Shown piece by piece: positions 1 to 64,000 of a stretch of 64,000 nucleotides of DNA. The stretch covers positions 18,804 through 82,803 of the forward strand of contig CAKSXE010000002.1 of NCBI GenBank assembly GCA_934514285.1. Reading direction: 5' to 3'. Source of the stretch: an uncultured Faecalibacterium sp. (GTDB taxonomy: Bacteria; Bacillota; Clostridia; Oscillospirales; Ruminococcaceae). The position numbers and the translations under genes are program-made. Below the pieces are notes generated by a model that searched no databases, had not been told where the DNA came from, and saw nothing but the letters and a program-made list of their open reading frames with translations. How positions within the stretch are numbered: position 1 is the stretch's first letter; each line of letters opens with the position of its first letter.

Positions 1-176
1 CAGATGAATTGATTGCGTGCCGCGTCGTAGGCATAGCCCACGGCGGAAAGTGCCTTGCACAGGGCGTCCTTATCGGCGTCCATGTCGTCGCAGAGGGCGT
101 CGAGGCTGGGGTAAAAATCGCGCAGTTTCAGGTTGACCACGCTCAAAAGCATGATCGGGTCGCTGGGCAGAGCCAT
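1..176 (-). CDS. DUF4250-like small protein (partial, runs off window start)
   Basis: Reverse-strand translation from ATG (complement of 174-176) gives MALPSDPIMLLSVVNLKLRDFYPSLDALCDDMDADKDALCKALSAVGYAYDAARNQFI, with GGAGGA RBS upstream; resembles DUF4250 small proteins. Confidence 0.45.
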   Translation of the reverse strand, partial: MALPSDPIMLLSVVNLKLRDFYPSLDALCDDMDADKDALCKALSAVGYAYDAARNQFI

Positions 177-252
177 CTGTTGTTTCCTCCCATGTTCCGT
201 GATAAAATAAAAAGCCGGTCACTCGACAAAGTGACCGGCAATACGCATCAGC

Positions 253-441
253 TTAGACAGCGCGGGTGACTTTGCCAGCGCGCAGGCAACGGGAGCATGC
301 GTAGATATACTTGGGAGAACCCTCCACGACCGCCTTGACACGACGGACATTCGGCTTCCAGGTACGGTTGGAACGGCGATGAGAGTGGGAGACCTTGATA
401 CCGAAGGTAACACCCTTGCCGCAGCATTCACACTTAGCCAT
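253..441 (-). CDS. rpmB: 50S ribosomal protein L28
   Basis: C-terminal 62 aa of ORF 253..666(-): MAKCECCGKGVTFGIKVSHSHRRSNRTWKPNVRRVKAVVEGSPKYIYACSRCLRAGKVTRAV, the L28 signature. Confidence 0.85.
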   Translation of the reverse strand: MAKCECCGKGVTFGIKVSHSHRRSNRTWKPNVRRVKAVVEGSPKYIYACSRCLRAGKVTRAV

Positions 442-635
442 GGTACTTGCACCTCCTACAGTGAAGTATGGAATCAAAATAATCAGCTTGACTATTTTAC
501 CAGAACTGCCGCCAAAAAGCAAGCCCCTTTTCGATTTTTTTGCGGCTTTTTTTCGCCTATGGCCCAAACGCTTGTCTAAAGGCAAAAAAAATAGTACAAT
601 AAACTCGTATATCTTATAGAAAACAGGAGAACACC

Positions 636-1310
636 ATGACCCCAAGAATGTTTTACACCCTCGCACGGGTGCTGGCCGCCCTGACCGTCATCCCTTTCCA
701 CGAGGCGGGCCACGCGCTGGCCGCATGGCTGCTGGGCGACCCCACGGCCAAGCAGCAGGGGAGACTGTCGCTGAACCCCTTCCGCCACTTCGACCTGCTG
801 GGAACGCTCTGCATGGTGTTCGCGGGCGTGGGCTGGGCAAAGCCTGTCTCCACCGACCCCCGCAACTTCAAAAACCCCAAGCAGGGCATGGCCCTCACGG
901 CGCTGGCCGGCCCGGTGGCGAACCTCATCCTGGCCTACCTTGCGATGGTGATCTGGAAGCTGCTCTATTATTGGGCGCCCGTCAACGATGCGACGATTTT
1001 TCTGGCGCTCTTCCTGCAATACTTAGTGTATCTGGATGTGAGCCTCGCGGTGTTCAACCTCATCCCGGTGCCGCCGCTGGACGGCAGCCGCGTCCTGCTG
1101 GCTGTGCTGCCCGAGCGCATCTACTTCGGCATGATGAAGTATGAGAAGGTCATCCTCATCGTCCTGCTGGCGGCGGTCTGGGGCGGCTTTCTGGACGGCC
1201 CCCTCAGCGTGATGAACAACGTGGTGTGGGACCTGCTGGACAATGGTACCCAGTACATCGACACCATCGCCTACTCGGCCTACTATGCGTCTGCAGGGGC
1301 GGTGATCTGA
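636..1310 (+). CDS. site-2 protease family (peptidase M50) membrane metalloprotease
   Basis: HEAGH zinc motif, multi-TM, LDGS motif near C-terminus. Confidence 0.7.
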   Translation: MTPRMFYTLARVLAALTVIPFHEAGHALAAWLLGDPTAKQQGRLSLNPFRHFDLLGTLCMVFAGVGWAKPVSTDPRNFKNPKQGMALTALAGPVANLILAYLAMVIWKLLYYWAPVNDATIFLALFLQYLVYLDVSLAVFNLIPVPPLDGSRVLLAVLPERIYFGMMKYEKVILIVLLAAVWGGFLDGPLSVMNNVVWDLLDNGTQYIDTIAYSAYYASAGAVI

Positions 1311-2041
1311 TGGCGGAGGAGCTTACCTTTCATCTGGAAGAGTTCGAAGGCCCGCTGGAACTGCTGCTGGCGCTGGTGACGAAGCACAAGATGGACCTGC
1401 ACAACATCCCCATCCTCCAGCTTATCGACCAGTACACCCGCACTGTGGAGGCCGCGCAGGCCGCAGACCCCGACATTTCCAGCTCCTTCATCGAGATGGC
1501 AGCCCACCTCGTGGAGATGAAGAGCTATCTGCTGCTGCCCCGGAGCACCGAGGGCGAGCGGATGAAGCAGGAGCTCACCGGCCAGCTCATCGAGTACGAC
1601 CAGTGCCGCCGGATGGCCTCTGCCCTCCGCGCCGCTGCGGAGGCGACGCCCACCTTCGTCCGGCAGCCGGTGCAGCTGGAACGGGATGAGACCTACGCCC
1701 TCAACCATCTGCCTCAGGTACTGGCCGACTGCTGGGAGGGCCTGATGGGCCGTGCGCCTGTCCGGCGGATGCCGACTCAGGCCGTTTTCGAGCCGTTGGT
1801 GACGGCCCCGCAGGTGTCGGTGAGCAGCCGGGTGGTGTACATCCTGCGCCGCCTCATCGCGGGCGGTGCGGCCCGGATGAGCCAGCTTTTCGCCCGCAGC
1901 CAGAGCCGCAGCACCAACGTGGCGACCTTTCTGGCCCTGCTGGAACTGGTGCGCGGCGGACGCGTCACCCTCGGCCCAAAGGGGGAGCTGACTATGCAGC
2001 GCGGACGCCTGCCCCGTGAAAGGGCAAAGGAGGAAGAATGA
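1310..2041 (+). CDS. scpA: segregation and condensation protein A
   Basis: MAEELTFHLEEFEGPLELLLALVTKHKMDLHNIPILQLIDQY, the ScpA N-terminal signature; start overlaps upstream stop (TGATG). Confidence 0.85.
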   Translation: MAEELTFHLEEFEGPLELLLALVTKHKMDLHNIPILQLIDQYTRTVEAAQAADPDISSSFIEMAAHLVEMKSYLLLPRSTEGERMKQELTGQLIEYDQCRRMASALRAAAEATPTFVRQPVQLERDETYALNHLPQVLADCWEGLMGRAPVRRMPTQAVFEPLVTAPQVSVSSRVVYILRRLIAGGAARMSQLFARSQSRSTNVATFLALLELVRGGRVTLGPKGELTMQRGRLPRERAKEEE

Positions 2042-2571
2042 ACCAGAAACAGATAAAAGCCGCCGTAGAGGCGATGCTTTTTGCGGCGGGCGACCCGGTG
2101 AGCGCCGATAAGCTTGCCGCCGCCGTCCAGCTGCCCCAGACCACGGTGGAGGCCGCGCTGGAAGACCTGCGCGTCCGTTACGCCCGGGAGGACTCCGGCC
2201 TCTGCCTGCTCCATCTGGACACCCGCTGGCAGCTGGCGACCAAGACCGAGTGGGCCGACTGCATCCGCCGTCTGCTGGACGCCCGGCGCTCGGTGCCTCT
2301 CGGCCCGGCGGCCATGGAGACGCTGACGGTCATCGCCTACAACCAGCCCGTCTCCCGCGCTTTCATCGAACAGGTGCGCGGCGTGGACTCCTCGTCCAGC
2401 GTCAGCGGCCTGCTGCAGAAGGGCCTCATCGAGGAGGCGGGCCGTCTCGACCTGCCCGGCCACCCGGTGAGCTTCCGCACCACGGATGTTTTTCTGCGGT
2501 GCTTCGGCCTTTCCTCGCTGGCGGACCTGCCGCCGGTGCGCGGAGATCAGGAAGGGGAGGCGGCGACATGA
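2038..2571 (+). CDS. scpB: segregation and condensation protein B
   Basis: MNQKQIKAAVEAMLFAAGDPVS..., ScpB wHTH pattern; translationally coupled to scpA. Confidence 0.85.
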   Translation: MNQKQIKAAVEAMLFAAGDPVSADKLAAAVQLPQTTVEAALEDLRVRYAREDSGLCLLHLDTRWQLATKTEWADCIRRLLDARRSVPLGPAAMETLTVIAYNQPVSRAFIEQVRGVDSSSSVSGLLQKGLIEEAGRLDLPGHPVSFRTTDVFLRCFGLSSLADLPPVRGDQEGEAAT

Positions 2572-3290
2572 TGGGAGTTCTGATGGCTCTGGGCTGGCTG
2601 CTGCTGACCCTGCTGAAGATCGCAGGCGTCCTGCTCCTGATCCTATTGGTGCTGCTGGCCCTCGTCCTGCTCTGCCCGCTCTGCGCGGACGTCTGCTGGG
2701 AGGGCGGCGTGCTGACCGTCCGGGCCGGTGCGCTTGGCATCACCCTGCCGGTGTTCCGGTGGCCTGCGCCGGAAAAGCCCGCCGAAGCCGAAGAGCCGAA
2801 AGGCTTCTGGGGAAAGCTGAAAGCGAAGCTCCGCGCCCGCCGCGAAGAGCGCAAGCGGAAGAAAGCCGCTGCAAAAGAGGCGAAGAGACCGAAAAAGGAG
2901 ACCGCTCCGCGCAGGAAGGCGAAGCTGACGCTGAACATCCTCGTGACCATCCTGCGGGGGGCCGGGCGGCTGACGAAAGCCGTCTTCGGCTCCCTGCGCG
3001 TCACGAAGATTCGGGTCTGCCTCGGCGTCCGGGGCGACGACCCCGCCGAAGCCGCCCGCGCCTACGGCAGGCTGAACGCATGGCTCTACCCGTCCCTCGG
3101 CGTTATCGACCGCTTCGTCTACCTCGATTTCGAGGAGCTGCGCATCCTGCCGGACTTCGGCAGCGCCGAGCCGACGGTGGCCGACCGGGTGTCGTTCCGC
3201 CTCAGCGCAAGGCTGCTCTTCATCGTTGCAGCCGCTCTGCGCGTTTTGTATGAGTTCTGGCGCGAAAAAGTGCTGGACGTCTTCCTATAA
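2568..3290 (+). CDS. hypothetical membrane protein (YtfI/DUF2953-like by position upstream of ytfJ)
   Basis: ATGATG overlapping scpB stop; N-terminal TM helix then a K/R-rich segment; the tool ORF 2250..3290 extends upstream in-frame but overlaps scpB. Confidence 0.4.
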   Translation: MMGVLMALGWLLLTLLKIAGVLLLILLVLLALVLLCPLCADVCWEGGVLTVRAGALGITLPVFRWPAPEKPAEAEEPKGFWGKLKAKLRARREERKRKKAAAKEAKRPKKETAPRRKAKLTLNILVTILRGAGRLTKAVFGSLRVTKIRVCLGVRGDDPAEAARAYGRLNAWLYPSLGVIDRFVYLDFEELRILPDFGSAEPTVADRVSFRLSARLLFIVAAALRVLYEFWREKVLDVFL

Positions 3291-3372
3291 AGTGTGTTAC
3301 AATAATATCGTATGGTGTATACTCCTATCCAGAGGGAGTTTTCCCGGAAAATAATAGTAGGAGGCCGATTTT

Positions 3373-3789
3373 ATGGCTGAGCATCCGATTCAAGGTTTAA
3401 TGAACGTCACGATGGACAAGATCCGCCAGATGGCAGATTCCAACACCATCATCGGCAAACCCATCAAGACCGACGACGGCACCACCATCCTGCCGGTGTC
3501 CCGCATTTCGTTCGGCTTTGCTTCCGCAGGCACCGACTTCGACGGCAAGAACGCCGCCAACAAGGACCTGTTCGGCGGCGGCTCCGGCGCGGGCGTCAAC
3601 ATCCAGCCGGTGGCTTTTCTGGTGGTGAAGGACGGCTGCGTGCGCACCATCCAGCTGTCCGACGGCTCCAACACCGTTGACCGCGCCCTGACCATGCTGC
3701 CCGAGCTGGTGGACAAGGTCAGCGCTCTGCTGAAGAAAGAGGAGAAGAAGGACGCCGCTGCGCCTGCCGCTCCCGCAGCAGAGAAGTAA
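3373..3789 (+). CDS. ytfJ: sporulation protein YtfJ / GerW family
   Basis: MAEHPIQGLMNVTMDKIRQMADSNTIIGKPIKTDDGTTILPVSRISFGFASAGTDF matches the YtfJ family. Confidence 0.7.
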   Translation: MAEHPIQGLMNVTMDKIRQMADSNTIIGKPIKTDDGTTILPVSRISFGFASAGTDFDGKNAANKDLFGGGSGAGVNIQPVAFLVVKDGCVRTIQLSDGSNTVDRALTMLPELVDKVSALLKKEEKKDAAAPAAPAAEK

Positions 3790-3852
3790 AACCACAACGC
3801 CGTATCTGCTGCCCGGACGGGCAGCAGTTATTGAACTGAGGCTGCTGTAATT

Positions 3853-4096
3853 AACCTCTCCGTCATTGCTTCGCAATGCCACTGTCCGGGTTGCGGCACC
3901 CAGCATCCGCAGCGCTTTGCTTGCGTCTTGCTGGCCGCGGCCCCAACAGCGACTCCCTGTTTCCGCCACTGGCGGCGGTCGTCGTTGTTGCCCCTAACGA
4001 GGGGAGGCTTTGGCAGTCCTCGCAAAGTGAATGGTTTCGCCAGAGGCTCCCCTCGGTAGGGGAGCTGTCGAGCGTGAGCGAGACTGAGAGGTTGAG
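3853..4096. repeat. mosaic hairpin-rich intergenic repeat, copy A (R1 termini with an internal M2 module)
   Basis: aacctctccgtcat ... gaggggaggctttggcagtcc.cgcaaagtgaa.ggtttcgccagaggctcccct ... gactgagaggttg; shares sequence with the copies at 8.4, 20.1, 21.6 and 36.0 kb. Confidence 0.8.
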
Positions 4097-4147
4097 TTCA
4101 TCAGCAGCTCTATTTGAGCGCCGGGAGGCGCACAAGGAGATTTTATC

Positions 4148-4984
4148 ATGGCAGAAGAACGCATCCAGAAAATCATGAGCGAGCAGGGCCTCTGCTCCCG
4201 CCGCGCCGCCGAGCAGATCATCGCCGAGGGCCGCGTGAAGGTCAACGGCCACCCCGTGAAGGTGGGCGACAAGATGGACCCCAACCGCGACGTCCTCCAT
4301 GTGGACGACGAGCGCATCTATATCCAGAAGAACCAGCAGCTGTACTATCTGGCTCTGTACAAGCCCCGCGGCTATGTCACCACCGCCAGCGACGAGCTGG
4401 GCCGCAAGACGGTGATGGAGCTGGTGGCCGACATCCCGGCCCGCCTGTACCCCGTGGGCCGTCTCGACAAGGACAGCGAGGGCCTGCTGCTGATGACCAA
4501 CGACGGCGCTTTCGCACAGGCCGTCACCCATCCGTCGGGCGGCATCTCCAAGCTCTACCGCGTCACCGTCCAGCCCCGGGCCGATGAGGCACAGATCCTG
4601 AAGCTCAGCTCCGGCGTCGTGCTGGACGACGGCACCAAGACCATGCCCTGCGCCATCAACGTCGTCACCGACGAGCCGGGCCGCACCGTCATGGAGATGA
4701 CCCTGAAAGAGGGCAAGAACCGCGAGATCCGCCGGATGTGCGAGGCCGTGGGCCTCGAGGTCATCCGTCTGAAGCGGAACGCCGAGGGCGTCGTCAAGCT
4801 GGGGATGCTCCAGCCCGGCAAGTACCGCGAGCTGACCAAGGCGGAGGTGAACGGCCTGCGCGCCGCAGCCGCCAAGGGCCGCGCCCAGACCCGCTCGGCC
4901 GCTTTGCAGTCCAAGGCTGCTGCCCGCCGTCCCCGCGGCCCGGTAGGCGGGAACAAAGCCGCCGCAGGGAAGAAACGCAAGTGA
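4148..4984 (+). CDS. rluB: pseudouridine synthase, RsuA/RluB family (S4 domain N-terminus)
   Basis: S4-like N-terminus; YYLALYKPRGYVTT and VGRLDKDSEGLLLMTNDG catalytic-Asp motif; basic C-terminal tail. Confidence 0.8.
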   Translation: MAEERIQKIMSEQGLCSRRAAEQIIAEGRVKVNGHPVKVGDKMDPNRDVLHVDDERIYIQKNQQLYYLALYKPRGYVTTASDELGRKTVMELVADIPARLYPVGRLDKDSEGLLLMTNDGAFAQAVTHPSGGISKLYRVTVQPRADEAQILKLSSGVVLDDGTKTMPCAINVVTDEPGRTVMEMTLKEGKNREIRRMCEAVGLEVIRLKRNAEGVVKLGMLQPGKYRELTKAEVNGLRAAAAKGRAQTRSAALQSKAAARRPRGPVGGNKAAAGKKRK

Positions 4985-5137
4985 CTTCAAGGCATCATGC
5001 CCGAAATTTCTGCTCTTTTTGCCAGATTTGTAACATTCTCTGAAAAAACGGAATGGAACAAGGCTTGAGAATCTTGGAAAAATCGGGTATAATATACCTA
5101 ATTTTGAAACTCACACAGATAAGCAGGAGGTCTTACC

Positions 5138-6457
5138 ATGGCTTCAAAGAGTACCAAAGGAGAAATCCTCGCCAAGTTTTTTGATGACGGGGAATACACC
5201 ACTCTGTTTGCGGACGGTGCGGTGAGCGCTGCCAGCGGCTATGCTGCCGGTCAGCAGGCTTACGCCGTCTTCCAGAACGGCGAGGCTGTTTCCGTCAAGG
5301 ACGTTGAAAAGAACATCAAGGTCCTCGAGCTGGCTGCCCAGACGGGCTGCCCGGTCGTCACCTTCTACGACTCCGTCGGCGCAAAGCTGGCTGAGGGTCT
5401 GGACGTGCTGAATGCAGCTGCAAAGCTCAACGCCACCATCGCAAAGGTGTCCGGCGTCGTGCCTCAGGTAGCCGTCGTTCTGGGCGTCTGCGGCGGCACC
5501 AGCGCCCTGAGCGCTGCCAACGCAGATGTCTGCATCATGGCTGAGGGCGCAGAGCTGTTCTTCACCGCTCCCTTCACCGCCGCTGCAAAGGGCGATAAGG
5601 TCGCTGACGCCGGTTCTGCCGCTGCTGCCGCAAAGGCAGGCGTGGCTTCCATCGTGGCCGCTGACGCTGCCGAGGCTGCTGAGAAGGCTGCCCACATCGT
5701 GGGTCTGCTGCCTGCCAACAACCTGACCGGCCCCGCCATCTTCGAGTTCGAGCAGCCCACCGCTGTCCTGAGCGCCAACGCTGAGCCTGCAAAGGCTGCT
5801 GCTGCCCTCATCGATAAGGACAGCGCCGTGGAGATGTACGCCGGTTTCGGCAAGAACGTCTACACCGCCTTCGCTACCATCGGCGGCAACGCCGTGGGCG
5901 TCGTGGCCACCGGCAAGGAGCTGTGCCACAACTGCGTGGCCAAGGCTTCTCGCTTCGTCCGCCTGTGCGACGCATTCAGCGTCCCCGTGCTGACCATCGT
6001 GAACACCGAGGGCTTCGTCCCCAGCACTTCCGATGACATCGCCGGCGGCATCCGCGAGGCTGCCCGTCTGGCTGCTACCTATGCCGACGCTACCACCGCC
6101 AAGGTGGCTCTGATTTCCGGCAAGGCTGTCGGCCCCGTCTACACCGCACTGGCCGCTGCTGACCTGAAGATCGCTGTCAAGGGCTGCACCGTCAGCGCTC
6201 TCGAGCCTTCCGCTGCCGTCTCCGTGCTGTACAAGGACGAGATCGACGCTTCCGACAACATCGTCGCCGCTACCAAGGCCAAGGCTGCTGCCTACGTCGC
6301 CGAGGTGTGCAGCGCTGACGCTGCTGTGGCCGCAGGCGCTGCCGACATGACCTGCGAGGCTGCCAACGCCCGCGCAAGCGTCGTGGCCGCCTTCGAGCTG
6401 CTGAGCACCAAGCGTGCTGCCCGTCTGCCCAAGAAGCACGGCAACATGGCTCTGTAA
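5138..6457 (+). CDS. carboxyltransferase-domain protein (12S-like subunit of a biotin-dependent transcarboxylase/decarboxylase), short and Ala-rich
   Basis: GVCGGTSALSAANADVCIMAEGAELFFTAPF resembles the carboxyltransferase GxCxGGxxYSPAxxD...FxTGP region; forms an operon with the BCCP and 5S genes downstream. Confidence 0.5.
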   Translation: MASKSTKGEILAKFFDDGEYTTLFADGAVSAASGYAAGQQAYAVFQNGEAVSVKDVEKNIKVLELAAQTGCPVVTFYDSVGAKLAEGLDVLNAAAKLNATIAKVSGVVPQVAVVLGVCGGTSALSAANADVCIMAEGAELFFTAPFTAAAKGDKVADAGSAAAAAKAGVASIVAADAAEAAEKAAHIVGLLPANNLTGPAIFEFEQPTAVLSANAEPAKAAAALIDKDSAVEMYAGFGKNVYTAFATIGGNAVGVVATGKELCHNCVAKASRFVRLCDAFSVPVLTIVNTEGFVPSTSDDIAGGIREAARLAATYADATTAKVALISGKAVGPVYTALAAADLKIAVKGCTVSALEPSAAVSVLYKDEIDASDNIVAATKAKAAAYVAEVCSADAAVAAGAADMTCEAANARASVVAAFELLSTKRAARLPKKHGNMAL

Positions 6458-6503
6458 GAAAACGTACATCTAACGATTTAGATTGATTCAGGAGGACTCT
6501 TCC

Positions 6504-6887
6504 ATGAAGTACTACAATATTTCCGTCAATGGCGTTGCTTACAGCGTCTCTGTCGAGGAGACCGCTGCCGGCGCTGCACCCGTGGCTCCTGCTGCTGCAC
6601 CCGCACCCAAGGCCGCTCCGGCTCCCGCTGCCGCTGCTGCTCCTGCCGCACCCGCTGCTCCTGCTTCCGCAGGCGCTGTTGAGGTCAAGGCTCCGATGCC
6701 CGGCAACATCCTGGACGTGAAGGTCGCCGCCGGTGCTTCCGTCAAGGCTGGCGACGTGCTGGTCATCCTCGAGGCCATGAAGATGGAGAACGAGATCGTT
6801 GCTCCTCAGGATGGCACCGTTGCTTCCATCAATGTCCATAAGGGCGACACCGTCAACTCCGGTGACACTCTGGTTTCCATGAACTAA
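6504..6887 (+). CDS. biotin carboxyl carrier protein (1.3S subunit), biotinyl domain
   Basis: EAMKMENEIVAP biotinylation motif (AMKM); Ala/Pro-rich linker; AGGAGG RBS. Confidence 0.8.
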   Translation: MKYYNISVNGVAYSVSVEETAAGAAPVAPAAAPAPKAAPAPAAAAAPAAPAAPASAGAVEVKAPMPGNILDVKVAAGASVKAGDVLVILEAMKMENEIVAPQDGTVASINVHKGDTVNSGDTLVSMN

Positions 6888-6903
6888 GAGAGAGGTGACA
6901 ACA

Positions 6904-8307
6904 ATGGCTAAAAAGCCCATCAAGATCACGGAAGTCGTCCTGCGCGATGCCCACCAGTCCCTGCTGGCCACCCGTATGACGATGGACGATATGCGTCCCA
7001 TCCTGCCCGAGATGGACAAGATCCCTTACTTCTCCGTCGAGTGCTGGGGCGGTGCGACCTTCGACAGCTGCATCCGCTTCCTCGATGAGGACCCCTGGGA
7101 GCGTCTGCGCATCCTGCGCAAGGAGCTGCCCCACCAGAAGCTGCAGATGCTGTTCCGCGGCCAGAACATGCTGGGCTACCGCCCCTACGCGGACGACGCC
7201 GTCGAGTACTTCGTGAAGAAGTCCGTCGCAAACGGCATCGACGTCATCCGCATCTTCGACGCACTGAACGACGCCCGCAACCTGCAGACCGCCATCAAGT
7301 CTGCCAACAAGGAAGGCGCACACGTTCAGGGCTGCATCAGCTACACCCTGAGCCCCGTCCACAACAACGAGTACTACGTCAAGTACGCAAAGACTCTGGA
7401 AGAGATGGGTGCAAACTCCATCTGCATCAAGGACATGGCCGGTCTGCTGACTCCCTACACCTGCTACGAGCTGGTCAAGGAGCTGAAGAACACCCTGTCC
7501 ATCCCTGTGGACATCCACAGCCACTACACTGCCGGTCTGGCTTCCATGTCCCTGCTGAAGGGCATCGAGGCCGGTGCTGACATCGTGGATGCCGCCATGA
7601 GCCCCCTGAGCGGCGGCACCAGCCACATGGCCACCGAGAGCCTCGTCGCTGCCCTGCAGGGTACCGATTACGACACCGGCCTCGACCTCAAGCAGCTGAA
7701 CGTCGTCCGCGCATACTTTGCAAAGCTGCGCGAGAAGTACATCGCCAACGGCCAGATCAGCCCCAAGTCTCTGGGCGTGGACGCCAACACCCTGCTGTAT
7801 CAGGTGCCGGGCGGCATGTTCTCCAACATGCTCAAGCAGCTGAAGGATGCCGGCAAGGAGGACAAGCTGGACGAAGTGCTGGCTGAGATCCCCCGCGTTC
7901 GTGAGGACGCAGGCTATCCTCCGCTGGTCACCCCCACCAGCCAGATCGTCGGCACCCAGGCTGTCTTCAACGTCATCCTGGGCGAGCGCTACAAGATGGT
8001 CACCAAGGAGTTCAAGGGCCTCGTCCACGGCGACTACGGCAAGACTCCCGCCCCCATCAGCGCCGAGTTCACCAAGAAGATTTTGGGCGACGAGCAGCCC
8101 ATCACCTGCCGCTTTGCTGACACCCTCGCTCCCGAGATGGACAAGCTGAAGGCAGAGGCTGCAAAGTGGGCTACTCAGGAAGAGGACGTCCTGACCTACG
8201 CCATGTTCCCGCAGGTCGCTCCCAAGTTCTTTGAGAAGCGCAACGCCAAGGCTCAGGGCGTGGATGCAGACCATGCAGATTTTGCAAATAAGTCTCACCC
8301 CGTCTGA
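6904..8307 (+). CDS. oxaloacetate decarboxylase alpha / pyruvate carboxylase subunit B / methylmalonyl-CoA carboxyltransferase 5S-type subunit
   Basis: VLRDAHQSLLATRMT, FRGQNMLGYR and DMAGLLTPY motifs of the HMGL-like carboxyltransferase domain plus the conserved carboxylase C-terminal domain. Confidence 0.75.
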   Translation: MAKKPIKITEVVLRDAHQSLLATRMTMDDMRPILPEMDKIPYFSVECWGGATFDSCIRFLDEDPWERLRILRKELPHQKLQMLFRGQNMLGYRPYADDAVEYFVKKSVANGIDVIRIFDALNDARNLQTAIKSANKEGAHVQGCISYTLSPVHNNEYYVKYAKTLEEMGANSICIKDMAGLLTPYTCYELVKELKNTLSIPVDIHSHYTAGLASMSLLKGIEAGADIVDAAMSPLSGGTSHMATESLVAALQGTDYDTGLDLKQLNVVRAYFAKLREKYIANGQISPKSLGVDANTLLYQVPGGMFSNMLKQLKDAGKEDKLDEVLAEIPRVREDAGYPPLVTPTSQIVGTQAVFNVILGERYKMVTKEFKGLVHGDYGKTPAPISAEFTKKILGDEQPITCRFADTLAPEMDKLKAEAAKWATQEEDVLTYAMFPQVAPKFFEKRNAKAQGVDADHADFANKSHPV

Positions 8308-8330
8308 TAAAACAGCATAAGGCTTTTCCA

Positions 8331-8361
8331 AGCCCCCCGCAGGGATGCGGGGGGCTTTTTG
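8331..8361 (+). terminator. rho-independent terminator after the transcarboxylase operon
   Basis: agccccccgcagggatgcggggggcttttt. Confidence 0.7.
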
Positions 8362-8387
8362 TGCTCTTGGCAAAAGCTGCTGCCAAA

Positions 8388-8528
8388 GTACAACCTCTCC
8401 GTCATCGCTGACGCGATGCCACCTCCCCTAGTAGGGGAGGCTTTGGCAGTCCCCGCAAAGTGAACGGTTTCGCCAGAGGCTCCCCTACTAGGGGAGCTGT
8501 CGAACGAAGTGAGACTGAGAGGTTGTAC
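8388..8528. repeat. mosaic hairpin-rich intergenic repeat, canonical ~140-bp R1 unit, copy B
   Basis: gtacaacctctc...gagaggttgtac terminal inverted repeats enclosing three perfect hairpins: cgtcaTCGCtgacg, cctcccctaGTAggggagg and gctcccctaCtaggggagc. Confidence 0.85.
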
Positions 8529-8711
8529 AAAGGACAGCCTGACCATGGACGAAAGGCTCAATTTTTTGCGCTCCCGGCTTGCAAAAAAGCGGCCATCAGA
8601 GTAGAATAATAACATATGTATCGTAACATGGGCCTGTATACCCAAACGCGGATACATATACCGTAATTTGTCCGCATATCCACCCATGAACAGAGAGGAA
8701 ACGTGGAGTAT

Positions 8712-9590
8712 ATGATCCTGAGCATGACCGGTTTTGGCCGGGGGACTGCTGTATTGAATGGCCGCGAGATCACGGTCGAGCTGCGCAGCGTCAACTCCCG
8801 GTATTTCGAGTATTCGTCCCGCATCCCCCGCAGCTGTAGCTACATGGACAGCCGCCTGAAAAAACAGCTCAACGAGCGGGTCACCCGCGGCAAGGTCGAG
8901 CTGAGCATGACCATCCAGAACGTGGAGGCTGCTGACGCAGAGGTGACCGTCAACATGGAGCTGGCCCGCAGCTACCAGAAGGCCCTGCGGAACCTTTCGG
9001 AGAAGCTCTGCATCAAGAACGACGTCACCGTCTCGACGCTGACCCGCTTCCCGGACGTGCTGGCCACCCGCCACGCCGACGTGGACGAGGAACAGCTCTG
9101 GGCCGACGTCTCCGCCGTGACGGCTCAGGCGCTGGACAACTTCATCGCCATGCGCGCCGCCGAGGGCGCCAAGATGAAGGCCGACGTGGAGAGCCGCCTG
9201 TGCTTCCTCGAGGAGCGCGTGGGCAGGGTGGAGACCCTGAGCGCAGGCCGTGTCGAAGCCTACACCAACCGCCTCTACGAGAAGCTCAAGACCATCCTCG
9301 AGGACCGCAGCATCGACGACGCCCGCGTCCTGACGGAAGCCGCCATCTTCGGCGACAAGACCGCCGTGGACGAGGAGACCGTCCGTCTGCGCAGCCACAT
9401 CGCCCAGTACCGCTCCATTCTGGAGCTGGACGAGCCGGTGGGCCGCAAGCTGGACTTCCTGACCCAGGAGCTGAACCGTGAGACCAACACCATCGGCTCC
9501 AAGTGTCAGGACCTGGACATCACCCGCACGGTGGTGGACATGAAGGCGGAGATCGAGAAGATCCGCGAACAGATCCAGAACCTCGAATAA
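8712..9590 (+). CDS. yicC: YicC/YloC family stress-induced protein
   Basis: MILSMTGFGRG start; YicC N- and C-terminal domains (DUF1732 region). Confidence 0.75.
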   Translation: MILSMTGFGRGTAVLNGREITVELRSVNSRYFEYSSRIPRSCSYMDSRLKKQLNERVTRGKVELSMTIQNVEAADAEVTVNMELARSYQKALRNLSEKLCIKNDVTVSTLTRFPDVLATRHADVDEEQLWADVSAVTAQALDNFIAMRAAEGAKMKADVESRLCFLEERVGRVETLSAGRVEAYTNRLYEKLKTILEDRSIDDARVLTEAAIFGDKTAVDEETVRLRSHIAQYRSILELDEPVGRKLDFLTQELNRETNTIGSKCQDLDITRTVVDMKAEIEKIREQIQNLE

Positions 9591-9611
9591 AAACAGTACG
9601 GAGGAGTTCAG

Positions 9612-9875
9612 ATGAAGCTCATCAACATCGGCTTTGGCAATCTGGTCAGCGCAGGGCGGGTGGTGGCCGTCGTCAGCCCCGACTCTGCGCCGGTCAAGCG
9701 TCTGGTGAAGGAGGCGCGGGAGCGGGGGATGCTCATTGATGCGTCCTATGGCCGCAGCACCCGGGCCGTGCTCATCATGGACTCCGACCATGTAGTCCTT
9801 TCGGCCCTGACGCCTGAGACGGTGGCAAGCCGCGCTGCGGGCCAGCCGGAAGGAAAATCGACAGAGGAGCAGTAA
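9612..9875 (+). CDS. remA: DUF370 / extracellular matrix regulator RemA family
   Basis: [65 protein letters not shown] is near-identical in pattern to RemA/YlzA. Confidence 0.8.
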
Positions 9876-9878
9876 AAA

Positions 9879-10451
9879 ATGGAAAACGAAAAGTACCTGT
9901 TTGTCGTCTCCGGTGCCGCCGGTACCGGCAAGGATAGTGTGGTCAAGGCCCTGCGCGAGGCCCACCCCGAGATCGAAAAGACCGTCTCCGCCACCACCCG
10001 CGCACCCCGCCCCGGCGAGCAGGAGGGGGTGGACTACTACTACCGCACCCGGGAGCAGTTCCAGCACCTCATCGACACCGACCAGGTGGTGGAGCACAAC
10101 TTCTACAACGGCAACTACTACGGCACCCTCCGCGAAGAGGTGGATAAGCGCCTCGAGGCGGGCAAGCTGGTGGTGCTGGTCATCGACGTCCACGGCGCGG
10201 CCAATATCCGCCGGATGTTCCCGGGGGCTACCACCATCTTCCTGCTGCCGCCCTCCGTGGAGGAGCTGGAACGCCGCCTCCGGGGCCGCGGCACCGAGAC
10301 GGAAGCCAGCATCCTCGAGCGCCTCGACACCGCAAAGAAGGAGCTGGCCCAGCAGGAGAAGTTCACCCTCACCCTCGTGAACGACGAGGTGGACGCCTGC
10401 GCTGAGAAGCTCTACGGCATCATCCGCCAGCGGGCCGGCCTCGACAGATAA
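9879..10451 (+). CDS. gmk: guanylate kinase
   Basis: P-loop SGAAGTGKDSV; YYYRTREQF; guanylate kinase fold; conserved yicC-remA-gmk order. Confidence 0.85.
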   Translation: MENEKYLFVVSGAAGTGKDSVVKALREAHPEIEKTVSATTRAPRPGEQEGVDYYYRTREQFQHLIDTDQVVEHNFYNGNYYGTLREEVDKRLEAGKLVVLVIDVHGAANIRRMFPGATTIFLLPPSVEELERRLRGRGTETEASILERLDTAKKELAQQEKFTLTLVNDEVDACAEKLYGIIRQRAGLDR

Positions 10452-10464
10452 CAAGGAGCCGCGA

Positions 10465-12726
10465 ATGCCAAAAACGGTAGGCGTTGCCGTGAGCAACGCG
10501 ACCTTTCACTTCGACAAACTCTATACCTACGCCGTCATGCCCGACCAGCAGGAGGCCGTCCGCCTCGGCAGCATGGTGCTGGTGCCGTTCGGGCGGGGGA
10601 GCAAGGCCCGGATGGGCGTGGTGCTGGCCTGCGACGAAGAGCCGGAGCACGCCAAGCTCAAGTACCTCTTCGACGTGGCCCCCGCCTCGGCCTGCCTGAC
10701 GCCGGAGCTGCTGCGGCTGGTGCATTTCCTCAAGGAGCGCACCTTCTGCACCTACTACGAGGCCGTCAAGGCGGTCATCCCCTATGGGGCGCAGTATAAG
10801 CCCGCCCTCGCGGCGGACGGCGTGACGCCGGTGCTCCAAAAGCAGCTCACCCGCCACACCGAGAACAGCTATAAGCTGGTGGGAACACTTCAGCAAAAGC
10901 CGAAGCCCACGGCCAAGCAGCTGGCGGCGGTGGCCCTGCTGAGCGGGGGAGAGCGCACCCAGAACGAGATGGAGGCCCACGGCATCACCAAAGCCGTGCT
11001 GGACAACCTCTGCGCCAAGGGCGTCGTCGAATGCAGCAAGGTGAACAAATCCATCGACCTGTATTCGTCTATCCCGCTGAAAAACGAGCCTATCACCCTG
11101 ACGGCAGAGCAGCAGGCGGCCTATGACGCCCTGCTGCCCGGCCTCGAAGACACCGCCCCCCACTCGGCGCTGCTCTACGGCGTCACCGGCAGCGGCAAGA
11201 CGCTGGTGTTCTTAAAGCTCATCGAGCGGTGTCTGGCGCTGGGGCACCGCGCCCTCGTGCTGGTGCCGGAGATCAGCCTGACGCCGCAGATGATCCTCCG
11301 CCTCAAGAGCCGGTTCGGGCGGCGGGTGGCCGTCCAGCACTCGGCGCTGAACCACACCGAACGCCTGCTCCAATGGCAGATGATACAGGACGGCGGCGCG
11401 GACATCGTGGTGGGGACCCGAAGCGCCGTCTTTGCCCCGCTGGAAAACATCGGCCTCGTCATCATCGATGAAGAGCAGGAGCACACCTACCGCTCCGAGT
11501 CCGCGCCCCGGTACGCCGCCCACGAGGTGGCCCGGCAGCGGGCGGCGGAGAACGGCTCCCTGCTCCTTCTGGCCAGCGCCACCCCCAGCACCGAGAGCTT
11601 TTACGCCGCCCAGAATGGCCGCACCCAGCTCGTCCGGCTCACCCAGCGCTACGGCGGCAACCCGCTGCCCAGCGTCCAGATCGTGGATATGCGGGCGGAG
11701 CTGGCCTCGGGCAACCCGAGGGAGATCAGCCTCGCCATGGAGGACGCCATCCGGCGCAACCTCGACGCGGGGAAGCAGACGATCCTGCTGCTCAACCGCC
11801 GTGGCTACCAGACCATGGCCCAGTGCGACGACTGCCGCGAGGTGCTGAAATGCCCCAAGTGCAGCGTCCCCATGGTCTACCACAAGGCGGGCCACAAGCT
11901 GCTCTGCCACTACTGCGGCACCCAGCTCGACCCGCCCCCCAAGACCTGCCCCGCCTGCGGCGGCAAGCTGCTCTACCGGGGCTTCGGCACCCAGAAGGCC
12001 GAGGAGGAGCTGGCTGAGCTTTTCCCGGAGGCAAGGGTGCTGCGGATGGATCAGGACTCCACCGCCGCCAAAGACGCCCACGAAAAGCTGCTGGCGAAGT
12101 TCGCCCGGCATGAGTACGACATCATGGTGGGGACCCAGATGGTGGCCAAGGGCCTCGATTTCGAGGACGTGACCCTCGTGGGCGTCCTCGGCATCGACTC
12201 GCTGCTGTTCGCGCAGGGGTTCCGGGCCTACGAGACGGTGTTCAGCCTCATTACGCAGGTGGTGGGGCGCTCCGGCCGGGCGAAAGACCCGGGCTTCGCC
12301 ATCATCCAGACCACCGACCCGGACAACCCCGTCCTCAACCTCGCCGCCGCCCAGGACTACGACGCCTTCTTCGAGCAGGAGATCGCCTATCGCAAGCTGG
12401 GCCTCTACCCGCCCTTCTGCGGGCTCTGCGTCGTGGGCTTCTCCGGCCCGAAGGAGATGGAGGTGGCCCGGGCCGCCGCCCGGTTCTCGGCCCTCTTAGG
12501 CCGTCAGGCCGCGCAGCAGCCGGACTTGCCCCTCCGGGTGCTTGGCCCCACCCCCGGCAACATCGAAAAGATCAACGAGAACTACCGCTACAAGCTCACC
12601 ATCAAGTGCCGCGCCGACAAACGCTTCCGCGACCTTGTCCGCCAGACCCTCGGCCTCTACGAGCAGGAAAAGCTGCCCAGCAAGGCCACCGTGGTGGTGG
12701 ATATGCATTCTGACGGTGATATTTGA
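10465..12726 (+). CDS. priA: primosomal protein N' (replication restart helicase PriA)
   Basis: Walker A GVTGSGKT; DEEQEH box; CxxC...CxxC zinc-binding; 753 aa. Confidence 0.85.
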   Translation: MPKTVGVAVSNATFHFDKLYTYAVMPDQQEAVRLGSMVLVPFGRGSKARMGVVLACDEEPEHAKLKYLFDVAPASACLTPELLRLVHFLKERTFCTYYEAVKAVIPYGAQYKPALAADGVTPVLQKQLTRHTENSYKLVGTLQQKPKPTAKQLAAVALLSGGERTQNEMEAHGITKAVLDNLCAKGVVECSKVNKSIDLYSSIPLKNEPITLTAEQQAAYDALLPGLEDTAPHSALLYGVTGSGKTLVFLKLIERCLALGHRALVLVPEISLTPQMILRLKSRFGRRVAVQHSALNHTERLLQWQMIQDGGADIVVGTRSAVFAPLENIGLVIIDEEQEHTYRSESAPRYAAHEVARQRAAENGSLLLLASATPSTESFYAAQNGRTQLVRLTQRYGGNPLPSVQIVDMRAELASGNPREISLAMEDAIRRNLDAGKQTILLLNRRGYQTMAQCDDCREVLKCPKCSVPMVYHKAGHKLLCHYCGTQLDPPPKTCPACGGKLLYRGFGTQKAEEELAELFPEARVLRMDQDSTAAKDAHEKLLAKFARHEYDIMVGTQMVAKGLDFEDVTLVGVLGIDSLLFAQGFRAYETVFSLITQVVGRSGRAKDPGFAIIQTTDPDNPVLNLAAAQDYDAFFEQEIAYRKLGLYPPFCGLCVVGFSGPKEMEVARAAARFSALLGRQAAQQPDLPLRVLGPTPGNIEKINENYRYKLTIKCRADKRFRDLVRQTLGLYEQEKLPSKATVVVDMHSDGDI

Positions 12727-12750
12727 TAAGATTATTTGGAGGTATACTTC

Positions 12751-13287
12751 ATGGCTATCCGCAACATTGTAAAAGAGGGCGACCCCATCCTGAACAAGGT
12801 CTGCCGCCCCGTGACCAACTTCGATGACCGTCTGGCCACCCTGCTGGACGATATGCGCGAGACGATGATCGCCGCCGACGGCGTGGGTCTCGCAGGCCCG
12901 CAGGTGGGGATGCTGCGCCGCGTCTTCGTGGTGTGGGACACCACCGACGCCCCGGAGGAGATTCCCGAAAACTACGAGTACAAGTTCATCGACTTCGTCA
13001 ACCCGGAGATCCTCGCCGTGTCTGAGGACGAGGAGACCGCCTACGAGGGCTGCCTGTCCTTCCCCGGCCACAACGGCGCCGTGACCCGCCCCGTGGCCGT
13101 CAAGGTCCGCGCACAGGACCGCCACGGCGAGTGGTTCGAGCTGGAAGCCGAGGACCTGCTGGCCCGCTGCATCCAGCACGAGAACGACCATCTGGACGGC
13201 ATCACCATCATGGAGTCCAGCGAGTTCTTCTATGAGGACACCGAGGAGGGCCGCGCCGCTGCCGCCAAGAAGAAGGAGAACGACTGA
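12751..13287 (+). CDS. def: peptide deformylase
   Basis: EGCLSFPG and HENDHLDG motifs; start MAIRNIV with GGAGG RBS. Confidence 0.85.
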   Translation: MAIRNIVKEGDPILNKVCRPVTNFDDRLATLLDDMRETMIAADGVGLAGPQVGMLRRVFVVWDTTDAPEEIPENYEYKFIDFVNPEILAVSEDEETAYEGCLSFPGHNGAVTRPVAVKVRAQDRHGEWFELEAEDLLARCIQHENDHLDGITIMESSEFFYEDTEEGRAAAAKKKEND

Positions 13288-14207
13288 TGCGCATTCTGTT
13301 CATGGGGACGCCGGACATTGCGGCGGACTGCCTGAAAGCCCTGTATGAGGCGGGCCACGACATCTGCGCGGTCTACACCCGGCGCGACAAGCCCGTGGGC
13401 CGCAAGCAGGTGCTCACCGCACCCCCGGTGAAGGAAGTGGCGTTGGCCCACGGCACCCCCGTCTTTCAGCCCCGCACCCTGCGGGACGGCGGCGAGGACG
13501 AGAACATCCGCGCCCTGGATCCTGAGCTCATCGTCGTGGTGGCCTACGGCTGCATCCTGCCCAAGTCGGTGCTGGAAGCGCCCAAGTACGGCTGCATCAA
13601 CCTCCACGTCTCCCTGCTGCCGAAATACCGCGGCAGCGCCCCCGTGCAGTGGGCGGTGCTGAACGGCGACGCCGAGACGGGCGTCTCCATCATGCAGATG
13701 GACGAGGGACTGGACACCGGCGACGTGCTGGCCTGCGAGCGGATCGCCATCGACCCCGAGGAGACCAGCGGCCAGCTCTTCGACCGGGTGACCGCCGTGG
13801 GCGCACGGGTGCTCTGTGAGACCCTGCCTGCCATCGCAGCCGGGACGCTCAAGGCAGAGCCTCAGGCCCACGAGAACGCCTCCGTCGCTCCCATGCTGAG
13901 CAAGGAGATGGCGGAGTTCAGGCTCACCGACAGCGCCGACCACATCCACAACTGGGTGCGGGGCATGAACCCGTGGCCCGGGGCATGGTTCGTGACGGCG
14001 GGCGGCAAGAAGGTCAAAGTCATGGAGTGCCGGGTGGCCGAAAGCCACGGCGAGGCCGCTGGCACTGTGCTGGCGACGAAGCCCCTGACCGTGGCCTGCG
14101 GTGAGGGCGCTGTCCAGCTTTTGCACGTGGTGCCGGAGGGCAAGAAGCCCATGGACGGCACCTCCTTCGCCGCCGGTCTCCGCCTCAAGGCGGGGGATAG
14201 CCTGTGA
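13287..14207 (+). CDS. fmt: methionyl-tRNA formyltransferase
   Basis: MRILFMGTPDIAADCLKAL; NLHVSLLPKYRGSAPVQWAVLNG motif. Confidence 0.85.
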   Translation: MRILFMGTPDIAADCLKALYEAGHDICAVYTRRDKPVGRKQVLTAPPVKEVALAHGTPVFQPRTLRDGGEDENIRALDPELIVVVAYGCILPKSVLEAPKYGCINLHVSLLPKYRGSAPVQWAVLNGDAETGVSIMQMDEGLDTGDVLACERIAIDPEETSGQLFDRVTAVGARVLCETLPAIAAGTLKAEPQAHENASVAPMLSKEMAEFRLTDSADHIHNWVRGMNPWPGAWFVTAGGKKVKVMECRVAESHGEAAGTVLATKPLTVACGEGAVQLLHVVPEGKKPMDGTSFAAGLRLKAGDSL

Positions 14208-15532
14208 GCGGCCCGAACCCCCGCGCGGCGGCGGTGGCGGCGCTGGTGCGGCAGGAGCAGGACGGATTTTCCAACCTCATCCTCGACGCAGAGCTGCGCC
14301 GCCAGAAGCTGGAAGGCCGCGATAAAGCATTTGCCAGCGCGATTTTTTATACCGTGCTGGAACATCAGGGGACGCTGGACTATATCCTGAGCCGGTTTTT
14401 GCCCAAAGGGCTTTCAAAGCTCGACCCGCAGGTGCGGGAGATCTTGCGCGCCGCGCTGGCGCAGGCCCGCTATATGCAGGTGCCGGCCTCGGCGGCGGTC
14501 AATGAGGCCGTCAAGCTGACCCGCACCTTCAAAAAAGCCAGCGCCTCCGGCCTCGTGAACGCCGTGCTGCGCCGGGCCATCGCCTATGACCTCGGCACTG
14601 CCGTCTTTGCCGACGAGGTGGAGCGGCTGATGGTGCTGGGCTCTGCCGGGCGGGACGTGGCAGCGTTCCTCCACGAGAAGTACCCAGACGAGGCGCTGGA
14701 CATCCTGACCCACACCGCCGACGGAGGCCTCACCAGCCTCCGGGCCAACCCCCTGAAAGGGACGCCGGAAGCCCTCTGCGAAAAGCTGCTGGCCTCGGGC
14801 GCGAAGAGCGCCGCCCCGGGCCTCGTGCCGGGCAGCGTCTTGGCCCGCTTCGAGGGCAGCCCCGCTGAGAGCGAACTCTTCCGGGAAGGCTGTTTCCACG
14901 TGGAGGGGCAGGCCAGCCAGCTTGCCGCCCTCTGTGTGGAGGCAAAGCCCGGCGATACCGTCCTCGACCTCTGCGCCGCCCCCGGCGGCAAGAGCCTGCT
15001 CCTCATCGAGGAGATGGGGGACGAAGGGCGGCTGGTGAGCTGCGACGTCAGCGAGAACCGCGTCCAGCTCATCCGGAAGGCCGTGGAGCGGATGGGCTTT
15101 GCCCACGTGGAGCCCCGGGTCTCCGACGGCACAAAGGCAGATGCCGATTTGCCCATGGCGGACGCCATCCTCGTGGACGCACCCTGCAGCGGCCTCGGCA
15201 TCCTCGCCAAGAAGCCGGACATCCGCTATAAGACCCTCGGAAAAGCGCGTCACGATGAATTATTGGCCACCCAGTCGGCCATTCTGGATACAGCCGCCGC
15301 CCACCTGAAAGAGGGCGGGCGTCTGGTCTACTCCACCTGCACCATCGACCCCGCCGAGAACGAAGAGCAGGTGCGGGCCTTCGTGGGCCGACACCCGGAG
15401 TTCCGGGTGGTGACGCCGGACGTCCGCTTCCCGGCCGGGATGACGGTGGGGGACTGGGGTGCGCTTTCCGTCCCCACCCGCACCGGCATGGACGGCTTTT
15501 TCCTCTGCGCGATGCAGAAACGTGATTCCTGA
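14204..15532 (+). CDS. rsmB: 16S rRNA (cytosine967-C5)-methyltransferase RsmB/Sun
   Basis: NusB-like N-terminus; DLCAAPGGKS SAM motif; catalytic TC (YSTCT). Confidence 0.8.
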   Translation: MSGPNPRAAAVAALVRQEQDGFSNLILDAELRRQKLEGRDKAFASAIFYTVLEHQGTLDYILSRFLPKGLSKLDPQVREILRAALAQARYMQVPASAAVNEAVKLTRTFKKASASGLVNAVLRRAIAYDLGTAVFADEVERLMVLGSAGRDVAAFLHEKYPDEALDILTHTADGGLTSLRANPLKGTPEALCEKLLASGAKSAAPGLVPGSVLARFEGSPAESELFREGCFHVEGQASQLAALCVEAKPGDTVLDLCAAPGGKSLLLIEEMGDEGRLVSCDVSENRVQLIRKAVERMGFAHVEPRVSDGTKADADLPMADAILVDAPCSGLGILAKKPDIRYKTLGKARHDELLATQSAILDTAAAHLKEGGRLVYSTCTIDPAENEEQVRAFVGRHPEFRVVTPDVRFPAGMTVGDWGALSVPTRTGMDGFFLCAMQKRDS

Positions 15533-15547
15533 CAGAAGGAGATTTTC

Positions 15548-16588
15548 ATGGAAACGAAACGCTGTATATCCTCCCTGACGCTGGAACAGCTGACAGCGGA
15601 GCTGAAAGCGATGGGCCAGCCCGGCTTCCGGGCAAAGCAACTCTTCCACTGGGTCCACCAGAAGCTCGTGACCGACTTTTCGGCCATGACCGACCAGCCC
15701 AAAGCCCTGCTGGCCAAGCTGGAGGAGGCATTTTACATCGCCGCGCCCATCATCGAGCGGCGGCAGGAGGCCAAGGACGGCACCGTGAAGTACCTGCTGC
15801 GGATGGCCGACGGCAACTGCATCGAGACCGTCGTCATGCGCTACCACTACGGCAACACGGTCTGCGTGTCCACTCAGGTGGGCTGCCGGATGGGCTGCCG
15901 CTTCTGCGCCTCGACCCAGGCGGGCCGCGTCCGCAACCTGGAGGCGGGGGAGATATGCTCCGAGATTTACACCGCCCAGAAGGACATCGGGGAGCGCATC
16001 TCCCACATCGTGCTGATGGGCATCGGGGAGCCGCTGGATAATTTCGACGAAGTCATGCGCTTTCTCGAGAACATCTCGTCCCCCGAGGGCGTGAACATCG
16101 GGATGAGGAACATCAGCCTCTCCACCTGCGGCCTCGTGCCGAAAATCGACCAGCTGGCCGAGAAGAAGCTTCAGCTCACCCTCTCCGTCTCCCTCCACGC
16201 CCCCAACAACGACATCCGCAGCGGCATGATGCCCGTGAACGACGCCTACCCCGTGGAGGTGCTGATGCAGGCCGTGCGCCGGTATCAGGAGACGACGGGC
16301 CGGAGAGTGAGCTTCGAGTATTCCATGGTGCGGGGGGTCAACGACTCCGACGCCTGCGCCAAACAGCTGGCCGACCTCATCCGGGGGATGGGCGCTCACG
16401 TCAACCTCATCCCCATCAACCCGGTGGACGGCAGCCCCTATTCGGCTACCGACGCCGCCAACGTCCGGCGCTTCCAGCAGAAGCTGGAAAGCCTCGGCGT
16501 CAACGCCACCGTCCGCCGCCGTCTGGGCAGCGAGATCAGCGCCGCGTGCGGCCAGCTCCGCCGCGACGAGATGAACGGCAAAGTTTGA
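15548..16588 (+). CDS. rlmN: 23S rRNA (adenine2503-C2)-methyltransferase RlmN (radical SAM)
   Basis: CRMGCRFCAST radical-SAM CxxxCxxC; GIGEPLDN. Confidence 0.85.
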   Translation: METKRCISSLTLEQLTAELKAMGQPGFRAKQLFHWVHQKLVTDFSAMTDQPKALLAKLEEAFYIAAPIIERRQEAKDGTVKYLLRMADGNCIETVVMRYHYGNTVCVSTQVGCRMGCRFCASTQAGRVRNLEAGEICSEIYTAQKDIGERISHIVLMGIGEPLDNFDEVMRFLENISSPEGVNIGMRNISLSTCGLVPKIDQLAEKKLQLTLSVSLHAPNNDIRSGMMPVNDAYPVEVLMQAVRRYQETTGRRVSFEYSMVRGVNDSDACAKQLADLIRGMGAHVNLIPINPVDGSPYSATDAANVRRFQQKLESLGVNATVRRRLGSEISAACGQLRRDEMNGKV

Positions 16589-16601
16589 GAGGGAGGATCC
16601 T

Positions 16602-17351
16602 ATGAAACTTGCAGGAAAAACAGACGTCGGCAGCGTCCGCCCCGAGAATCAGGACGACTACCGGGCAGGGGAGCTGAACAGCGACGCGGCCTGGGGCCTC
16701 GTGTGCGACGGCATGGGCGGTGCGCGGGGAGGCCGTGAGGCTTCCATGAGCGCCTGCGACGTCATCGAGCACAGCTTCCACGAGCAGTACGCCCAGTGCC
16801 TGCCCGGCGACGAGGAAAAGTTTTTGAAGCGGGCGCTCACGAACGCCAACCGCTTCGTCTTCCAGAAAGCCTCCCGGGAGGAGGAGCTGGCGGGCATGGG
16901 GACCACGGCAGTCTGCGCCCTCGTGCGGGGCGGCAACGCCTTTATCTGCCACGCGGGCGACTCCCGGGCCTACCTCGTCCGGGACGGTAAACTCACCCAG
17001 CTCACCCACGACCACTCCTACGTGCAGGAGCTGGTGGACTGCGGCACCATCACCGCCGAGGAGGCCGAGCATCATCCCCAGAAGAACATCATCACCCGGG
17101 CGCTGGGCGTGGACTACCGCCTCGACCCCGAGTTCACCAGCGTGCCGGTGCAGAAGGGCGATATGATCCTGCTCTGCACCGACGGCCTCACCAACGTCCT
17201 GCCCAAAGAAAAAATCGAAGAAATTTTCACCAAGGGCGGGTTCTACGACATCCCCGACCGGCTGGTGGACGCCGCCAACGCGGGCGGCGGCCCCGACAAC
17301 ATCACCGCGCTGCTGCTGGGCGTGGAGCCGCTGGAGGTGAAGCATGGATAA
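16602..17351 (+). CDS. stp: PP2C-family Ser/Thr protein phosphatase (Stp/PrpC)
   Basis: GKTDVGSVRPENQD, DGMGG, GDSRAYL and DGLTN motifs. Confidence 0.8.
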   Translation: MKLAGKTDVGSVRPENQDDYRAGELNSDAAWGLVCDGMGGARGGREASMSACDVIEHSFHEQYAQCLPGDEEKFLKRALTNANRFVFQKASREEELAGMGTTAVCALVRGGNAFICHAGDSRAYLVRDGKLTQLTHDHSYVQELVDCGTITAEEAEHHPQKNIITRALGVDYRLDPEFTSVPVQKGDMILLCTDGLTNVLPKEKIEEIFTKGGFYDIPDRLVDAANAGGGPDNITALLLGVEPLEVKHG

Positions 17352-19245
17352 TCTCATCGGCAAGACGCTGGACGGGCTCTACACCATTCAGGAGCTCATC
17401 GGAGCAGGCGGCATGGCCAACGTCTACAAGGCCGTGGTCTCTGCCCCCGGCGGGCCTGTGCCGGAAGGCACGGTGGTGGCCGTCAAGGTGCTGCGTCAGG
17501 AGCTGATGCACGACGCCGACCTCGTCCGCCGCTTCAAGAACGAGTCCAAGGCCATCTCCCTGCTCAACCACCCCAACATCGTCAAGGTCTACGACGTCTC
17601 CGTCGGCGAAAACTTACAGTATATCGTCATGGAGTGCGTGGAGGGGATGACTCTCCGGGAGTACCTCAACGAGCGGGGCGGCAAAATAACCAGCCGGGAG
17701 ACCGTCCACTTCATCGCCCAGATCCTCCGCGCCCTCGACCACGCCCACCGCAACGGCGTCGTCCACCGGGACATCAAGCCCCAGAACATCATGCTGCTGG
17801 ACAACGGCCAGCTGCGGATGATGGACTTCGGCATCGCCCGCATCTCCCGGGCCGAGAACCAGATCCAGAGCGGCAAAAAGGCCATGGGCAGCGTCCACTA
17901 CATCAGCCCCGAACAGGCGAAGGGGGAGGAGACCGACCCCAAGAGCGACATCTACTCCGTGGGCGTCATGATGTACGAGATGCTCTCGGGCAAACTGCCC
18001 TTCGACGCCGACGACATGGTGGAGGTGGCCCGCAAGCAGATACGGGACACCCCGAAGCCGCTGGCCGAGCTTGCCCCGGAGGTGCCGCTGGGCCTCGTGC
18101 AGATCACGGAACGCGCCATGGCGAAGCTGCCGGTGAACCGGTATTCCAGCGCTGCAGAGATGCTGGAAGCGCTGGACGCCTACGTGCAGGACCCCTCCGT
18201 CACGTTCCAGTATCAATATGTAAAAGAAGAACCTGAAAAGGTGGTGAATGACCCCATGCCGCAGAAACGCAGCATCCGCAGACCCCCGGAGAAACCGGCG
18301 GCGAATCCCGCCCGCCCCAAAGCCAAGGCGAAAAAGAAGAAGCGCGGCGTCTTTATGCCGGTGCTGCTGGGCATCACGACGGCCTTTGCGCTGGCCTGTG
18401 CGGCCCTGTGCTGGGTCATCCTGAACGATTCCAGCAACATCATGACCGACCGCGCCGACATCGTGCTGGGCGATTTCAGCGGCATGACCCAGGACGAGGT
18501 GAACGCCTCTGAGCAGGTGGCCTCCGGTCAGGTGGTCGTCAACTGGGAAGAGGAGTACAGCAACGACTACGCCGCAGGCTATGTCTACAAGCAGTCGCCG
18601 GTGGCGGGCCGCACCGTCCGCGAGGGCCAGAGCGTGACCCTCACCGTCAGCCTCGGCATCCACTACGTTACCGTCCCCGACCTGACCAACTACGTGCAGG
18701 CCGACGGCGAACAGCAGCTCAAAGACCTGGGCGTGTCGGTGCTGGTCACCCAGACCGTGGATGAGTCGGTGGCCGCAGGCTCCATCATCCGCACCGACCC
18801 CGCCGCAGGCAGTCAGGTGGCCGCAGGCACTACGGTGGTGGTCTACGTGAGCCGCCCGCAGGTGGCCACCACCACCAAAGTCCCCAGCCTCATCGGCATG
18901 AGCGTGGAGGACGCCCGCACCCTGCTGGTGCAGCGGAAACTGGGTCTGGGCAGCCAGACCGAGCAGTACAGCGACCAGCCCGTGGGCAGCATCATCAGCC
19001 AGAACCCCGGCGAGGGCGCATCGGCCAAGCTCAACACCCGGGTCAGCGTCGTGGTCAGCGCAGGCCCCGAACCTGCACCGGAACCCGAGGCACCCAGCGA
19101 CAGCACCGCCAGCAGCGACGGCTCCGGCGGCTGGTGGGGCGGCCTCTTCGGGGGCAGCAGCTCTTCCAGCGAGAGCACCGGCGAGGGCTCGGCTTCCTCC
19201 ACCGGCGGCGGTCTCAGCGACTGGTGGTCGTCCTGGCTGGGCTAA
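17344..19245 (+). CDS. prkC: Ser/Thr protein kinase with PASTA repeats (PrkC/StkP type), Ser/Gly-rich C-terminal tail
   Basis: Kinase subdomains GAGGMANVYKA...VAVK...HRDIKPQN...DFGIA; TM helix; three PASTA-like repeats (VPDLTNY, VPSLIGM). Confidence 0.85.
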   Translation: MDNLIGKTLDGLYTIQELIGAGGMANVYKAVVSAPGGPVPEGTVVAVKVLRQELMHDADLVRRFKNESKAISLLNHPNIVKVYDVSVGENLQYIVMECVEGMTLREYLNERGGKITSRETVHFIAQILRALDHAHRNGVVHRDIKPQNIMLLDNGQLRMMDFGIARISRAENQIQSGKKAMGSVHYISPEQAKGEETDPKSDIYSVGVMMYEMLSGKLPFDADDMVEVARKQIRDTPKPLAELAPEVPLGLVQITERAMAKLPVNRYSSAAEMLEALDAYVQDPSVTFQYQYVKEEPEKVVNDPMPQKRSIRRPPEKPAANPARPKAKAKKKKRGVFMPVLLGITTAFALACAALCWVILNDSSNIMTDRADIVLGDFSGMTQDEVNASEQVASGQVVVNWEEEYSNDYAAGYVYKQSPVAGRTVREGQSVTLTVSLGIHYVTVPDLTNYVQADGEQQLKDLGVSVLVTQTVDESVAAGSIIRTDPAAGSQVAAGTTVVVYVSRPQVATTTKVPSLIGMSVEDARTLLVQRKLGLGSQTEQYSDQPVGSIISQNPGEGASAKLNTRVSVVVSAGPEPAPEPEAPSDSTASSDGSGGWWGGLFGGSSSSSESTGEGSASSTGGGLSDWWSSWLG

Positions 19246-19255
19246 AGGAGAAGGT

Positions 19256-20131
19256 ATGACAGGTTATATCACAAAAGGCATCGGCGGATTTTATTACGTA
19301 AAGACGTCGGAAGGCATCGTGGAGTGCAAGCCCCGGGGCATCTTCCGCAAACAGAAGATCACCCCCGTGGCGGGCGACGTGGTGACGCTGGAGACCGAGA
19401 ACGGCGCGGCGGTCATCGCGTCCATCGCGCCCCGGCGGAACGTCTTCGTCCGTCCGCCCATGGCGAACCTCGACGTGCTGTTCCTCGTGGCAAGCACCAC
19501 CCAGCCCACCCCCAGCACCCTCGTGCTGGATAAGCTCTCGGCCATCGCGGTGGACAAGGGCGTCCAGCCCGTCATCGTCTGCACCAAGGGCGACCTCGCC
19601 GAGGCGGAGTTCCTGCGCAGCGCCTACGAAAAATCGACCCTGCCCTTCATCCGCATCGACTACGCCACCGGCGAGGGTCTGGACGACATCAAACACTGGA
19701 TAAACGGCCGTCTCTGCGCCTTCTGCGGCAACTCCGGCGTGGGCAAATCCACCCTGCTGAACGCCCTCCTGCCCGACGTGGAGCGCCAGACCGCCGCCAT
19801 CAGCCAGAAGCTGGGCCGAGGCCGTCACACCACCCGGGAGGTGACGATTTTTGAAGCCTTCGGGGGCTGCATCGCCGACACCCCGGGCTTCGCCAGCCTC
19901 GAGGCCAGCCGGGCGGGCTTCATCCCGAAAGAGAATCTGGAACACGCCTTCCCGGAGTTCGGGCCTTACCTCGGCGCGTGCCAGTTCACCGGCTGCTCCC
20001 ACCGCTCCGAGAAGGGCTGCGCCGTCCGCGCCGCCCTCGCGGAGGGCAAGCTCTCCCAGACCCGCTACGACAGCTACTGCGCCATGTACGATGAGGTCAA
20101 GGACGTGAAGGAGTGGCAGCGACGAGGATGA
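19256..20131 (+). CDS. rsgA: ribosome small-subunit-dependent GTPase A
   Basis: Circularly permuted GTPase: TKGD...GNSGVGKST...DTPGF; C-terminal CxGCxHxxExGC zinc finger. Confidence 0.85.
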   Translation: MTGYITKGIGGFYYVKTSEGIVECKPRGIFRKQKITPVAGDVVTLETENGAAVIASIAPRRNVFVRPPMANLDVLFLVASTTQPTPSTLVLDKLSAIAVDKGVQPVIVCTKGDLAEAEFLRSAYEKSTLPFIRIDYATGEGLDDIKHWINGRLCAFCGNSGVGKSTLLNALLPDVERQTAAISQKLGRGRHTTREVTIFEAFGGCIADTPGFASLEASRAGFIPKENLEHAFPEFGPYLGACQFTGCSHRSEKGCAVRAALAEGKLSQTRYDSYCAMYDEVKDVKEWQRRG

Positions 20132-20268
20132 ACCTCTCCGTCACGGCTTGCGCCGTGCCACCTCCCCTACCGAGGGGAGGCTTTGGCAGTCCCCGCAAAG
20201 TGAACGGTTTCGCCAGAGGCTCCCCTACTAGGGGAGCTGTCGAACGGAGTGAGACTGAGAGGTTGTAC
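20130..20268. repeat. mosaic hairpin-rich intergenic repeat, R1 unit, copy C (overlaps the rsgA stop)
   Basis: ~90% identical to copy B across ~139 bp. Confidence 0.85.
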
Positions 20269-20305
20269 TAAGACGGGCCTGCCCATCATAGAAAGAAGGA
20301 AACCC

Positions 20306-20956
20306 ATGTCCCGCTGTGTTATCATTTCCGCCTGCCCGGTCAGCGCCTCGCTGGCGTCGGCTCTGCGGCCCGGCGACACCATCATTGCCTGCGACGCGGG
20401 CTACCGCAACTGTGAGCCGCTCCGCTGCCGCCCCGACATCATCGTGGGCGACTTCGACACCGCGCCCTGCCCGGCGCAGGGGGACGACGACATCATCATC
20501 CTGCCCCACGTCAAGGACGACACCGACACCGAGTACGCGGCAAAGCTGGCCTCCGAGAAGGGCTTCGACGAGGCGCTGCTGCTGGGTGTGCTGGGCGGCA
20601 GACGCCTCGAGCATACGCTGGCCAACCTCTGCACCGGCCTCGGCCTCGAACAGCGGGGCGTTCGCGCCACCCTTCTGGACGAGCGCAGCCGCATCACCTT
20701 CGTGATGCCCGGCGAGACCCGCCGCTACCCTAGGAATGAGTATTTCTACCTCTCGGTCTTTCCGATGGAGGGCAGGGCAGAGGGGGTCTCGGAGCGGGGC
20801 TCCTTCTACGAGCTGACCGACGCCGTCCTCACCGCAGGCTACCCCCTCGGCGTCAGCAACGAGTATGCCGAGGGCTCCGACTGCATCACCATCTCCACCC
20901 AGAAGGGCGCACTGGTGGTGGTGGAGACGGTGCCGGACGGGCCGATTTTGAGCTGA
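20306..20956 (+). CDS. thiN: thiamine pyrophosphokinase
   Basis: TPK family (catalytic and B1-binding domains: IIACDAGY, GDFDT); follows rsgA as in the B. subtilis yloQ-rpe-thiN order, but rpe is absent. Confidence 0.65.
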   Translation: MSRCVIISACPVSASLASALRPGDTIIACDAGYRNCEPLRCRPDIIVGDFDTAPCPAQGDDDIIILPHVKDDTDTEYAAKLASEKGFDEALLLGVLGGRRLEHTLANLCTGLGLEQRGVRATLLDERSRITFVMPGETRRYPRNEYFYLSVFPMEGRAEGVSERGSFYELTDAVLTAGYPLGVSNEYAEGSDCITISTQKGALVVVETVPDGPILS

Positions 20957-21104
20957 ACCGGAACATTCCGGGCGCGGGACGCCTATAATGGCGTATCAAG
21001 CGACGAAAGGTGGTCGGCTCTATGCAGGTGGTCGTTCTCAAAAGCCCCAAGTGCCTCAGAGGCTTGCTCCGGAGGCTGTTCGGCATAAAGAAGGAGAGAG
21101 AAGA

Positions 21105-21224
21105 GTGAAGTGTGATTTCAACCAGGCGGATGCCATGCAGGCCGCAGCAGATGACGATGTGCTGGCCTCTTCGCTGAAGCTGATGGACCGTAACAAGCAC
21201 GCGTATGAGGAACTTGCAAAATGA
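21105..21224 (+). CDS. hypothetical 39-aa protein (GTG start)
   Basis: AAGGAGAG RBS 8 nt before GTG; VKCDFNQADAMQAAADDDVLASSLKLMDRNKHAYEELAK; no family recognised. Confidence 0.25.
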   Translation: MKCDFNQADAMQAAADDDVLASSLKLMDRNKHAYEELAK

Positions 21225-21257
21225 AAGCAGTAGCCTTGTAAACTTTCTGTGCAAAGC

Positions 21258-21285
21258 TTGACTTTTGCGGGGAATGGCATATACT
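21258..21285 (+). promoter_or_regulatory. sigma-A-type promoter of antisense sRNA, TA locus 1
   Basis: TTGACT, 16-nt spacer, TATACT; preceded by the conserved gtaaactttctgtgcaa box shared by all four loci. Confidence 0.6.
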
Positions 21286-21291
21286 AAAGAT

Positions 21292-21372
21292 GGAATTGTG
21301 AGGATATTCCATTCGGTACACCAAAAAGAAAAGCCCCCAAGGAGTTGCGACCTCCCCGGGGGCTTTCCATTT
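21292..21372 (+). ncRNA. candidate antitoxin sRNA (RNAII-like), locus 1
   Basis: Runs from the promoter to the bidirectional terminator aagcccccaaggagttgcgacctccccgggggctt; contains tgtgaggatat.tccattcggtacacc, same-sense to the plus-strand text over the toxin SD/start and therefore complementary to the toxin mRNA. Confidence 0.5.
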
Positions 21373-21475
21373 AGTCGGGCTTGCGGTCCTTGTCGAATCT
21401 GTCAAGCCACTTGCAGATGTAATGCGACATTACATTTGCTACGACAGACTCCAAAATCGTGAGGATATGAATCAT
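21371..21475 (-). CDS. candidate type I toxin peptide, 34 aa (Fst/Ldr-like)
   Basis: MIHILTILESVVANVMSHYICKWLDRFDKDRKPD; hydrophobic helix, then WL and a charged tail; GGGAGGTG RBS; last 34 codons of tool ORF 21371..21727(-). Confidence 0.6.
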   Translation of the reverse strand: MIHILTILESVVANVMSHYICKWLDRFDKDRKPD

Positions 21476-21574
21476 CAGGTACACCTCCCTTCCCAAGTAA
21501 GATGGGCGGGATGAACCGCAAAACAAGTATATCATAAACTTCGGCAAAAAGATACAGGAAACGATGCGGGATGC

Positions 21575-21632
21575 CAAGGCCTCCCCTACTAGGGGAGGTG
21601 GCATCGCGTCAGCGATGACGGAGAGGTTGTAC
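21575..21632. repeat. partial inverted copy (left half) of the R1 repeat, copy D
   Basis: gccaaggcctcccctactaggggaggtggcatcgcgtcagcgatgacggagaggttgtac is the reverse complement of the R1 left arm. Confidence 0.75.
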
Positions 21633-21828
21633 AAAGACGGGCTTTGCCACAAAGGAAAAGCTCTCTCAAGACTTTCCACGATTTTTCGCGAAAAGTACCG
21701 AATAATTAACGTGCTGCCGATAAACATGAACTTTCAGCCCCCCTCAAAACCCCAAAAAAGTATGTACTGTTCCGCTCCTTCCATTTGTGCTATGCTCAAT
21801 GCATCAAACACAAATGAAAGGAGTTTTT

Positions 21829-23250
21829 ATGCAGAAAAACATGACCGACCGCACCCCGGGCAGCTACGACGACTTCGTGGCCTACCTCGGCACGGTGCGC
21901 ACCCAAGAGGAGCTGTTCTCCCGGCTGACCTACTGGTTCGCCGGGCAGGACCGCCCCGAGGACGTCCTCAGCCGCTCCGAGCTGGTGGAGGCGAGGGCGA
22001 AGGAGCTGGGCTTCTGGCAGGGTCTGACCTTCCGGATGGAGCGCTGGCTGACCGACGGCAAGAGCGAGCTGGAAGCGGTGGGCCGGGAGGAGTTCCAGAG
22101 CCGCATCGCCGAGGACTACGCCGCCTACCGGGAAAAGGCCGACGCGGCCCGGGCGCGCTTCCGGGACCGCCGCCGCGCCGCGCCCCTCAACTTCACCCCC
22201 GACTGCCTCGAGAACGTCCCCATCCAGAACGTGAGCTGGCTGGTGGAGGGGCTTCTGCCCATGGGAGAGGTGTCGCTTCTGGGTGCCGACGGCGGCACCG
22301 GCAAGGGCATCTGGCAGGCCCAGCTCATCGCCTATGTCACGGCGGGAAAGACCTCCGGCTTCTTCCCCCAGCCACCGGAGAAGACCGGCAGCGTCCTCAT
22401 CTTTTCCGGCGAGGACGACCCCGGCAAGGTGCTCAAAGCCCGCCTGACGGCGGCAGGGGCCGATATGAGCCGGGTGATGGTGGTCACCAGCGACGCCTAC
22501 TTTGCCCGCACCGGCAGCCCGCTCTGCATCCCGGACACGAGCTTTGCAAAGTACGTGGGGAAGGCCGCGCCCGCCCTCGTCATCATCGACCCGCTGCAGA
22601 GCTTTCTGCCTGCGGGGGTGGAGATGGCCAGCCGCAACCAGATGCGCAGCGCCCTGCTGCCCCTCAAAGCCCTCTGCGCCAAGCACGGCTGCGCGGCCCT
22701 CATCTCGATGCACACCAACAAGCGCGCCAACGTCTCGGGCCGCGCCCGTCTGGCCGACAGCTCCGACATCTGGGACATCGCCCGCAGCGTCCTCATGATG
22801 GGCCGCGACAAGAACAGCGAAAAGCTCTACCTCAGCCACGAGAAGAGCAGCTACTCCGCCCCGGCCCGGACGGCCCTGCTCCACATCGAGCAGGCGCAGG
22901 TGGAGGGGGTCACCACGGCGGTGGCCGTCTTTGACAGCCGCACCGACAAGAAGGACGCCGACTTCGTGGAGGAGCGCCGCGTCCGCACCGCCCAGACCAA
23001 GGAGGATACCGCGCAGGCCATCCTCAACGTGCTGGCCGAGAGCAAGCTGGGGAGTATGCCGAATACCCAGCTGAGGGCGGAGGTGATGAAGGAGATGGGG
23101 TGCAGCGAGAAAACATATAACCGCGCATATAGCGAGCTGGCGAAAAGCGGCGAGATAAAAAAGCAACAGTTCAATCAGAAAAACGGTACTCGAGGCTGGT
23201 TCACGTTTCTGGGCTACTGTAGTAAAACAAATGACCAAGTGACCATTTAA
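21829..23250 (+). CDS. RepA-like AAA_25/RecA-fold ATPase with C-terminal wHTH (plasmid/ICE replication or primase-helicase loader-type)
   Basis: Walker A LGADGGTGKG; LIFSGEDD; Walker B VIIDPLQSF; C-terminal wHTH-like tail; AAAGGAG RBS before MQKNMTDR. Confidence 0.6.
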   Translation: MQKNMTDRTPGSYDDFVAYLGTVRTQEELFSRLTYWFAGQDRPEDVLSRSELVEARAKELGFWQGLTFRMERWLTDGKSELEAVGREEFQSRIAEDYAAYREKADAARARFRDRRRAAPLNFTPDCLENVPIQNVSWLVEGLLPMGEVSLLGADGGTGKGIWQAQLIAYVTAGKTSGFFPQPPEKTGSVLIFSGEDDPGKVLKARLTAAGADMSRVMVVTSDAYFARTGSPLCIPDTSFAKYVGKAAPALVIIDPLQSFLPAGVEMASRNQMRSALLPLKALCAKHGCAALISMHTNKRANVSGRARLADSSDIWDIARSVLMMGRDKNSEKLYLSHEKSSYSAPARTALLHIEQAQVEGVTTAVAVFDSRTDKKDADFVEERRVRTAQTKEDTAQAILNVLAESKLGSMPNTQLRAEVMKEMGCSEKTYNRAYSELAKSGEIKKQQFNQKNGTRGWFTFLGYCSKTNDQVTI

Positions 23251-23403
23251 TAATATATCTACGTTGTATTTTGTCAGTTGGTCAGTTTGGCCAAGTGACT
23301 ATGATTGACCAAGTGAGTCAGTTGGTCAGCCCTGCTCACTTGGTCATCTTGGTCAAGTGAGTATTTGAACGTATCAACGATTGAAAAATGTCAGTTGGTC
23401 AGA
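23232..23403. repeat. iteron-like array of TGACCAA/TTGGTCA repeats
   Basis: TGTCAGTTGGTCAG three times; CCAAGTGA four times direct plus one inverted; begins within the last codons of the RepA-like gene. Confidence 0.75.
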
Positions 23404-23445
23404 TAACCCGCCCCTCTCAGAGCAGCAATCTCCGAAAGGTTTTTT

Positions 23446-23727
23446 ACCCTCTCAGGCGCTCCGCGCCAGCTCCCCCAGAGGGGGAGCCCTTGGCAGGCCG
23501 GGCCACTTTCGCCTGACCGCTGAAGGCCCGACGGGGCGCAAAAGGGCGGGCCTTGCTTACGGGGATAGCGGCTTCTGGACAACGCACCCTGTCAAGCTGT
23601 CGCTGGCCTAGACAGCGGAGCACTACAGCCCACGAAACGAATAAACTTTGCTCGTCCAGTGGGAACTTGCCCGACACGCCAGAGGCTCCCCCTCTGGGGG
23701 AACTGGCGAGCGGAGCGAGACTGAGAG
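23446..23727. repeat. long mosaic repeat E1 (M3 module plus an R1-like right end)
   Basis: Segment 23468-23665 is ~80% identical to the reverse complement of 27270-27460; right end ccagaggctccccctctgggggaactggcgagcggagcgagactgagaggg is R1-like. Confidence 0.75.
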
Positions 23728-23840
23728 GGCAAACCTGCGTGAATCGCCCCAAAACCTGCGCGAATGGCCGTTGCGGCTGCGGCGGGAGCCGGGTTATAAT
23801 GGAAGTGTCAAAAACACCACAGTGAACGGAGGATACGACC

Positions 23841-24365
23841 ATGAAACTGAAAAAGCTCCTTGCCCTCGCCCTTGCGGGCGTGCTGATGCTGGCCCTGCTC
23901 ACCGGCTGTTCCGGCGGCGGGACAGGAGAGGACAGGCTCATCGCGGAGGGCGTCGCCGACATCTTCAAGCGCATCTACCCGAACACCGAAGTCTCTTACA
24001 GCGTCCCCGCGCTGCCCCGCACCATCCGTCCCGCGTTCACCCCGGACTGGTTCCAGAAGGACGAGGAGGGGAACATCATCTACCTGAAGAGCGACTTCCC
24101 CATAGGCGCTGGTCAGACGCTGAAAGACTTCCTGAAAGACAGCCTGAAAGCCTACGCACAGAGCAATTTCGTGTGCTTTGCCGCCTTCGACTCCACCGGG
24201 ATGAGCGCCAGTGAGCAGGCAGAGCAGTTCGCCAGCAGTGTGCCGTCGGTCACGGTCTATATTAAAGGTGGGTCGCCCTCGGTCAACACCAAGCTGCGTG
24301 TCGGTGTCTGCCATAAGACCGTCGAGGGCCGGGAATACTGCCTTGTGGTCGTTGTCCGGGCCTGA
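23841..24365 (+). CDS. hypothetical lipoprotein
   Basis: Signal peptide with lipobox LLTGC; no family recognised. Confidence 0.55.
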   Translation: MKLKKLLALALAGVLMLALLTGCSGGGTGEDRLIAEGVADIFKRIYPNTEVSYSVPALPRTIRPAFTPDWFQKDEEGNIIYLKSDFPIGAGQTLKDFLKDSLKAYAQSNFVCFAAFDSTGMSASEQAEQFASSVPSVTVYIKGGSPSVNTKLRVGVCHKTVEGREYCLVVVVRA

Positions 24366-24394
24366 TGTGCGCTTGTAAACTTTCTGCGCAACGC

Positions 24395-24422
24395 TTGACT
24401 TTTGCGGGGAATCGCATATAAT
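24395..24422 (+). promoter_or_regulatory. promoter of antisense sRNA, TA locus 2
   Basis: TTGACT, 16-nt spacer, TATAAT; conserved upstream box. Confidence 0.6.
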
Positions 24423-24428
24423 AAAAGT

Positions 24429-24516
24429 GATAAAGGTAGAAGCAAATAGTCCATTGGCTCACCCAAAAGGAAAGACCCCCTCCCGGAGCTGCAATCTCCG
24501 AAAGGGGGTCCTTTTT
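24429..24516 (+). ncRNA. candidate antitoxin sRNA, locus 2
   Basis: Ends at terminator gaccccctcccggagctgcaatctccgaaagggggtc + T-run; gataaaggtagaagcaaatagtccattggctcacc mirrors the toxin 5' region. Confidence 0.5.
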
Positions 24517-24616
24517 AGTGCTTACGGCCCGTCAGCCATCCGTCAAGCCACTTGCAAATGTAGTAAGACGCTACATTCGCTGCGACGGACAGGATAAAGG
24601 TAGAAATAGACTCCAT
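24515..24616 (-). CDS. candidate type I toxin peptide, 33 aa (Fst/Ldr-like)
   Basis: MESISTFILSVAANVASYYICKWLDGWLTGRKH (own translation; below the 60-aa ORF cut-off); RBS GGGAGGTGAAG. Confidence 0.6.
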   Translation of the reverse strand: MESISTFILSVAANVASYYICKWLDGWLTGRKH

Positions 24617-24740
24617 TGGGCTTCACCTCCCTTCCCATAAAATGGGCGGGCAAGGCCGCAAAATAAGTATACCATAAACTTCGGCAAAAAGATACAATAA
24701 ATGCCAAGAGAAGAGTGACTGTAAACTTTCTGTGCAACGC

Positions 24741-24768
24741 TTGACTTTTGCGGGGAATCGCATATAAT
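24741..24768 (+). promoter_or_regulatory. promoter of antisense sRNA, TA locus 3
   Basis: TTGACT, 16-nt spacer, TATAAT. Confidence 0.6.
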
Positions 24769-24774
24769 AAAAGT

Positions 24775-24866
24775 ACGAAAGAAAGAATGATGGTTTCCAT
24801 TGTTCTCACCAAAGCAAAAGAAAACCCCCTCACGGAGTTGCCGCTCCGAAAGGGGGTCTTCTTTAT
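24775..24866 (+). ncRNA. candidate antitoxin sRNA, locus 3
   Basis: Terminator aaaaccccctcacggagttgccgctccgaaagggggtcttcttt; gtacgaaagaaagaatgatggtttccattgttctcacc mirrors the toxin 5' region. Confidence 0.5.
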
Positions 24867-24968
24867 TTAGTGCTTACGGCCCGTGAACCATCCATCAAGC
24901 CACTTGCAAATATAGTAAGCTGCTACATTTGCTCCGACAGACAGTACGAAAGAAAGAATACTTTCCAT
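24867..24968 (-). CDS. candidate type I toxin peptide, 33 aa
   Basis: MESILSFVLSVGANVAAYYICKWLDGWFTGRKH (C-terminus of tool ORF 24867..25268); RBS GGGAGGTGAG. Confidence 0.6.
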   Translation of the reverse strand: MESILSFVLSVGANVAAYYICKWLDGWFTGRKH

Positions 24969-25176
24969 TTTTCTCACCTCCCCTCCCGAATAAATGGGCG
25001 GGCAAGGCCGCAAACCAATTATAACATAGATTTTCGACAAAAGATATAGAAATAAACAAATCTGCCGTAATGGAAATCCCCCAAGGAGTTGCGACCTCCA
25101 TGGGGGATTTTTGTTCTGCTCCCTTCCCACCCCGCATACACTCTCATCAGAGCAAGGACAGGAAAGGAGCATCACC

Positions 25177-26718
25177 ATGGAGCTGAAAGTGTTCCGGGAC
25201 GTTCTGCCTGCGGCGGGTGCGGACTGCACCGCCAAGGCGGAGCTGCCCCTCGAGACCGAGCTACTCATCTCGGACTATCTGCCGCCGGTGCAGCGCATCG
25301 TCAAGTGCTTCGCAAAGCCGGTGGTGCTGCAAAAGCAGCTGGCCCCCGGGCGGCTGACGCTGGAAGGATATTTGCGCTGTACCGTGTATTATCAGGGCGA
25401 AGAGGGGGCGGGGCTGTGCCAGACCGAGCAGAAGCTGCCCTTTACCAAGGCCCTCGAGCTGCCCTCTTTCGCGGCCACGGCGTGGACAGCCTGCGTCGAG
25501 GGCCAGACCGAATACCTCAACTGCCGGGCCGTCAACCCCCGCCGCATCGAGGTGCGGGGAGCCTACGGGCTGGTGGTGAGCGTCCACGCCCAGCTGTCCA
25601 CCGAGGTCATCACGGCCCTCAGCGAGGGCGGCATCGAGCAGAAGCCGGTCACGCTGGCGGGGGTGCGGCGGGCCGCCACCCTCGAAAAGCTCGTGACCAT
25701 CGAGGGGGCGCTGACCTTCCCGAAGCCCCCCGCCGCCATCCTCGACATCACCGGCACCGCCGAGGTGAAAGAGCTGAAGCGGATGCAGGGCAAGGCCGTG
25801 GCGAAGGGGGTGCTGCACGTCCTCTGCGCATGGCGGGCCGAAGGGGACGCCGCCCTCCGCAGCCAGACCGCCGACCTGCCCTTCAACCAAATCGTGGACG
25901 CAGACGGCCTCAGCGAGGACTGCCGCTGCCTCTGCGTCCTCGAGCCGGTGGGCTTTGCGGCGGCGGAAGGGGAGACCGGCGAGGACGGCTCTGCTTCCAC
26001 CACCCTCACGGCCACGGCGATGCTGCGGCTGAGCGGCTGGCGACCCTACCAGCTCCAGTGCGTGGCCGACGCCTTCTCCACCCGCTTCGAGACGACCCTC
26101 ACGCCCCAGACCCTCGCCACCGAGTCGCTGCTCTGCGCGCTGGACGAGACGACGGTGCTGCGGGGCTCCGGCCCTCTGCCCGACGCCGGAGCGCAGATCC
26201 TGGCCTGCTTCGCGTCCTTCGGGCCGGTGAGCCTTATTCGAGATGAGCGGCAGGAGGGGAGAGCGTTCCTCGCGGCCCGGGCCGTGGTGTCGGCCTTTGC
26301 GGAAAACACCCTCGGGGAGATGGAGTGCTACGAAAAGGCGCTGGACTACGCCCTGCCTCTCCCCGCCGACCTCCCGCCCGAAACGGACGCCTACCCCGAG
26401 TGCTGGCTGAGCGTTCAGGACCTGCAATGCGCCAGCGCGGGCGGCGCGCTGGATGTGTCCCTCACCGTCCGGGCCGAGGGCGCAGTTCTGGCGCGGCAGA
26501 CGGCCTCTCTCGTGGGGGCGGTGGAGCTGGGCGACCCCCTCGCTCCCGCCGACCCGGAGGTGTCCCTCCGCATCTGCTACGCCCAAGCGGGGGAGGAGCT
26601 GTTCGCCATCGCCCGGCGCTACCACGTCTCGCCCGGCCAGATGCTGGCCGCCAACGACCTCCCCGACGGCACCGCCCGCCTCGACGAGGCGCGGAGACTG
26701 CTGGTGCCGGGGGTGTGA
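25177..26718 (+). CDS. DUF3794-domain protein with C-terminal LysM-like domain (SipL-like sporulation protein)
   Basis: MELKVFRDVLP start after AGGAAAGGAGC RBS; C-terminus SLRICYAQAGEELFAIARRYHVSPGQMLAANDL is LysM-like; the architecture matches clostridial SipL. Confidence 0.5.
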   Translation: MELKVFRDVLPAAGADCTAKAELPLETELLISDYLPPVQRIVKCFAKPVVLQKQLAPGRLTLEGYLRCTVYYQGEEGAGLCQTEQKLPFTKALELPSFAATAWTACVEGQTEYLNCRAVNPRRIEVRGAYGLVVSVHAQLSTEVITALSEGGIEQKPVTLAGVRRAATLEKLVTIEGALTFPKPPAAILDITGTAEVKELKRMQGKAVAKGVLHVLCAWRAEGDAALRSQTADLPFNQIVDADGLSEDCRCLCVLEPVGFAAAEGETGEDGSASTTLTATAMLRLSGWRPYQLQCVADAFSTRFETTLTPQTLATESLLCALDETTVLRGSGPLPDAGAQILACFASFGPVSLIRDERQEGRAFLAARAVVSAFAENTLGEMECYEKALDYALPLPADLPPETDAYPECWLSVQDLQCASAGGALDVSLTVRAEGAVLARQTASLVGAVELGDPLAPADPEVSLRICYAQAGEELFAIARRYHVSPGQMLAANDLPDGTARLDEARRLLVPGV

Positions 26719-26746
26719 GCGAAGTTGTAAACTTTCTGCACAGCGC

Positions 26747-26774
26747 TTGACTTTTGCGGGGAATGGCATATACT
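26747..26774 (+). promoter_or_regulatory. promoter of antisense sRNA, TA locus 4
   Basis: TTGACT, 16-nt spacer, TATACT. Confidence 0.6.
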
Positions 26775-26780
26775 ATAGAT

Positions 26781-26868
26781 AGTGAAAGTAGAAATTGAGC
26801 TAGTCATTTGGCTCACCAAGAAGAAAACCCCCTCCCGGAGTTGCCGCTCCGAAAGGGGGTCTTCTTTT
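26781..26868 (+). ncRNA. candidate antitoxin sRNA, locus 4
   Basis: Terminator aaaaccccctcccggagttgccgctccgaaagggggtcttctttttt; tgaaagtagaaattgagctagtcatttggctcacc is ~35/40 identical to the plus-strand text over the toxin SD/start. Confidence 0.5.
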
Positions 26869-26970
26869 TTAGTGCTTACGGCCCGTGAACCATCCGTCAA
26901 GCCACTTGCAGATGTAGTAAGATGCTACATTTGCTGCGACGGACAGAATGAAAGTAGAAATACTAGGCAT
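26869..26970 (-). CDS. candidate type I toxin peptide, 33 aa
   Basis: MPSISTFILSVAANVASYYICKWLDGWFTGRKH (C-terminus of tool ORF 26869..27069); RBS GGGGGTGAGAC. Confidence 0.6.
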   Translation of the reverse strand: MPSISTFILSVAANVASYYICKWLDGWFTGRKH

Positions 26971-27065
26971 TTGTCTCACCCCCTTCCCAATAAAATGGGC
27001 GGGCAAGGCCGCAAAACAAGTATACCATAAACTTCGCCAAAAAGATACAGGAAGCGATGCGGAAT

Positions 27066-27506
27066 GCAAAAGCCTCTCCCCTTGGGAGAGGTGTCACCGA
27101 AGGTGACGGAGAGGGCAGGCCCGGCACGAAAGAGCCGCTGCACAGCGATAAGCAGGCTCTTTGTCAGAGCGATACTATCGCTGGGCTTTCGCTTCTCCGT
27201 CAGCATCCTTGCCCTCTCAGTCGGGCTTGCGCCCGCTAGCTCTCCCAAAGGGAGAGCCTTTGGCATGTCGGTCAGGCTTCCACTGGACGAGCAAAGCACG
27301 ATGTCTCGGAAACAGTAGTGCTCCGCTGTCTAGGCTCACGGCAGCTTGACAAGGCGCGCTTGTCCAGAAGCTGCTGCCCTCTGTAGCAAGGCCCGCCCTT
27401 TTGCGCCATATCGGGCCATAGGCAGGCAGTAGGAAGTGGCCCGGCCTGCCAAGGGCTCCCCCTTTGGGGGAGCTGGCGAACGAAGTGAGACTGAGAGGGC
27501 AACCCC
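27066..27506. repeat. long mosaic repeat E2 (inverted M3 module plus an R1-like end)
   Basis: Contains the inverted ~200-bp homolog of E1 and the R1-like end ccaagggctccccctttgggggagctggcgaacgaagtgagactgagaggg. Confidence 0.75.
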
Positions 27507-27631
27507 ATAAGTACGACTTATGACGAAAATATGAATAAAAACTTAAAAAAACTCTACCGTTCCCGGTTCCGGTCTGCTATAATTTTTTATGCTTGTTACA
27601 AAACCTGAAGTGAAGTAAAGGAGCCAGGAAT

Positions 27632-29026
27632 ATGATAAAAAGCGCTGAACTGGAAAATTCGGCATACGAGTTTGAGGCGAAAATGCCGCTGCGCCACGCG
27701 GTCCCGCTGGGCCTGCAGCACGTGTTCGCCATGTTCGTGGGCAACCTCACCCCGCTGCTCATCATCACCAGCGCCTGCGGCCTCGCGGGCGGTGAGTTCG
27801 CAGACCTGCAGGTGAGCCTGCTGCAGAACGCCATGTTCGTGGCGGGCATCGTCACGCTGGTGCAGCTGTACGGCCTCGGCCCTGTGGGCGGCAAAGTGCC
27901 CATCATCATGGGTACCAGCTCGGGCTTCCTGGGCGTCTTCAACAGCGTTGCCGCCACCATGGGCGGCGGCGTCACGGCCTACGGTGCCATGATGGGCGCG
28001 TCCATTCTGGGCGGCCTGTTCGAGAGCGTGCTGGGCGTCTTCCTGAAGCCCCTGCGCAAGCTGTTCCCGCCGGTGGTCACCGGCACGGTGGTGCTGTCCA
28101 TCGGTCTGTCCCTCATCTCCGTGGGCGTCAACTCCTTCGGCGGCGGCAACGCAGCCAAGGACTTCGGCTCGGTGGAGAACCTGCTGCTGGCCGTCTTCGT
28201 GCTGGTGGTCATCCTCTTCTTCAAGCACTGGACCAAGGGCTTCCTCAGCTCTTCCTCCATCCTCGTGGGCATCATCGCGGGCTATCTGGCAGCCATCGTC
28301 ATGGGCTTCGTCCTGCCCACCACCGGCGTCACCGCCGACGGCGTGGAGTTCACCAAGGCATGGGTGCTGAACTGGAACAAGGTCGCTGAGGCCAGCTGGT
28401 TCGCCATCCCGAAGCTGGTGCCGGTCAAGATCGTCTTCGACCTCCGCGCCATCCTGCCCGTCATGATCATGTTCATCGTCACCGCCGTGGAGACGGTGGG
28501 CGACATCTCCGGCGTCATGGAGGGCGGCATGGGCCGCGAGGCCACCGATAAGGAGCTGAGCGGCGGCATCATCTGCGACGGCCTCGGCTCCACCGTCGCC
28601 GCCTGCTTCGGCGTCCTGCCCAACACCTCCTTCAGCCAGAACGTGGGCCTCGTGGCCATGACCAAGGTGGTCAACCGGGGCGCACTGGCCACCGGCGCCA
28701 TCTTCCTGATGCTCTGCGGCCTCATCCCCAAGCTGGGCGCACTCATCTCCATCATGCCGCAGGCCGTTCTGGGCGGCGCTGCCGTCATGATGTTCTCCTC
28801 CATCGTGGTGTCGGGCATCCAGCTCATCACCAAGGAGAAGATGACTCCCCGCACCCTGACCATCGTCTCTGTGGCGCTGGGCGTGGGCTACGGCATGGGT
28901 GCAAACGCCAAGATCCTCGCCAACACCCCCCAGTTCGTCCAGCTCATCTGCGGTGAGAGCGGCATCGTGCCGGCTGCCTTCGTGGCCATCCTGCTCAACT
29001 GCCTGCTGCCCCGCGATGAGAAGTAA
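27632..29026 (+). CDS. nucleobase:cation symporter-2 (NCS2) family permease (uracil/xanthine-type)
   Basis: Multi-TM protein with NCS2 signature regions (GTSSGFLGV, NVGLVAMTKV). Confidence 0.75.
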   Translation: MIKSAELENSAYEFEAKMPLRHAVPLGLQHVFAMFVGNLTPLLIITSACGLAGGEFADLQVSLLQNAMFVAGIVTLVQLYGLGPVGGKVPIIMGTSSGFLGVFNSVAATMGGGVTAYGAMMGASILGGLFESVLGVFLKPLRKLFPPVVTGTVVLSIGLSLISVGVNSFGGGNAAKDFGSVENLLLAVFVLVVILFFKHWTKGFLSSSSILVGIIAGYLAAIVMGFVLPTTGVTADGVEFTKAWVLNWNKVAEASWFAIPKLVPVKIVFDLRAILPVMIMFIVTAVETVGDISGVMEGGMGREATDKELSGGIICDGLGSTVAACFGVLPNTSFSQNVGLVAMTKVVNRGALATGAIFLMLCGLIPKLGALISIMPQAVLGGAAVMMFSSIVVSGIQLITKEKMTPRTLTIVSVALGVGYGMGANAKILANTPQFVQLICGESGIVPAAFVAILLNCLLPRDEK

Positions 29027-29043
29027 GCGTTGAACCCCTTTGG

Positions 29044-29072
29044 CCTCCCTGTCTTTGCAGGGAGGTCTTTTT
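29044..29072 (+). terminator. rho-independent terminator
   Basis: cctccctgtctttgcagggagg + tcttttt. Confidence 0.7.
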
Positions 29073-29114
29073 GTGCTATAATCATCCCAGTCTGAAAGAG
29101 GGAAGGAGGACTCC

Positions 29115-29870
29115 ATGGAACTGCAACCTGCCGCCCGCTATCGTCTTCTGGACGAGCTGCGGGGACTCGACCTCATCAGCATGATGCTCTACCACGGGAT
29201 GTGGGACGTGGTGTTCCTCTTCGGCGTGGCCCAGAAGTGGTACACCGGACGCCCGGGCTTTGTGTGGCAGCAGAGCATCTGCTGGGTCTTTATCCTGCTC
29301 TCGGGCTTCTGCCTGCCGCTGGGGCATCACCCGTTCCGGCGGGGAGCCGTCGTCTTGGGGGCGGGGGCGCTGGTCACAGCCGTCACCCTGCTCTTCCTGC
29401 CCGAGGACGTGGTGTGGTTCGGGGTGCTGACCCTGCTGGGCTCGTCCATGCTCCTCACCGCCGCGCTGGACCCCCTGTTTCGCCGCGTCCCGCCCGCCGT
29501 GGGCATGGCCCTCAGCGCCCTCCTGTTCTGGGTGACCTACCCCACGATGAACGGCTTCTGGAACCTGCCGGGCGGGCGTCTGGCCCTGCCGCAGGCCCTC
29601 TACGCCAGCTACACCACGGCCTACTTCGGCTTCATGCCGAAGAGCTTTTTCTCCACCGACTATTTCCCGCTGCTGCCCTGGCTCTTTCTGTTCTGGGCGG
29701 GGTACTTCCTCCACCGCCTCCTGGGCCGCGGACGCCTCGCGCCGCTGCGCAGGTCGGTCTGCCCGCCGCTGGGCTGGATGGGCCGTCACTCGCTGGTGCT
29801 CTATCTGCTCCATCAGCCGGTCATTCTGGGGGTGCTGACGGTGGCGTTCCGGCTGGTGAGAGCGGGGTAA
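29115..29870 (+). CDS. DUF1624 / acyltransferase-3-like membrane protein
   Basis: Polytopic membrane protein; N-terminus LDELRGLDLISMMLYHG is typical of DUF1624/HGSNAT-like proteins. Confidence 0.5.
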   Translation: MELQPAARYRLLDELRGLDLISMMLYHGMWDVVFLFGVAQKWYTGRPGFVWQQSICWVFILLSGFCLPLGHHPFRRGAVVLGAGALVTAVTLLFLPEDVVWFGVLTLLGSSMLLTAALDPLFRRVPPAVGMALSALLFWVTYPTMNGFWNLPGGRLALPQALYASYTTAYFGFMPKSFFSTDYFPLLPWLFLFWAGYFLHRLLGRGRLAPLRRSVCPPLGWMGRHSLVLYLLHQPVILGVLTVAFRLVRAG

Positions 29871-30048
29871 GATTTCCGGAAAAGTTAGCCTCTGCGACCG
29901 CTTGACAAAGGAGCGGCGCTGTGGTATCCTGTGGATGGTTAGAGGAATCTAACTAAAGAGATGCGTCTGAGCCTGCTTCCGACGCATTTTTATGGAGTAA
30001 AAAGTTAGAAATGGCTAACCCAATAAATCAAAAGTGAGGCTGAACATT

Positions 30049-30471
30049 ATGAGCAAAGTAGCAATCGTATTCTGGAGCGCGACCGGCAACACCGAGACCA
30101 TGGCAAACTGCATCGCGGAGGGTGCAGGCGCTGCCGCCGCCATCGTCCCCTGCGCCGAGATGGACGCAGCAAAGCTGGGCGAGTATGACGTGGTGGCCTT
30201 CGGCTGCCCGGCCATGGGCGCCGAGCAGCTGGAGGAGAGCGAGTTCGAGCCGATGTTCGCGGGCCTCGAAGGCTCTCTGAACGGCAAGAAGGTGGCTCTG
30301 TTCGGCTCCTACGGCTGGGGCGACGGCCAGTGGATGCGCGACTGGTGCGAGCGCGCCAAAGAGGACGGCGCACAGCTGTTCAGCGACGAGGGCCTCATCT
30401 GCAACGAGACGCCCGACGACGACGTTCAGGCTGCCTGCCGCAAGCTGGGCGCTGATCTGGCCAACTGGTAA
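30049..30471 (+). CDS. short-chain flavodoxin
   Basis: MSKVAIVFWSATGNTE FMN-binding loop; ~140 aa. Confidence 0.8.
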   Translation: MSKVAIVFWSATGNTETMANCIAEGAGAAAAIVPCAEMDAAKLGEYDVVAFGCPAMGAEQLEESEFEPMFAGLEGSLNGKKVALFGSYGWGDGQWMRDWCERAKEDGAQLFSDEGLICNETPDDDVQAACRKLGADLANW

Positions 30472-30543
30472 AAAATAACACCGGCCCATCCTGCATCATC
30501 CCGCGTCTTTGGGGCAACCTAGGGACAAAGAGGTGATGAATGA

Positions 30544-30702
30544 ATGGAAAACACAGGTGTCCGCTGTGATGTCTGCGAGTGCCGCCACAACGTGGGGAGC
30601 TGCAAGTGTGACTTGCCCGAGATCACGGTGACGGAGCGCTGCACCTGCTCTTCTCAGCAGGTGGACATCCCGCACTACTGCCAGAGCTACGAGAAGAAGT
30701 AA
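30544..30702 (+). CDS. DUF1540 small cysteine-rich protein
   Basis: Own translation MENTGVRCDVCECRHNVGSCKCDLPEITVTERCTCSSQQVDIPHYCQSYEKK; DUF1540 CxxCxC...CxC pattern. Confidence 0.5.
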   Translation: MENTGVRCDVCECRHNVGSCKCDLPEITVTERCTCSSQQVDIPHYCQSYEKK

Positions 30703-30714
30703 GTTCTGCACAGC

Positions 30715-30766
30715 AAAAAAGACCTCTGCCCGACGGACTTGCCGGGCAGGGGTCTTTTGCTGTCTG
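30715..30766. terminator. bidirectional terminator between DUF1540 and the minus-strand HAD gene
   Basis: aaaaaagacctctgcccgacggacttgccgggcaggggtctttt. Confidence 0.7.
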
Positions 30767-30770
30767 TACT

Positions 30771-31382
30771 TTAATGAAGGCTGACGCCGAAGGTGGGCAG
30801 GCTGCGCAGCAGAGTGCCCACGCCGTGCATCTCGTAGATGCCGAAGCCCAGAGCGCTGGCGGGTACGAGGTTTTCGGCCCGGTCGTCGATGAAGATGGAC
30901 TCATCGGCCCGGAGATGGTACTTGTCCAGCAGGGTCTGATAGATGCGGGGGTCGGGCTTGTTGATCTTCACTTCGCAGGAGGCCACGCCGCCGTCGAAAA
31001 GGCCCTCGAAGTCCCGGTGCATCAGCAGGTCCAGCACGTCCTCGGGGATGTTGCTCAGGTAGTAGACGCAGTAGCCGCGATGCTTGAGCTGCTCCACCAG
31101 CGTCTGCATCCGGCGGCGGGGGTGGAGCATACTCATCCAGTCGTCCAGCACGCCCTCCACCTCGAAGCCCCGGCCCACGGCCTTGGCCCGCTCGAGCATC
31201 CGCTCGTTGGCCTCCCGGCGGGTGATGCGGCCCGCGTCCAGCAGCCGCCATTCCCGGCTGCCGAAGGTCAGGTCGTAGACCTCCTCTTCCAGCTCCCGGT
31301 TCCCGAACAGGTCGACGAGGTACTTGTGGGGGTCGAAATCCACCATGACGCCGCCGAAGTCGAACACGATATTTTTATACAT
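30771..31382 (-). CDS. HAD-superfamily hydrolase
   Basis: N-terminal FDFGGVM (DxG motif I); 203 aa. Confidence 0.7.
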   Translation of the reverse strand: MYKNIVFDFGGVMVDFDPHKYLVDLFGNRELEEEVYDLTFGSREWRLLDAGRITRREANERMLERAKAVGRGFEVEGVLDDWMSMLHPRRRMQTLVEQLKHRGYCVYYLSNIPEDVLDLLMHRDFEGLFDGGVASCEVKINKPDPRIYQTLLDKYHLRADESIFIDDRAENLVPASALGFGIYEMHGVGTLLRSLPTFGVSLH

Positions 31383-31608
31383 CGATGATACCTCTTAAAA
31401 ATAGTTGTAGCAATTCAACTTTTCAATGCAACAGCAACATCGTTGAATTGCATATCGCAGAGATGCTGTTATCCTGTTGCGTTATTTTCTTGACTTGCGA
31501 TTGAATGTCCCTGCGCCCAGTATAGCACATCCGGGGCAGTATTTTCCAGCCCTTTTGCATCGTCCGGCCCGCCCCGGCATAGGATGGGACTGTAAGGGGG
31601 CGGGGGAG

Positions 31609-31902
31609 ATGACCTTTCGGGAGCTGTGCAGCAAGGAAGTCGTCCAGCTGAAGGACGGGGCCTGCCTTGGCCGGGTGGACGATGTGGAGCTGGACGCCGA
31701 CACGGCCCGCATCGGGAGTTTGCTTCTGCTGGGGCGGCCCCGGCTCTTCGGGCTGCTGGGCCGGGACGAGACCCTGACCATCCCCTGGGCCGACATCGAG
31801 CGCATCGGTCTGGACGCCATCCTCGTGCGGACGGACATCCCCGCCCCGCCGCCCTCTCGCGGGGGACTGCTGGATAAACTGCATCAGTGGCTGAACGGAT
31901 GA
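31609..31902 (+). CDS. YlmC/YmxH family sporulation protein (PRC-barrel)
   Basis: MTFRELCSKEVVQLKDGACLGRVDDVELDADTARIGSLLL pattern. Confidence 0.6.
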   Translation: MTFRELCSKEVVQLKDGACLGRVDDVELDADTARIGSLLLLGRPRLFGLLGRDETLTIPWADIERIGLDAILVRTDIPAPPPSRGGLLDKLHQWLNG

Positions 31903-32029
31903 AAGATTTTCACCCGTTTTTTGCCCGTCAGGGCTGGATTTTGGAGGCGGGATGATTATAATAGAGGACTGGGGCGGAGTCTGCCGCCTCAAATGACAAG
32001 AAAAACGCAGAAGTGAAAGGAACTTCTTT

Positions 32030-33976
32030 ATGACACACCATCCGAGTGCTGCGTCCCTCCGGCTGCACGGGGCGCGGCTGCTGTTTCCGCCTGCGGCCAC
32101 CCTTCTGTTTCTGGTGCTCACCGAGTACATCGCCCGCGGCACCCTGAGCGAAGATACCTTCGTGCAGTACGTCTTTCCCCACCCAGAAGCCTACCTGCTG
32201 GCGTGGGGGCTGCTCTTCCTCGTCTGGATGGCGGTGGACTGGCTCACCCGCTTCGCCCCGCTGGCCACCCTCCTGTCGGCCCTGCTGGGCTGTCTGCCCG
32301 CCACGGTGGACTTTTACATCCTGCAGCTCCGGGGCGAGCCCTTCCTCCCGTGGGACTTGATGCAGGTGTCCGAGGCGGCAGGCGTGGCCTCCGCGGCGGG
32401 CATCCACGTCCAGAAGAGCATGGTCGTCTCCGGCGTCGTGGTGCTGGCTCTGACCGTCGGCTCCTTCTTCCTCTACCGGGGCCGTCAGAAGCTGCCCTGG
32501 GTGCAGCGTCTGGCGGGCTTCGCGGCCAGCACAGCGGCCACCTGCGCCCTCATCTTCGGGGTGTTTTTGCAGCCTGCCGTCACCCAGTCGCTGGGCATCC
32601 TGCCCGACGCATGGATGCAGGACCGCTACTATCGCTATTACGGCGTCATCACCAGCTTCCTCACCAACCTGACCAATCTGGAAATAGACAAGCCCGAGGA
32701 TTACTCGGAAGAGGCCGTCAACGCCATCCTCGACAATGTGGAGGCGGGGGAGAAGTACACCACCAGCCCGGCCTACCCCGGCTCCTACGCCGCCCAGACC
32801 CCGGCAGACGAGCAGGTGAAGCAGCCCACCATCCTCTATGTGATGGACGAGTCCTACTGGGACGTCTCGGAGCTGGAACAGTACGGCTTCCAGTTCGACA
32901 CCGACGTCTCTGCCAACCTCCACGCGCTGCAGCAGACCAGCGCCTCCGGCCGGGTCTACAGCCCCAGCTTCGGCGGCGGCACCTGTGACGTGGAGTTCGA
33001 GGCCCTGACGGGCTACTCGGTGTCCTATCTGCCCAGCGGCAGCAAGCCCTACCAGCAGCATGTGACGAAACCCATGTTCGCCCTGCCCAGCTACCTCAAG
33101 ACCGAAGGGTATCAGACGGCGGCGGTCCACTGCTTCTGGGCCAAGTATTGGAGCCGCGACACGGCATACCCCAACCTCGGCCTCGACGACTTCATCAGCC
33201 TCGAGAAGATGCACGGCGTCCAGAAGGTGCGCCGCCACTACTGGACCACCGGCCTCGTCACCGACGACTCCATGGCCGACCAGATCATCGGCCAGTACGA
33301 GACCATGAAGGCGAAGTCCGACGCCCCCGTCTTCCTCCACGCCGTCACCATGCAGAACCATACCAATTATAATAAGGACAACTACCCCGACGACCAGCGG
33401 GTGAAGGTCACCGAAGCCCCGGCGGGCCTCAAGGCCAGCACCGTGGGTGCGCTGGAAGACTTTGCCACCGGCATCCGGGACGCCGACGCCATGCTGGGCA
33501 GGCTGACGGACTACTTCTCCCAGGTGGACGAGCCGGTCATCCTCGTGTTCTGGGGCGACCACTACAACCCCATCGATTCCAATTACGACATCTACACCCG
33601 CAGCGGCTACGCCAGCGGCTCCAGCGCCGACCCCCGCCTCCATCAGACCACCCTGCTCATCTGGTCCAACTACTCCGACCGGGCCGTGGACCTCGGCACC
33701 ATCGCCGCCTACGACATCTCGCCGGTGATGATGGAGCTGTTCGGCCTGCGTCAGCCCGCCTACTTCCAGTTCCTTGGCCGTCAGCTCCGGGCCGCCTACC
33801 GGGCCAACACCCGCGGCACCATTCTGGAGAAGGACGGCACCGCCTCGAACGAGCTGACCCCCCTGCAGCAGAAGTGGAGCGATGAGCACTGGCTGCTTCA
33901 GTACGACCTCATGTTCGGCAAAGGCTACGCCCTGAGCCGGATGGGCCTCGAGAGCATCGCCGAGGGCGCGGATTGA
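32030..33976 (+). CDS. LTA synthase family protein (sulfatase-domain phosphoglycerol transferase, LtaS-like)
   Basis: Five N-terminal TM helices, then an extracellular alkaline-phosphatase/sulfatase-like domain. Confidence 0.7.
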   Translation: MTHHPSAASLRLHGARLLFPPAATLLFLVLTEYIARGTLSEDTFVQYVFPHPEAYLLAWGLLFLVWMAVDWLTRFAPLATLLSALLGCLPATVDFYILQLRGEPFLPWDLMQVSEAAGVASAAGIHVQKSMVVSGVVVLALTVGSFFLYRGRQKLPWVQRLAGFAASTAATCALIFGVFLQPAVTQSLGILPDAWMQDRYYRYYGVITSFLTNLTNLEIDKPEDYSEEAVNAILDNVEAGEKYTTSPAYPGSYAAQTPADEQVKQPTILYVMDESYWDVSELEQYGFQFDTDVSANLHALQQTSASGRVYSPSFGGGTCDVEFEALTGYSVSYLPSGSKPYQQHVTKPMFALPSYLKTEGYQTAAVHCFWAKYWSRDTAYPNLGLDDFISLEKMHGVQKVRRHYWTTGLVTDDSMADQIIGQYETMKAKSDAPVFLHAVTMQNHTNYNKDNYPDDQRVKVTEAPAGLKASTVGALEDFATGIRDADAMLGRLTDYFSQVDEPVILVFWGDHYNPIDSNYDIYTRSGYASGSSADPRLHQTTLLIWSNYSDRAVDLGTIAAYDISPVMMELFGLRQPAYFQFLGRQLRAAYRANTRGTILEKDGTASNELTPLQQKWSDEHWLLQYDLMFGKGYALSRMGLESIAEGAD

Positions 33977-34176
33977 CGAAAACCTACGATTCTTTTTAGA
34001 AAAAAGCAGGAAAACCCCTTGCAACGGCCAGAGGTTTGTGCTATTATTACTTAGCATTACACACGCATCACTATGCCCTTTTGTGCCCGAGAGGGTGGAG
34101 GGCAGTCCGCAGACATCCGATATGTCGGCAGATCACGGTGTGCGGAGGCAAAACAAATTTTGGAGGTAATTTTACT

Positions 34177-34899
34177 ATGGCAGTCGTTTCTATGAAGCAG
34201 CTTCTCGAGGCAGGCGTTCACTTTGGTCACCAGACCCGCCGCTGGAACCCCAAGATGGCGAAGTATATCTTCACCGAGCGCAACGGCATCTATATCATCG
34301 ACCTGCAGAAGACCGTCAAGAAGCTGGACGAGGCTTACAACTACGTGAAGGAAGTTGCAGCTGAGGGCGGCGACATCCTGTTCGTCGGCACCAAGAAGCA
34401 GGCTCAGGAGTCCATCCGTGACGAGGCTCTGCGCTGCGGTATGCACTACGTCAACGCTCGCTGGCTGGGCGGTATGCTGACCAACTTCCGCACCATCCGC
34501 AAGCGCATCGACCGTATGGCTCAGCTGCAGAACATGAAGGACAACGGCACCTTCGAGCTGCTGCCCAAGAAGGAAGTGGCTAAGCTGGAGCTGGAGATGG
34601 AGAAGCTGGACAAGTACCTGGGCGGCGTCAAGAACATGAAGACCCTGCCGAAGGCTATGTTCATCGTCGATCCTCACAAGGAGCGCATCGCTGTTGCTGA
34701 GGCCCGCAAGCTGAACATCCCCATCGTTGCTATCGTTGATACCAACTGCAACCCCGACGAGATCGACTACGTGATCCCCGGCAACGACGACGCGATCCGC
34801 GCTGTCAAGCTGATCGCTGGCGCTATGGCTGACGCTGTGCTGGAAGGCAAGCAGGGCAACCAGGAGGCCGCTCCCGCTGAGGACGCAGCAAACGCCTGA
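34177..34899 (+). CDS. rpsB: 30S ribosomal protein S2
   Basis: [27 protein letters not shown]. Confidence 0.9.
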
Positions 34900-34949
34900 T
34901 TTCCCAATTCTCACAAACCAACAAATACTGTGTAAGGGAGAATACCAAA

Positions 34950-35873
34950 ATGGCTATTTCTGCAAAGGACGTTATGGAACTGCGCAAGCAGACCGACTGC
35001 GGCATGATGGAGTGCAAGAAGGCTCTGACCGAGGCTGACGGCAACTTCGAGAAGGCAATCGAGATCCTGCGTGAGCGTGGTCTGGCTACCGCCGCCAAGA
35101 AGGCAAGCCGCGTGGCTGCCGAGGGCATGGTCTACGCCGATTACTGCCCCGAGTGCAAGGTGGGCGTCGTCATCGAGGTCAACGCCGAGACCGACTTCGT
35201 CGCCAAGAACGACAAGTTCGTCGCCTTCGTCAAGGAGGCTACCAAGGTCATCATGAAGCAGAACCCCGCTGATGTCGAGGCTCTGATGGCTTGCAAGACC
35301 GAGAACGGCGAGACCGTCGATGAGGCTCTGAAGAACCTCATCCTGGTCATCAAGGAGAACATCAAGGTCCGCCGCTTCGTCCGTTACGAGGGCGTCTGCT
35401 CTGCATACGTCCACGGCGGCGGCACCCACGGCATCCTGGTCAACTTCGAGACCTCCAACGGCATCGAGGCTAAGGACGAGTTCGCTGCATACGGCAAGGA
35501 TGTTGCCATGCAGGTCGCAGCTGCCAACCCCAGCTACGTCGATGAGGCTGCTGTCCCCGCTGAGGTCGTCGCCAAGGAGAAGGAGATCCTCCTCGCTCAG
35601 ATGGCTAACGACCCGAAGAACGCCAACAAGCCCGACGCTGTGAAGCAGAAGATGATCGAGGGCAAGATCAAGAAGTACTTCAAGGAGAACTGCCTGGTCG
35701 ATCAGGAGTTCGTCAAGGACGGCGACATGACCGTCGGTCAGTACACTGCCAAGGTCGCAAAGGACCTGGGCGGCGAGATCAAGGTCATCAAGTTCACCCA
35801 CTTCGTCAAGGGCGAGGGCCTGGAGAAGCGCGCTGACGACTTCGCTGCTGAAGTCGCAAGCATGGTGAAGTAA
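34950..35873 (+). CDS. tsf: elongation factor Ts
   Basis: MAISAKDVMELRKQTDCGMMECKKAL UBA-like N-terminus; rpsB-tsf order. Confidence 0.9.
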   Translation: MAISAKDVMELRKQTDCGMMECKKALTEADGNFEKAIEILRERGLATAAKKASRVAAEGMVYADYCPECKVGVVIEVNAETDFVAKNDKFVAFVKEATKVIMKQNPADVEALMACKTENGETVDEALKNLILVIKENIKVRRFVRYEGVCSAYVHGGGTHGILVNFETSNGIEAKDEFAAYGKDVAMQVAAANPSYVDEAAVPAEVVAKEKEILLAQMANDPKNANKPDAVKQKMIEGKIKKYFKENCLVDQEFVKDGDMTVGQYTAKVAKDLGGEIKVIKFTHFVKGEGLEKRADDFAAEVASMVK

Positions 35874-35896
35874 TTTTAGCTTCTACTGCTGAGTAA

Positions 35897-35936
35897 AGAG
35901 CCGCAGTGCCTGTAACAGGGTGCTGCGGCTCTTTTT
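35897..35936 (+). terminator. rho-independent terminator after tsf
   Basis: agagccgcagtgcctgtaacagggtgctgcggctcttttt. Confidence 0.75.
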
Positions 35937-35960
35937 GTTGGTGCTTGTAAGGGAAACTGA

Positions 35961-36257
35961 GGAGGGGAGGCCTTGGCATTTCGTAAAGCTTGGCCTCTTC
36001 GCCAGAGGCTCCCCTACTAGGGGAGCTGTCGAACGAAGTGAGACTGAGAGGTTGTACGAAGGGAAGCCTGACCGTGAGCCGCTGCTGGACTCAACCTCTC
36101 CGTCAGCGCTGACGCGCTGCCACCTCCCCTACCGAGGGGAGGCTTTGGCAGTCCCCGCAAAGTGAACGGTTTCGCCAGAGGCTCCCCTACTAGGGGCAAC
36201 GGCGATGACCGCCGCCAGCGGCGGAAACAGGGAGTCGCTGTTGGGGCTGCGGCCAGC
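35961..36257. repeat. mosaic intergenic repeat copy E (R1 right half + full R1 + inverted M2 module)
   Basis: Two successive ...gagactgagaggttgtac / caacctctccgtca... units, followed by ggggcaacggcgatgaccgccgccagcggcggaaacagggagtcgctgttggggctgcggccagc (reverse complement of the copy A insert). Confidence 0.8.
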
Positions 36258-36363
36258 AGGATGCAAGCGACAGCGCACAGCACAATAAACAAACAAAAGC
36301 GCCGCCGACGGCCTCAAAACCGTCAGCGGCGCTTTGCTTATTCAGTCAACAGCGGTCAATGGA

Positions 36364-38091
36364 TCAGACCTTGGCCTCGCTGTTGTGCTCTGCCTTCTTG
36401 TAGGCGGAGAAGGAGTGGAAGACGATGTTCAGGCCCAGGATGATGAGCAGGACAGCCAGGATGAGCTGCAGGCCGTTGGCGATGAACACAGCGCCCCAAG
36501 TGGTCTCACCGGCAGGGATGGTGACAGCAGCGGCATTGCTGATGGCCTTGACCATAGCGATGAGGCGCTGCACCAGAGCGGTGAAGGTGACGCAGAGCAT
36601 GATGATGAGCGGGGGGAAGAGCATCTTGTTGCTGCGGCCGGTGACCTTCAGGAAGACGCACAGAGTAGACAGCACCAGAGCGCTCAGCAGCTGGTTTGCA
36701 GAGCCGAACAGGGGCCAGATGTTGGCGTAGCCGATCTTGGTCAGGATGAAGCCGAACACCAGAGTGATGAAGGTGGAGAAGTAGACGTTGCAGAGCAGCT
36801 TGCGCCAGCCCTCAGCGTGCTCCATGTCGTCCACGCTGAACAGCTCCTGGAAGCTCATGCGGCCGATACGGGCCACGGCATCCAGACTGGTCAGAGCCAG
36901 AGCGGAAACGCACATGGTCATAAAGACGGTGGCGGCATAAGCGGGGACGCCGAACATCTCAAAGAAGCCGGCGACGCCGCGGCTGAAGATCTGGAAGGGA
37001 GTGCCGGCGGCGGGGGTGCCGTCAGCAGCGGCAGCAGCACCGGCCACGCAGAGGGCCAGAACAGCCAGCAGGCTCTCGAGGATCATGGCGCCGTAGCCGA
37101 CCTTCAGCATATCCTTCTCGTTCTCGACGGTCTTGGAGGAAGTGCCGGAAGAGACGAGGCTGTGGAAGCCGGAGACCGCACCGCAGGCCACGGTGACGAA
37201 CAGGATGGGGAACATGGTACCCAGCTTCTCGTTGGTGAAACCGGTGAAGACGGGCAGGTTCATGGTGGGGTGAGCGACCAGCAGGCCCACCACAGCGCCG
37301 ATGATCATGGCCACGAACATGAAGGTGGTCATGTGGTCACGGGGCTGCTTCAGCAGCCACATGGGCAGAACGGCGGCAAAGAAGATGTAGACGAAGGTGA
37401 TGTAGCTCCATGCAGCCTTGCCCAGAATGAGGGGCAGGTTCGCACCGATGACGAAGGACAGCACGATGAACACGATGCTGATGACGCTCTCTTTCCAGCC
37501 GGAGAAGTTGAACTTCTTCTGGATGAGGCCGAAGACGACTGCAAACACCATGAACATGATGGAGACCATACCGGCAGCGCCGTTGGTCTGAGCAGCCTCC
37601 ACCAGAGCGCCGTCAGCGCCGAAGGCGTTGAAGGTACCGGCGACCATGTCAGCGAAGGCAGCGATGACGATGCCGCAGAACAGCCAGCAGAACAGCAGGA
37701 ACAGCTTGCGGCCGGTCTTGCCGATGTACTTCTCGATCAGCATACCCATGCTCTTGCCGTCGTTCTTGACGGAAGCGTAGAGAGCGCCGAAGTCGGTGAC
37801 AGCGCCGAAGAAGATGCCGCCCAGCAGCACCCACAGCAGGACAGGCAGCCAGCCGAAGGCTGCGGCCTGAATGGCACCGGTGACAGGGCCTGCACCGGCG
37901 ATGGAGCTGAACTGGTGTGCAAACACGGTCCAGCCGTTGGTGGGGACATAGTCGCGGCCATCCTCGTGGACGACTGCGGGGGTCTTGGCGGCGGGGTCGA
38001 TGCCCCACTTGTTGGCCAGCCAGCGGCCGTACAGCGTATAAGCGCCGAACAGACACACGGCTGCGATCAAAACGATGACCAGCGTATTCAT
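36364..38091 (-). CDS. cstA: carbon starvation protein A
   Basis: MNTLVIVLIAAVCLFGAYTLYGRWLANKWGID... CstA family, 575 aa, polytopic. Confidence 0.85.
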   Translation of the reverse strand: MNTLVIVLIAAVCLFGAYTLYGRWLANKWGIDPAAKTPAVVHEDGRDYVPTNGWTVFAHQFSSIAGAGPVTGAIQAAAFGWLPVLLWVLLGGIFFGAVTDFGALYASVKNDGKSMGMLIEKYIGKTGRKLFLLFCWLFCGIVIAAFADMVAGTFNAFGADGALVEAAQTNGAAGMVSIMFMVFAVVFGLIQKKFNFSGWKESVISIVFIVLSFVIGANLPLILGKAAWSYITFVYIFFAAVLPMWLLKQPRDHMTTFMFVAMIIGAVVGLLVAHPTMNLPVFTGFTNEKLGTMFPILFVTVACGAVSGFHSLVSSGTSSKTVENEKDMLKVGYGAMILESLLAVLALCVAGAAAAADGTPAAGTPFQIFSRGVAGFFEMFGVPAYAATVFMTMCVSALALTSLDAVARIGRMSFQELFSVDDMEHAEGWRKLLCNVYFSTFITLVFGFILTKIGYANIWPLFGSANQLLSALVLSTLCVFLKVTGRSNKMLFPPLIIMLCVTFTALVQRLIAMVKAISNAAAVTIPAGETTWGAVFIANGLQLILAVLLIILGLNIVFHSFSAYKKAEHNSEAKV

Positions 38092-38810
38092 TTCTTTATA
38101 CCTCTTTCCTTTCTTTCACACCGGCAGCCGACAATGGCGGGCAGGGCGGCTGTGCCCAAAAGCAGAGCAGGCGAAACGGCCCGGAGGGGTGAAAAAAGCC
38201 TCCGTCCTCATGAAAGACAGAGACACAAAGATGTGTCCCATCTTCCTCGAAGACGAAGGCCAAACGGTGCATCTGCACCGGTCGTTCTCCGCGGTACCAC
38301 TTCGTTTGCTGCTTTCGGGAGCAGCCGCTTGCGCGTACAGGCGTTCCTGCCGCCGATACGCCGCCCTGTAACGTGGGCTGAACGGCCATGCACTACTGCC
38401 CAGAATGGGGTTCACGCAGGCTGCTCGCAGGTGAGGGCCTCTCGCACTGTGCTGCCGTCTTGCACCGGAATGGCGGCTCTCTGAGCGCAGGGAATGCGAA
38501 AAGTCATGTCCTGTTCATTGCATTTGCCGAATGATTGTGTATACTTTAGTCCCGATTTCATAATTTGTCAATATATTTTGGGCAAGTTAGGAGACTATGC
38601 CATTTTTGCGAAGGAGAAGATAAGAAAATTTAGGCGATTTTTGTTCAGATGTGAGATGAATAAAACTGAATGCCTCCACAGGTGAAATCTGGTAAACTCC
38701 CGAAAAGAAAGAGCGGACACTTGACTTTTACACTTTCAAGTGCTAAAGTAACAGAGTAACAAGAAGACCCCTGCCGCACCCCGCGGCACTTTGCCCTAAA
38801 GGAGGCAGCT

Positions 38811-39119
38811 ATGGCGGACAAGAACCCCAGAAGAAACCCCACCACCGACGCACTGTTCGACGCGATCCTGAGTCTTGAGACGAGGGAGGAGTGCTACAAC
38901 TTCTTCGAAGACCTCTGCACGGTCAAGGAGATCTCCGATATGGCCCAGCGTCTGGAAGCGGCCAAGCTCCTGCTCGGCGGCAGCACCTACGACCAGATCG
39001 TAAAGGCGGTGGAGATCAGCACCGCCACCATCAGCCGCATCAACCGCTGCATCCAGTATGGCTCCGGCGGCTACCGCGACACCATCGAGAAGGTACAGAA
39101 GGCCGCAAAGCCGGAGTGA
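38811..39119 (+). CDS. yerC: YerC/YecD family TrpR-like protein
   Basis: Conserved YerC pattern LFDAILSLETREECYNFFEDLCTVKEI...TYDQI. Confidence 0.7.
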   Translation: MADKNPRRNPTTDALFDAILSLETREECYNFFEDLCTVKEISDMAQRLEAAKLLLGGSTYDQIVKAVEISTATISRINRCIQYGSGGYRDTIEKVQKAAKPE

Positions 39120-39187
39120 CATCCGGGCGGCGAGGCACATAGGATGGACTGCGCCCTATCCCTATTATAGAAAGGAAGGTCCTTCTT

Positions 39188-39520
39188 ATGGCTGATACCA
39201 CCAACTGCACCCCCTGCGTTTCCTGCGACTGCCCTGCGCTGCCGAGAGTTTCCCTCGACCAGGCCGTCATCGACCTGATGGAGAGCATCGCTCTGCAGGA
39301 GTCGGCCCTGAGCCACATCCTCTGCGCCGAGACCCAGAAGATGAAAGCCGCCCTCAGCATGGAGGAGCTGGACCTGTGCAAGCTGCTGGAAGTCAACGAC
39401 TCCGCCACCAACATGGTCCACGCCGTGGCGAACCTTGAGCTGGTGCTGAAAGAGAAGCTGGAATTCATCGCCAACAACCTCTACTACCCCTCGACGGGGA
39501 ACTGCACCACCGAGAGCTGA
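39188..39520 (+). CDS. hypothetical protein with Cys-rich N-terminus
   Basis: AGGAAGG RBS; MADTTNCTPCVSCDCPALP...; helical remainder; no family recognised. Confidence 0.4.
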   Translation: MADTTNCTPCVSCDCPALPRVSLDQAVIDLMESIALQESALSHILCAETQKMKAALSMEELDLCKLLEVNDSATNMVHAVANLELVLKEKLEFIANNLYYPSTGNCTTES

Positions 39521-39690
39521 TGTCAAAATGCGACTGCCCGCCCGCAATGGGTGGGCAGTTTTTGCTTTCCGGGGCGGGGTGGCCTAAAAATATGTATAAA
39601 AGTCGGAAAAGTGTTTTGTTGGAATTGCTGAATATCGAAATCTGTGCTATACTATATAATGTTTATCCAAAGAGAAAGGGGAACCTGACC

Positions 39691-40359
39691 TTGCTGCACT
39701 ACGATGCGATCCTGTTTGACGTGGACGGTACGCTCATCGATTCCGCCCCCGGCATTCTCAATACAATGGAAGAAGTTTTCCGCTCCATGGGCGTTGACAT
39801 CGCCCGGAGCGACCTTGGCCGCTACATCGGCCCGCCCCTCCGCAAGAGCTTCGGCGAGCATTTCTCCGACCCCGCAAAAATCGAGGAGGCTACCGAGCGC
39901 TACCGCGTGAGCTACGCCGCCAAGGGCCGCCACGAGGGCGATGTCTACCCCGGCGTGGTGGAGATGCTGGGCCGTCTCAAGGCTGCGGGCCTGACCCTCT
40001 GCACGGCCACCTGCAAGCCCACCGACGTGGTGAGGCCCATCCTCGAGGAGAAGGGCCTTGCGCCCTACTTCTCCTTCGTGGGCGGCGCGTCCATGGATGA
40101 GAGCCGCGACAACAAGACCGACGTCATCCGCCACGTCCTCGCCCAGCCCGTCATGCAGGGCAAGCGGGTGCTGATGGTGGGCGACCGCCGGGACGATATG
40201 CAGGGCGCTGTGAACTGTGGTCTGGACGCCGCCGCTGTGCTCTACGGCTACGGCGGCAGGGAAGAGGTCGCCCCCTTTGCGCCGGTCTTTATGGCCGCTG
40301 ACTGCAAAGAGCTGACGGACTGGGTCCTCCGCCCGGCGGACGAGCCTTCCCATTCCTGA
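39691..40359 (+). CDS. HAD-superfamily hydrolase (phosphoglycolate-phosphatase-like)
   Basis: TTG start after AGAAAGGGGAA RBS gives MLHYDAILFDVDGTLIDS (motif I); the tool ORF 39520..40359 has an implausible upstream extension. Confidence 0.6.
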   Translation: MLHYDAILFDVDGTLIDSAPGILNTMEEVFRSMGVDIARSDLGRYIGPPLRKSFGEHFSDPAKIEEATERYRVSYAAKGRHEGDVYPGVVEMLGRLKAAGLTLCTATCKPTDVVRPILEEKGLAPYFSFVGGASMDESRDNKTDVIRHVLAQPVMQGKRVLMVGDRRDDMQGAVNCGLDAAAVLYGYGGREEVAPFAPVFMAADCKELTDWVLRPADEPSHS

Positions 40360-40378
40360 AACGAGAGGGACTGAATCT

Positions 40379-42211
40379 ATGAGTCGAAAAAGACAACAAC
40401 AAAACGAAACCATGACTCCGATGCAGCATCGGGCCGTTCTGGTCTGCATCCTCTGCGTGCTGGCGGTGCTGCTGACCTTCGGCATCACCACCACCCTTCT
40501 CAAAAAGGGCGGCGAGGAGCCTGCTCCCTCCGTCTCGGAGTCCGTGGCAGACCCCACCCCCGGCGAAGACCTGTCGAGCCACTACCAAATTGATAACGCC
40601 TCCACCGCCCTGCTGACGGAGACCGCCGACGCCGGCACGGACTATCTGAACGACACCCTCTTTCTGGGCGACTCCAACACCGTCCGCCTCTACAACAACG
40701 GTCTCATCTCCCTGCAGCAGTTCTGCGCCAAAGAGGGCATCGGCACCCAGGCCGCCCTCAGCGAGGGCATCGTTACCTTTAAGAAGGACTCCAACCACTA
40801 CACCATCCCTCAGGCGGTGGCCATGATGAAGCCCCGCCGGGTGGTCATGACCTTTGGCACCAACGACACCGGGATGGAAGTCCCGGACTTCATCGCCCAC
40901 TACACGGCCCTCATTCAGGCCATCCAGCAGAGCTACCCCTACACCGACATCATCGTCAACACGGTGCCGCCGGTCCCGGTCAATCACTCCAACTACCCCC
41001 ACATGGACCAGGCCAAAATCGACGACTTCAACATGGCCCTTCTGGACATGTGCGAGCAGCTGGGCGTCCGTTTCCTCAACTCCGCCGAGGCCCTCAAGGG
41101 CAGCGACGGCTACGGCATCGCGGACTACTACACCAACGGCGACATCCACCTCAAGAGCGCCGGTCTCAAGGCAGTGCTGAACTATCTCCGCACCCACGCT
41201 CTGCAGACCGAGGACCGCCGCCCCGACACCAACAACATCCCCACCCGCACCATGGAGTATGTCTCCAACCCCAGCTCCGCCGTGGCCGCTCCCAGCTCGG
41301 AGGCTGTCAGTTCCAGCGAGAGTCAGGCCGAGAGTGCCAGCAGCTCGGAGAGCTCTTCCAGCGAGAGCACCAGCGAGGGCAAGAAGTACGAGGCCCGCTA
41401 CCGCGTCGATAAGAACGGCGGCGGCACTCTGAGCGTCGGCAATGACACCGGCAACAGCTCCGTGACCTACACCGTCACCGACCCCGACAAGTCCATCACC
41501 GTGACCGCTGTCCCGGCGGAGGGCCACGTCTTCGTCAAGTGGAGCGACGGCCTCACCAGCAAGACCCGCACCGACACCGACTTCAAGCAGAATCTGGACG
41601 TCACGGCAGTCTTCGGCACGGCCTCCGTCCACATCACCAGCGAGGGCAAGGGCGCTGTGGGCAGCTCCTACACCTTCAAGGCGGCTTTGAGCGGCAAGTA
41701 CGCCAAGGCCGAGAACCTGCGCTGGTACGCCAACGGTCAGGAGGTCACGCAGGCCGCCGGCAAGTCCAGCATCACTGTGGTGGTGGACAGCTCCATGGTC
41801 AACGCTTCCTATAAAATTCACGCCGTCGTCACCTACAACGACTGCAAGGTGAGCAGCAACACCCTGACCATCACCATCGGCAGCGGTGTGACCAGTGAGT
41901 CCGGTTCCGCCAGCAGCTCGTCTTCGTCCCATGCCGGTTCTTCCGGCAGTACATCCTCTTCGTCTTCCTCTGCAAGCTCGGGCAGCTCTTCCAGCTCTTC
42001 CCACAGCACCAGCAGTTCGTCGTCGGCATCGTCCGGTATGGCGTCCAGCAGCTCCAAGGCAGAGTCGGAGTCCGAAAGCAAGGCTGAGTCCAAGACTGAG
42101 AGCAAAGCGGAGTCGAAGGCAGAATCCAAATCCGAAAGCAAAGCAGAGTCCAAGGCCGAAAGCAAGTCGGAAGCCTCTGCCAGCAAGGAAGCCGAAAGCA
42201 AGGCGGAATGA
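40379..42211 (+). CDS. SGNH/GDSL-type hydrolase, membrane-anchored, with Ser-rich linker and (K/S)AESK tandem-repeat tail
   Basis: N-terminal TM; LFLGDSNT GDSL-like block; C-terminal poly-Ser then ESKAESKTESKAESK repeats. Confidence 0.55.
   Translation: MSRKRQQQNETMTPMQHRAVLVCILCVLAVLLTFGITTTLLKKGGEEPAPSVSESVADPTPGEDLSSHYQIDNASTALLTETADAGTDYLNDTLFLGDSNTVRLYNNGLISLQQFCAKEGIGTQAALSEGIVTFKKDSNHYTIPQAVAMMKPRRVVMTFGTNDTGMEVPDFIAHYTALIQAIQQSYPYTDIIVNTVPPVPVNHSNYPHMDQAKIDDFNMALLDMCEQLGVRFLNSAEALKGSDGYGIADYYTNGDIHLKSAGLKAVLNYLRTHALQTEDRRPDTNNIPTRTMEYVSNPSSAVAAPSSEAVSSSESQAESASSSESSSSESTSEGKKYEARYRVDKNGGGTLSVGNDTGNSSVTYTVTDPDKSITVTAVPAEGHVFVKWSDGLTSKTRTDTDFKQNLDVTAVFGTASVHITSEGKGAVGSSYTFKAALSGKYAKAENLRWYANGQEVTQAAGKSSITVVVDSSMVNASYKIHAVVTYNDCKVSSNTLTITIGSGVTSESGSASSSSSSHAGSSGSTSSSSSSASSGSSSSSSHSTSSSSSASSGMASSSSKAESESESKAESKTESKAESKAESKSESKAESKAESKSEASASKEAESKAE
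42059..42205 (+). repeat. in-frame 15-nt tandem repeats encoding (K/S)AESK
   Basis: aaggcagagtcggag / agcaaggctgagtcc / aagactgagagc ... Confidence 0.7.
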
Positions 42212-42267
42212 CGCCCCGCACCTTCCTCTGCGCAGCCGCATAGGCTGAGCCGAGAGGAGGCGAGCGG

Positions 42268-42498
42268 ATGTTCCGTGAAGAAATGCGAGTCCCCGGCCTG
42301 CCCGGCGCAGAAGATGTGACCGACGGCAGCGTGGACTACTACGACATGGATTGGGAAAACGTCGAGAACGGCGTGACGGAGGAGCAGATGGCAAAGTGCA
42401 TCGCAAAAGAGTGCGCCTGCACATCGCGCTGTAAGTGCAGCGGGAATTTGCCGGACCAGTCCGACGAGGGCGCCTATGAAATGACGTTGGAAGGATAA
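42268..42498 (+). CDS. hypothetical small acidic Cys-rich protein
   Basis: GAGGAGG RBS; CIAKECACTSRCKCSGN cluster. Confidence 0.4.
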   Translation: MFREEMRVPGLPGAEDVTDGSVDYYDMDWENVENGVTEEQMAKCIAKECACTSRCKCSGNLPDQSDEGAYEMTLEG

Positions 42499-42619
42499 AA
42501 AATACGAGAAGCCAGCTCTGCCGGGCGGGGCTGGCTTCTCGCTGTTCTCAAACCGCACCGCTGCCGCACCCGCATAAAGCGGCAGGCGGCTCGAAACATG
42601 ATAGAGAAGGGAAAGAAAC

Positions 42620-43360
42620 ATGGCAAAATATTATTGCATCCTCTTCGATGCAGACAATACGCTTCTGGACTTTGACGCCGCCGAAAACAAGGCGCTGGCT
42701 GAGACGCTGGTGGAATACGGCATCGAGCCGGACGCCGGGACGGTGCAGACCTACCGGGACATCAACTCGGAGCTGTGGCGTCAGCTGGAAAAAGGCCAGA
42801 TACGCCGCGACAAGCTGATGGGGGAGCGCTTCACCCGCTTCCTCAAGGCCATCGACGCAGCCGGTGACGGCGTGGAGATGAACCGCTGCTACCTCGACCA
42901 CCTGTCCTCCCACCCCGACCTGATGACCCCCAATGTGCTGGACGTCCTCGGGGAGCTTTCCGAGGTGGCGACGCTGGCCATCGTGACCAACGGCTTCGAG
43001 AAGGTGCAGAGCCGCCGGGTGGCAGAATCCGGCATCGGGGCCTACCTTGAGGACGTCTTCATCTCCGAGAAGCTGGACAGCGAGAAGCCCAGCCGCCGCA
43101 TCTTCGACTCTGCCCTCCGCGCTCTGGGCGTGGAGAACCGGGAACACGTCCTGGTGGTGGGCGACAGCCTCACCAGCGACATTCAGGGCGGCGTGAACGC
43201 GGGCCTCGACACCTGCTGGTTCAACCCCGGCCACGCCGAGAACCCGGGCAAGGTGAGCCCCACCTATGAGATCGCCTCGCTGGAAGAGCTCTACCCGCTG
43301 GTGATGGAGCCGGAAGAGCTGGCGAACCTCGGCCTCAAGCACCGCCGTCATCAGCTGTAA
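42620..43360 (+). CDS. HAD-superfamily hydrolase (YjjG-like nucleotidase subfamily)
   Basis: ILFDADNTLLDF motif I; VGDSLTSDIQGGVNAGL motif III. Confidence 0.7.
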   Translation: MAKYYCILFDADNTLLDFDAAENKALAETLVEYGIEPDAGTVQTYRDINSELWRQLEKGQIRRDKLMGERFTRFLKAIDAAGDGVEMNRCYLDHLSSHPDLMTPNVLDVLGELSEVATLAIVTNGFEKVQSRRVAESGIGAYLEDVFISEKLDSEKPSRRIFDSALRALGVENREHVLVVGDSLTSDIQGGVNAGLDTCWFNPGHAENPGKVSPTYEIASLEELYPLVMEPEELANLGLKHRRHQL

Positions 43361-43411
43361 CGGCGGGAATGTCCCCATCCACCCTACTGGAAAAGAACAC
43401 GGAAGAACGAT

Positions 43412-45307
43412 ATGCTGATTCATTTGGAAAAACTCGGAAAGAGCTTTGGCGAGAAAGTCGTCCTGCACGACGTGAGCGCCAGCGTGGAAAAAGAAGACCG
43501 CATCGGCATCGTGGGCCAGAACGGCGCAGGCAAGACGACCCTGCTCAAGATCCTGACCGGCGTCTACACCGACTATGACGGCGAGTTCAGCGTGACCCAC
43601 GGCGTGACGCTGGGCTATCTGGAGCAGAACGCAAAGCTCGATGTTACGTTGGATATTTACGGGGAGATGCGCTCTTCCTTTGCCCCTGTGCTGGACGCCA
43701 TGGCCCAGATGCAGATCCTGGAAAAGAAGATGGCGGCCTCTCCCGACGACGTCGCCCTTCTCGAAAAGCACGACGAATTGCAGAACATCATCGACGCCGC
43801 CGACGGCTATAACATGGACGTCAACATCAAGAAGGTGCTGTCCGGCATGGGCTTTGCGCAGGATACCTGGAGCAAAAACGTGGGCGTCCTCTCCGGCGGT
43901 GAGCTGACCCGTCTCCGTCTGGCCAAGCTCCTCCTCGAGAAGCCGGACGTCCTCATTCTGGACGAGCCCACCAACCATCTGGACTTCGCCACCATGGAGT
44001 GGCTGGAAAACTACCTCAAGGGCTACTCCGGTGCCGTTCTGGTGGTCAGCCACGACCGCTATTTCCTCGACAACGTCTGTACCAAGATCTGGGAAGTCTC
44101 CTTCCAGACCATGACCACCTATAAGGGCAACTTCTCGGCTTATCTGCCCCAGAAGGAAGCCGCCGACGCCCTGCGCCAGAAGCAGCACGACGCCGACGTG
44201 GCGCTGGCTGAAAAGCTGCAGGACTACATCGACCGCAACCTCGTCCGCGCCTCCACCACCAAGATGGCCCAGAGCCGCCGCAAGCAGCTGGAAAAGCTGG
44301 AGATCACCGAGGCTCCTCAGGACGAGACCAACCAGCTCAAGTTCCGCTTCGAATACGACGTAGAGCCGTGGAATGAGCTGGTGCTGCTCAAGAACCTGAC
44401 CATTCAGATCGGCGACCGCACCCTGCTGGAACCCTTCACCTATACGGTCTGCCGCGGCCAGCGGCTCATCATCGCCGGCCCCAACGGCGCAGGCAAATCC
44501 ACCCTGATGCAGGTGCTGGACGGCAAGCGCCGCCCCTCCGGCGGCATGGTCCGCCTTGGCACCGGCGCACGGCCCAGCATCTTCGCCCAGCAGCAGAATC
44601 GCATCGGCGCGGGCCGTGTCATCGACGTCATCTGGAACAAATACCCCCGGATGACCGAGCTGGAAGTCCGCAGCCATCTGGCAAAGCTGGGCTTCCGGGG
44701 CGAGACGGTCTTCAAGCCCTGCGAGGCCCTGTCCGGCGGCGAGCTGGCCCGTCTGCGCTTTGCAGAGATCGTGCTGGAACGCCCGAACCTGCTGTTCCTG
44801 GACGAGCCCACCAACCATCTGGACATCTACACCCGCGAGAACCTGACCGAGGCGCTGATGGCCTACACCGGCACCCTGCTCCTCGTCACCCATGACCGCC
44901 ACCTGATGAACAGTCTGGCCTGCCCCATCCTCTACCTCGAGGACGGCAAGGCGGTCATCTACCCCAGCTATGACGCCCTGATGGGCCGCGCCGCTCCCGC
45001 CCCTGTGGCCGAGAAGAGCAGCGAGCCTGCCAAGGCGGGCTACGGAAAAGAGCAGCGCCGCCGCCGGGCCGAGCTGCGCGCCAAGATCAAAGCCTGCGAG
45101 GACGAGATGGAAGCCTGCGGCGCCCGCGAGGTGGAGCTGGAAAACGAGATCAACTCGCCGGAGGTCTACAACGACCCCCAGCTTTTGCGGGAAAAGAGCG
45201 ACGAGCTCAGCGACCTGCGCTTCCATCAGGACGAGCTTTTCGCCGCATGGGAAGCCGCCGTCGAGGAGCAGGAGCAGTACGAGCAGGCCGCCGGCGGCGA
45301 AGAATAA
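43412..45307 (+). CDS. ABC-F family ATPase (tandem ABC domains, no TMD)
   Basis: Two Walker A sites (GQNGAGKTT, GPNGAGKST), two LSGGE signatures, inter-domain linker and C-terminal coiled coil. Confidence 0.8.
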   Translation: MLIHLEKLGKSFGEKVVLHDVSASVEKEDRIGIVGQNGAGKTTLLKILTGVYTDYDGEFSVTHGVTLGYLEQNAKLDVTLDIYGEMRSSFAPVLDAMAQMQILEKKMAASPDDVALLEKHDELQNIIDAADGYNMDVNIKKVLSGMGFAQDTWSKNVGVLSGGELTRLRLAKLLLEKPDVLILDEPTNHLDFATMEWLENYLKGYSGAVLVVSHDRYFLDNVCTKIWEVSFQTMTTYKGNFSAYLPQKEAADALRQKQHDADVALAEKLQDYIDRNLVRASTTKMAQSRRKQLEKLEITEAPQDETNQLKFRFEYDVEPWNELVLLKNLTIQIGDRTLLEPFTYTVCRGQRLIIAGPNGAGKSTLMQVLDGKRRPSGGMVRLGTGARPSIFAQQQNRIGAGRVIDVIWNKYPRMTELEVRSHLAKLGFRGETVFKPCEALSGGELARLRFAEIVLERPNLLFLDEPTNHLDIYTRENLTEALMAYTGTLLLVTHDRHLMNSLACPILYLEDGKAVIYPSYDALMGRAAPAPVAEKSSEPAKAGYGKEQRRRRAELRAKIKACEDEMEACGAREVELENEINSPEVYNDPQLLREKSDELSDLRFHQDELFAAWEAAVEEQEQYEQAAGGEE

Positions 45308-45332
45308 ACGATGCAGCAAAGGGGGAGAGCCG

Positions 45333-45872
45333 ATGGCAAACCGAAACCATGACCCGAAGAAAACACACGAGATCGCACTTTCCGGCCTGCTGTTCGCGCT
45401 GGCGATGGCGCTTTCCTTCATCGAAGGCACACTGGTCATCCCGGGCCTTGCGCCGGGCATGAAGCTGGGCCTTGCGAACATCGTGGTGATGTATGCGCTG
45501 TTCTTCATGGGGGCGCGGCAGGCGCTCTATCTCGACCTGCTCAAGGCGCTGTTCGTCTTCCTCGTCTCCGGCTGGACGGCAGGCTTCCTCTCGCTCTGCG
45601 GCGGGCTGCTCTCCCTGCTGGTGATGTGGGTGCTCTACTATAAGCTCCCGTTCCAGCCCACATGGTTCATCCTGTCGGTCTGCGGCGCACTGTCCCACAA
45701 CATCGGCCAGCTGCTTGGCGCGGGGCTCATCCTGTCCTCGGCCATGTCGCTGTACTACGCGCCGGTGATGCTGGTGCTGGGCCTCGTCATGGGCGCCCTC
45801 ACCTCCCTGACCCTCCGGGCCATCCTGCCCGCACTGGGCAGACTGGGCTACAACACCCGGGAAAAGCGCTGA
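45333..45872 (+). CDS. Gx-transporter / heptaprenyl diphosphate synthase component-I family membrane protein
   Basis: Small polytopic protein with Gx motifs. Confidence 0.45.
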   Translation: MANRNHDPKKTHEIALSGLLFALAMALSFIEGTLVIPGLAPGMKLGLANIVVMYALFFMGARQALYLDLLKALFVFLVSGWTAGFLSLCGGLLSLLVMWVLYYKLPFQPTWFILSVCGALSHNIGQLLGAGLILSSAMSLYYAPVMLVLGLVMGALTSLTLRAILPALGRLGYNTREKR

Positions 45873-45990
45873 ACAGTTGCATCTGCAAACATTTTTCGCT
45901 ATAATAAAATGATAGATTTGATATGACCCTACAAAAAAGCCGCCCTTATGGATGACTCGCATCCGAGGGACGGCTGGGAGGTTTTGTACT

Positions 45991-48441
<2,451 letters not shown>

Positions 48442-48459
48442 GACGAAAGGAGCGAAGCT

Positions 48460-49074
48460 ATGAACTATAACAAAGCGGATTTCATTGCAAGCTACGGCAT
48501 TTCCAGCCAGCTGCCCGAGAGCGACCGCCCGGAGCTGAGCTTCTCCGGCCGCTCCAACGTGGGCAAATCCAGCCTCATCAACAAGCTCTGCAACCGCAAG
48601 AATCTCGCCCGCGTGTCCAGTACGCCGGGCAAGACGGCTACCATCAACTTCTACGCGGTGGATGACTGCTACTTCGTGGACCTGCCCGGCTACGGCTATG
48701 CCAAGGTGAGCAACGCCGACCGTGAGCGCTGGGACGACCTCATCAACAGCTACTTCGAGGCCCAGCGCCACCACACCCTGCTGGTCCAGCTCATCGACTG
48801 CCGTCACGCCCCCAGCGCCGACGACATCCAGATGCTGCACTACCTCCACTACCACAACATCCCCTTCGTCGTGGCCCTGACCAAGGCCGACAAGCTCAAG
48901 AAGAGCCAGCTGGCCCAGACGCAGGAGGAGTTCGAAAAGCTCTGCCTGCCCTACGGCTGCCAGAAGGTGGTGCTGACCAGCGGCGAGAGCGGCTACGGCA
49001 TCCCGGAGCTGCAGGCTGTGCTGAACGCAGCCGTCGCCGCCGAGTACGAGGCAAACGCAGAGGACGCGGAGTAA
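48460..49074 (+). CDS. engB: ribosome biogenesis GTPase YsxC/EngB
   Basis: GRSNVGKSSLIN, DLPGYG, TKADK; lon-engB order as in Bacillus. Confidence 0.85.
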   Translation: MNYNKADFIASYGISSQLPESDRPELSFSGRSNVGKSSLINKLCNRKNLARVSSTPGKTATINFYAVDDCYFVDLPGYGYAKVSNADRERWDDLINSYFEAQRHHTLLVQLIDCRHAPSADDIQMLHYLHYHNIPFVVALTKADKLKKSQLAQTQEEFEKLCLPYGCQKVVLTSGESGYGIPELQAVLNAAVAAEYEANAEDAE

Positions 49075-49078
49075 CGCA

Positions 49079-49831
49079 ATGGCTTACAACGAATTTGCTT
49101 ATTTTTACGATGAGTTCAACGGCGAGGCCGACTACGAGGCCCTGTATGCCCACATCAAAAAAGAGCTGGAAGCCCACGGCGTCCATGACGGCATCCTCGC
49201 CGACCTGGGCTGCGGGACAGGGGAGCTGACCCTGATGCTCACCCAGGCGGGCTACGATATGATCGGCATCGACCAGTCGGAGGAGATGCTCTGCGTCGTC
49301 CGGGACAAGGCCGAGCAGCTGGGCCTTTCCGGCGGCCTGCTTCTTTTGCGGCAGGACCTGCTCAAGCTGGACCTCTACGGCACCATCCGGGGCGCGGTGT
49401 CCACCTTCGACACCTTCAACCACATCCCGGACCTGGACAAAGCCATCGCCAACGCCGGTTTCTTTATGGAAAAGGGCGGTGTGCTCCTGTTCGATATGAA
49501 CACGCCCTATAAGCACCGGAACGTGCTGGGCGAAAACGTCTTTACCTTTGAAGAAGAGGACGCCTCCTGCGTCTGGCGCAACCATTACAGCGCTGCCGAC
49601 CGCCGGGTGGAGATCAGCGTGGACATCGACTACCGCGAGACGGGGGAACACTTCCACGAGCAGTTCTACGAGTACACCTACGACCTCGACACCATCCGCG
49701 CCGCTCTGGAAAAGCATGGTTTTGCGCTGGAAAGTGTCTGCGACGGCGAGAGCTTTGGCCCTCTGACCGACGAGAGCGAGCGCTATTTCTTCTGCGCAGT
49801 CAAACAGTATACCCAACTGGAGGATCAATAA
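49079..49831 (+). CDS. class I SAM-dependent methyltransferase
   Basis: LADLGCGTG motif I. Confidence 0.65.
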   Translation: MAYNEFAYFYDEFNGEADYEALYAHIKKELEAHGVHDGILADLGCGTGELTLMLTQAGYDMIGIDQSEEMLCVVRDKAEQLGLSGGLLLLRQDLLKLDLYGTIRGAVSTFDTFNHIPDLDKAIANAGFFMEKGGVLLFDMNTPYKHRNVLGENVFTFEEEDASCVWRNHYSAADRRVEISVDIDYRETGEHFHEQFYEYTYDLDTIRAALEKHGFALESVCDGESFGPLTDESERYFFCAVKQYTQLEDQ

Positions 49832-49832
49832 T

Positions 49833-50717
49833 ATGTCGAATCTTATCCGCGGCATTTCTGAAAACGGCGGTGTCGTGTTCTGCGGCGTGGACTCCACGGA
49901 GATCGTCCGCACGGCAGAAAAGCTGCATACCACCAGCGCCACCTGCAGTGCGGCCCTTGGCCGTCTGCTCACCGGTGTCTCCCTGATGGGCGCGATGCTC
50001 AAGGATGATGGCGACTCCATCACCCTGCGCGTGTCCGGCGGCGGCCCGGCAGGCGTCGTCATCGCCTGCACCGACGCACACGGCAACGTCAAAGGCTGCA
50101 TCGACCACCCGCTGGTGGAGCTTCCCGCAAAGGAGAATGGCCATCTGGACGTGGGCGGCGCAGTCGGCAAAGACGGCGTTCTGACCGTCATCCGGGACAA
50201 CAGGCTCCAGAAGGAGCCGACGGTGGGTCAGGTGCCGCTGGTGTCCGGCGAGATCGCCGAGGACATCACCAGCTACTACGCCTACAGCGAGCAGATCCCC
50301 ACCGTGTGTGCGCTGGGCGTTCTGGTGGACAAGGACCTGTCCATCGCCTGCGCCGGCGGCTATCTGCTGCAGCTCCTGCCGGGCGCGACCGATGCCGAGA
50401 TCACCCGTCTGGAGCAGAACATCGCCGCCATGCCTTCCGTCACCGAGATGCTCCGGGCAGGGAAGACCCCGCAGGATATGATGGAGCTGGCAATGGCAGG
50501 CTTCGACCCGCAGGTCCTCGATACCCGCGAGGTGAAGTATCAGTGCGACTGCAGCGAGGAGCGCACGAAGGATATGCTCCTCAGCCTTGGCCGCAAAGAG
50601 CTGGTAAAGCTCCGGGACGAAGACCCGAAGTGTGAGGTGGTCTGCCACTTCTGTCACACAAAGTATGAGTTCGACCTGAACGAGCTTCTGGCCGAGACGA
50701 CTCCGGAAGAAAAGTAA
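49833..50717 (+). CDS. hslO: Hsp33 redox-regulated chaperone
   Basis: C-terminal zinc centre CDCSEE...CHFCHTKY. Confidence 0.8.
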   Translation: MSNLIRGISENGGVVFCGVDSTEIVRTAEKLHTTSATCSAALGRLLTGVSLMGAMLKDDGDSITLRVSGGGPAGVVIACTDAHGNVKGCIDHPLVELPAKENGHLDVGGAVGKDGVLTVIRDNRLQKEPTVGQVPLVSGEIAEDITSYYAYSEQIPTVCALGVLVDKDLSIACAGGYLLQLLPGATDAEITRLEQNIAAMPSVTEMLRAGKTPQDMMELAMAGFDPQVLDTREVKYQCDCSEERTKDMLLSLGRKELVKLRDEDPKCEVVCHFCHTKYEFDLNELLAETTPEEK

Positions 50718-50782
50718 CAAAAATCCATAGTCATAAAACGCCGCATGGCCGGAGCAGATGAGCTCGGGGCTGTGCGGCGTTT

Positions 50783-51928
50783 TCATTTGCAGATGTCGGC
50801 GGTGATGGTGTAGACGACCCGGTAGTGGAGGGTGTTTTCTTCGACAGAGACGTCCTCTTTGCGGGCCAGAAGCTCAAAATCAGGCCAATTCTGCTGTAAA
50901 GCTTGTTTACTTTGCAGCCTGGCAAGAGCCAGAGCCTGCTCTTCGGCTCGTTCCAAATCGGTGGGGACTTTGTGATAATATGTCGTTTCTTCGACAAAAA
51001 CCGAAACGGGAAGCCCGAAGGCTTCTGGCTGGTAGTGCCGGACGACGACTGCGGCCTCTGCCGAGTTTGGGACGGAATGCAGGGAGGGCAGAGCGATAGC
51101 ATGACCGCCCCAGAACAGCGTCCGATGCACGGTCTGCTGCCCGGTGAGCTGTTCGATGGGCAGCGTCAGGGCAATGTCCTGCGCGTTTTCCCACTCGAAC
51201 TGCGCCCGGATGCTGCCCGCCGCAGGCTGAAAGACGAGCGTTCCGTCCCGTTCGGCGCGGGCTGTCCCGATGAGGCCCTGACCGGCTTCTACGGCCTGGC
51301 CGGGGACGACGAGCATCGTCCCGCTGACGAGGTTGGTGCTCACGACCGTGCCGGACACCCTGGCCCGGAGGCCGTGGAGCGTCCCGGCAGCGATGTCCGG
51401 CACCGGTTTCGCCGCAGCCGCTTCCGCCACCAGCTTTCCCTTTGCGAAGTTGAGGCTGGCCCAGGAAAACTCACCGCTCTGGAGCAGGGCATATTCTCCG
51501 GCGGTGAGCTTTTCCTGTGTGACGGCATTTCCCGGGAAAAGCCCTGCCTCCCACAGGACGACGGCGGCCCGCGCCTGCTGGCCGGGCGTCAGGCCCACCG
51601 GCTCGACGAACCAGACGAAGCCTTGCAGCCAGAGCAGCAGCGGGAGAAAGACAAGGCATCCGGCCCAGAGCCCCCGCCGCCGGAGAAGGGGACGGATGCA
51701 AAAGAAAAGACCCTGCCGTTTTTGGATGCGCAGCCGCACCCGCCGTCTGCGGGCCAGAGAGGCCAGCTTCCGGTAATGCCATGCGGCGCACCGGGCCGAG
51801 AACCCGCCGGGCCGGGGAACGATGTCGGAGAGGTGCAGCCCGCCTGCGGCCGCAGCAGTCAGCAGACCTTCGGCATCGCCGTTCTGCGCCGCAAAGGTGA
51901 TGCCTGCCCAGAGCTGAGTCCATTCCAT
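50783..51928 (-). CDS. yqfD: sporulation protein YqfD
   Basis: YqfD-family pattern (N-terminal region, central TM, C-terminal conserved domain). Confidence 0.6.
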   Translation of the reverse strand: MEWTQLWAGITFAAQNGDAEGLLTAAAAGGLHLSDIVPRPGGFSARCAAWHYRKLASLARRRRVRLRIQKRQGLFFCIRPLLRRRGLWAGCLVFLPLLLWLQGFVWFVEPVGLTPGQQARAAVVLWEAGLFPGNAVTQEKLTAGEYALLQSGEFSWASLNFAKGKLVAEAAAAKPVPDIAAGTLHGLRARVSGTVVSTNLVSGTMLVVPGQAVEAGQGLIGTARAERDGTLVFQPAAGSIRAQFEWENAQDIALTLPIEQLTGQQTVHRTLFWGGHAIALPSLHSVPNSAEAAVVVRHYQPEAFGLPVSVFVEETTYYHKVPTDLERAEEQALALARLQSKQALQQNWPDFELLARKEDVSVEENTLHYRVVYTITADICK

Positions 51929-51940
51929 GGTAGAAAGCTC

Positions 51941-52246
51941 CTATTCCTTTGAAAAATCGGTCCGCAGGATCTGCCCCCGCAGGGTGAGTCTCCGGGCAGA
52001 GAGCGTCTCTATCTTCAAATCGTCGCCGTAGACCGTCAGAGTGCCGCGCCCCAGCTCGAGACAGAGCCTGCCTTCTTCGTAGGAGCGGATGCGCCGGAAC
52101 TGCTCGATCTCCATCCTTCTGCCGCTCAGGTAGACCGAAGCCCGTCCATAGAAGTCCCCGGGCGGCTGACGGAACATCCGCCGGAACCAGCCGCGCAGGG
52201 AATGCGTTTGCTTTCGTTTCCTTCCCACGCTGCTCCCTCCCGCCAT
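51941..52246 (-). CDS. yqfC: sporulation protein YqfC
   Basis: LCLELGRGTLTVYGDDLKIETLSARRLTLRGQILRTDF is the YqfC signature; start is uncertain (ATG at 52246, or later at about 52177). Confidence 0.55.
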   Translation of the reverse strand: MAGGSSVGRKRKQTHSLRGWFRRMFRQPPGDFYGRASVYLSGRRMEIEQFRRIRSYEEGRLCLELGRGTLTVYGDDLKIETLSARRLTLRGQILRTDFSKE

Positions 52247-52295
52247 GCAAACCGCTGCCAATTACCACATATATATGGAAATGGAGGGTGCGCAT

Positions 52296-53384
52296 ATGAT
52301 TCAGAAAGAGAAAATCCGGAGCACGGGGTATTTTTTGATGGCGCTGGCTGCGGGTCTGCTGCCGTTTGCCGCGCCGGATGCCTGTGCGCAGGCCCTGCGG
52401 GAGGGGCTGGCGCTCTGCGGCGGTCCGCTGCTGCTCTCGCTGTTCCCGTTCCTCATCGTGTCCACGCTGCTCATCCAATGCCCGGCGGCGGATGTGCTGG
52501 GGCTGCCCTTCTGCCCGGTGGCAAGGCTCATCGGGGTCCGCGCTCCGGCGGCTGGGCGGGTGCTGCTCATCGGGTCTCTGGGCGGCTTTGCCCCCGCAGC
52601 AAGTGCTGCCGCTGAGGCCGTCCGCTCCGGGCAGCTCACCGCGCGGGAGGCCGATGCGCTCCTTCCGGCCTGTGTCTGTTCCGGCCCGTCCTTTGTGATA
52701 TTGGCTGTCGGGCAGTCTATGCTGGGCAGTGCAGAGCTGGGCGTCCTGCTGTTCCTTGCACAGGTGGCGGCGGGCTATCTGTCCGCCGCGCTTCTGGCGC
52801 GGCTGGGAGGGACGCCCGGGTCAAGGGCGCACCCCGCTGTCCCGACCGCTTCGCAGTTCCTCCGGCTGGACGGCATCATTGCGCAGGCGGCACAGACCTA
52901 CCTCAAGCTCTGCGGCTTCGTCCTGTTTTTCCGGATGCTGGCCGCAGGAGCGGGGGAGGTGCTGCCCTCCGGTGCAGGCGTTTTCTGCGCGATGCTTTTA
53001 GAGGTCTGCTCCGGCTGTGACCTGGCTGCGAAAAGCGGCCGGTTCGCCAGTATGCTGTGCTGCGCGGCGCTGAGCGTGCAGGGGCTCTCCGTCCTGATGC
53101 AGGTGCGGACCATCTGCCCGCCCGAGATGACCCTCCGCCCACTCTACCGCGCCCGGCTGCTCCATCTGCCGCTTTCGTTGCTGGTATTCTATCTTCTCCT
53201 TCCTCAGCGGGCGCAGGAGACGTTCAGCACCCTGTGCGGCCGTGTGACCACGATGCGCCGCCTCCCGCCCGACTGTGCGCTGCTGGTGTTTCTCGGCTGC
53301 TGCTTTGCCGTCTGTGAGCTGAGCCGCGTCCTTGCAAAGGAGCCGAATCAAACACAGAAGGACAAAGTTGCGAATCAATCTTGA
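52296..53384 (+). CDS. polytopic membrane protein, nucleoside-recognition (Gate) domain-like, possibly YlbJ-type
   Basis: GGAGGGTG RBS before MIQKEK; many TM helices. Confidence 0.35.
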   Translation: MIQKEKIRSTGYFLMALAAGLLPFAAPDACAQALREGLALCGGPLLLSLFPFLIVSTLLIQCPAADVLGLPFCPVARLIGVRAPAAGRVLLIGSLGGFAPAASAAAEAVRSGQLTAREADALLPACVCSGPSFVILAVGQSMLGSAELGVLLFLAQVAAGYLSAALLARLGGTPGSRAHPAVPTASQFLRLDGIIAQAAQTYLKLCGFVLFFRMLAAGAGEVLPSGAGVFCAMLLEVCSGCDLAAKSGRFASMLCCAALSVQGLSVLMQVRTICPPEMTLRPLYRARLLHLPLSLLVFYLLLPQRAQETFSTLCGRVTTMRRLPPDCALLVFLGCCFAVCELSRVLAKEPNQTQKDKVANQS

Positions 53385-53435
53385 CAGCTCCCGGCTTTTA
53401 TGGTAAAATATCACACGTTGCAGAGATCGCAATGT

Positions 53436-53511
53436 GCTACTGTGGCTCAGCCGGTAGAGCAGCTCACTCGTAATGAGCAGGTCGTCCGTTCGAATCGGAT
53501 CAGTAGCTCCA
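53436..53511 (+). tRNA. tRNA-Thr (anticodon CGT)
   Basis: Cloverleaf drawn by hand: acceptor GCTACTG/CAGTAGC, D-arm GCTC-AGCCGGTA-GAGC, anticodon stem GCTCA/TGAGC with loop CTCGTAA, T-arm GTCCG-TTCGAAT-CGGAT, discriminator T, encoded CCA. Confidence 0.85.
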
Positions 53512-53515
53512 AAGT

Positions 53516-53566
53516 AAAATCCCCGAAAAGTGGCTTCACGCCTAGCTTTTCGGGGATTTTTGTTTG
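53516..53566 (+). terminator. terminator after tRNA-Thr; also direct repeat DR-L
   Basis: aaaatccccgaaaagtggcttcacgcctagcttttcggggatttttgtttgg. Confidence 0.75.
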
Positions 53567-53697
53567 GTTTTATCTGTAAGTAACTACGGAATTGCCAAGT
53601 GGCATCGTTAAGGACAAAATCATAGCCAAGCTATACTCTTTTGTTGACATGGCTTTACCTGCGTGATACAATGCAGATTGTAAGGGGGCGAAAACCG

Positions 53698-54060
53698 ATG
53701 AACGAACGTATTAAAAAAATTCTTGAAGAGCTTGGATTAAAAAGAGTTGACTTTGCAAACAGGTTGCACATTTCACAGCCGTTTGCATCCGAACTTTGTT
53801 CTGGTGCTAAATCTCCCAGTGAACGTACAATTAGTGACATCTGCCGCGAATTTGGCGTCAATGAATCATGGCTGCGCACCGGAGAAGGTGAAATGTTCGC
53901 AGCGCCAACTTCCGCCAGCGATAAAATTATGGACTTTGCTGCAGAGATTGCACGTAATGACGACAAAGAATTTCGTAAGCGATTTGTTGTCATGTTGGCC
54001 GACTTAGAGCCGAAGGACTGGGAACTACTCGAACGTATAGCAGAAAAGCTGACAAAGTAA
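53698..54060 (+). CDS. XRE-family HTH transcriptional regulator
   Basis: MNERIKKILEELGLKRVDFANRLHISQPFASE HTH_3; AT-rich islet. Confidence 0.7.
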   Translation: MNERIKKILEELGLKRVDFANRLHISQPFASELCSGAKSPSERTISDICREFGVNESWLRTGEGEMFAAPTSASDKIMDFAAEIARNDDKEFRKRFVVMLADLEPKDWELLERIAEKLTK

Positions 54061-54204
54061 AAAAGAGGCAGGTTCCCAAAAGGCTCCCTCTAAAGTAGAA
54101 TGATTGTCTTCTCACCGCAATCCAGATGAGCCTCAGGACTTCAGTAATTAAAGCTTGCATTATCAGCTGGACCATATTAGGTATAAAAGGAGCAGGTAAT
54201 ATGG

Positions 54205-54594
54205 ATGGATAAGCTGCATGAAAAATATAACTATCTTAAGGAAGCTGTGAAGCGGCTGCGTGAGGCATTGGACGATTATAAGAAATACCCGCTGGATTCT
54301 GTGCGGGATGGTGCCATCCAGCGCTTTGAGTTTTGCACGGAGCTTGCATGGAAAACGATGCGTGAATATCTGCTCGACCAAGGATATACTAATATCAACA
54401 GCCCGAAAGAGGTCATCAAGCAAGCTTTTGCATTCGGCATGATAGAGGACTCGAAGATGTGGTTGGAGCTGCTGAATGACCGCAACTTGACCAGCCATGT
54501 CTATGATGAGGCAACTGCAAGAGCGATTTTTGACCGCATTAAGAGCCAGTATCTGCTGCTGTTCGATAAGTCGCTGGCTTATATGCAGGAGTAA
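54205..54594 (+). CDS. HI0074-family nucleotidyltransferase substrate-binding (HEPN-like) protein, orphan
   Basis: QRFEFCTELAWKTMREYL pattern of the NTase_sub_bind/HEPN family; no partner minimal nucleotidyltransferase ORF nearby. Confidence 0.6.
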   Translation: MDKLHEKYNYLKEAVKRLREALDDYKKYPLDSVRDGAIQRFEFCTELAWKTMREYLLDQGYTNINSPKEVIKQAFAFGMIEDSKMWLELLNDRNLTSHVYDEATARAIFDRIKSQYLLLFDKSLAYMQE

Positions 54595-54611
54595 CAGAAT
54601 ATAAAACAACA

Positions 54612-54663
54612 AAAATCCCTGAAAAGTGGCTTCGCGCCTAGCTTTTCGGGGATTTTTACTTGG
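54612..54663. terminator. bidirectional terminator; also direct repeat DR-R (about 46/50 identical to DR-L)
   Basis: aaaatccctgaaaagtggcttcgcgcctagcttttcggggatttttacttgg. Confidence 0.7.
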
Positions 54664-54687
54664 AAAAGACGCCGAGCGTTCCCAATC

Positions 54688-54897
54688 TCACTCGCTCTCA
54701 AATAATTCGCGGGGCGTTATATCGAGGATGTCGCAAAGCCCGAAGGCCATCTCTGCTTTGGGGAAGCTTACGCCGTTTTCATAATTGCTGACTGCACCCG
54801 TTGTAATGCCAAGCTTATCTGCAAGCTCCTGCTGCGTGAGCCCGGCACGCTTCCGGCTTTCACGGATGATAATGGAAGCGCGTGTGGGTTTGGACAT
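54688..54897 (-). CDS. XRE-family HTH regulator (Cro/CI-like)
   Basis: MSKPTRASIIIRESRKRAGLTQQELADKLGITTGAVSNYENG; GAGGTG RBS. Confidence 0.7.
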   Translation of the reverse strand: MSKPTRASIIIRESRKRAGLTQQELADKLGITTGAVSNYENGVSFPKAEMAFGLCDILDITPRELFESE

Positions 54898-55206
54898 ATG
54901 TTTCACCTCGATCCAATCATAAAAAGAAAATACTCGAAATAGAAACTCATTATTAAGTTTATACCATTTTTATAGTGAAATGACAAGAATCCTCTCAATA
55001 TGTGTTGCGCGGGCCACAAAAATATCAAAATGCAATCGAAGCAGCTGTCCCAGAGACGGCTTTGAAAAGACTGATGGAGCAGGTTTCGAGTGCTCTGCCA
55101 AACCACCATATGCGGTTGAAAAATTTTGTGCAATTTTCATAGTTTTCTTCGCGCTGTTTTGGTGGTACAATAGGGGCAGAATCTAGTGACATTCAGGAGG
55201 AGCCGC

Positions 55207-56169
55207 ATGGCAGAAAAGAGCATTGAATTAGACAGCGTAGAGATCGCAGCCGCCGTATTCGGGAACTGTGACCGGAACATCCGTATGCTTGAGAAAGAAT
55301 TTTCGGTGACGGCGGTGTGCCGCGGTACGATGCTGCGCATTTCGGGCGAACCGGCCAATGTTGCAGCTGCGGCCCGTGCTGTGGAGGGGATGCTTCTCCT
55401 TATCGAGAACCATACACCGCTGGAAGACCAGACGGTGCGCTACTGCCTGAGCCTAGCGCATGACGGTGAGGAAAAGCGTGTCCGGGAGCTGACCGAAGAT
55501 TTCGTGACGGTGACGGTCAAAGGCCGGCCCATCCGCCCCAAGACACTGGGTCAGAAAGAGTACCTCAACTCCATCCGGAACAACGCCATCACCTTTGGCG
55601 TCGGCCCGGCGGGTACCGGCAAGACCTACCTTGCTGTGGCAATGGCTGTCAAGGCGTTCAAGGCCAAAGATGTCTCCCGCATCGTGCTGACCCGCCCGGC
55701 GGTGGAGGCAGGCGAGAAGCTGGGCTTTTTGCCGGGTGACCTGCAGCAGAAGGTAGACCCCTATCTGCGGCCTCTGTACGACGGCCTGTTCGATATGCTG
55801 GGCGCAGAGACCTATGAGCGTCTGGTGGAAAAGCAGATCATCGAGGTTGCACCGCTTGCCTATATGCGCGGCCGGACACTGGACGATTCCTTCATCATCC
55901 TCGACGAAGCGCAGAACACCACCCCGGAGCAGATGAAGATGTTCCTCACCCGCATGGGCGTCGGCTCTAAAGTGGTCGTTACCGGCGACGTCACTCAGAT
56001 CGACCTGCCTGACCGCACCCGCAGCGGCCTTGTGGATGCACTTCAGGTCCTCAAGGGTGTGAACGGCATCGCGCAGTGCTACTTCACCGAAAAAGACGTG
56101 GTGCGTCACCGTCTGGTGCAGGAGATCATCAAAGCCTACGAGGCCGCTGCCCACCCGGCCAAGCACTGA
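55207..56169 (+). CDS. phoH: PhoH family ATPase
   Basis: GPAGTGKTYLAVA Walker A; PhoH C-terminal domain. Confidence 0.85.
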   Translation: MAEKSIELDSVEIAAAVFGNCDRNIRMLEKEFSVTAVCRGTMLRISGEPANVAAAARAVEGMLLLIENHTPLEDQTVRYCLSLAHDGEEKRVRELTEDFVTVTVKGRPIRPKTLGQKEYLNSIRNNAITFGVGPAGTGKTYLAVAMAVKAFKAKDVSRIVLTRPAVEAGEKLGFLPGDLQQKVDPYLRPLYDGLFDMLGAETYERLVEKQIIEVAPLAYMRGRTLDDSFIILDEAQNTTPEQMKMFLTRMGVGSKVVVTGDVTQIDLPDRTRSGLVDALQVLKGVNGIAQCYFTEKDVVRHRLVQEIIKAYEAAAHPAKH

Positions 56170-56257
56170 ACTCTATGAAAAAACAACCCCGGCGGCATAC
56201 CACAGAAACCGGGGCATTCGCTCAATAGAATGTAGAAACGAAAGGAGCGGACGATTT

Positions 56258-56749
56258 ATGTCCAATAAAGTTTTGATCACCAACTCGCAGAAAGCAATCA
56301 AGGTCCCCTCGGGCCTTCGCATCCTCATCCGCCGCGCCTGCAACGCTGTGCTGGAATATGAGCATTTTGACGACCCGGCAGAGATCAGCGTGACCTTCGT
56401 GGATAACGCAGCCATCGCTGAGCTGAACAACCAGTACCGCAACAAGCCGATGCCCACGGATGTTTTGAGCTTTCCTCTGGGGGAGAACGGCGTCTATGAC
56501 GTGGACGAGAACAACGGCTGCAAGATGCTGGGCGACATCGTCATCAGCATGGAGCGCGCACAGGAGCAGGCGACTCTCTACGGCCATCCGCTGCAGAGAG
56601 AGGTCGCTTTCCTGACGGTCCACTCCATGCTCCATCTGCTGGGCTATGACCATGAGAACGGTGGGCTGGAAGCCATGCGGATGCGTGAGAAGGAAGAAGC
56701 TGTCCTCACTCAGCTGGGTCTGCCCCGCACGGTGAGCTACACGGAATAA
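56258..56749 (+). CDS. ybeY: rRNA maturation RNase YbeY
   Basis: HSMLHLLGYDHE zinc motif. Confidence 0.85.
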   Translation: MSNKVLITNSQKAIKVPSGLRILIRRACNAVLEYEHFDDPAEISVTFVDNAAIAELNNQYRNKPMPTDVLSFPLGENGVYDVDENNGCKMLGDIVISMERAQEQATLYGHPLQREVAFLTVHSMLHLLGYDHENGGLEAMRMREKEEAVLTQLGLPRTVSYTE

Positions 56750-56767
56750 AAAGACAGGAGTTCTATT

Positions 56768-57700
56768 TTGAAAAACGAAACACCGATCCAGGGCCATTAT
56801 GATACATCCTCTGTGTTCGTGGCGGTCATCGGCCGCCCAAACGTGGGAAAGTCCAGCCTGACGAATCTGCTGGTAGGGGAGAAGGTGGCTATCGTCACCT
56901 CCAAGCCCCAGACCACCCGTACCCGTATTACTGGCGTCATCACCCGGGGGCCTCTGCAGTACGTTCTGCTGGACACTCCCGGCGTGCATAAGCCCCACAA
57001 TAAGCTGGGCAAGCGGATGGACAAGACGGCCAGCGACTCCATTGCGGATGTCGATGTGTCCATGATGCTGTTCGAGCCCTACGGCGCGCTGAATGAATCG
57101 GAGATGGTTCTGGTCGAGGCTCTGAAAAAGGGCGGCCCGGCCATCGCGGTCATCAACAAGACCGACCTTGTCAAAGACCCGGCGGACCTCGAGGCCCGCA
57201 AGGCGGAGCTGAAAGCGCTGGGCGTCTTTGATGATGTCTACACCGTCAGTGTCCGCGATAATGACCGCTGCGAGGAACTGTTCGATGCACTGAGCCGCTA
57301 TGCCGTGGAAGGCCCGCATTATTTTGACGATGATGCTTACACCGATATGCCTGAGAAGGAGCTTGTAGCGGAAGTTATTCGCGAAAAGGCTCTGCTCTAT
57401 ATGCGAGACGAGATCCCGCACGGCATTGCGGTCGTGGTCGAGCGCTTCAAGGAGCGCCCCGGCACCGACCTCGTGGACATCGACGTGAACATCTACTGTG
57501 AGCGGGAGAGCCACAAGGGCATGGTCATCGGCAAGGGCGGCGCGATGCTGAAGAAGATCGCTAGTGCAGCCCGCACCGACTGCGAAGAGTTTCTCGGCTG
57601 CCGCGTCAACTTACAGTGCTGGGTGAAGGTCAAAGCCGACTGGCGCGATAACGAGTTTATGCTCAACAATTTCGGCTTCAAGCAGCAGCCCAACCGCTGA
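56768..57700 (+). CDS. era: GTPase Era
   Basis: GRPNVGKSSL, DTPG, NKTD; KH domain; TTG start. Confidence 0.85.
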   Translation: MKNETPIQGHYDTSSVFVAVIGRPNVGKSSLTNLLVGEKVAIVTSKPQTTRTRITGVITRGPLQYVLLDTPGVHKPHNKLGKRMDKTASDSIADVDVSMMLFEPYGALNESEMVLVEALKKGGPAIAVINKTDLVKDPADLEARKAELKALGVFDDVYTVSVRDNDRCEELFDALSRYAVEGPHYFDDDAYTDMPEKELVAEVIREKALLYMRDEIPHGIAVVVERFKERPGTDLVDIDVNIYCERESHKGMVIGKGGAMLKKIASAARTDCEEFLGCRVNLQCWVKVKADWRDNEFMLNNFGFKQQPNR

Positions 57701-57782
57701 GCCTCATAACAGGACAGATTTCCCGGGGATAGCGCAGTACCATAGAGGTGACACTATACCTTAAGGAAGGGAGCGTTGTCCG

Positions 57783-57950
57783 ATGGATGTGGAACTCAGC
57801 TGGCAGACGTTTGCCTGCACCGGTGATATTCTGTGTTATCTGGACTATAGGCGGCAGCTCGCTCAGCAGCGGCTCACCGCCCCGGCAGGAGAAAAAACAG
57901 ATGGATACCATTGTGACCCCGGGCCTTGTCCTGAAAGAGACCCGGTATAA
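57783..57950 (+). CDS. possible YqzL-like small protein (overlaps recO start out of frame)
   Basis: AAGGAAGGGAG RBS; MDVELSWQTFACTGDILCYLDYRRQLAQQ resembles small YqzL proteins found between era and recO in Bacillus. Confidence 0.3.
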   Translation: MDVELSWQTFACTGDILCYLDYRRQLAQQRLTAPAGEKTDGYHCDPGPCPERDPV

Positions 57951-58647
57951 AGAATCAGACCGGATCATCACGCTTCTGACGCCGGGGCTGGGAGTCATCT
58001 CGGCTTCTGCGCAGAGCAGCCTGCGGCTGAAAAGCAAACTGTTCAGCGCCTGCGGGCTTTTTTGTTACTCGGAGTTCGTGCTTGTCCCCGGACGGAATAT
58101 GTATACAGTGCGAGAGGCGGATGTCAAAAACGTCTTCCATGGCATCTCGTCTTCCATCGAAGGGATGAGCCTTGCCATGTATATGGCGGAAATGGCCTCA
58201 GCGCTTTCGCCCACAGGAGACGAAGCGGAAAAAGAACTGCGGCTCCTCCTTAATTGTTTTTACATGATAAGCGAGAAAAAGGCCGACCTCCGGGTCATCA
58301 AGGCCGTATTTGAGCTGCGTACCATGAGCGAGTGCGGATTTCTGCCGCAGCTGGTCTACTGCCGCGACTGCGGCACCTACGACGGCCCGGCCTTTTATCT
58401 CGACCCGGCGGAGGGCTGTCTGCTCTGCGAATCCTGCGCCCAAAAGGCAGGGAAGAAGTGCAATCTGGACGCCGGGGCGCTGTTTGCACTGCGGCATATC
58501 TGTCTGGTAGAAGATAAAAAGATATTCGGCTTCCGTATTTCCGTCGGCAGTCTGGCGAAGCTCTCGACAGCAGCAGAGCAATATGCGCTGACCCATCTGG
58601 ACAAGCCGTTGAAGAGCTACGACTTTTTGAAATCCGTCCTGCCATAA
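57901..58647 (+). CDS. recO: DNA repair protein RecO
   Basis: MDTIVTPGLVLKETRYKESDRIITLLT OB-fold N-terminus; CxxC...CxxC zinc motif. Confidence 0.8.
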   Translation: MDTIVTPGLVLKETRYKESDRIITLLTPGLGVISASAQSSLRLKSKLFSACGLFCYSEFVLVPGRNMYTVREADVKNVFHGISSSIEGMSLAMYMAEMASALSPTGDEAEKELRLLLNCFYMISEKKADLRVIKAVFELRTMSECGFLPQLVYCRDCGTYDGPAFYLDPAEGCLLCESCAQKAGKKCNLDAGALFALRHICLVEDKKIFGFRISVGSLAKLSTAAEQYALTHLDKPLKSYDFLKSVLP

Positions 58648-58680
58648 CCATTTGAAATCGATTTGATATAAGGAATTACT

Positions 58681-61092
58681 ATGGAAACAAGTTATTTGAA
58701 AACGCTGGAACTGGACAAGATCATTGCCCGGGCGGCGGAGGGCTGTGTGTGCAAGGAGTCCCGCGAAAAGCTCCTTGCCATCGAGCCTCAGTGCGACCCC
58801 GACGAAGTGCGGTATGCGCTGGAACAGACCGATGCCATCAATTCACTGCTCATCAAGAACGGCTCGCCCCGCTTCGGTGGAGTAGAGGGCGTCAGTCAGC
58901 TGGCCGCCCGTGCTGTCAAGGGCGGTGTCCTCTCAATGGGTGAACTGCTGATGGTGGCCGGTGCGCTTCGAAACTTTCAGAACCTCGTCAGCTGGTACGG
59001 CTCTTCGGAACACGATGCACTTCCGACGGACGACTTATTCTATGCGCTGGCTCCTCAGCCGGGTCTCGAGCAGCAAATTTCGAGTGCCATCCTTGCGCCG
59101 GACGCAATGGCAGATACGGCATCGCACACCCTGAACGACCTGCGCAAGAAGATTCGTGCGACTGAAAACAGCATCCGCGACCGTCTGGAAAGCATGGTCC
59201 GGAATATGGACACCTCCAAGTACTTACAGGAGAGCGTCGTCTCCATCCGAAATGGCCGGTATGTCGTTCCTGTCAAAAGCGAGTATCGCGGAGAGGTGAG
59301 CGGTATCATCCATGACGTCTCGTCTACTGGTGCGACCGTCTTCGTCGAGCCTCAGGCCGTTGTGGAGGCAAACGCACGCATTTTACAGTACCGCGCACAG
59401 GAAGCCCAGGAAATCGAGCGTATCCTGGTAGCATTTACCGGTCAGGTCGCAGCCATTGAGCCGCAGTTCCAGTACAGCTATAAGGCCATGCTGGAAATCG
59501 ACGTCCTGCTTGCAAAAGCACGCCTTGCACTGGATATGAAGGCGTTCAAACCCACTGTCCGGACGGATACGTCGTTCTCTCTCATCCGGGCGCGTCATCC
59601 GCTCATCGACGCAAAGAAATGCGTTCCTGTCGATATTTCGCTGGGCAGGGAATATGATTCGCTCATCATCACCGGTCCCAACACCGGCGGTAAGACCGTC
59701 ACTCTGAAAACGGCCGGTCTGCTTTGTGCGATGGCACAGTGCGGCTTTCTCATCCCGGCGGATGAGCGCAGTGAGATCTGTGTCTTCGACGAGTTCCTCG
59801 TGGACATCGGCGATGAGCAGAGCATCGAGCAGAGCCTGTCCACCTTCTCCGGTCATATGAAGAAGATCACCGGCATCCTTGAACTTGCCATGCCCCACAC
59901 GCTGGTGCTTCTGGACGAGCTTGGTGCCGGTACCGACCCGGCGGAAGGTGCAGCACTGGCTGTTGCCATCATCGAAGAGCTGCGCCGCCGCGGTGTGCTC
60001 CTGATGGCCACAACGCACTATGCAGAATTGAAGGTGTTCGCCCTCGAGACAAAGGGCGTCGTCAACGCCAGCTGCGAGTTCGATTTGGAGACGCTGCGCC
60101 CCACTTATAAGCTCAGCGTCGGCGTTCCGGGCAAGTCCAACGCTTTCCTTATCAGCGAAAAGCTCGGCATCCCGGAGCGGGTCATTGAGGCTGCACAGCA
60201 GCATCTGTCCGCAGAAGATAAGCGCCTGGACGCCGTTCTGGGCCAGCTGGATGATTTGAAACTCCAGCTCAAAGCCAGTCAGGACGAGGTGGAAGGCCTG
60301 AAAAACGAGGCCGCCCACCAGCTGGATGCAGCCCGTCAGAAGCGCGATGAGCTTATCCAGCAGGGCGAGAATGAGCTGGAAGCTGCCCGCGCCAAGGCCC
60401 GCGCACTGGCGCAGGAAGTCGAGAGCAAGGCTTACGCTCTGACGGATGAGCTGCGCCAGATCCAGAAAGACGAGCGGATGAGTACCCAGCAGAAGGCCCA
60501 GCGCGCCCGTGAGATCGCCAGGAAAGAGTCCGAAAAGCTCTTTATGGGGACCGAAGTGGTACACAATCCGGTCAAGGAGTTCGTGCCGCTGAAGGAAGTC
60601 AAGGTAGGGCAGGAGGTCTGCATCGCAGAGCTGAACCAGCTGGCTACCGTGCTCTCTCTGCCGGATAAAAACGGCGATGTTCTCGTACGGGCCGGCATCA
60701 TCAAGACGAAAGTGCCGCTCAAGGGCCTCAAGCAGCCGGAAAAGCTGGTCAAGGAGACGAAGCCTCAGACCAAGGCACAGCAGCGTTACTCCCGCCTGAC
60801 TGGCGACGCCAACCGGCCCAATGGCAGGGTAGAGCGCGTACAGCGCACGGCAAAGATGGAATGCAACCTGCTGGGTCTTACCGTAGACGAGGCGCTGCCG
60901 GAGGTGGATTCCTTCATCGACCGTGCGATTTTGAACGGCCAGACTGTGGTATATCTCATCCACGGCAATGGTACCGGCGCACTGCGCACTGCTATCCATA
61001 AGCACCTGCGGGGAAACCGAATGGTCAAGAGCTTCCGTCTGGGCCGTTACGGCGAGGGCGAGAGCGGCGTGACCGTCGTCGAGCTGAAGTAA
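58681..61092 (+). CDS. mutS2: endonuclease MutS2
   Basis: MutS domain with Walker A GPNTGGKT; long coiled coil; C-terminal Smr domain. Confidence 0.85.
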   Translation: METSYLKTLELDKIIARAAEGCVCKESREKLLAIEPQCDPDEVRYALEQTDAINSLLIKNGSPRFGGVEGVSQLAARAVKGGVLSMGELLMVAGALRNFQNLVSWYGSSEHDALPTDDLFYALAPQPGLEQQISSAILAPDAMADTASHTLNDLRKKIRATENSIRDRLESMVRNMDTSKYLQESVVSIRNGRYVVPVKSEYRGEVSGIIHDVSSTGATVFVEPQAVVEANARILQYRAQEAQEIERILVAFTGQVAAIEPQFQYSYKAMLEIDVLLAKARLALDMKAFKPTVRTDTSFSLIRARHPLIDAKKCVPVDISLGREYDSLIITGPNTGGKTVTLKTAGLLCAMAQCGFLIPADERSEICVFDEFLVDIGDEQSIEQSLSTFSGHMKKITGILELAMPHTLVLLDELGAGTDPAEGAALAVAIIEELRRRGVLLMATTHYAELKVFALETKGVVNASCEFDLETLRPTYKLSVGVPGKSNAFLISEKLGIPERVIEAAQQHLSAEDKRLDAVLGQLDDLKLQLKASQDEVEGLKNEAAHQLDAARQKRDELIQQGENELEAARAKARALAQEVESKAYALTDELRQIQKDERMSTQQKAQRAREIARKESEKLFMGTEVVHNPVKEFVPLKEVKVGQEVCIAELNQLATVLSLPDKNGDVLVRAGIIKTKVPLKGLKQPEKLVKETKPQTKAQQRYSRLTGDANRPNGRVERVQRTAKMECNLLGLTVDEALPEVDSFIDRAILNGQTVVYLIHGNGTGALRTAIHKHLRGNRMVKSFRLGRYGEGESGVTVVELK

Positions 61093-61096
61093 GCCG

Positions 61097-61930
61097 ATGG
61101 CAGGACGTTCAAATCCAAGACACGCACGCCGGAGAAGACAGGGCGGCCCGTCCGCTGCGACGGTCATCGGCCTTTTGGTGTGTGTCGTCTGCTTCAGTGC
61201 AGCATTTTTCCTTTGGAAAGCAGCGCTGTTTGGCTCTGGGCGAAATGAGAGCGGGGAAGAGCCTTTCCGGCCTGTAGTCGGCGACCCGCCCTACAGGGTC
61301 TGCATTGATGCCGGTCACGGCGGAAGCGACCCGGGCGCAAGGGGAGTCGTCGAAGAAAAAGAGATGACGGCCCAGACCTCTGAGGCTCTGCTTGCGCTGC
61401 TGGAGGCCGACCCTAATTACATCCCGCTGCGTTCCCGCGAAAGCTATGATGTCACCGCAAAGCCCAGCGAGCGGGCGGAGGCCATCAATGCCCAGAGCCC
61501 GCAGCTGCTGCTGTCCATCCACGGCAACTCCGCGCCGGAGGGTTCTGCCGCTGCAGGCTTTGAGTGTTATCCGTCCGTCCCGGGCCGTACATGGCATCAG
61601 GAGAGCTATTACTTCGCGCAGCAGCTGGCGCAGGGAATGCAGGCCGCAGACGCAAAGCTCCGCGGCCACGGCGGCATCCGGTACATTTATTATCAGGGCG
61701 AGGTAAAGCAGCTCGTAGAGAGCACCCATACCGAAGTAAGGGACGAGCGAAGCTTTACCTTGTTGGAAGATGTAAACTGTCCGGCGGTTCTGGCAGAACA
61801 GTGCTTTGTGACCAGCGAAGAGGACGTTGCAAAGTTTGGCAGCGAGGAAGGCTGTAAGACCGTGGCGCGCGTTTACTATGAAGCGATCTGCGCGTACTTC
61901 GGAACACAGCCGCTGGATATGCCGCTGTAA
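61097..61930 (+). CDS. N-acetylmuramoyl-L-alanine amidase (Amidase_3 family; CwlD-like)
   Basis: N-terminal TM; CIDAGHGG and LSIHGNS zinc-binding motifs. Confidence 0.6.
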   Translation: MAGRSNPRHARRRRQGGPSAATVIGLLVCVVCFSAAFFLWKAALFGSGRNESGEEPFRPVVGDPPYRVCIDAGHGGSDPGARGVVEEKEMTAQTSEALLALLEADPNYIPLRSRESYDVTAKPSERAEAINAQSPQLLLSIHGNSAPEGSAAAGFECYPSVPGRTWHQESYYFAQQLAQGMQAADAKLRGHGGIRYIYYQGEVKQLVESTHTEVRDERSFTLLEDVNCPAVLAEQCFVTSEEDVAKFGSEEGCKTVARVYYEAICAYFGTQPLDMPL

Positions 61931-62111
61931 AGTCTGATGCAATGGACGCTCGCATGAAAGCGGTCTTATCCAGCTGTATTTTACGGTGTCTGCCTGGCAG
62001 GCGATCCACGCGTCCAAAACGAAATGATATAAAAGGACAGCAGAGGCTCCCAAAACCTGCACCGAGGACGGAACGCAGGAGAAGGGGGCCTCTGTTTTTG
62101 ATTTTTATAAT

Positions 62112-62139
62112 ATTTCGTATAATGCAGGTTATACGAAAT
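62112..62139. other. dif-like 28-bp site: perfect 11-bp inverted arms around a 6-bp spacer
   Basis: ATTTCGTATAA-TGCAGG-TTATACGAAAT; the inner ATAA-N6-TTAT matches Xer dif architecture. Confidence 0.45.
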
Positions 62140-62551
62140 ACAGGGGAGCGAAAAAGCCCTCTTTTTCGGGTTTCGGGCCTTTCCGGCGGCTCCTGAGCCT
62201 TTTGGGCTGGCTGGGCCGTTTTTTCGTATTTTGTACAGTTGTGTTATTTGAATGCATTGCTTTGTATGTTTTTGCCGCTTTTTGTTACGCACGTCCGGTT
62301 GCTCGTAAAACCTTTTCTAACTCTAATGTCCAATTCTTTGCTGCTCGATTTGGGTGCGGCATACTTACAACAAGCGTTTCTTTATCTGTGCAGACCAAAC
62401 TGCTCTTGTAATACCACAATGCAGTCTCTTCATGGGGCCTGATCCATTCAGCATCATCTGCAAATACCTCATCATATAAAATGTTCGATACCAGCCCCCA
62501 GCCGCCGGTCAGGATAATATCCGGCTCATAAATGTGTTTGTTCCCATGTCA

Positions 62552-63745
62552 TCATTTGTCGGCGTTCTCCATATCGGCAAGGCTCGAAACATCCACCCGG
62601 AAGCCTTCCTGTGCGGCACCCTCAAAGGCTTCCATCGGGCCGTCCGGTGCATCATTTTCTGGCTCATCCGACGGAGAATCGGCAAATTCCCCTTTGCTCT
62701 CCCCTGTCTCCTTTGACGTTGTATCCAAGCTTGCCTTCTTGACTTCACCCAGCGGATTCTGCTCAATGGCTGCACGCACCTGAAATTCCTGCAGATGCGT
62801 ATAAATTTGAGTTGTGCCGACGCTGCTGTGGCCCAGAAGCTGTTTGAGGGTCAGAATATCCACGTTGCCAGTCTGATACATCAGCGTTGCGGCAGTATGG
62901 CGGAGTTTATGGGTGGAAAAACCGCGCAGACCCGCTGCTTTCATGGCACCGGTGACCAGCTGCTCTACCCTGCGGTTTGAGATTCGCTCCTTGCGCCGCC
63001 GGGTGATAAAGACCGCTCTCTCTTTGGGGTTCAGGCCCTCCATCGTGTTGCGCTTGTTCAGATAGATCTGCAATGCCTCCTTGCAGGCATCATTCAGGTA
63101 GACCATCCGCTCTTTATGGCCTTTGCCGAACAAACGGATCTGCCGCTGTTCCATGTCGATGTCGCCGAGGTCCATGCCGACAAGCTCCGAAAGACGCATC
63201 CCGCAGTTCAGAAACAGCACGACCATGCAGTAATCCCGCTCCGGGAAGTCGCTCTGGGTCTGGGTACTTTCCAGAAGGTCCATGGACTGCTCTGCCGTCA
63301 GGTACTTGGGAAGGACTTTGTCCTGCTTGGGCGGCTTGATGGATGCCGTCGGATTCTCTTTGAGCAAATCTACCTGATTGACCAGATAATCATAAAAGCC
63401 GTGGAGGCTTGCCAGCCGCCGGGCCGTCGAAGACTTTTTGTTGCCGCACTCGCTGTTCAGAAAGTACAGATACTCATAAACGTCTTCCTTGGTCACACTG
63501 CCCCAGAAAGCCGTATCAAGCCCCTTGGGGTCGATGTCCTTTATCTCGGTATCGTCTGTTACAAGGCCGCGCCGACGCTTCATAAAACGGCTGAAGCTGC
63601 GCAGGTCGCAGTAATAGCTGAAGGCCGTGTTGGGGCTTTTGCCTGCGATGACTTCCAGATAGCGCACATACGCGACGATGTCCGGCGAAGCGTCATCAAA
63701 AGGCTTATGTTTTTCGGGATTTTTTTCGTCCAGATAAATCGACAT
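62552..63745 (-). CDS. tyrosine-type site-specific recombinase (Xer-like) with acidic ~85-aa C-terminal extension
   Basis: N-terminal SAM-like core-binding domain; catalytic R, HxxR and Y (HKLRHT, TQIYTH); long D/E-rich tail after the catalytic Tyr. Confidence 0.75.
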   Translation of the reverse strand: MSIYLDEKNPEKHKPFDDASPDIVAYVRYLEVIAGKSPNTAFSYYCDLRSFSRFMKRRRGLVTDDTEIKDIDPKGLDTAFWGSVTKEDVYEYLYFLNSECGNKKSSTARRLASLHGFYDYLVNQVDLLKENPTASIKPPKQDKVLPKYLTAEQSMDLLESTQTQSDFPERDYCMVVLFLNCGMRLSELVGMDLGDIDMEQRQIRLFGKGHKERMVYLNDACKEALQIYLNKRNTMEGLNPKERAVFITRRRKERISNRRVEQLVTGAMKAAGLRGFSTHKLRHTAATLMYQTGNVDILTLKQLLGHSSVGTTQIYTHLQEFQVRAAIEQNPLGEVKKASLDTTSKETGESKGEFADSPSDEPENDAPDGPMEAFEGAAQEGFRVDVSSLADMENADK

Positions 63746-63763
63746 AGTTTCCTCTTTTTATGG

Positions 63764-64000
63764 TCACAGACGGTCAGATTTCAGGGCATGGATGGCGTCC
63801 GAAATATAGGCGGCGCCGACAAGCTTCATGCCGGGATAATCGGCGGCATTCAGATGAGCAAGGCTGTGCTTTGGTACGACAGCGCGCTCAAAGCCGATAC
63901 GTTCCGCTTCCCGCAGGCGCTGCTCCAGATTCGGCACGCTGCGTATCTCGCCGCCGAGGCCGACCTCACCGATGGCAATGAGCTTATCGCTCACGGGGCA
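63764..64000 (-). CDS. radA: DNA repair protein RadA/Sms, C-terminal Lon-like domain (partial, runs off window end)
   Basis: IAIGEVGLGGEIRSVPNLEQRLREAERIGFERAVVP matches the RadA C-terminus. Confidence 0.7.
   Translation of the reverse strand, partial: CPVSDKLIAIGEVGLGGEIRSVPNLEQRLREAERIGFERAVVPKHSLAHLNAADYPGMKLVGAAYISDAIHALKSDRL

Follow-up and report, generated by a model that had tools for sequence, protein, structure and literature searches.

A probable satellite-derived initiator-origin module in a chromosomal insertion hot spot of Faecalibacterium prausnitzii

The 21.0-27.5 kb patch of the 64 kb stretch of DNA analysed here (the window) is a chromosomal insertion hot spot of Faecalibacterium prausnitzii and not a single element. 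We consider it probable that this hot spot holds a rep-ori module derived from phage satellites, which is maintained as a replicon module and is still, or was until recently, active, and that the TA-like modules and MITEs around it are independent of it. The original prediction had read the patch as one decayed plasmid or ICE. All of the features that it listed (rep, iterons, a lipoprotein, four TA-like loci, E1/E2 and SipL) are present where it had placed them.

Native genes and inserted segments

The left flank is the native thiamine pyrophosphokinase gene thiN (20249..20956, + strand; Pfam TPK_catalytic and TPK_B1_binding), which is syntenic in loci L001, L016, L021 and L022. A native SpoVM-like ORF of 28 aa (21022..21108, +; NCBIfam SpoVM_broad, E=7e-5, under the curated cutoff) is the final conserved stretch ahead of the insertion. 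SipL (SPOCS + LysM; 25177..26718, +; PF12673 E=6.8e-19, with a weak LysM match) is also native, with an omega of 0.13 against L001, and the NCS2 permease gene (27632..29026, +; Pfam Xan_ur_permease E=2.9e-80, and synteny) forms the native right flank. In L022, from a related species (SipL 72% identical), the genes for RsgA, thiN, the SpoVM-like ORF, SipL and the permease follow one another with only short spacers between them, and homology to the window spans 20292-21105 and 25156-26660 and restarts at 27508. Judged from this synteny, the native order is thiN, spoVM-like ORF, sipL, permease. As these genes are native and adjacent in L022, the patch consists of two separate intergenic accumulations around spoVM-sipL, at 21106-25155 and 26721-27507, and not of one coherent element. 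L022 lacks the inserted material. SipL is not cargo, since the patch-free locus also has it, between thiN/spoVM and the permease.

The inserted segment opens with a 39-aa ORF of no assigned function (21105..21224, +), which is 95-100% conserved in L001, L016, L017 and L021, missing from L022 and without a match in family searches. Four type I TA-like modules of ~330 nt start at 21237, 24374, 24720 and 26725; each combines a bidirectional terminator with a strong promoter on the + strand (TTGACT-16-TATAAT/TATACT) and a hydrophobic ORF of 33-34 aa on the minus strand. Module 1 (21237..21560; toxin ORF 21371-21475, -; promoter 21258-21285, +; terminator 21328-21368) was delimited by repeat families D2, D3 and D8, a promoter and terminator scan and the toxin motif YICKWLD. 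Modules 2 and 3 (24374..25046) have toxin ORFs at 24515-24616 and 24867-24968 (-), and module 4 (26725..27060; toxin ORF 26869-26970, -) is missing from L022. The modules resemble par(pAD1)/Fst in their hydrophobic toxins, convergent promoters and shared bidirectional terminator; unlike par(pAD1)/Fst, they match no Fst model of Pfam or NCBIfam, reach the gathering score of no Rfam family and stand outside the rep-ori element family. The TA loci had been taken as part of the replicon, yet the complete elements and the other orphan contexts examined have rep without any of them.

The long repeats E1 and E2, proposed as the ends of an element, are instead dispersed MITEs. E1 (23427..23730, 304 nt) separates the origin from the lipoprotein gene and is missing from L032, which has the same rep allele and 11 nt in its place. 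Numerous copies of E1 occur elsewhere in L001 and L021, and its terminal 52-nt module recurs at window positions 4038, 8471, 20211 and 36000. E2 (27060..27507), a set of MITE-like repeats, is inverted relative to E1 (82-86% complementary) and missing from L022; MITE number and position vary between strains. A fifth, eroded TA module had also been suspected at 23410-23445. The 16 nt with which this stretch opens, CCCCTCTCAGAGCAGC, correspond to the conserved end of rep-ori in relatives without a TA locus there, and the remainder is the left edge of E1 rather than a TA terminator.

The sequence of a variable lipoprotein of 174 aa (23841..24365, +) shows a signal peptide and, as lipobox, LLTGC. 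In most of the best 80 of 349 metagenome loci its gene begins ~1717 nt downstream of the rep start; the gene is missing from L001. Paralogs have the signal peptide in common, and the family (1758 matches, the sole source-named member being a Faecalibacterium protein) has no Pfam domain on record. This gene is physically linked to rep-ori and may be cargo of the module or an independent occupant. Both the four TA-like modules and the MITEs occupy the hot spot independently of rep-ori.

The initiator and its matched origin

The initiator-origin module is complete and spans about 21798-23426. Its gene, rep (21829-23250, +), encodes an AAA_25 protein (Pfam PF13481, E=1.1e-26, aa 126-300) with a helical N-terminal domain (aa ~10-117), a RecA-fold helicase core that covers aa 126-300 and extends further, and a winged helix at the C-terminus (aa 391-461). 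The winged helix is predicted by AlphaFold at a pLDDT of 76-90, the full-length model being poor (mean pLDDT 60), and its nearest folds are the winged helices of PadR/LmrR, MarR and ROK proteins (TM 0.5-0.62). The ATPase core has its best fold and sequence matches in RSF1010 RepA (1g8y, the sole match in a PDB sequence search, E=0.0017), followed by RadA, KaiC and DnaB. By these matches Rep is a putative self-contained initiator-helicase of the RSF1010-RepA type (AAA_25).

The origin array (23232..23401) starts inside the last rep codons and comprises eight 12-bp iterons and two AT-rich stretches (23244-23272 and 23362-23389). The iterons lie at 23232-23243 (+), 23273-23284 (-), 23288-23299 (+), 23306-23317 (+), 23317-23328 (-), 23335-23346 (-), 23350-23361 (+, 2 mismatches) and 23390-23401 (-). 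With at most one mismatch, TGACCAAGTGA has 7 matches in the 64 kb window, every one inside the array, against 0.81 expected by chance, and 7 matches were reached in none of 100 shuffles. A single strand of the array folds with z=-6.4, because the iterons are inverted. Nearly all relatives with readable sequence have the same layout (an iteron in the last codons, an AT-rich stretch, inverted and direct iterons, a second AT-rich stretch and a final inverted iteron), the array of L004 being eroded, and the iteron core sequence is particular to each relative.

Codons ~427-473 of rep, which specify the recognition helix, wing and tail, form together with the whole iteron array a hypervariable specificity cassette (23108..23426, +) of ~330 bp, with at least 14 alleles at the thiN-permease locus among the best 80 of 349 metagenome loci. 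In 10 loci with different alleles, nucleotide identity was 0.97-1.0 before the cassette, 0.49-0.65 inside it and 0.94-0.99 over the 300 nt 3' of it; hence the divergent cassette is sharply bounded. Rep itself is 98% identical between the window and L001 over aa 1-425 and about 50% identical over aa 426-473.

A survey of 92 related loci, with 43-46 distinct protein/iteron pairs, showed that array architecture is constant whereas iteron sequence co-varies with Rep. The recognition helix tracks iteron positions 3-5 and the wing tracks the 3' half. Every helix class corresponds to one iteron core: (G/V/A)TYN to TGATAAA, KTYN to TG(A/G)CCAA, PTYK to TGATACA, RTY(I/T) to TGGCAAA, TYE to TGGCGAA and CTYD to TGCGTAA. 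Wing class K(K/R)xIRQ pairs with (G/C)TT(C) and KxQxxQ with GTG(A); one helix is found with both wing classes, and the iteron halves follow independently. A natural swap is seen between L013 and L014, which differ at 16 of 451 residues. Five of these lie within the recognition helix but not one in the wing, and the iterons have the same 3' half but a different core, TGATAAA giving way to TGGCGAA. On this co-variation, rep and the adjacent array are a matched pair, and the winged-helix tail very probably reads the iterons. As originally predicted, rep and its array are an initiator/origin pair of mobile-element descent. We infer Rep binding, origin firing and helicase activity as follows: the recognition helix (aa 427-440, motif x-T-Y-X-R-A-Y) would read positions 3-5 of TG[NNN]AA and the beta-wing (aa 443-461) the 3' half, GTGA or GTTC, after which Rep, by analogy with SaPI Rep, would open the AT-rich DNA and load onto it as the helicase.

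Relatives and known replication systems

Rep has close relatives (55-67% aa identity) in complete elements. Those of L014, L005 and L025 (8067, 8324 and 8746 bp) are integrated in tRNA-Thr and end in 24-nt direct repeats identical to the tRNA-Thr 3' end. Their gene order is integrase (phrog_1, 1e-40), cI-like repressor, cro-like HTHs, rep-ori, scaffold (3.5e-16), major capsid (1e-52) and sigma-like regulator. Scaffold and major head protein are thus supplied by these three elements themselves, and likewise by L026, but terminase, portal and tail genes are absent from all four, so that the remainder must come from a helper. By gene content, the complete relatives look like PICI-type phage satellites and not like plasmids or ICEs. 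The rep-ori module probably descends from this family of elements, which are 8.1-8.7 kb long and have the 3' end of tRNA-Thr(tgt) as their integration site.

RSF1010 (IncQ) RepA shares the AAA_25 core with Rep at about 20% identity. RSF1010 RepA acts solely as a helicase and leaves iteron binding to another protein, RepC; in Rep, the helicase is fused to its own predicted origin-binding winged helix and to an extra N-terminal domain. The initiators of iteron plasmids (pPS10 RepA, F RepE, R6K pi, RK2 TrfA) are winged-helix proteins that bind repeated iterons, mostly direct repeats of 17-22 bp, beside an AT-rich unwinding element, and in lambda the origin (ori-lambda) overlaps the gene for the initiator O. 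Rep resembles them in its winged helix, in iterons beside AT-rich DNA and in an origin overlapping the initiator gene, but iteron-plasmid and lambda initiators have no helicase and recruit DnaB, and sequence homology between them and Rep was not detected.

SaPIs and other PICIs carry a Rep or Pri-Rep and an ori, in which the initiator is a helicase with a C-terminal winged helix acting on short iterons (PMC9371898, PMC6092414). The Faecalibacterium module is like these in having the origin directly 3' of rep, opposed iterons around an AT-rich region and several Rep/ori specificities in one family (PMC9371898, PMC6092414), and the complete relatives are PICI-like in having integrase and repressor leftward and cro/xis, rep, ori and capsid-related genes rightward. 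They are unlike SaPI Rep, an SF3 helicase, in their RecA-fold AAA_25 core, and unlike SaPI/PICI in lacking a primase gene and in having iterons of 11-12 bp with a two-part code. The complete relatives are also smaller than PICIs (8.1-8.7 against about 15 kb) and much smaller than capsid-encoding satellites, and the module in the window is orphaned, without integrase, repressor or att site. In encoding scaffold and major head protein, the complete relatives resemble SaPIbov5, PmCI172 (capsid homolog) and the cf-PICIs (PMC6092414), but they have no portal, protease, adaptor and terminase set, as cf-PICIs do; this likeness concerns the complete relatives, and the window has no such genes. An analogy, with no homology, can be drawn with the phage-derived chromosomal origin ROR of Bartonella, which is coupled to the gene transfer agent BaGTA (PMC2697382, PMC3610622). 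Faecalibacterium makes GTA-like particles (bioRxiv 10.1101/2024.11.15.623857), and in both cases a phage-derived chromosomal origin would lie beside variable surface or host-interaction genes in a GTA-making genus.

Retention of the module at the locus

It is unlikely that the module is an inert relic, that is, the dead remnant of a satellite which was once at the locus or recombined into it, and which looks intact only on account of its youth or of repeated overwriting by gene conversion from active satellites, with a cassette diversity that merely mirrors theirs. Apart from rep-ori, nothing of the ancestral element survives in the window: tblastn at E up to 10 found no remnants of integrase, repressor, cro or capsid in the patch, and no cI or cro regulator is left beside rep. 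Promoter conservation was not found, the 150 nt upstream of rep being poorly conserved among strains (identity 0.6-0.73). Similar orphan copies occur in other chromosomal contexts (L007 and L008/L009; L003/L004/L012 keep the repressor only), and in some strains in-frame internal deletions remove Walker A or the ATPase core of Rep (P0089, P0091/P0099, P0071); thus the helicase is dispensable in at least some strains. However, rep is intact in the window, under purifying selection and as diverged as its neighbours. Codons 1-425 gave a dS of 0.069 and an omega of 0.15 against L001 (strain UT1), compared with 0.066-0.113 and 0.09-0.29 for seven flanking genes, and pN/pS across 77 rep alleles was 0.22. 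These values argue for vertical inheritance under constraint throughout strain divergence and do not fit the earlier description of the patch as decayed. Iteron arrays are complete (5-13 copies) and Rep-matched in every allele, and, as satellite Reps are only 55-67% identical, recent conversion would show outside the cassette. Nearly all of the best 80 of 349 metagenome loci with relatives of rep sit at the thiN-permease locus; these were the best-scoring loci, and hence the sample is biased toward intact genes.

An incompatibility or immunity locus is more doubtful still. An orphan Rep, its array or both would then be kept as a block to incoming satellites or phages that share its specificity, whose Rep would be titrated or handcuffed or whose origin would fire prematurely, and negative frequency-dependent selection would drive the cassette polymorphism. 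A polymorphic cassette sharply bounded in near-identical flanks is typical of conflict loci, and the Rep deletion variants retain the DNA-binding tail, although their in-frame bias is subject to ascertainment. One MAG holds both the complete satellite L005 (TGATACA) and the orphan copy L007 (TGATAAA), whose specificities differ, but such co-occurrence is known from this single MAG. PADLOC defence models were not matched.

A single decayed plasmid or ICE, with Rep, iterons and Fst/par modules bracketed by E1/E2, is very improbable and already largely refuted: the ATPase is of a plasmid helicase family, iterons beside a rep gene are a classic plasmid trait, the patch contains every one of the four TA-like modules of the 64 kb window and TA1 always adjoins the rep locus, but the patch has no relaxase, T4SS, partition gene, integrase or att site, plasmid-database matches to Rep were at most 30% identical and all fell short of 80% coverage, the best small 'plasmid' match was an unrelated MOBQ/serine-recombinase element, and 16 short rep-bearing metagenome contigs had no circular overlap.

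We therefore judge the module, with its intact and constrained rep and its many swapped cassette alleles, to be maintained and not a decaying relic. As a maintained satellite-derived module, rep-ori would be kept vertically at the locus while strains exchange the cassette of helix, wing and iterons, and the resulting polymorphism could reflect recombination with passing satellites without selection at the locus.

Native genes and inserted DNA in the patch

The 21.0- to 27.5-kb part of the window (the patch) is flanked by housekeeping genes, with PrkC, RsgA and thiN on the left and an NCS2 permease, HGSNAT and a flavodoxin on the right. The features listed in the original prediction are all present, namely a gene for an AAA_25 ATPase (rep; 21829 to 23250, plus strand), downstream of it a dense iteron array of TGACCAA/TTGGTCA, a lipoprotein gene (23841 to 24365), four Fst/par-like modules, the repeats E1 and E2 and a SipL gene (25177 to 26718, plus strand; SPOCS family PF12673, E = 6.8e-19, with a LysM match at E = 0.0012, below the cutoff). 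In a related species with an empty site (L022; SipL 72% identical), RsgA, thiN, a small ORF, SipL and the permease are contiguous, with gaps of 386 nt, between thiN and sipL and containing the small SpoVM-like ORF, and of 175 nt; its homology blocks in the window cover 20292 to 21105, 25156 to 26660 and 27508 onward. As L022 has this order without patch material, SipL is native and not cargo. The patch is two separate intergenic accumulations, at 21106 to 25155 and 26721 to 27507. In other strains the same two gaps contain differing numbers of toxin-antitoxin (TA)-like modules, MITEs and lipoprotein genes, and the patch is an insertion hot spot rather than a single element. Base composition is uninformative on foreignness, since the GC content of rep (68%) is like that of its surroundings and the low-GC dips stem from the TA modules, the MITEs and the AT-rich origin.

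The sipL gene is syntenic across Faecalibacterium species (67 to 98% identity), and its omega of 0.13 indicates purifying selection. Faecalibacterium is regarded as non-sporulating. A 28-aa SpoVM-like ORF (21022 to 21108, plus strand; NCBIfam SpoVM_broad, E = 7e-5, below the cutoff) directly precedes sipL in the native gene order, and this spore-coat morphogenesis pair is retained under purifying selection despite the non-sporulating reputation. A 39-aa ORF with a good ribosome-binding site (VKCDFNQADAMQAAADDDVLASSLKLMDRNKHAYEELAK; 21105 to 21224, plus strand) is 95 to 100% conserved among related strains, is missing from L022 and has no family match. Elsewhere in the window, the sole tRNA, tRNA-Thr(cgt) at 53436, is followed by a low-GC stretch (45 to 52%) to about 55000 with genes for a small HTH protein (53641 to 54060) and a 129-aa ORF (54205 to 54594); together with a tyrosine recombinase gene (62552 to 63745, minus strand), the 53436 to 55000 stretch may be another small island, separate from the rep-origin finding.

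Each of the four TA-like modules, of about 330 nt, has a minus-strand ORF for a hydrophobic peptide of 33 to 34 aa, a strong plus-strand promoter and a bidirectional terminator. The Fst/par arrangement of a small hydrophobic ORF, a convergent small-RNA promoter and a shared bidirectional terminator is thus present in four copies, by consensus matches only; the peptides tested had no match to the Fst model in Pfam (E up to 0.01) or NCBIfam (E up to 1), and Rfam at the gathering score found tRNA alone and no TA RNA family. Among the sequences examined, the modules are restricted to this locus family, with none in the complete elements described below. A supposed fifth, eroded module is the conserved end of the rep-origin unit plus the edge of E1. 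E1 and E2, two inverted repeats of about 290 nt, belong to the MITEs. E1, a strain-specific insertion of 304 nt (23427 to 23730), is absent from a locus with the same rep allele (L032); the number and place of copies vary among strains, and the window has further copies of the terminal module at other sites. The two repeats had been proposed as the ends of a composite element, but they are dispersed and the pair brackets the native sipL. More MITE/REP-like copies are intergenic outside the patch (about 4038 to 4091, 8388 to 8547, 20131 to 20284 and 35960 to 36275), and such families also terminate many short metagenome contigs.

In most strains, the lipoprotein gene is physically linked to rep and its origin, about 100 nt past the latter. 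The lipoprotein family is large and variable, has no known domain, and its sole source-named member is from Faecalibacterium. Members lie on either side of rep, depending on the strain (23841 to 24365 in the window; 3330 to 3968 and 4152 to 4808 in L113; 24 to 713 in L019; 1879 to 3048 in L002), and some paralogs in other strains are upstream of it; several are near-identical in their signal peptide (MKLKKLLALALAG...C). The lipoprotein gene of the window may be cargo of the rep-origin module or a further occupant of the hot spot.

An initiator and its variable origin

The 11-mer TGACCAAGTGA, allowing at most one mismatch, has seven matches in the 64-kb window, all of them between 23232 and 23401, against a chance expectation of 0.81, and none of 100 shuffles reached seven. 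The array starts with iteron 1 (23232 to 23243, plus strand) inside the last rep codons, followed by an AT-rich stretch (23244 to 23272), iterons 2 (23273 to 23284, minus), 3 (23288 to 23299, plus), 4 (23306 to 23317, plus), 5 (23317 to 23328, minus), 6 (23335 to 23346, minus) and 7 (23350 to 23361, plus, with two mismatches), a second AT-rich stretch (23362 to 23389) and iteron 8 (23390 to 23401, minus). An initiator followed immediately by an iteron origin flanking AT-rich DNA, a trait of PICIs, is therefore present in the patch (eight iterons, two AT-rich stretches). In nearly all relatives whose downstream sequence is readable, this architecture recurs at the stop codon, while the iteron sequence differs from relative to relative. 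One locus, L004, has an eroded array (11356 to 11640) with only degenerate GACCAAG/GGCCAAG copies and a top 7-mer count of 2; it is an example of a truly decaying origin within this family.

Rep matches PF13481 (AAA_25) with E = 1.1e-26 and 94 bits, against a cutoff of 27, and its Walker A motif, GADGGTGKG, is invariant among homologs. As the full-length model is poor (mean pLDDT of 60), we use only domain-level statements and a separately modelled C-terminal domain. The N-terminal domain (aa ~10 to 117) has a confident helical prediction. For the ATPase core, the sole PDB sequence match is the RSF1010 RepA helicase (1g8y, E = 0.0017) and the best fold matches are RepA, RadA, KaiC and DnaB, all of the RecA fold; no SF3 helicase was among the top fold and sequence matches. 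A winged helix is predicted at the C terminus (aa 391 to 461), with helices at 391 to 404 and 412 to 423, a recognition helix at 427 to 440 and wing strands at 443 to 449 and 455 to 461; in fold it is closest to the winged helices of PadR/LmrR, ROK and MarR. Searches for AAA_25/RepA-like proteins returned 21,516 cluster representatives at E ≤ 0.001 and 380 at E ≤ 1e-30, many of which are extended at the N terminus by about 300 aa, and the ATPase-plus-winged-helix architecture is widespread.

Relatives were taken from species-representative genomes (15 loci) and from the best-scoring 80 of 349 gut-metagenome loci; IMG/VR returned four loci, two of which are close relatives (56 to 60% identical). 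In 92 loci, with 43 to 46 distinct protein/iteron pairs and associations that ignore kinship, the recognition helix co-varies with the iteron core and the wing with the 3' half, with one apparent wing exception. The helix (G/V/A)TYN is found with the core TGATAAA, KTYN with TG(A/G)CCAA, PTYK with TGATACA, RTY(I/T) with TGGCAAA, TYE with TGGCGAA, CTYD with TGCGTAA and RTFD with TTGCG(A/G)T. Wings of the form K(K/R)xIRQ.DGKN accompany a 3' half of (G/C)TT(C) and those of the form KxQ(L/F/I)xQ..G.RGW accompany GTG(A), while a third variant in L025, KFVINQ..H, is paired with GTT. Either wing can be found with the same helix, and both DNA halves track their own protein part independently. Such reassortment provides repeated independent instances of the association, although kinship is not factored in. 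A natural swap is seen between L013 and L014. Of the 451 residues of their Reps, 16 differ, with five of the differences inside the recognition helix and six among the final nine residues, a segment that iteron 1 itself encodes, whereas the wing has none; the core of the iterons shifts from TGATAAA to TGGCGAA with a constant 3' half of GTGA.

At the level of sequence and comparison, the initiator-origin pairing and the recognition code are established. The original prediction of rep with a cognate iteron origin is borne out by the array statistics and the co-variation across the 92 loci, and that of iteron binding by the winged helix is supported by the helix and wing co-variation. By analogy with SaPI Rep, the winged helix would bind the iterons, the AT-rich DNA would then melt and the helicase would load itself. 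A C-terminal winged helix specifying cognate iterons is a trait that Rep probably shares with the SaPI Rep family, as judged from the structure prediction and the 92 loci; the SaPI protein, however, has an SF3 self-loading (AAA+) helicase core, whereas that in the window is a RecA-fold AAA_25 core.

Satellite-like relatives and the plasmid reading

Relatives that are 55 to 67% identical map to the interval from tRNA-Tyr(gta) to tRNA-Thr(tgt) or adjoin tRNA-Gly. Three are complete elements, in L014 (1477 to 9567; 8067 bp), L005 (563 to 8910; 8324 bp) and L025 (7374 to 16143; 8746 bp), bounded by a 24-nt direct repeat, TGGAGCTGGTGACAGGAGTTGAAC, that is identical to the 3' end of tRNA-Thr(tgt). 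These complete relatives thus have the integrase and att site of a PICI. Their genes encode, in order, a tyrosine integrase (phrog_1, 1e-40), a double-HTH cI-like repressor, cro-like HTH proteins (replaced by an AlpA-like protein in L026), Rep with its origin, a few small ORFs, a head scaffolding protein (3.5e-16), a major head protein (phrog_422, 1e-52) and lastly a sigma-like regulator. The cI-like/cro-like genes are present in L003 to L005, L010, L011, L013 to L015, L025 and L026. The complete elements have no terminase, portal, tail or lysis gene and hence are not autonomous phages; they likewise lack a relaxase and a T4SS, which excludes ICEs. In gene order and in having rep followed by an iteron origin, they correspond to PICI-type satellites (PMC6092414; PMC9371898), but their initiator has a RecA-fold AAA_25 helicase where SaPI Rep has one of the SF3 type. 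No description of this family was found in the literature searched. Sequence comparison indicates that the rep-origin module of the window descends from this satellite family. One metagenome-assembled genome (MGYG-HGUT-00589) contains both the complete satellite L005 (TGATACA) and an orphan rep-origin copy, L007 (TGATAAA); their differing specificities fit a prediction of replicon incompatibility, as a single case from a bin, and bins can be mixed.

A plasmid replicon was considered and rejected: tblastn against PLSDB returned 22 records, all below 60% identity, the best about 30% and none covering 80% of the protein, and the phage database likewise gave only matches of 30% identity or less. 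No par gene is present among the patch ORFs, and the locus is chromosomal and syntenic in the complete genome of strain UT1 (L001, NZ_CP170812). Many rep-carrying metagenome contigs are about 2.5 kb long; the 16 checked end in MITE, TA or lipoprotein-signal repeats, and free circular molecules of this size were rejected as none of these had a terminal overlap. The small Subdoligranulum 'plasmid' OY725856 is an unrelated MOBQ/serine-recombinase element. For an ICE, the only substantial patch ORFs are rep, the lipoprotein gene and sipL, none of which matches a conjugation family. The decayed plasmid or ICE of the original prediction is largely wrong, given these distant plasmid matches and a patch without integrase or conjugation families. 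A known defence system was dismissed, as no PADLOC model matched Rep, SipL, the lipoprotein, the 39-aa ORF or the two toxin ORFs, out of four, that were included.

State and retention of the orphan module

No remnant of other satellite genes was found in the patch by tblastn with 16 proteins from the complete relatives and neighbouring loci, nor was any cI-like or cro-like remnant, and the L014 and L005 integrases gave nothing in 21 to 27.5 kb at E up to 10; an XRE-like match at 54.7 kb is in another region, outside the patch. The integrase and att site and the divergent repressor/cro-xis region upstream of rep, both PICI traits, are therefore absent. In comparison with UT1, rep codons 1 to 425 are 98% identical, with a dS of 0.069 and an omega of 0.15, while seven flanking genes have a dS of 0.066 to 0.113 and an omega of 0.09 to 0.29; among 77 distinct rep alleles, pN/pS is 0.22. 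Between codon ~426 and the end of the last iteron, identity with UT1 falls to only about 50%, and the iterons are TGACCAAGTGA in the window and TGGCAAAGTTCC in UT1. Comparison of 10 loci with different alleles along their length gave a nucleotide identity of 0.97 to 1.00 for rep nt 1 to 1250, 0.49 to 0.65 for nt ~1300 to 1600, 0.94 to 0.99 for the next 300 nt, into the lipoprotein gene, and mostly ≥0.9, with dips to 0.78, for the rest of that gene. As the drop is confined to nt ~1300 to 1600, a helix/wing/iteron cassette of about 330 bp is exchanged within conserved flanks. Among the best 80 of 349 metagenome relatives, a sample biased toward intact copies, nearly all with identifiable flanks are at the same locus, and there are at least 14 specificity classes.

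The neighbour-like divergence, the constraint across alleles and the bounded variable cassette argue that the module is not decaying. Counter-evidence comes from the sequence upstream of rep, which is not conserved, from the lack of any regulator left in the patch and from some strains whose rep has lost Walker A or the ATPase core through in-frame deletions. Among Rep homologs, these deletions cover aa 65 to 159 in P0089 (Walker A lost), aa 207 to 304 in P0091/P0099 and aa 47 to 124 in P0071/P0073; at least two are flanked by short direct repeats, all retain the C-terminal DNA-binding tail, and P0091 is from a complete F. prausnitzii genome. Other orphan copies are near recR (L008 and L009, the former adjoining a dnaX-like ORF), between CTP synthase and a metallo-hydrolase (L007) or at the tRNA site (L003 and L004, with the cI-like repressor alone, and L012, with none). 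On these comparisons, the state of the module is orphan, constrained and hypervariable: it is a PICI-like rep-origin module on a RepA-type helicase, an orphan survivor with a strain-variable specificity cassette.

The module may be retained through interference or incompatibility with incoming satellites, through local amplification, or for nothing. Faecalibacterium reportedly makes GTA-like particles of about 40 nm that package fragments of 8.4 to 8.9 kb (bioRxiv 10.1101/2024.11.15.623857), a length matched by the complete relatives (8.07 to 8.75 kb). Bartonella has a run-off origin, derived from a phage, from which variable genes are amplified for packaging into its GTA (PMC2697382; PMC3610622). 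By analogy with Bartonella run-off replication and BaGTA, the orphan origin could be a domesticated one that fires in situ and amplifies the locus for GTA-like packaging, with cassette turnover reflecting conflict or incompatibility, but we consider this improbable. If it were true, the hypervariable lipoprotein/TA locus would be locally over-replicated and over-represented in GTA-like particles of about 8.5 kb, the 8.1- to 8.7-kb relatives would be satellites sized for the same small capsids, and turnover of helix, wing and iterons would stem from the chromosomal origin and the satellites being in conflict or incompatible.

Few commensals of the human gut are as abundant as F. prausnitzii, whose mobile elements are poorly charted. 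Our results point to a previously undescribed family of capsid-encoding, satellite-like elements of 8.1 to 8.7 kb that integrate at tRNA-Thr in Faecalibacterium. They also caution that a chromosomal combination of Rep, iterons and TA modules should be read as a plasmid only after a synteny check. The locus would represent a naturally occurring combinatorial code by which an initiator protein recognises its DNA, with one iteron half read by the helix and the other by the wing. A replication module can persist as an intact, selected and hypervariable orphan at a fixed chromosomal site, and its survival raises the question of whether an orphan origin serves in interference, in local amplification or in nothing.

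Follow-up and report, generated by a model that had tools for sequence, protein, structure and literature searches.

Four paralogous loci, each ~330 nt long and here numbered L1 to L4, were identified within the window, the 64,000-nt stretch of DNA that was analysed as a whole. Each consists of a small ORF on the minus strand that faces a convergent predicted sRNA on the plus strand (Table 1). All four copies are chromosomal and located between housekeeping genes, in host DNA with a GC content of ~60% across the window. The putative toxin ORF of L2 shares 100% identity with a Faecalibacterium prausnitzii UT1 locus.

Table 1. Position and composition of the four loci and their predicted parts
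Locus	Feature	Position	Strand	Remarks
L1	Whole locus	21230-21570		
L1	Predicted sRNA	21292-21373	+	Promoter 21258-21285; repeat copy 21294-21322; terminator 21327-21373
L1	Putative toxin ORF, 34 aa, MIHILTILESVVANVMSHYICKWLDRFDKDRKPD	21371-21475	-	Start-side repeat copy 21455-21485; extended -10 21526-21534
L2	Whole locus	24367-24705		
L2	Predicted sRNA	24429-24517	+	Promoter 24395-24422; repeat copy 24429-24463; terminator 24467-24517
L2	Putative toxin ORF, 33 aa, MESISTFILSVAANVASYYICKWLDGWLTGRKH	24515-24616	-	Start-side repeat copy 24593-24627; extended -10 24666-24674
L3	Whole locus	24713-25060		
L3	Predicted sRNA	24775-24869	+	Promoter 24741-24768; repeat copy 24772-24810; terminator 24816-24869
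L3	Putative toxin ORF, 33 aa, MESILSFVLSVGANVAAYYICKWLDGWFTGRKH	24867-24968	-	Start-side repeat copy 24943-24978; extended -10 25018-25026
L4	Whole locus	26719-27065		
L4	sRNA promoter (consensus scan)	26747-26774	+	-35 TTGACT 26747-26752, 16-nt spacer, -10 TATACT 26769-26774
L4	Predicted antitoxin sRNA, ~90 nt	26781-26870	+	Fold: 5' domain and terminator hairpin, -39.9 kcal/mol
L4	DRa-like repeat copy, sRNA 5' domain	26783-26817	+	Antisense to the toxin translation-initiation region
L4	Bidirectional intrinsic terminator	26821-26870	both	Common to sRNA and toxin mRNA (perfect 3' overlap)
L4	Putative toxin ORF, 33 aa, MPSISTFILSVAANVASYYICKWLDGWFTGRKH	26869-26970	-	
L4	DRb-like repeat copy on the toxin mRNA	26949-26980	-	SD 3' part, spacer, AUG, codons 1-8
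L4	Predicted toxin mRNA, ~204 nt, 48-nt 5' UTR	26809-27012	-	Stem-loop over the GGG of the SD region
L4	Toxin promoter, extended -10 (TGGTATACT)	27019-27027	-	TGnTATA(A/C)T kept in 4/4 loci

Promoters, terminator and predicted RNAs

Promoters were predicted at consensus level in all four loci, with the form TTGACT-16-TATA(A/C)T on the plus strand and TGnTATA(A/C)T on the minus strand. The promoter block of the L4 sRNA is invariant across the four paralogs, and its 20-mer has exact matches in >120 metagenome contigs. The predicted sRNAs are ~85-95 nt in length and begin about 80-95 nt beyond the toxin stop codon; for L4 the start was placed about 7 nt past the -10 element and the 3' end at the T-run beyond the terminator. 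Predicted starts of the toxin mRNAs lie near 21519 (L1), 24659 (L2), 25011 (L3) and 27012 (L4). That both RNAs are made, and from these start sites, we infer.

Directly after the toxin stop codon lies a G+C-rich hairpin with T-runs flanking it on both strands. Because both transcripts would end at this same bidirectional terminator, the sRNA and the toxin mRNA are predicted to be fully complementary at their 3' ends, over 47-55 nt of perfect complementarity. The YUNR U-turn motif is absent from the terminator loops (GUCGCAA, AUUGCAG and CGGCAA), and it is not present in all par/Fst homologs either (PMC7472228). A peptide-coding role for the plus-strand RNA was rejected, as its sole ORF (26782-27030) must read through the terminator. 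Rfam searches at the gathering threshold returned only a tRNA in the whole window. The plus-strand sRNAs matched no curated Rfam family, save for a chance-level His_leader hit (E = 6.7) over L1, and the minus-strand matches over the terminator, to rdlD (18 bits) and ohsC (21.3 bits), were far below threshold.

Both the MFE and the centroid folds of the toxin mRNA predict, in all four loci, a CCC…GGG stem-loop that partially covers the SD, on its 5' side. The 5' end of the mRNA (GCGGCCU) is also predicted to pair in every locus with GGGCCGU adjoining the stop codon. This helix shows a U-A to C-G covariation in L1 and is kept across homologs (cognate -10.1 vs -7.2, p = 1e-10).

A direct repeat links each predicted sRNA to its own toxin start

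A bipartite direct repeat of 30-39 nt is found in all four loci, with the first copy at the predicted 5' end of the sRNA and the second at the toxin start. Since the toxin is encoded on the minus strand, the copy on the plus strand reads antisense to its mRNA. The initial annotation had described a near-copy of the toxin SD and start text within the sRNA body. At L4 the strings are indeed present, 164-166 nt apart on the plus strand, and although the identity then given (about 35/40) was slightly generous, the likeness is real: of 31 aligned positions 29 match, and the sRNA copy carries a 3-nt insertion (z = 12.3, local alignment against dinucleotide shuffles). The same pattern had been claimed for the other three loci and was recovered there with z values of 6.5 (L1), 9.6 (L2) and 16.9 (L3).

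Counted from the A of the AUG, RNAduplex puts the duplex at about -12 to +26 on the toxin mRNA, where it takes in codons 1-8 together with the AUG, the spacer and the 3' part of the SD (GGUGA). The suggestion that the sRNA could pair over the toxin RBS and AUG is borne out for the AUG, the spacer and the SD 3' part, while the SD core GGAGG is covered only partly. Locus-specific mismatches were also said to be mirrored between the two copies, and they largely are: 17 columns vary among the four loci, 12 of them mirrored in all four, and 56 of the 75 pairwise differences on the toxin side recur on both sRNAs.

When each sRNA was compared with cognate and non-cognate toxin leaders by RNAduplex, cognate duplexes reached -38.3 to -46.5 kcal/mol. 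Non-cognate pairs gave -17 to -28.5 kcal/mol and shuffle controls -17 to -20 kcal/mol (sd ~3). Cofolding of full-length molecules gave cognate gains of -53 to -60 kcal/mol. Pairing is thus energetically in favour of each sRNA's own toxin, as had been proposed, but the insulation envisaged between paralogs is partial because the L3 and L4 terminators are near-identical (52/55), the L3 x L4 cross pairs gaining about -32 kcal/mol through the terminator alone. In the predicted folds of the L3 and L4 sRNAs, part of the pairing region is held inside the molecule's own hairpin, so pairing would require this to open.

Conservation and covariation in homologous loci

Of 77 homologous loci from Oscillospiraceae, Lachnospiraceae, Negativicutes and other Firmicutes, 69 carry the repeat at the same place (z > 4), and a sigma-70-like antisense promoter is located 6-16 nt upstream of it in 47/58. 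Across homologs pairing extends over positions -10 to +22 and is weaker between +4 and +9. Among 66 non-redundant loci the mean cognate energy was -43.3, compared with -25.0 (sd 5.7) for non-cognate combinations, and the own toxin was the best target of the sRNA in 55, so that cognate preference extends to other genomes. Co-variation in homologous loci was likewise strong: of 1257 cells 96.6% are paired, the shares for shuffled and slid controls being 59.4% and 39-45%, in an alignment which was assembled from pairwise-aligned positions and so leans toward pairing. Twenty-three of 26 pairs vary on both sides, and among close Faecalibacterium relatives 27 columns hold at least two different matched states.

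Perfect overlap at the terminator could in principle be the means by which the antisense RNA acts, through RNase III-type degradation as in 3'-overlapping Bacillus systems, the 5' repeat then being secondary or a vestige of a partial duplication of the toxin 5' end. Such a duplication is a plausible source of a direct repeat, and both the extent of the terminator complementarity and the L3 x L4 gain through that element would suit this route; however, a decaying duplication is not expected to yield covariation and G·U-biased mismatches, and the repeat is restricted to the ribosome-binding window and kept in position among diverged loci. We consider this route unlikely.

The mismatches themselves are strand-asymmetric, 59 being G·U-compatible and 12 A·C (p = 3e-5 after composition correction), which argues for selection on RNA-RNA pairing and not on repeat identity at the DNA level. 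Were the repeats DNA-level features with no RNA-RNA function, whether protein binding sites or tracts subject to intralocus gene conversion (concerted evolution), symmetric mismatch types would be predicted in place of the 59:12 ratio of G·U-compatible transitions seen in the sRNA:mRNA orientation. Conversion between ~35-bp repeats ~165 bp apart could likewise produce mirrored differences, yet the repeat starts 6-16 nt past the antisense promoter and its limits match those of the ribosome-binding window. The DNA-level explanation was rejected because of the G·U asymmetry, and we regard it as scarcely credible.

The YICKWLD peptide family

The putative toxins are 33-34 aa in length and consist of a hydrophobic helix, an invariant YICKWLD and a polar or charged tail. 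W23 is invariant and positioned between the helix and the charged C-terminal tail, as in the Fst/Ldr superfamily. Mean Kyte-Doolittle hydropathy over residues 3-21 is 1.2-1.6, and between 5/12 and 9/13 of the tail residues are charged. Members of the family were found in 176 genome stretches and form at least 1098 clusters at 50% identity. Homologs are 27-35 aa and are annotated only as 'hypothetical'; small plasmids also carry homologs that have the same repeat architecture and lack annotation. One of these plasmids is pSP28 of Streptococcus (2.4 kb), whose record contains a single annotated feature, and a homolog is likewise present on pEfm12493. Occurrence on such small plasmids fits a stabilisation toxin.

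Curated toxin models did not recover the family. Neither Pfam PF13955 (Fst_toxin) nor NCBIfam NF033608 (type_I_tox_Fst) matched the four window peptides or three plasmid homologs at E <= 10, and two other homologs searched against Pfam likewise gave nothing at this threshold. Of 36 family members compared with NF033608, one reached E = 0.32, while the positive controls Fst and PepA1 scored 34.7 and 58.3 bits with this model. Searches of Pfam, NCBIfam and PDB sequences with the toxins returned only chance-level matches (DUF2158, ATPase_gene1 and a glucosidase). The A-P-x3-G(C) motif is absent: the window peptides have S-V-(A/V/G)-A-N, with no proline, and homologs have S-x3-G/N/S, so the broader form 'P/D/S/T-x3-G' is found only in homologs carrying the G. 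By hhalign, the 36-sequence alignment tentatively matched Fst and PepA1 over its full length and in register with a probability of 82% (E = 1e-5), against a template of two sequences and with a possible contribution from TM composition bias.

The literature on type I toxin-antitoxin systems or sRNAs in Faecalibacterium and Lachnospiraceae yielded nothing on the YICKWLD family, the string 'CKWLD' was not found in any relevant paper, and no transcript, 5'-end or toxicity evidence for any family member was found in the papers and databases consulted. The family may already have been counted under 'Ldr/Fst', among the sequences from Clostridium bolteae and S. pneumoniae that Fozo et al. 2010 termed 'Fst-like'.

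A peptide that escapes the curated toxin models, and whose window copies sit on the chromosome among housekeeping genes, might instead be a physiological small membrane protein tuned by an antisense RNA, in which case the loci would not be addiction or stress modules. We find this improbable. Homologs are carried by very small plasmids that have hardly any other genes, the peptide bears the TM-Trp-charged-tail signature of the Fst/Ldr superfamily (PMC7472228), and the in-register hhalign match, albeit to a template of two sequences, points the same way, as do weak matches of 15/36 members to a C. difficile type I toxin model. Translational silencing at several layers is, moreover, typical of toxic peptides.

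Proposed mode of control and its significance

We consider it probable that all four loci are type I toxin-antitoxin modules of the par/Fst style, in which the 5' repeat of each sRNA blocks translation of its own toxin. An extended -10 promoter would drive a minus-strand mRNA of about 200 nt encoding the 33-34-aa membrane peptide, and the strong TTGACT-16-TATA(A/C)T promoter would drive the convergent plus-strand sRNA of ~85-95 nt. The toxin mRNA is presumably poorly translatable by itself, with a 5' stem-loop on part of the SD and its 5' end paired near the stop codon. As the first ~35 nt of the sRNA would nearly repeat, in two blocks, the plus-strand sequence that spans the toxin initiation region, the sRNA can pair with that region of the mRNA. 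One block (B) is predicted to pair at about -10 to +3, that is, with the SD end, the spacer and the AUG, and the other (A) at +10 to +22, over codons 4-8, leaving a small internal loop at codons 2-3. A duplex in this place lies inside the ribosome footprint and would hence block 30S binding and toxin translation. Because the repeat differs between paralogs and co-evolves within each locus, each sRNA is expected to prefer its own toxin mRNA.

The repeat, its position, the duplex energetics, the conservation of the architecture, the covariation and the G·U bias were all computed; beyond them, we infer a block of translation by the pairing and toxicity of the peptide. The par-type mechanism put forward in the initial annotation is in keeping with the convergent promoters, common terminator, DRa/DRb-like repeats, 5' stem-loop and 5'-3' helix, all of which were found, as predictions. 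The computational tests proposed with it, of duplex energies and of co-variation, all favoured its interpretation, which is supported.

On balance, and with some reserve, we favour the wider view that the YICKWLD peptides and their convergent sRNAs constitute a large, Firmicutes-wide, unannotated type I toxin-antitoxin family of at least 1098 clusters at 50% identity. Such a family would reside on the chromosomes of gut Clostridia and Negativicutes and on plasmids of Enterococcus, Streptococcus, Ligilactobacillus and Aerococcus, would have no Pfam or NCBIfam model and a streptococcal mRNA filed in Rfam as an sRNA, and would have diversified in Faecalibacterium into co-resident paralogs with largely orthogonal antitoxin 5' domains. 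The control scheme is that already known from Fst/par, and what is attached to it is a widespread, so far unannotated, toxin family. Since the mechanism would be textbook par/Fst biology, the view of type I systems is left unchanged, and the value lies in annotation and in a study system. A very common small ORF of gut commensals (Faecalibacterium, Lachnospiraceae and Oscillospiraceae) and of small Gram-positive plasmids gains a testable function. The four co-resident paralogs, whose repeat differences are mirrored and whose terminators are partly common, form a compact natural experiment, in which it can be asked whether the 5' repeat or a terminator kissing site sets cognate specificity. If the wider view is true, the Faecalibacterium paralogs offer a natural system for the evolution of sRNA-target specificity after duplication.

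Comparison with known systems

The closest likeness is to par of Enterococcus faecalis pAD1 (Fst RNA I / RNA II). Par/Fst loci have convergent promoters, a common bidirectional terminator, DRa/DRb repeats, a stem-loop at the SD and an mRNA 5' end that is sequestered in a helix, and divergence of the repeat sequences is thought to insulate co-resident par paralogs (Weaver 2020, PMC7472228). The window loci likewise have predicted convergent promoters and a predicted common bidirectional intrinsic terminator, oppositely transcribed direct repeats through which the 5' region of the sRNA is complementary to the site of toxin initiation, a predicted 5' stem-loop at the SD together with an mRNA 5'-end helix, and repeats that diverge between paralogs. 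Unlike Fst, however, the toxins miss PF13955 and NF033608, carry S-x3-N/G/S in place of A-P-x3-G and have the invariant YICKWLD. They also differ from pAD1 par in lacking YUNR in the terminator loops, in the ~60% GC of the host window and in having four copies, all on the chromosome.

Fst-Sm/srSm of Streptococcus mutans and Lpt RNA I/RNA II of Lactobacillus rhamnosus plasmids are par-like systems, chromosomal or plasmid-borne, with a ~70-110-nt sRNA that starts ~100 nt beyond the toxin stop and crosses repeats overlapping the start codon, and with UH and SL elements in the toxin 5' UTR (PMC3543317, PMC5608710). The geometry in the window is the same, the predicted sRNA start being about 80-95 nt beyond the stop. 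However, the toxins of those systems have the APxxxG Fst motif, and CD-search or HHpred connected them with Fst, whereas the peptides described here fail the curated models and are tied to Fst only by the pairwise hhalign comparison (82%).

SprA1/SprA1AS of Staphylococcus aureus, which encodes PepA1, also resembles the window loci, where a 3' overlap is combined with an sRNA 5' domain complementary to the toxin start. Sayed et al. 2012 reportedly established that the non-overlapping 5' domain of SprA1AS, and not the 3' overlap, represses translation by pairing with the RBS and start of the SprA1 toxin. SprA1/SprA1AS repression is summarised in PMC7472228. PepA1 matches NF033608 at 58 bits, unlike the window peptides, which miss this model.

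Type I toxins of Clostridioides difficile (NF047374) are similarly small hydrophobic peptides of Clostridia under antisense RNA control, a control that is predicted in the present loci. Weak matches to NF047374 were obtained for 15/36 family members (best E = 0.003); at ~17 bits against a cutoff of 60, and with a profile of 51 positions against peptides of 27-35 aa, the family is not a member.

The minus-strand toxin mRNAs match Rfam RF02442 (SpF66_sRNA, Streptococcus) from end to end, with 34.6 bits for L3, 27 for L4 and 18.8 for L1. All three are below the gathering score of 42, the L3 match (24813-25011, minus strand) being still significant (E = 1.5e-5). The RF02442 consensus holds an SD, an AUG and the ORF MSLILELVLTIIADVIAGIILYFVCKWLD, which has the CKWLD motif in common with the window toxins, so that it appears to be a homologous toxin mRNA. 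Rfam, in contrast, types RF02442 as an sRNA gene, and this 'sRNA' family can now be reread as a toxin mRNA.

Organization of the four loci

Two conserved motifs led to four paralogous units in the window, L1 to L4, each roughly 330 nt long and a predicted toxin-antitoxin (TA) locus. Their alignment has a mean column identity of 81%, and L2 and L3 are arranged in tandem. In each unit a plus-strand promoter (TTGACT-16-TATA(A/C)T) leads into a variable stretch of about 40 nt. Next comes a hairpin rich in G+C with T-runs on both strands, and the stop codon of a minus-strand ORF of 33-34 aa, the predicted toxin, abuts this hairpin. The ORF is preceded by a GGAGGTG Shine-Dalgarno sequence (SD), a leader of 48-50 nt and an extended -10 promoter that is conserved (TGnTATA(A/C)T). 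The predicted plus-strand sRNAs, putative antitoxins of 83-96 nt, consist of a pairing domain and the terminator hairpin.

Together with roughly 25 nt of preceding sequence, the sRNA promoter forms a block of about 50 nt (TGTAAACTTTCTG…GCTTGACTTTTGCGGGGAAT) that is nearly invariant among the paralogs, while the transcribed parts have diverged. The 20-nt sRNA promoter, used as query in a metagenome scan, was found exactly in more than 120 gut contigs, often in several copies per contig, and yielded 90 usable Faecalibacterium-type units. This suggests a conserved regulatory site extending beyond the core promoter.

Positions of the four loci and of other features in the window
Feature	Positions	Strand	Remark
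L1	21230-21570		peptide MIHILTILESVVANVMSHYICKWLDRFDKDRKPD
L2	24367-24705		peptide MESISTFILSVAANVASYYICKWLDGWLTGRKH
L3	24713-25060		peptide MESILSFVLSVGANVAAYYICKWLDGWFTGRKH
L4	26719-27065		peptide MPSISTFILSVAANVASYYICKWLDGWFTGRKH; contains initially flagged 26779-26985
Near-invariant promoter blocks	21237-21285, 24374-24422, 24720-24768, 26726-26774
SpF66_sRNA sub-threshold matches	24813-25011, 26816-27007, 21325-21513	minus	RF02442
GC-rich palindromic repeat copies	3919-4053, 8388-8559, 20164-20299, 21572-21663, 23411-23735, 27064-27510, 35962-36268	both
AAA_25-domain ORF	21787-23250		487 aa
Iteron-like repeats	23231-23402		TGTCAGTTGGTCAG x3, TTGACCAAGTGAGT x3
Solitary terminator-like hairpin	25069-25118		AAATCCCCCAAGGAGTTGCGACCTCCATGGGGGATTT + T-run
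tRNA gene	53436-53508
Terminator-like hairpin, two copies	53516-53567, 54612-54663		92% identity

Direct repeat and predicted pairing

In all four loci the plus-strand text across the toxin start recurs, nearly unchanged, right behind the plus-strand promoter, as the initial annotation had proposed (z = 6.5, 9.6, 16.9 and 12.3 for L1 to L4 against dinucleotide shuffles). This bipartite repeat has an indel of 2-3 nt between its blocks; for L4 the identity, first given as about 35/40, comes closer to 29/31 with an additional 3-nt insertion. Because the toxin ORF lies on the opposite strand, the predicted plus-strand RNA would be antisense to the toxin mRNA at the toxin start. Cognate duplexes, between sRNA and toxin mRNA of one locus, gave RNAduplex energies of -39.3 (L1), -39.3 (L2), -46.5 (L3) and -38.3 (L4) kcal/mol, compared with -17.0 to -28.5 kcal/mol for non-cognate pairs and -16.8 to -19.6 kcal/mol (sd ~3) for shuffled sRNA 5' domains, a separation that favours the proposed pairing. 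On the toxin mRNA the duplex takes in GGUGA, the 3' portion of the SD, then the spacer, the AUG and some eight codons; the suggested coverage of both SD and start thus holds for the AUG, with the SD core covered only in part. The four loci share 25 aligned columns. Variation is seen in 17 of these, and in 12 of the 17 it is mirrored in all four loci; among 75 pairwise differences in the toxin-side copy, 56 are mirrored in both sRNAs, bearing out the locus-specific co-variation described initially.

Specificity between the paralogs is mixed: the 5' repeats are clearly cognate-specific, yet the terminators are not, being identical at 52/55 positions between L3 and L4 and at 44-45/55 between L2 and either of these. 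Full-length cofolding gained -53 to -60 kcal/mol in cognate pairs, about -32 kcal/mol for L3 with L4, -19 to -24 kcal/mol for L2 with L4, and 0 to -7 kcal/mol for L1 with the other loci. Complex formation in par is reported to start at the terminator loops (PMC7472228), and if this is valid here cross-talk among L2 to L4 would be possible. The insulation initially suggested is therefore partly supported: it applies to the 5' repeats and may be weakened by the terminators of L2 to L4.

Conservation and covariation in homologous loci

A significant direct repeat was found in 69 of 77 usable homologous loci. One copy lies around the toxin start, from about -10 to +23, the other 50-120 nt past the stop, and in 47/58 loci a sigma-70-like antisense promoter precedes the repeat by 6-16 nt. 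Over 66 non-redundant loci the mean duplex energy was -43.3 kcal/mol for cognate and -25.0 kcal/mol (sd 5.7) for non-cognate pairs, and in 55 of them the sRNA paired best with its own leader when tried against all 66. By position, pairing extends from -10 to +22 and is reduced between +4 and +9. In a fixed-register two-block alignment, which was built from pairwise-aligned positions and so leans toward pairing, 96.6% of 1257 cells are standard pairs (59.4% with partners shuffled among loci, 39-45% with the register slid) and both sides change in 23 of 26 pairs. Among close relatives, the Faecalibacterium-type units, 27 columns hold at least two different matched states, implying parallel changes in both repeat copies. 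Judged from these alignments covariation of the repeat is strong, and the expectation that it would be kept in homologous loci is upheld.

Mismatches within the repeat are strand-asymmetric, as selection on an RNA duplex would produce: read in sRNA:mRNA orientation, 59 transitions leave G·U and 12 give A·C in diverse loci (p = 7e-9; 3e-5 after base-composition correction), the corresponding counts in the Faecalibacterium units being 13 and 4. Gene conversion, or protein binding to the DNA repeats, would not yield this asymmetry.

Among the exceptions are a minority of homologous loci (L006, L059, L072, L077, L029 and L067) in which loss of the repeat is accompanied by a read-through or truncated ORF or by a weak SD. 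They are probably decayed copies, which suggests that toxin and pairing site are lost together.

Genomic context

L1 to L4 are intergenic among chromosomal genes, neighbours being a PASTA kinase, RsgA, thiamine pyrophosphokinase, an AAA_25 protein, a lipoprotein-like ORF, a SipL-domain protein and a xanthine/uracil permease. An intergenic repeat that is dispersed, GC-rich and internally palindromic (core GCCAGAGGCTCCCC…GGGGAGCTG…GAGACTGAGAGG) has copies directly adjoining L1, L2 and L4, and two copies, an inverted pair (119 nt, 84%), bracket the L2-L4 region. The family has no match in Rfam and looks like a REP/MITE-like element. Short iteron-like direct and inverted repeats lie just downstream of the AAA_25 ORF and may be what is left of a small integrated replicon beside the TA copies. 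The solitary hairpin, which sits between the promoter of the L3 toxin and the SipL-domain gene, is very similar to the L1 terminator and may be a fifth-locus relic or a read-through stop. Elsewhere, the hairpin following the tRNA gene recurs 1.1 kb downstream in a lower-GC stretch (45-52%).

The predicted toxin family and its plasmid homologs

The toxin family is present in 176 genome stretches, and an exhaustive profile search gave 1098 clusters at 50% identity, with source names solely 'hypothetical' or 'uncharacterised'. The L2 peptide has a 100% match in Faecalibacterium prausnitzii UT1; further homologs occur in many Oscillospiraceae, Lachnospiraceae and Selenomonadaceae, and in Phascolarctobacterium, Lachnoanaerobaculum and Solobacterium. 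Using tblastn, unannotated homologs were identified on 39 plasmids, including Ligilactobacillus salivarius plasmids. All three plasmid loci examined (L081, E. faecium pEfm12493; L082, the 2.4-kb S. pluranimalium pSP28; L083, L. salivarius p1) carry the repeat after the terminator, the toxin not being annotated in the plasmid records. Such homologs fit a post-segregational-killing origin.

The peptides carry the Fst/Ldr superfamily signature (hydrophobic helix, invariant Trp, polar/charged tail), and hhalign aligned the family in register with Fst and PepA1 at 82% probability. However, the toxin does not match Pfam Fst_toxin or NCBIfam NF033608, the latter of which the controls Fst (34.7 bits) and PepA1 (58.3 bits) do match, it lacks the A-P-x3-G motif, and 15 of 36 family members match the C. 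difficile type I toxin model only weakly (about 17 bits, cutoff 60). For these reasons we regard it as Fst/Ldr-superfamily-like and do not place it in the Fst family. The family is without a label in current protein and RNA libraries, and may overlap the 'Fst-like' sequences reported in Clostridiales and S. pneumoniae (Fozo et al. 2010). Rfam SpF66_sRNA matches the minus-strand toxin mRNAs below threshold (34.6 bits, E = 1.5e-5). Since its consensus, with SD, AUG and an ORF ending …VCKWLD, encodes MSLILELVLTIIADVIAGIILYFVCKWLD, it looks like a streptococcal homolog of the toxin mRNA, and RF02442 probably represents the mRNA of a type I toxin, not a non-coding sRNA.

Comparison with par-type systems

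Loci of the par type are defined by convergent promoters, a bidirectional terminator, DRa/DRb repeats over the initiation region, a 5' stem-loop over the SD and a 5' upstream helix (Weaver 2020, PMC7472228), a scheme also reported for Fst-Sm/srSm (PMC3543317) and Lpt (PMC5608710). In predicted folds of the toxin mRNAs (~200 nt) CCC in the leader is paired to the GGG that marks the 5' edge of the SD, and the very 5' end of the mRNA (GCGGCCU) to GGGCCGU beside the stop codon; L1 has GCGGUUC/GGACCGC, a U-A to C-G exchange. Homologs show this 5'-3' helix as well (cognate -10.1, non-cognate -7.2 kcal/mol, p = 1e-10). L1 to L4 differ from par in lacking the YUNR loop motif, which is not universal among par-like loci (PMC7472228). 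From duplex energies, conservation in homologs, covariation and architecture, all obtained by sequence analysis, the initially proposed par-type pairing of the sRNA over the toxin start emerges as the best-supported mechanism, and on this reading L1 to L4 are an instance of the known par-type type I TA scheme, built on a predicted toxin family.

Follow-up and report, generated by a model that had tools for sequence, protein, structure and literature searches.

A dif-like palindrome beside a Xer-family recombinase gene in Faecalibacterium: a candidate linked Xer/dif module

Architecture of the locus

The window, by which we mean the whole 64-kb stretch of DNA that was analyzed, stops within radA, whose 3′ end lies at 63764..64000 on the minus strand; the radA C-terminal fragment spans 63764-63994. 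The start of a gene for a 397-aa Xer-like tyrosine recombinase (62552..63745, minus strand) is found 18 bp after the radA stop, directly downstream as an earlier note on this DNA had described. Full-length radA is visible in locus L002, and the radA–recombinase neighborhood recurs in Faecalibacterium, in several Gemmiger-clade loci, and in Pusillibacter. On the other side, a gene for an N-acetylmuramoyl-L-alanine amidase (61097..61930, plus strand) is the last of a plus-strand block that converges on the site described below. The interval between amidase and recombinase measures 621 bp and has a G+C content of 46%, compared with 61% for the whole window. It had been taken for an AT-rich gap of about 600 bp; length and composition agree, but the interval is not empty. 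It holds the frameshifted remnant of a 90-aa accessory ORF (62293..62555, minus strand), which reads MMTWEQTHL and a stop, then ...YEPDIILTGGWGL...MPHPNRAAKNW.... This ORF is intact in loci L003 and L039, only short pieces of it persist in L012 and L037, and it was detected in no locus beyond these four and the window.

The same interval contains a putative core recombination site (62111..62140, no strand assigned), a perfect 12-6-12 palindrome of sequence TATTTCGTATAA-TGCAGG-TTATACGAAATA. Its 11-6-11 core, ATTTCGTATAA-TGCAGG-TTATACGAAAT, occupies 62112-62139, where a perfectly symmetric 28-bp site had been claimed with exactly this sequence, and the symmetry runs one base further on each side. 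The distance from the recombinase stop codon to the palindrome is 412 bp, matching the earlier figure of about 410 bp. A search of the 64 kb for perfect palindromes with arms of 11 bp or more and a spacer of 0–10 bp finds just this one and a G+C-rich hairpin at 8330-8357; by calculation, about 0.015 palindromes with 11-bp arms are expected by chance for each spacer length (64,000 x 4^-11). With its 11-bp inverted arms, 6-bp spacer, A+T-rich composition, and intergenic position, the site matches the general Xer/dif layout. The arm at 62112-62122 is nearly invariant among species, while three positions differ in the recombinase-side arm (62129-62139). A conserved asymmetric flank, ACAGGGGAGCGAAAAAGCCCTCT (62140..62162, no strand assigned), abuts the recombinase-side arm; on the other strand it reads ...GGGCTTTTTCRCTYCCCTAW, then the site. 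Its positions -15 to -2 have an information content as high as 2 bits, and it is possibly an accessory or asymmetry-defining element.

The recombinase contains the Pfam domains Phage_integrase (E 1.7e-37) and Phage_int_SAM_1. The motifs that hold the residues R-K-H-R-H-Y form a complete set and align with those of XerD and XerA: GMRLSE from residue 182, GKGHKER from 207, HKLRHT from 279, LGHSS from 304, and QIYTH from 313, with Tyr315 as the catalytic tyrosine. XerC, XerD, and XerA are the best NCBIfam matches, and the scores fall below the equivalog cut-offs for XerC (TIGR02224, 216.3 bits with a cut-off of 335.15), XerD (TIGR02225, 205.2 with 329.6), XerS (NF003462, 148.2 with 267), and XerA (NF040815, 193.4 with 220). 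Nine relatives likewise miss the XerC and XerD cut-offs. XerA and XerD are the nearest solved relatives, with XerA 5hxy as the top match by sequence (E 1.7e-27), and a fold search with the structure model returned XerA 5hxy and 4a8e as the nearest folds. The model is of moderate quality (pLDDT 69.9, pTM 0.47) and was used for fold family and tail disorder only. XerH 5jjv shows a distant sequence similarity (E 1.3e-11). Cre is absent from the structure-sequence matches at E below 1e-10 and ranks 37th or lower in the fold search, with E about 1e-5. By sequence and predicted fold, the closest kin of the recombinase are XerA and XerC/D rather than XerS or XerH. A likeness to XerS and XerH had been suggested previously; the linkage of gene and site does recall XerS/difSL, but the protein itself does not follow.

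The protein extends 82 aa beyond Tyr315, close to the 85 or so claimed for its D/E-rich extension, and about 60 aa beyond the usual end of Xer proteins. The tail proper comprises residues 338-397 (codons at 62555..62734, minus strand). The extension is indeed atypical and acidic, with 17 D/E against 4 K/R, and residues 341-397 have pLDDT values below 50 and are predicted to be disordered. A short motif near the end, GPMEAFEGAAQEGFRVDVS (residues 369-387), is conserved, and the tail also carries LDTT at residue 340. Relatives at 40–48% identity are mostly 320–350 aa long, and their alignment stops at about residue 337. Judged from these alignments, the acidic tail is specific to the Faecalibacterium cluster. 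The tail and its terminal motif may act as a regulatory or partner-binding peptide, for example in coupling to an FtsK/SpoIIIE-type translocase or in auto-inhibition of the recombinase.

Distribution, variation, and surroundings of the site

The site was surveyed in 126 Faecalibacterium-type loci totaling 1.6 Mb. Exactly one copy is present in each (126/126), which answers the question, raised in the earlier note, of whether orthologous loci have the palindrome. Every Faecalibacterium-type match of a metagenome scan has the same conserved flanks, and the recombinase adjoins the site in every contig long enough to reach the gene. There are 34 distinct site variants among the 126 loci. One arm, TTATACGAA, hardly varies, and 96 loci have CGTGCA as their spacer; in the same reading, the spacer of this window is CCTGCA. 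The variable arm changes at positions 1, 6, and 7, so that the two arms differ at 0–3 of 11 positions; they match perfectly in 18 of the 126 loci, this window included. The near identity of the arms argues for a single binding specificity. In most species the arms are nevertheless non-identical and one is more conserved, as in dif sites served by two recombinases, a pattern that weighs against the reading favored below. The site is not a chance feature: it occurs once per locus, always beside the recombinase, with a near-invariant arm and a conserved spacer.

In contigs that reach the gene, the distance from the recombinase stop to the site ranges between a few hundred bp and about 4 kb and is mostly 300–870 bp. 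The cargo in between is hypervariable (0.1 to 4 kb; the 90-aa ORF, GNAT, YhfC protease), while the site is kept among related species. The cargo is inserted beyond the conserved flank, away from the crossover region. Extra copies of the conserved arm, or half-sites, are found within the cargo in three lineages; in L009, L010, L013, and L061 the extra arm copy forms the start of a probable GNAT-type ORF (ATGGATTATACGAAAT). Integration of an integrase-less mobile element (IMEX), a kind of element that exploits dif and ends up between dif-like repeats, was considered as the origin of the cargo and set aside, since the order of degenerate and full sites is unlike what simple integration would produce and the conserved flank does not include the cargo. 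Clues to IMEX in Faecalibacterium are limited to phage-like contigs with a matching site and to the extra half-sites. At this locus, the suggestion of an attachment site for a genomic element finds no mobile-element genes and meets a conserved synteny, and is not supported. No second tyrosine recombinase is found within the 64-kb window, and none in the 21-kb Faecalibacterium loci except for one weak match in L046 (26% identity, about 8 kb away).

In Gemmiger and its relatives, which form the sister clade, orthologues are 45–50% identical to the recombinase. All nine sister-clade loci (9/9) have a perfect palindrome, ATTTCGCTAAA-N6-TTTAGCGAAAT, located 24–234 bp upstream of the orthologue and found in either orientation. 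The sequence CCCTAT / ACAGGGAGG abuts the site in Gemmiger-clade loci, also in either orientation, and the genes on one side of the site differ between loci. Site and recombinase have co-diverged in the sister clade. The coupling of a dif-like palindrome with a Xer-like gene, first proposed from the window, extends throughout the genus and, in diverged form, to the sister-clade orthologue.

In Pusillibacter faecalis the order is radA, a dif-like site, a 5-kb microvirus prophage, a second dif-like site, and xerC. The prophage has no annotated integrase, the two sites are identical at 21 of 28 positions, and a C-rich run lies beside the site. A dif-flanked layout without an integrase is the signature that has been reported for microviruses using the host Xer at dif (PMC3091885). 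It is only at this orthologous Pusillibacter locus that we observe dif-like flanking repeats of the IMEX type.

Sites of the same class are also seen farther afield. At least 10 non-Faecalibacterium metagenome contigs have a similar palindrome no more than 250 bp away from a distant tyrosine recombinase gene; in the viral contig L081 the separation is 38 bp. Many phage-like or metagenome contigs carry A[GC]TTCG[TC]ATAA-N6-TTATACGAA[CG]T beside a tyrosine recombinase gene. No comparable site was found within 2.5 kb of the 44–46%-identical relatives in other Clostridia (L071-L080), and members of the recombinase family are also encoded on Clostridium plasmids, which implies that the family is not dedicated to chromosomes. 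Both observations speak against the favored reading. On a Clostridium botulinum plasmid with a family member, palindromes are too numerous in the A+T-rich DNA to be interpreted.

On one side of the site, about 82% of called gene bases in 62 kb point toward it, and on the other side about 82% do so in roughly 20 kb; pooled over 52 loci, the values for the two sides are 69% and 83%. The sign of the GC skew switches locally at the site in 52 of 53 loci, which are largely syntenic, and follows gene orientation. In the first 50 kb of the window the skew has the opposite sign and the coding strand is C-rich, and the third-codon-position skew of the coding strand stays near -0.2 in genes of either orientation. 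GC skew was accordingly discarded as a test for the terminus, being confounded by codon usage, syntenic loci, and gene orientation. Measured along the record, the site is 58.6% of the way through one complete genome and 71% of the way through another, where the record start need not coincide with the origin. Complete genomes place it near 1,837,047 in NZ_CP170812.1, near 2,216,812 in NZ_CP186691.1, and near 2,861,303 in OZ007013.1. Among skewed KOPS/SRS-like 7- and 8-mers, sought over 62 kb, the top words are codon-driven; GAGAAGGG occurs 6 versus 2 times in the 62 kb.

A candidate Xer/dif module and its alternatives

On balance, we consider it likely that the palindrome is the cognate site of the adjacent Xer-family recombinase, and that gene and site are genetically linked parts of one Xer/dif module on the chromosome of Faecalibacterium. 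The module probably works with one recombinase, as the symmetry of the arms suggests that a single enzyme would be sufficient. By analogy with established tyrosine-recombinase chemistry, two molecules of the recombinase would bind the two near-identical 11-bp arms of each sister copy, and four protomers would bring two sites into synapsis. The non-palindromic 6-bp spacer (CGTGCA; CCTGCA here) would set the parallel alignment of the sites, and two successive pairs of strand exchanges via a Holliday junction would turn a dimeric chromosome into monomers when the cell divides. The order of strand exchange could be set by the conserved asymmetric flank, the spacer, or both, and the presumed job of the module would be dimer resolution at the replication terminus.

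A wider proposal, which we hold tentatively and rate at somewhat under an even chance, is that Faecalibacterium, Gemmiger, and related Oscillospirales share an undescribed single-recombinase Xer system for dimer resolution. Its gene would travel with a palindromic dif, its asymmetry would be set by the flank, and in Faecalibacterium the tail would exert control, while microviruses or other small phages without an integrase would hitch-hike on it.

The strongest competing explanation, though an unlikely one, is a chromosomal dif served by two recombinases, in which the adjacent XerC/XerD-type orthologue and an unlinked Xer paralogue would take one arm each. The division of the site into a near-invariant arm and one that varies at positions 1, 6, and 7 resembles the XerD and XerC arms of canonical dif. 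Annotation pipelines, moreover, label family members XerC or XerD, and these are the top NCBIfam matches. The scores, however, stay far below both equivalog cut-offs (216 vs 335 and 205 vs 330), and the arms are identical over 11–12 bp here, as they are across their length in the other perfect Faecalibacterium loci (18/126 in all) and in the 9/9 sister-clade loci. Two proteins of differing specificity could not discriminate identical arms. A partner is not apparent either, the weak L046 match being the one candidate in the window and the 21-kb loci.

We regard as more doubtful still a site-specific module with a role other than dimer resolution, for example a landing pad for cassettes or phages, or an integrase that has been domesticated along with an attachment site, the true dif and Xer being elsewhere. 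The hypervariable cargo between gene and site, the extra conserved-arm copies inside it in three lineages, and the presence of the same site class in phage and plasmid-like contigs beside distant recombinases would all suit such a role, as would the resemblance of the arms to loxP. Against this, the module has no flanking mobile-element genes and keeps a fixed chromosomal neighborhood (radA, tgt/queA) in at least three genera. The cargo lies beyond the conserved flank and not in the crossover region, and with one full site per locus there is no partner nearby for inversion or excision.

It is very improbable that the palindrome is an RNA or DNA hairpin (a transcript-end stabilizer, a terminator between convergent genes, or a repressor operator): it does sit between convergent transcription units, gives a stable RNA fold (z-scores -3.9 and -5.1), and has one-arm variants that still pair as G-U on the window plus strand, but no T run follows it on either strand and it is not called as a terminator, the loop or spacer is conserved, the variants are A-C mismatches on the other strand with the arm variation uncompensated, the L018 version has no folding advantage over shuffled sequence on the latter strand (z -1.4), the sister-clade equivalent lies upstream of the gene in either orientation, and the site class travels with tyrosine recombinase genes. 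Scans of 61800-62700 matched no Rfam family and gave nothing relevant for promoters and terminators.

If the favored reading of a cognate recombinase and dif is correct, one of the most abundant human gut commensals has a linked, symmetric xer/dif module. It would provide a terminus marker for genome assembly and for metagenomic estimates of growth rate, a predicted integration site for integrase-less phages, and a compact recombinase/site pair from which genetic tools for hard-to-engineer organisms could be made. It would also serve as a natural experiment on the origin of directionality at a perfectly symmetric site. The Clostridia are barely covered by dif surveys: the main one covers Clostridium with only six entries, of which at least one lacks a prediction, and failed on two species. 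Our literature searches found no described Xer/dif system for Faecalibacterium, its relatives, or Clostridia.

Relation to known recombination systems

With XerC/XerD-dif (Escherichia coli; RipX/CodV in Bacillus subtilis), the system shares the protein family and catalytic residues, the 11-6-11 layout, and the ATAA-N6-TTAT center. The window site agrees at 18 of 28 positions with the E. coli dif sequence. The system departs from XerC/XerD-dif in that the recombinase scores more than 100 bits below both equivalog cut-offs, the two arms are identical or near-identical and not paralogue-specific, and the gene is linked to the site.

The likeness to Cre/loxP of phage P1 and to lox-like sites is confined to the site arms. 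These are almost those of loxP (ATTTCGTATA vs ACTTCGTATA), with 23 of 28 core positions shared. The spacer is read here as 6 bp and not 8 bp, the protein is not Cre-like, and the locus is chromosomal, conserved, and syntenic.

Few Xer systems work with a single recombinase, namely XerS, XerH, XerA, and XerL, and each is informative on the order of strand exchange and the coupling to cell division. XerH/difH (Helicobacter, Campylobacter) and XerL/dif (Legionellales) are comparable as single-recombinase systems for dimer resolution, although XerH has only distant sequence similarity to the recombinase. XerL was discovered via a mobile element that mimics dif (PMC9765430), a route paralleled by the microvirus clue in Pusillibacter.

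XerS/difSL of streptococci and lactococci is a case of a single recombinase gene linked to its own site on a Firmicute chromosome (PMC1914069, PMC5357621), and this linkage is the only feature in common. The difSL site is atypical, asymmetric, and 31 bp long, whereas the site described here is symmetric and 28 bp long and has variable cargo between it and its gene, which is between a few hundred bp and about 4 kb away.

The archaeal XerA/dif systems (Pyrococcus, Thermoplasma) have one Xer-type recombinase and a 28-bp, near-palindromic 11-6-11 dif, and in some genomes xerA and dif sit side by side as a module (PMC5357621). The architecture of the site described here matches, and XerA is the best match to the recombinase among solved structures, by sequence and by predicted fold. 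XerA is reported to act independently of FtsK. The system described here differs in being bacterial, from Clostridia, in its 60-aa acidic tail, and in a score of 193 bits against the XerA cut-off of 220.

The palindrome and its conservation

The palindrome ATTTCGTATAA-TGCAGG-TTATACGAAAT is located at window positions 62112-62139. The earlier note had described it as perfectly symmetric, which is the case, and the symmetry even reaches 12-6-12 (62111-62140). A scan of all 64 kb returned just two perfect palindromes whose arms measure 11 bp or more around a 0-10 bp spacer. One is the palindrome described here, and the other, at 8330-8357, is a G+C-rich hairpin; the calculated chance expectation is ~0.015 per spacer length. 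The interval between the amidase and recombinase genes spans 621 bp and has a G+C content of 46%, compared with 61% for the window, and 412 bp separate the recombinase stop codon from the site. A degenerate, half-site-like sequence (TTTTCGTATTT-TGTACA-…) is present at 62220-62247, on the recombinase side of the full site and 80 bp away from it, its resemblance being confined to one arm and part of the spacer.

The palindrome is kept at related loci. With up to three arm mismatches accepted, it is found downstream of the recombinase gene, one per locus, in 62 of the 70 Faecalibacterium genome loci; at least four of the remaining eight stop within ~0.7 kb of this gene. Together with a metagenome scan, 126 loci (1.6 Mb) carry the site and its characteristic flank, none of them in more than one copy. 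The consensus in gene orientation is RTTTC[GA][CT]ATAA-CGTGCA-TTATACGAAAY, with the spacer CGTGCA in 96 of the 126 loci and CCTGCA in the lineage of the window. The amidase-side arm is nearly invariant, and the recombinase-side arm varies at positions 1, 6, and 7; between the two arms of a site, 0-3 mismatches are seen over 11 positions.

In most species, conservation is stronger in one arm than in the other, as would fit two recombinases acting on the site. However, unequal arm conservation is also a property of the single-recombinase sites difH and difSL. Arms identical over 11-12 bp are found in the window, in 18 of the 126 Faecalibacterium loci, and in 9/9 loci from the sister clade (Gemmiger and relatives), leaving nothing for two different specificities to read, which argues for a single enzyme. 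No further tyrosine recombinase is found within the window, and among the 21-kb Faecalibacterium loci a second one is hit in only one (L046), weakly (26% identity, ~8 kb from the site). An RNA hairpin was rejected, since arm variants are uncompensated and break the pairing on one strand, no T-run follows the hairpin, and the site region has no Rfam match; the pattern of conservation is that of a predicted protein-binding DNA site.

Approximately 20 bases adjoining the recombinase-side arm are also conserved (GGGCTTTTTCRCTYCCCTAW; 62140-62162), with an information content of up to 2 bits. In Faecalibacterium, this flank is a C-rich/T-run block (…TTTTTCRCTYCCCTAW) set against one arm. Every sister-clade locus has a related C-rich block, CCCTAT (ACAGGGAGG when read from the opposite strand), directly against one arm, in either orientation of the site, and a similar run precedes the site in Pusillibacter faecalis; related blocks are located at L237 9716-9740, L240 9978-9990, and, in Pusillibacter, L244 1164-1180. 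As the flank is the sole strong asymmetry of the site apart from the spacer, it may define which end is which.

The recombinase, its tail and the adjacent interval

The open reading frame at 62552-63745 (minus strand) starts 18 bp downstream of radA and encodes 397 residues, with a Phage_integrase catalytic domain (E 1.7e-37) and a SAM-like N-terminal domain. The genome loci nearest to the window are those of Faecalibacterium prausnitzii and related species. All catalytic-residue motifs align: GMRLSE (182), GKGHKER (207), HKLRHT (279), LGHSS (304), and QIYTH (313, Tyr315). The best NCBIfam models are XerC (216 bits, cut-off 335), XerD (205, cut-off 330), and archaeal XerA (193, cut-off 220), with XerS at 148 bits (cut-off 267). 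Every curated cut-off is missed, as it is by nine relatives of 41-82% identity, and the recombinase reaches the membership score of no named Xer family. Among solved structures, the nearest by sequence are XerA (5hxy, E 1.7e-27) and XerD (1a0p, E 3e-27), XerH being remote (E 1.3e-11). The AlphaFold model is of moderate confidence (pLDDT 69.9), and its fold neighbors are, in order, XerA, then the Brujita and lambda integrases and XerD, with Cre distant.

The acidic C-terminal tail pointed out in the earlier note is real. An exhaustive search of cluster representatives places Faecalibacterium in one cluster of ~400-residue proteins; the full-length relatives that follow share 40-49% identity, have lengths of mostly 320-350 residues, and align only up to about residue 337, so the tail is specific to this cluster. 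Its final 60 residues contain 17 D/E vs 4 K/R, and residues 341-397 are predicted to be disordered (pLDDT below 50). In an alignment of 67 Faecalibacterium sequences, the tail linker is variable, and conservation is seen in an LDTT block directly after the catalytic domain and in a short near-terminal block. Lineages from the human gut have GPMEAFEGAAQ[ED]GFR[AV]D[IV]S as this block, whereas in basal lineages (mainly chicken-derived genomes) it reads GEPLPDILPSL. From its sequence, the pattern is that of a putative short linear interaction motif on a flexible tether.

The interval between gene and site is not empty. In the window, it holds a frameshifted remnant (62293-62555, minus strand) of a 90-residue reading frame of unknown family (…YEPDIILTGGWGL…MPHPNRAAKxWTLELEK…), overlapping the recombinase stop codon. 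This frame is intact in two loci (L003 1210-1482 and L039 11374-11619), leaves short remnants in L012 and L037, and was detected in no other of the loci compared.

In three lineages, the conserved arm TTATACGAAAT recurs within the interval with 0-1 mismatch, all copies facing the same way (L009 11237; L010, L013, and L061 11219; L057 11608; L060 11612; L058 14803), and in one lineage the copy forms the start of a probable GNAT-type reading frame (ATGGATTATACGAAAT). Each copy is unlikely to have arisen by chance, but the copies are not arranged as a simple integration product would be. In basal lineages of Faecalibacterium, several represented by chicken-derived genomes, 2-4 kb of ordinary accessory genes occupy the interval (L055-L059, L062, and L066; e.g., L058 11222-15086). 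Two of these loci, L058 and L056, were annotated, and among their accessory genes are those for a YhfC protease, a GNAT protein, and a polyketide-cyclase-like protein, all transcribed in the direction of the recombinase gene. One Faecalibacterium metagenome contig (L250 294-3380) encodes an Mrr-type restriction protein and a phage-type integrase (Arm-DNA-bind_4 and Phage_integrase) at the spot beside the yajC-tgt-queA block that is held by radA and the Xer-like gene in L002, suggesting a mobile-element insertion or rearrangement.

Related genes and sites beyond Faecalibacterium

The Gemmiger group contains P0127, a 48% identical relative, and one of its proteins carries the name 'tyrosine recombinase XerC [Gemmiger formicilis]'. 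The gene is preceded, at a distance of 24-234 bp, by a perfect palindrome, ATTTCGCTAAA-N6-TTTAGCGAAAT, in 9/9 sister-clade loci recovered. The outer arm halves (ATTTCG...CGAAAT) are common to the sister clade and Faecalibacterium, whereas the inner halves differ (CTAAA vs TATAA). Site and protein have thus co-diverged with their linkage kept, which is the behavior expected of a cognate pair. Beyond the sister-clade site, different loci have different genes (radA-SseB-DUF7916, an ABC transporter, or spoIVA-bofA). The site may also be inverted relative to the gene; thus, gene order is no longer maintained at this point.

A 42% identical family member in Pusillibacter faecalis, annotated XerC, is encoded on a 504-kb record deposited as a plasmid (L244, NZ_AP023421.1), with housekeeping genes present in the region examined. 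The order is radA, a 28-bp dif-like site (1181-1208, ACTGAACAATT-GTATTA-TTTTGCTCAAT), a 5-kb microvirus prophage, a second site (6453-6480, ATTGAACAAAA-TTTTTA-TTTTGTTTAAT), and xerC. The two sites are in direct orientation and 21/28 identical. The prophage encodes a major capsid protein and 'phage ORF5', with no integrase annotated. Published work interprets integrase-less microvirus proviruses between dif-like repeats as users of the host's Xer machinery (PMC3091885), and the Pusillibacter microvirus is a candidate Xer-exploiting phage in Clostridia. This relative provides indirect evidence that the site beside this gene family is a predicted Xer recombination site exploited by mobile elements.

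Matches to TTCGYATAA-N6-TTATACGAA are also seen in 36 viral contigs and in ~50 metagenome contigs from outside Faecalibacterium, with G+C contents that differ greatly. At least 10 of these metagenome contigs have a gene for a 26-34% identical tyrosine recombinase no more than 250 bp from the match, and in the viral contig L081 the distance to a tyrosine recombinase gene is 38 bp. Family members are also found on 13.7-kb Clostridium botulinum plasmids. This distribution points to recombinase gene and palindromic site as a general module for replicon resolution or integration, of which the Faecalibacterium copy is the predicted fixed chromosomal form.

Related phage-like IMG/VR contigs (53% G+C, with a major head protein and an endolysin) carry an internal GTTTCGCATAA-TACCTA-TTATACGAAAT (L091 1692-1715; L099 823-846; L112 1218-1241), with arms identical to Faecalibacterium variants and a different spacer. 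No tyrosine recombinase was found within these fragments, and the phage may use the host recombinase for integration or multimer resolution. A 2.4-kb metagenome contig of 38% G+C (L165, Ga0315545_1043616) has five lox/dif-like matches 410-590 bp apart at 102-2089, e.g., CCTTCGTATAA-CTATAC-TTATACGAACC, an array of candidate recombination sites.

A probable replichore junction and relation to known systems

Over the 62 kb to the left of the site, ~82% of called gene bases are on the plus strand, pointing at the site. To the right, the recombinase gene, radA, an unnamed reading frame, tgt, and queA are likewise directed towards it. The asd-dapA-dapB-ACT block has the opposite orientation, after which the next 9 kb or more (tyrS, recN, argR, nadK, dxs, ispA, xseBA) are again directed towards the site, in sum ~82% over some 20 kb. 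When 52 loci are pooled, the shares of gene bases directed towards the site from its two sides are 69% and 83%. Gene orientation thus supports a replichore junction at the site. GC skew, proposed as a check in the earlier note, flips at the site in 52 of 53 loci, but it tracks gene orientation in syntenic DNA, and C exceeds G on the coding strand where the window is high in G+C; we therefore rejected it as a terminus indicator. On two complete records, the site falls at 58.6% and 71% of the record length, counted from the record start. A location at the replication terminus is likely but unproven.

We consider the palindrome very probably the cognate site of the adjacent recombinase, and we lean towards a linked, probably single-recombinase Xer/dif system at a replichore junction. 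The observation of the earlier note is borne out, and its main reading is largely upheld. No description of this Xer/dif system was found in the searchable literature. The arms of the site and of phage P1 loxP (ATTTCGTATA against ACTTCGTATA) are nearly alike, with 23 of 28 core positions shared, yet the recombinase does not resemble Cre. Among known systems, archaeal XerA/dif is the closest in the protein and in the architecture of the site, and XerS/difSL in the linkage of gene and site.
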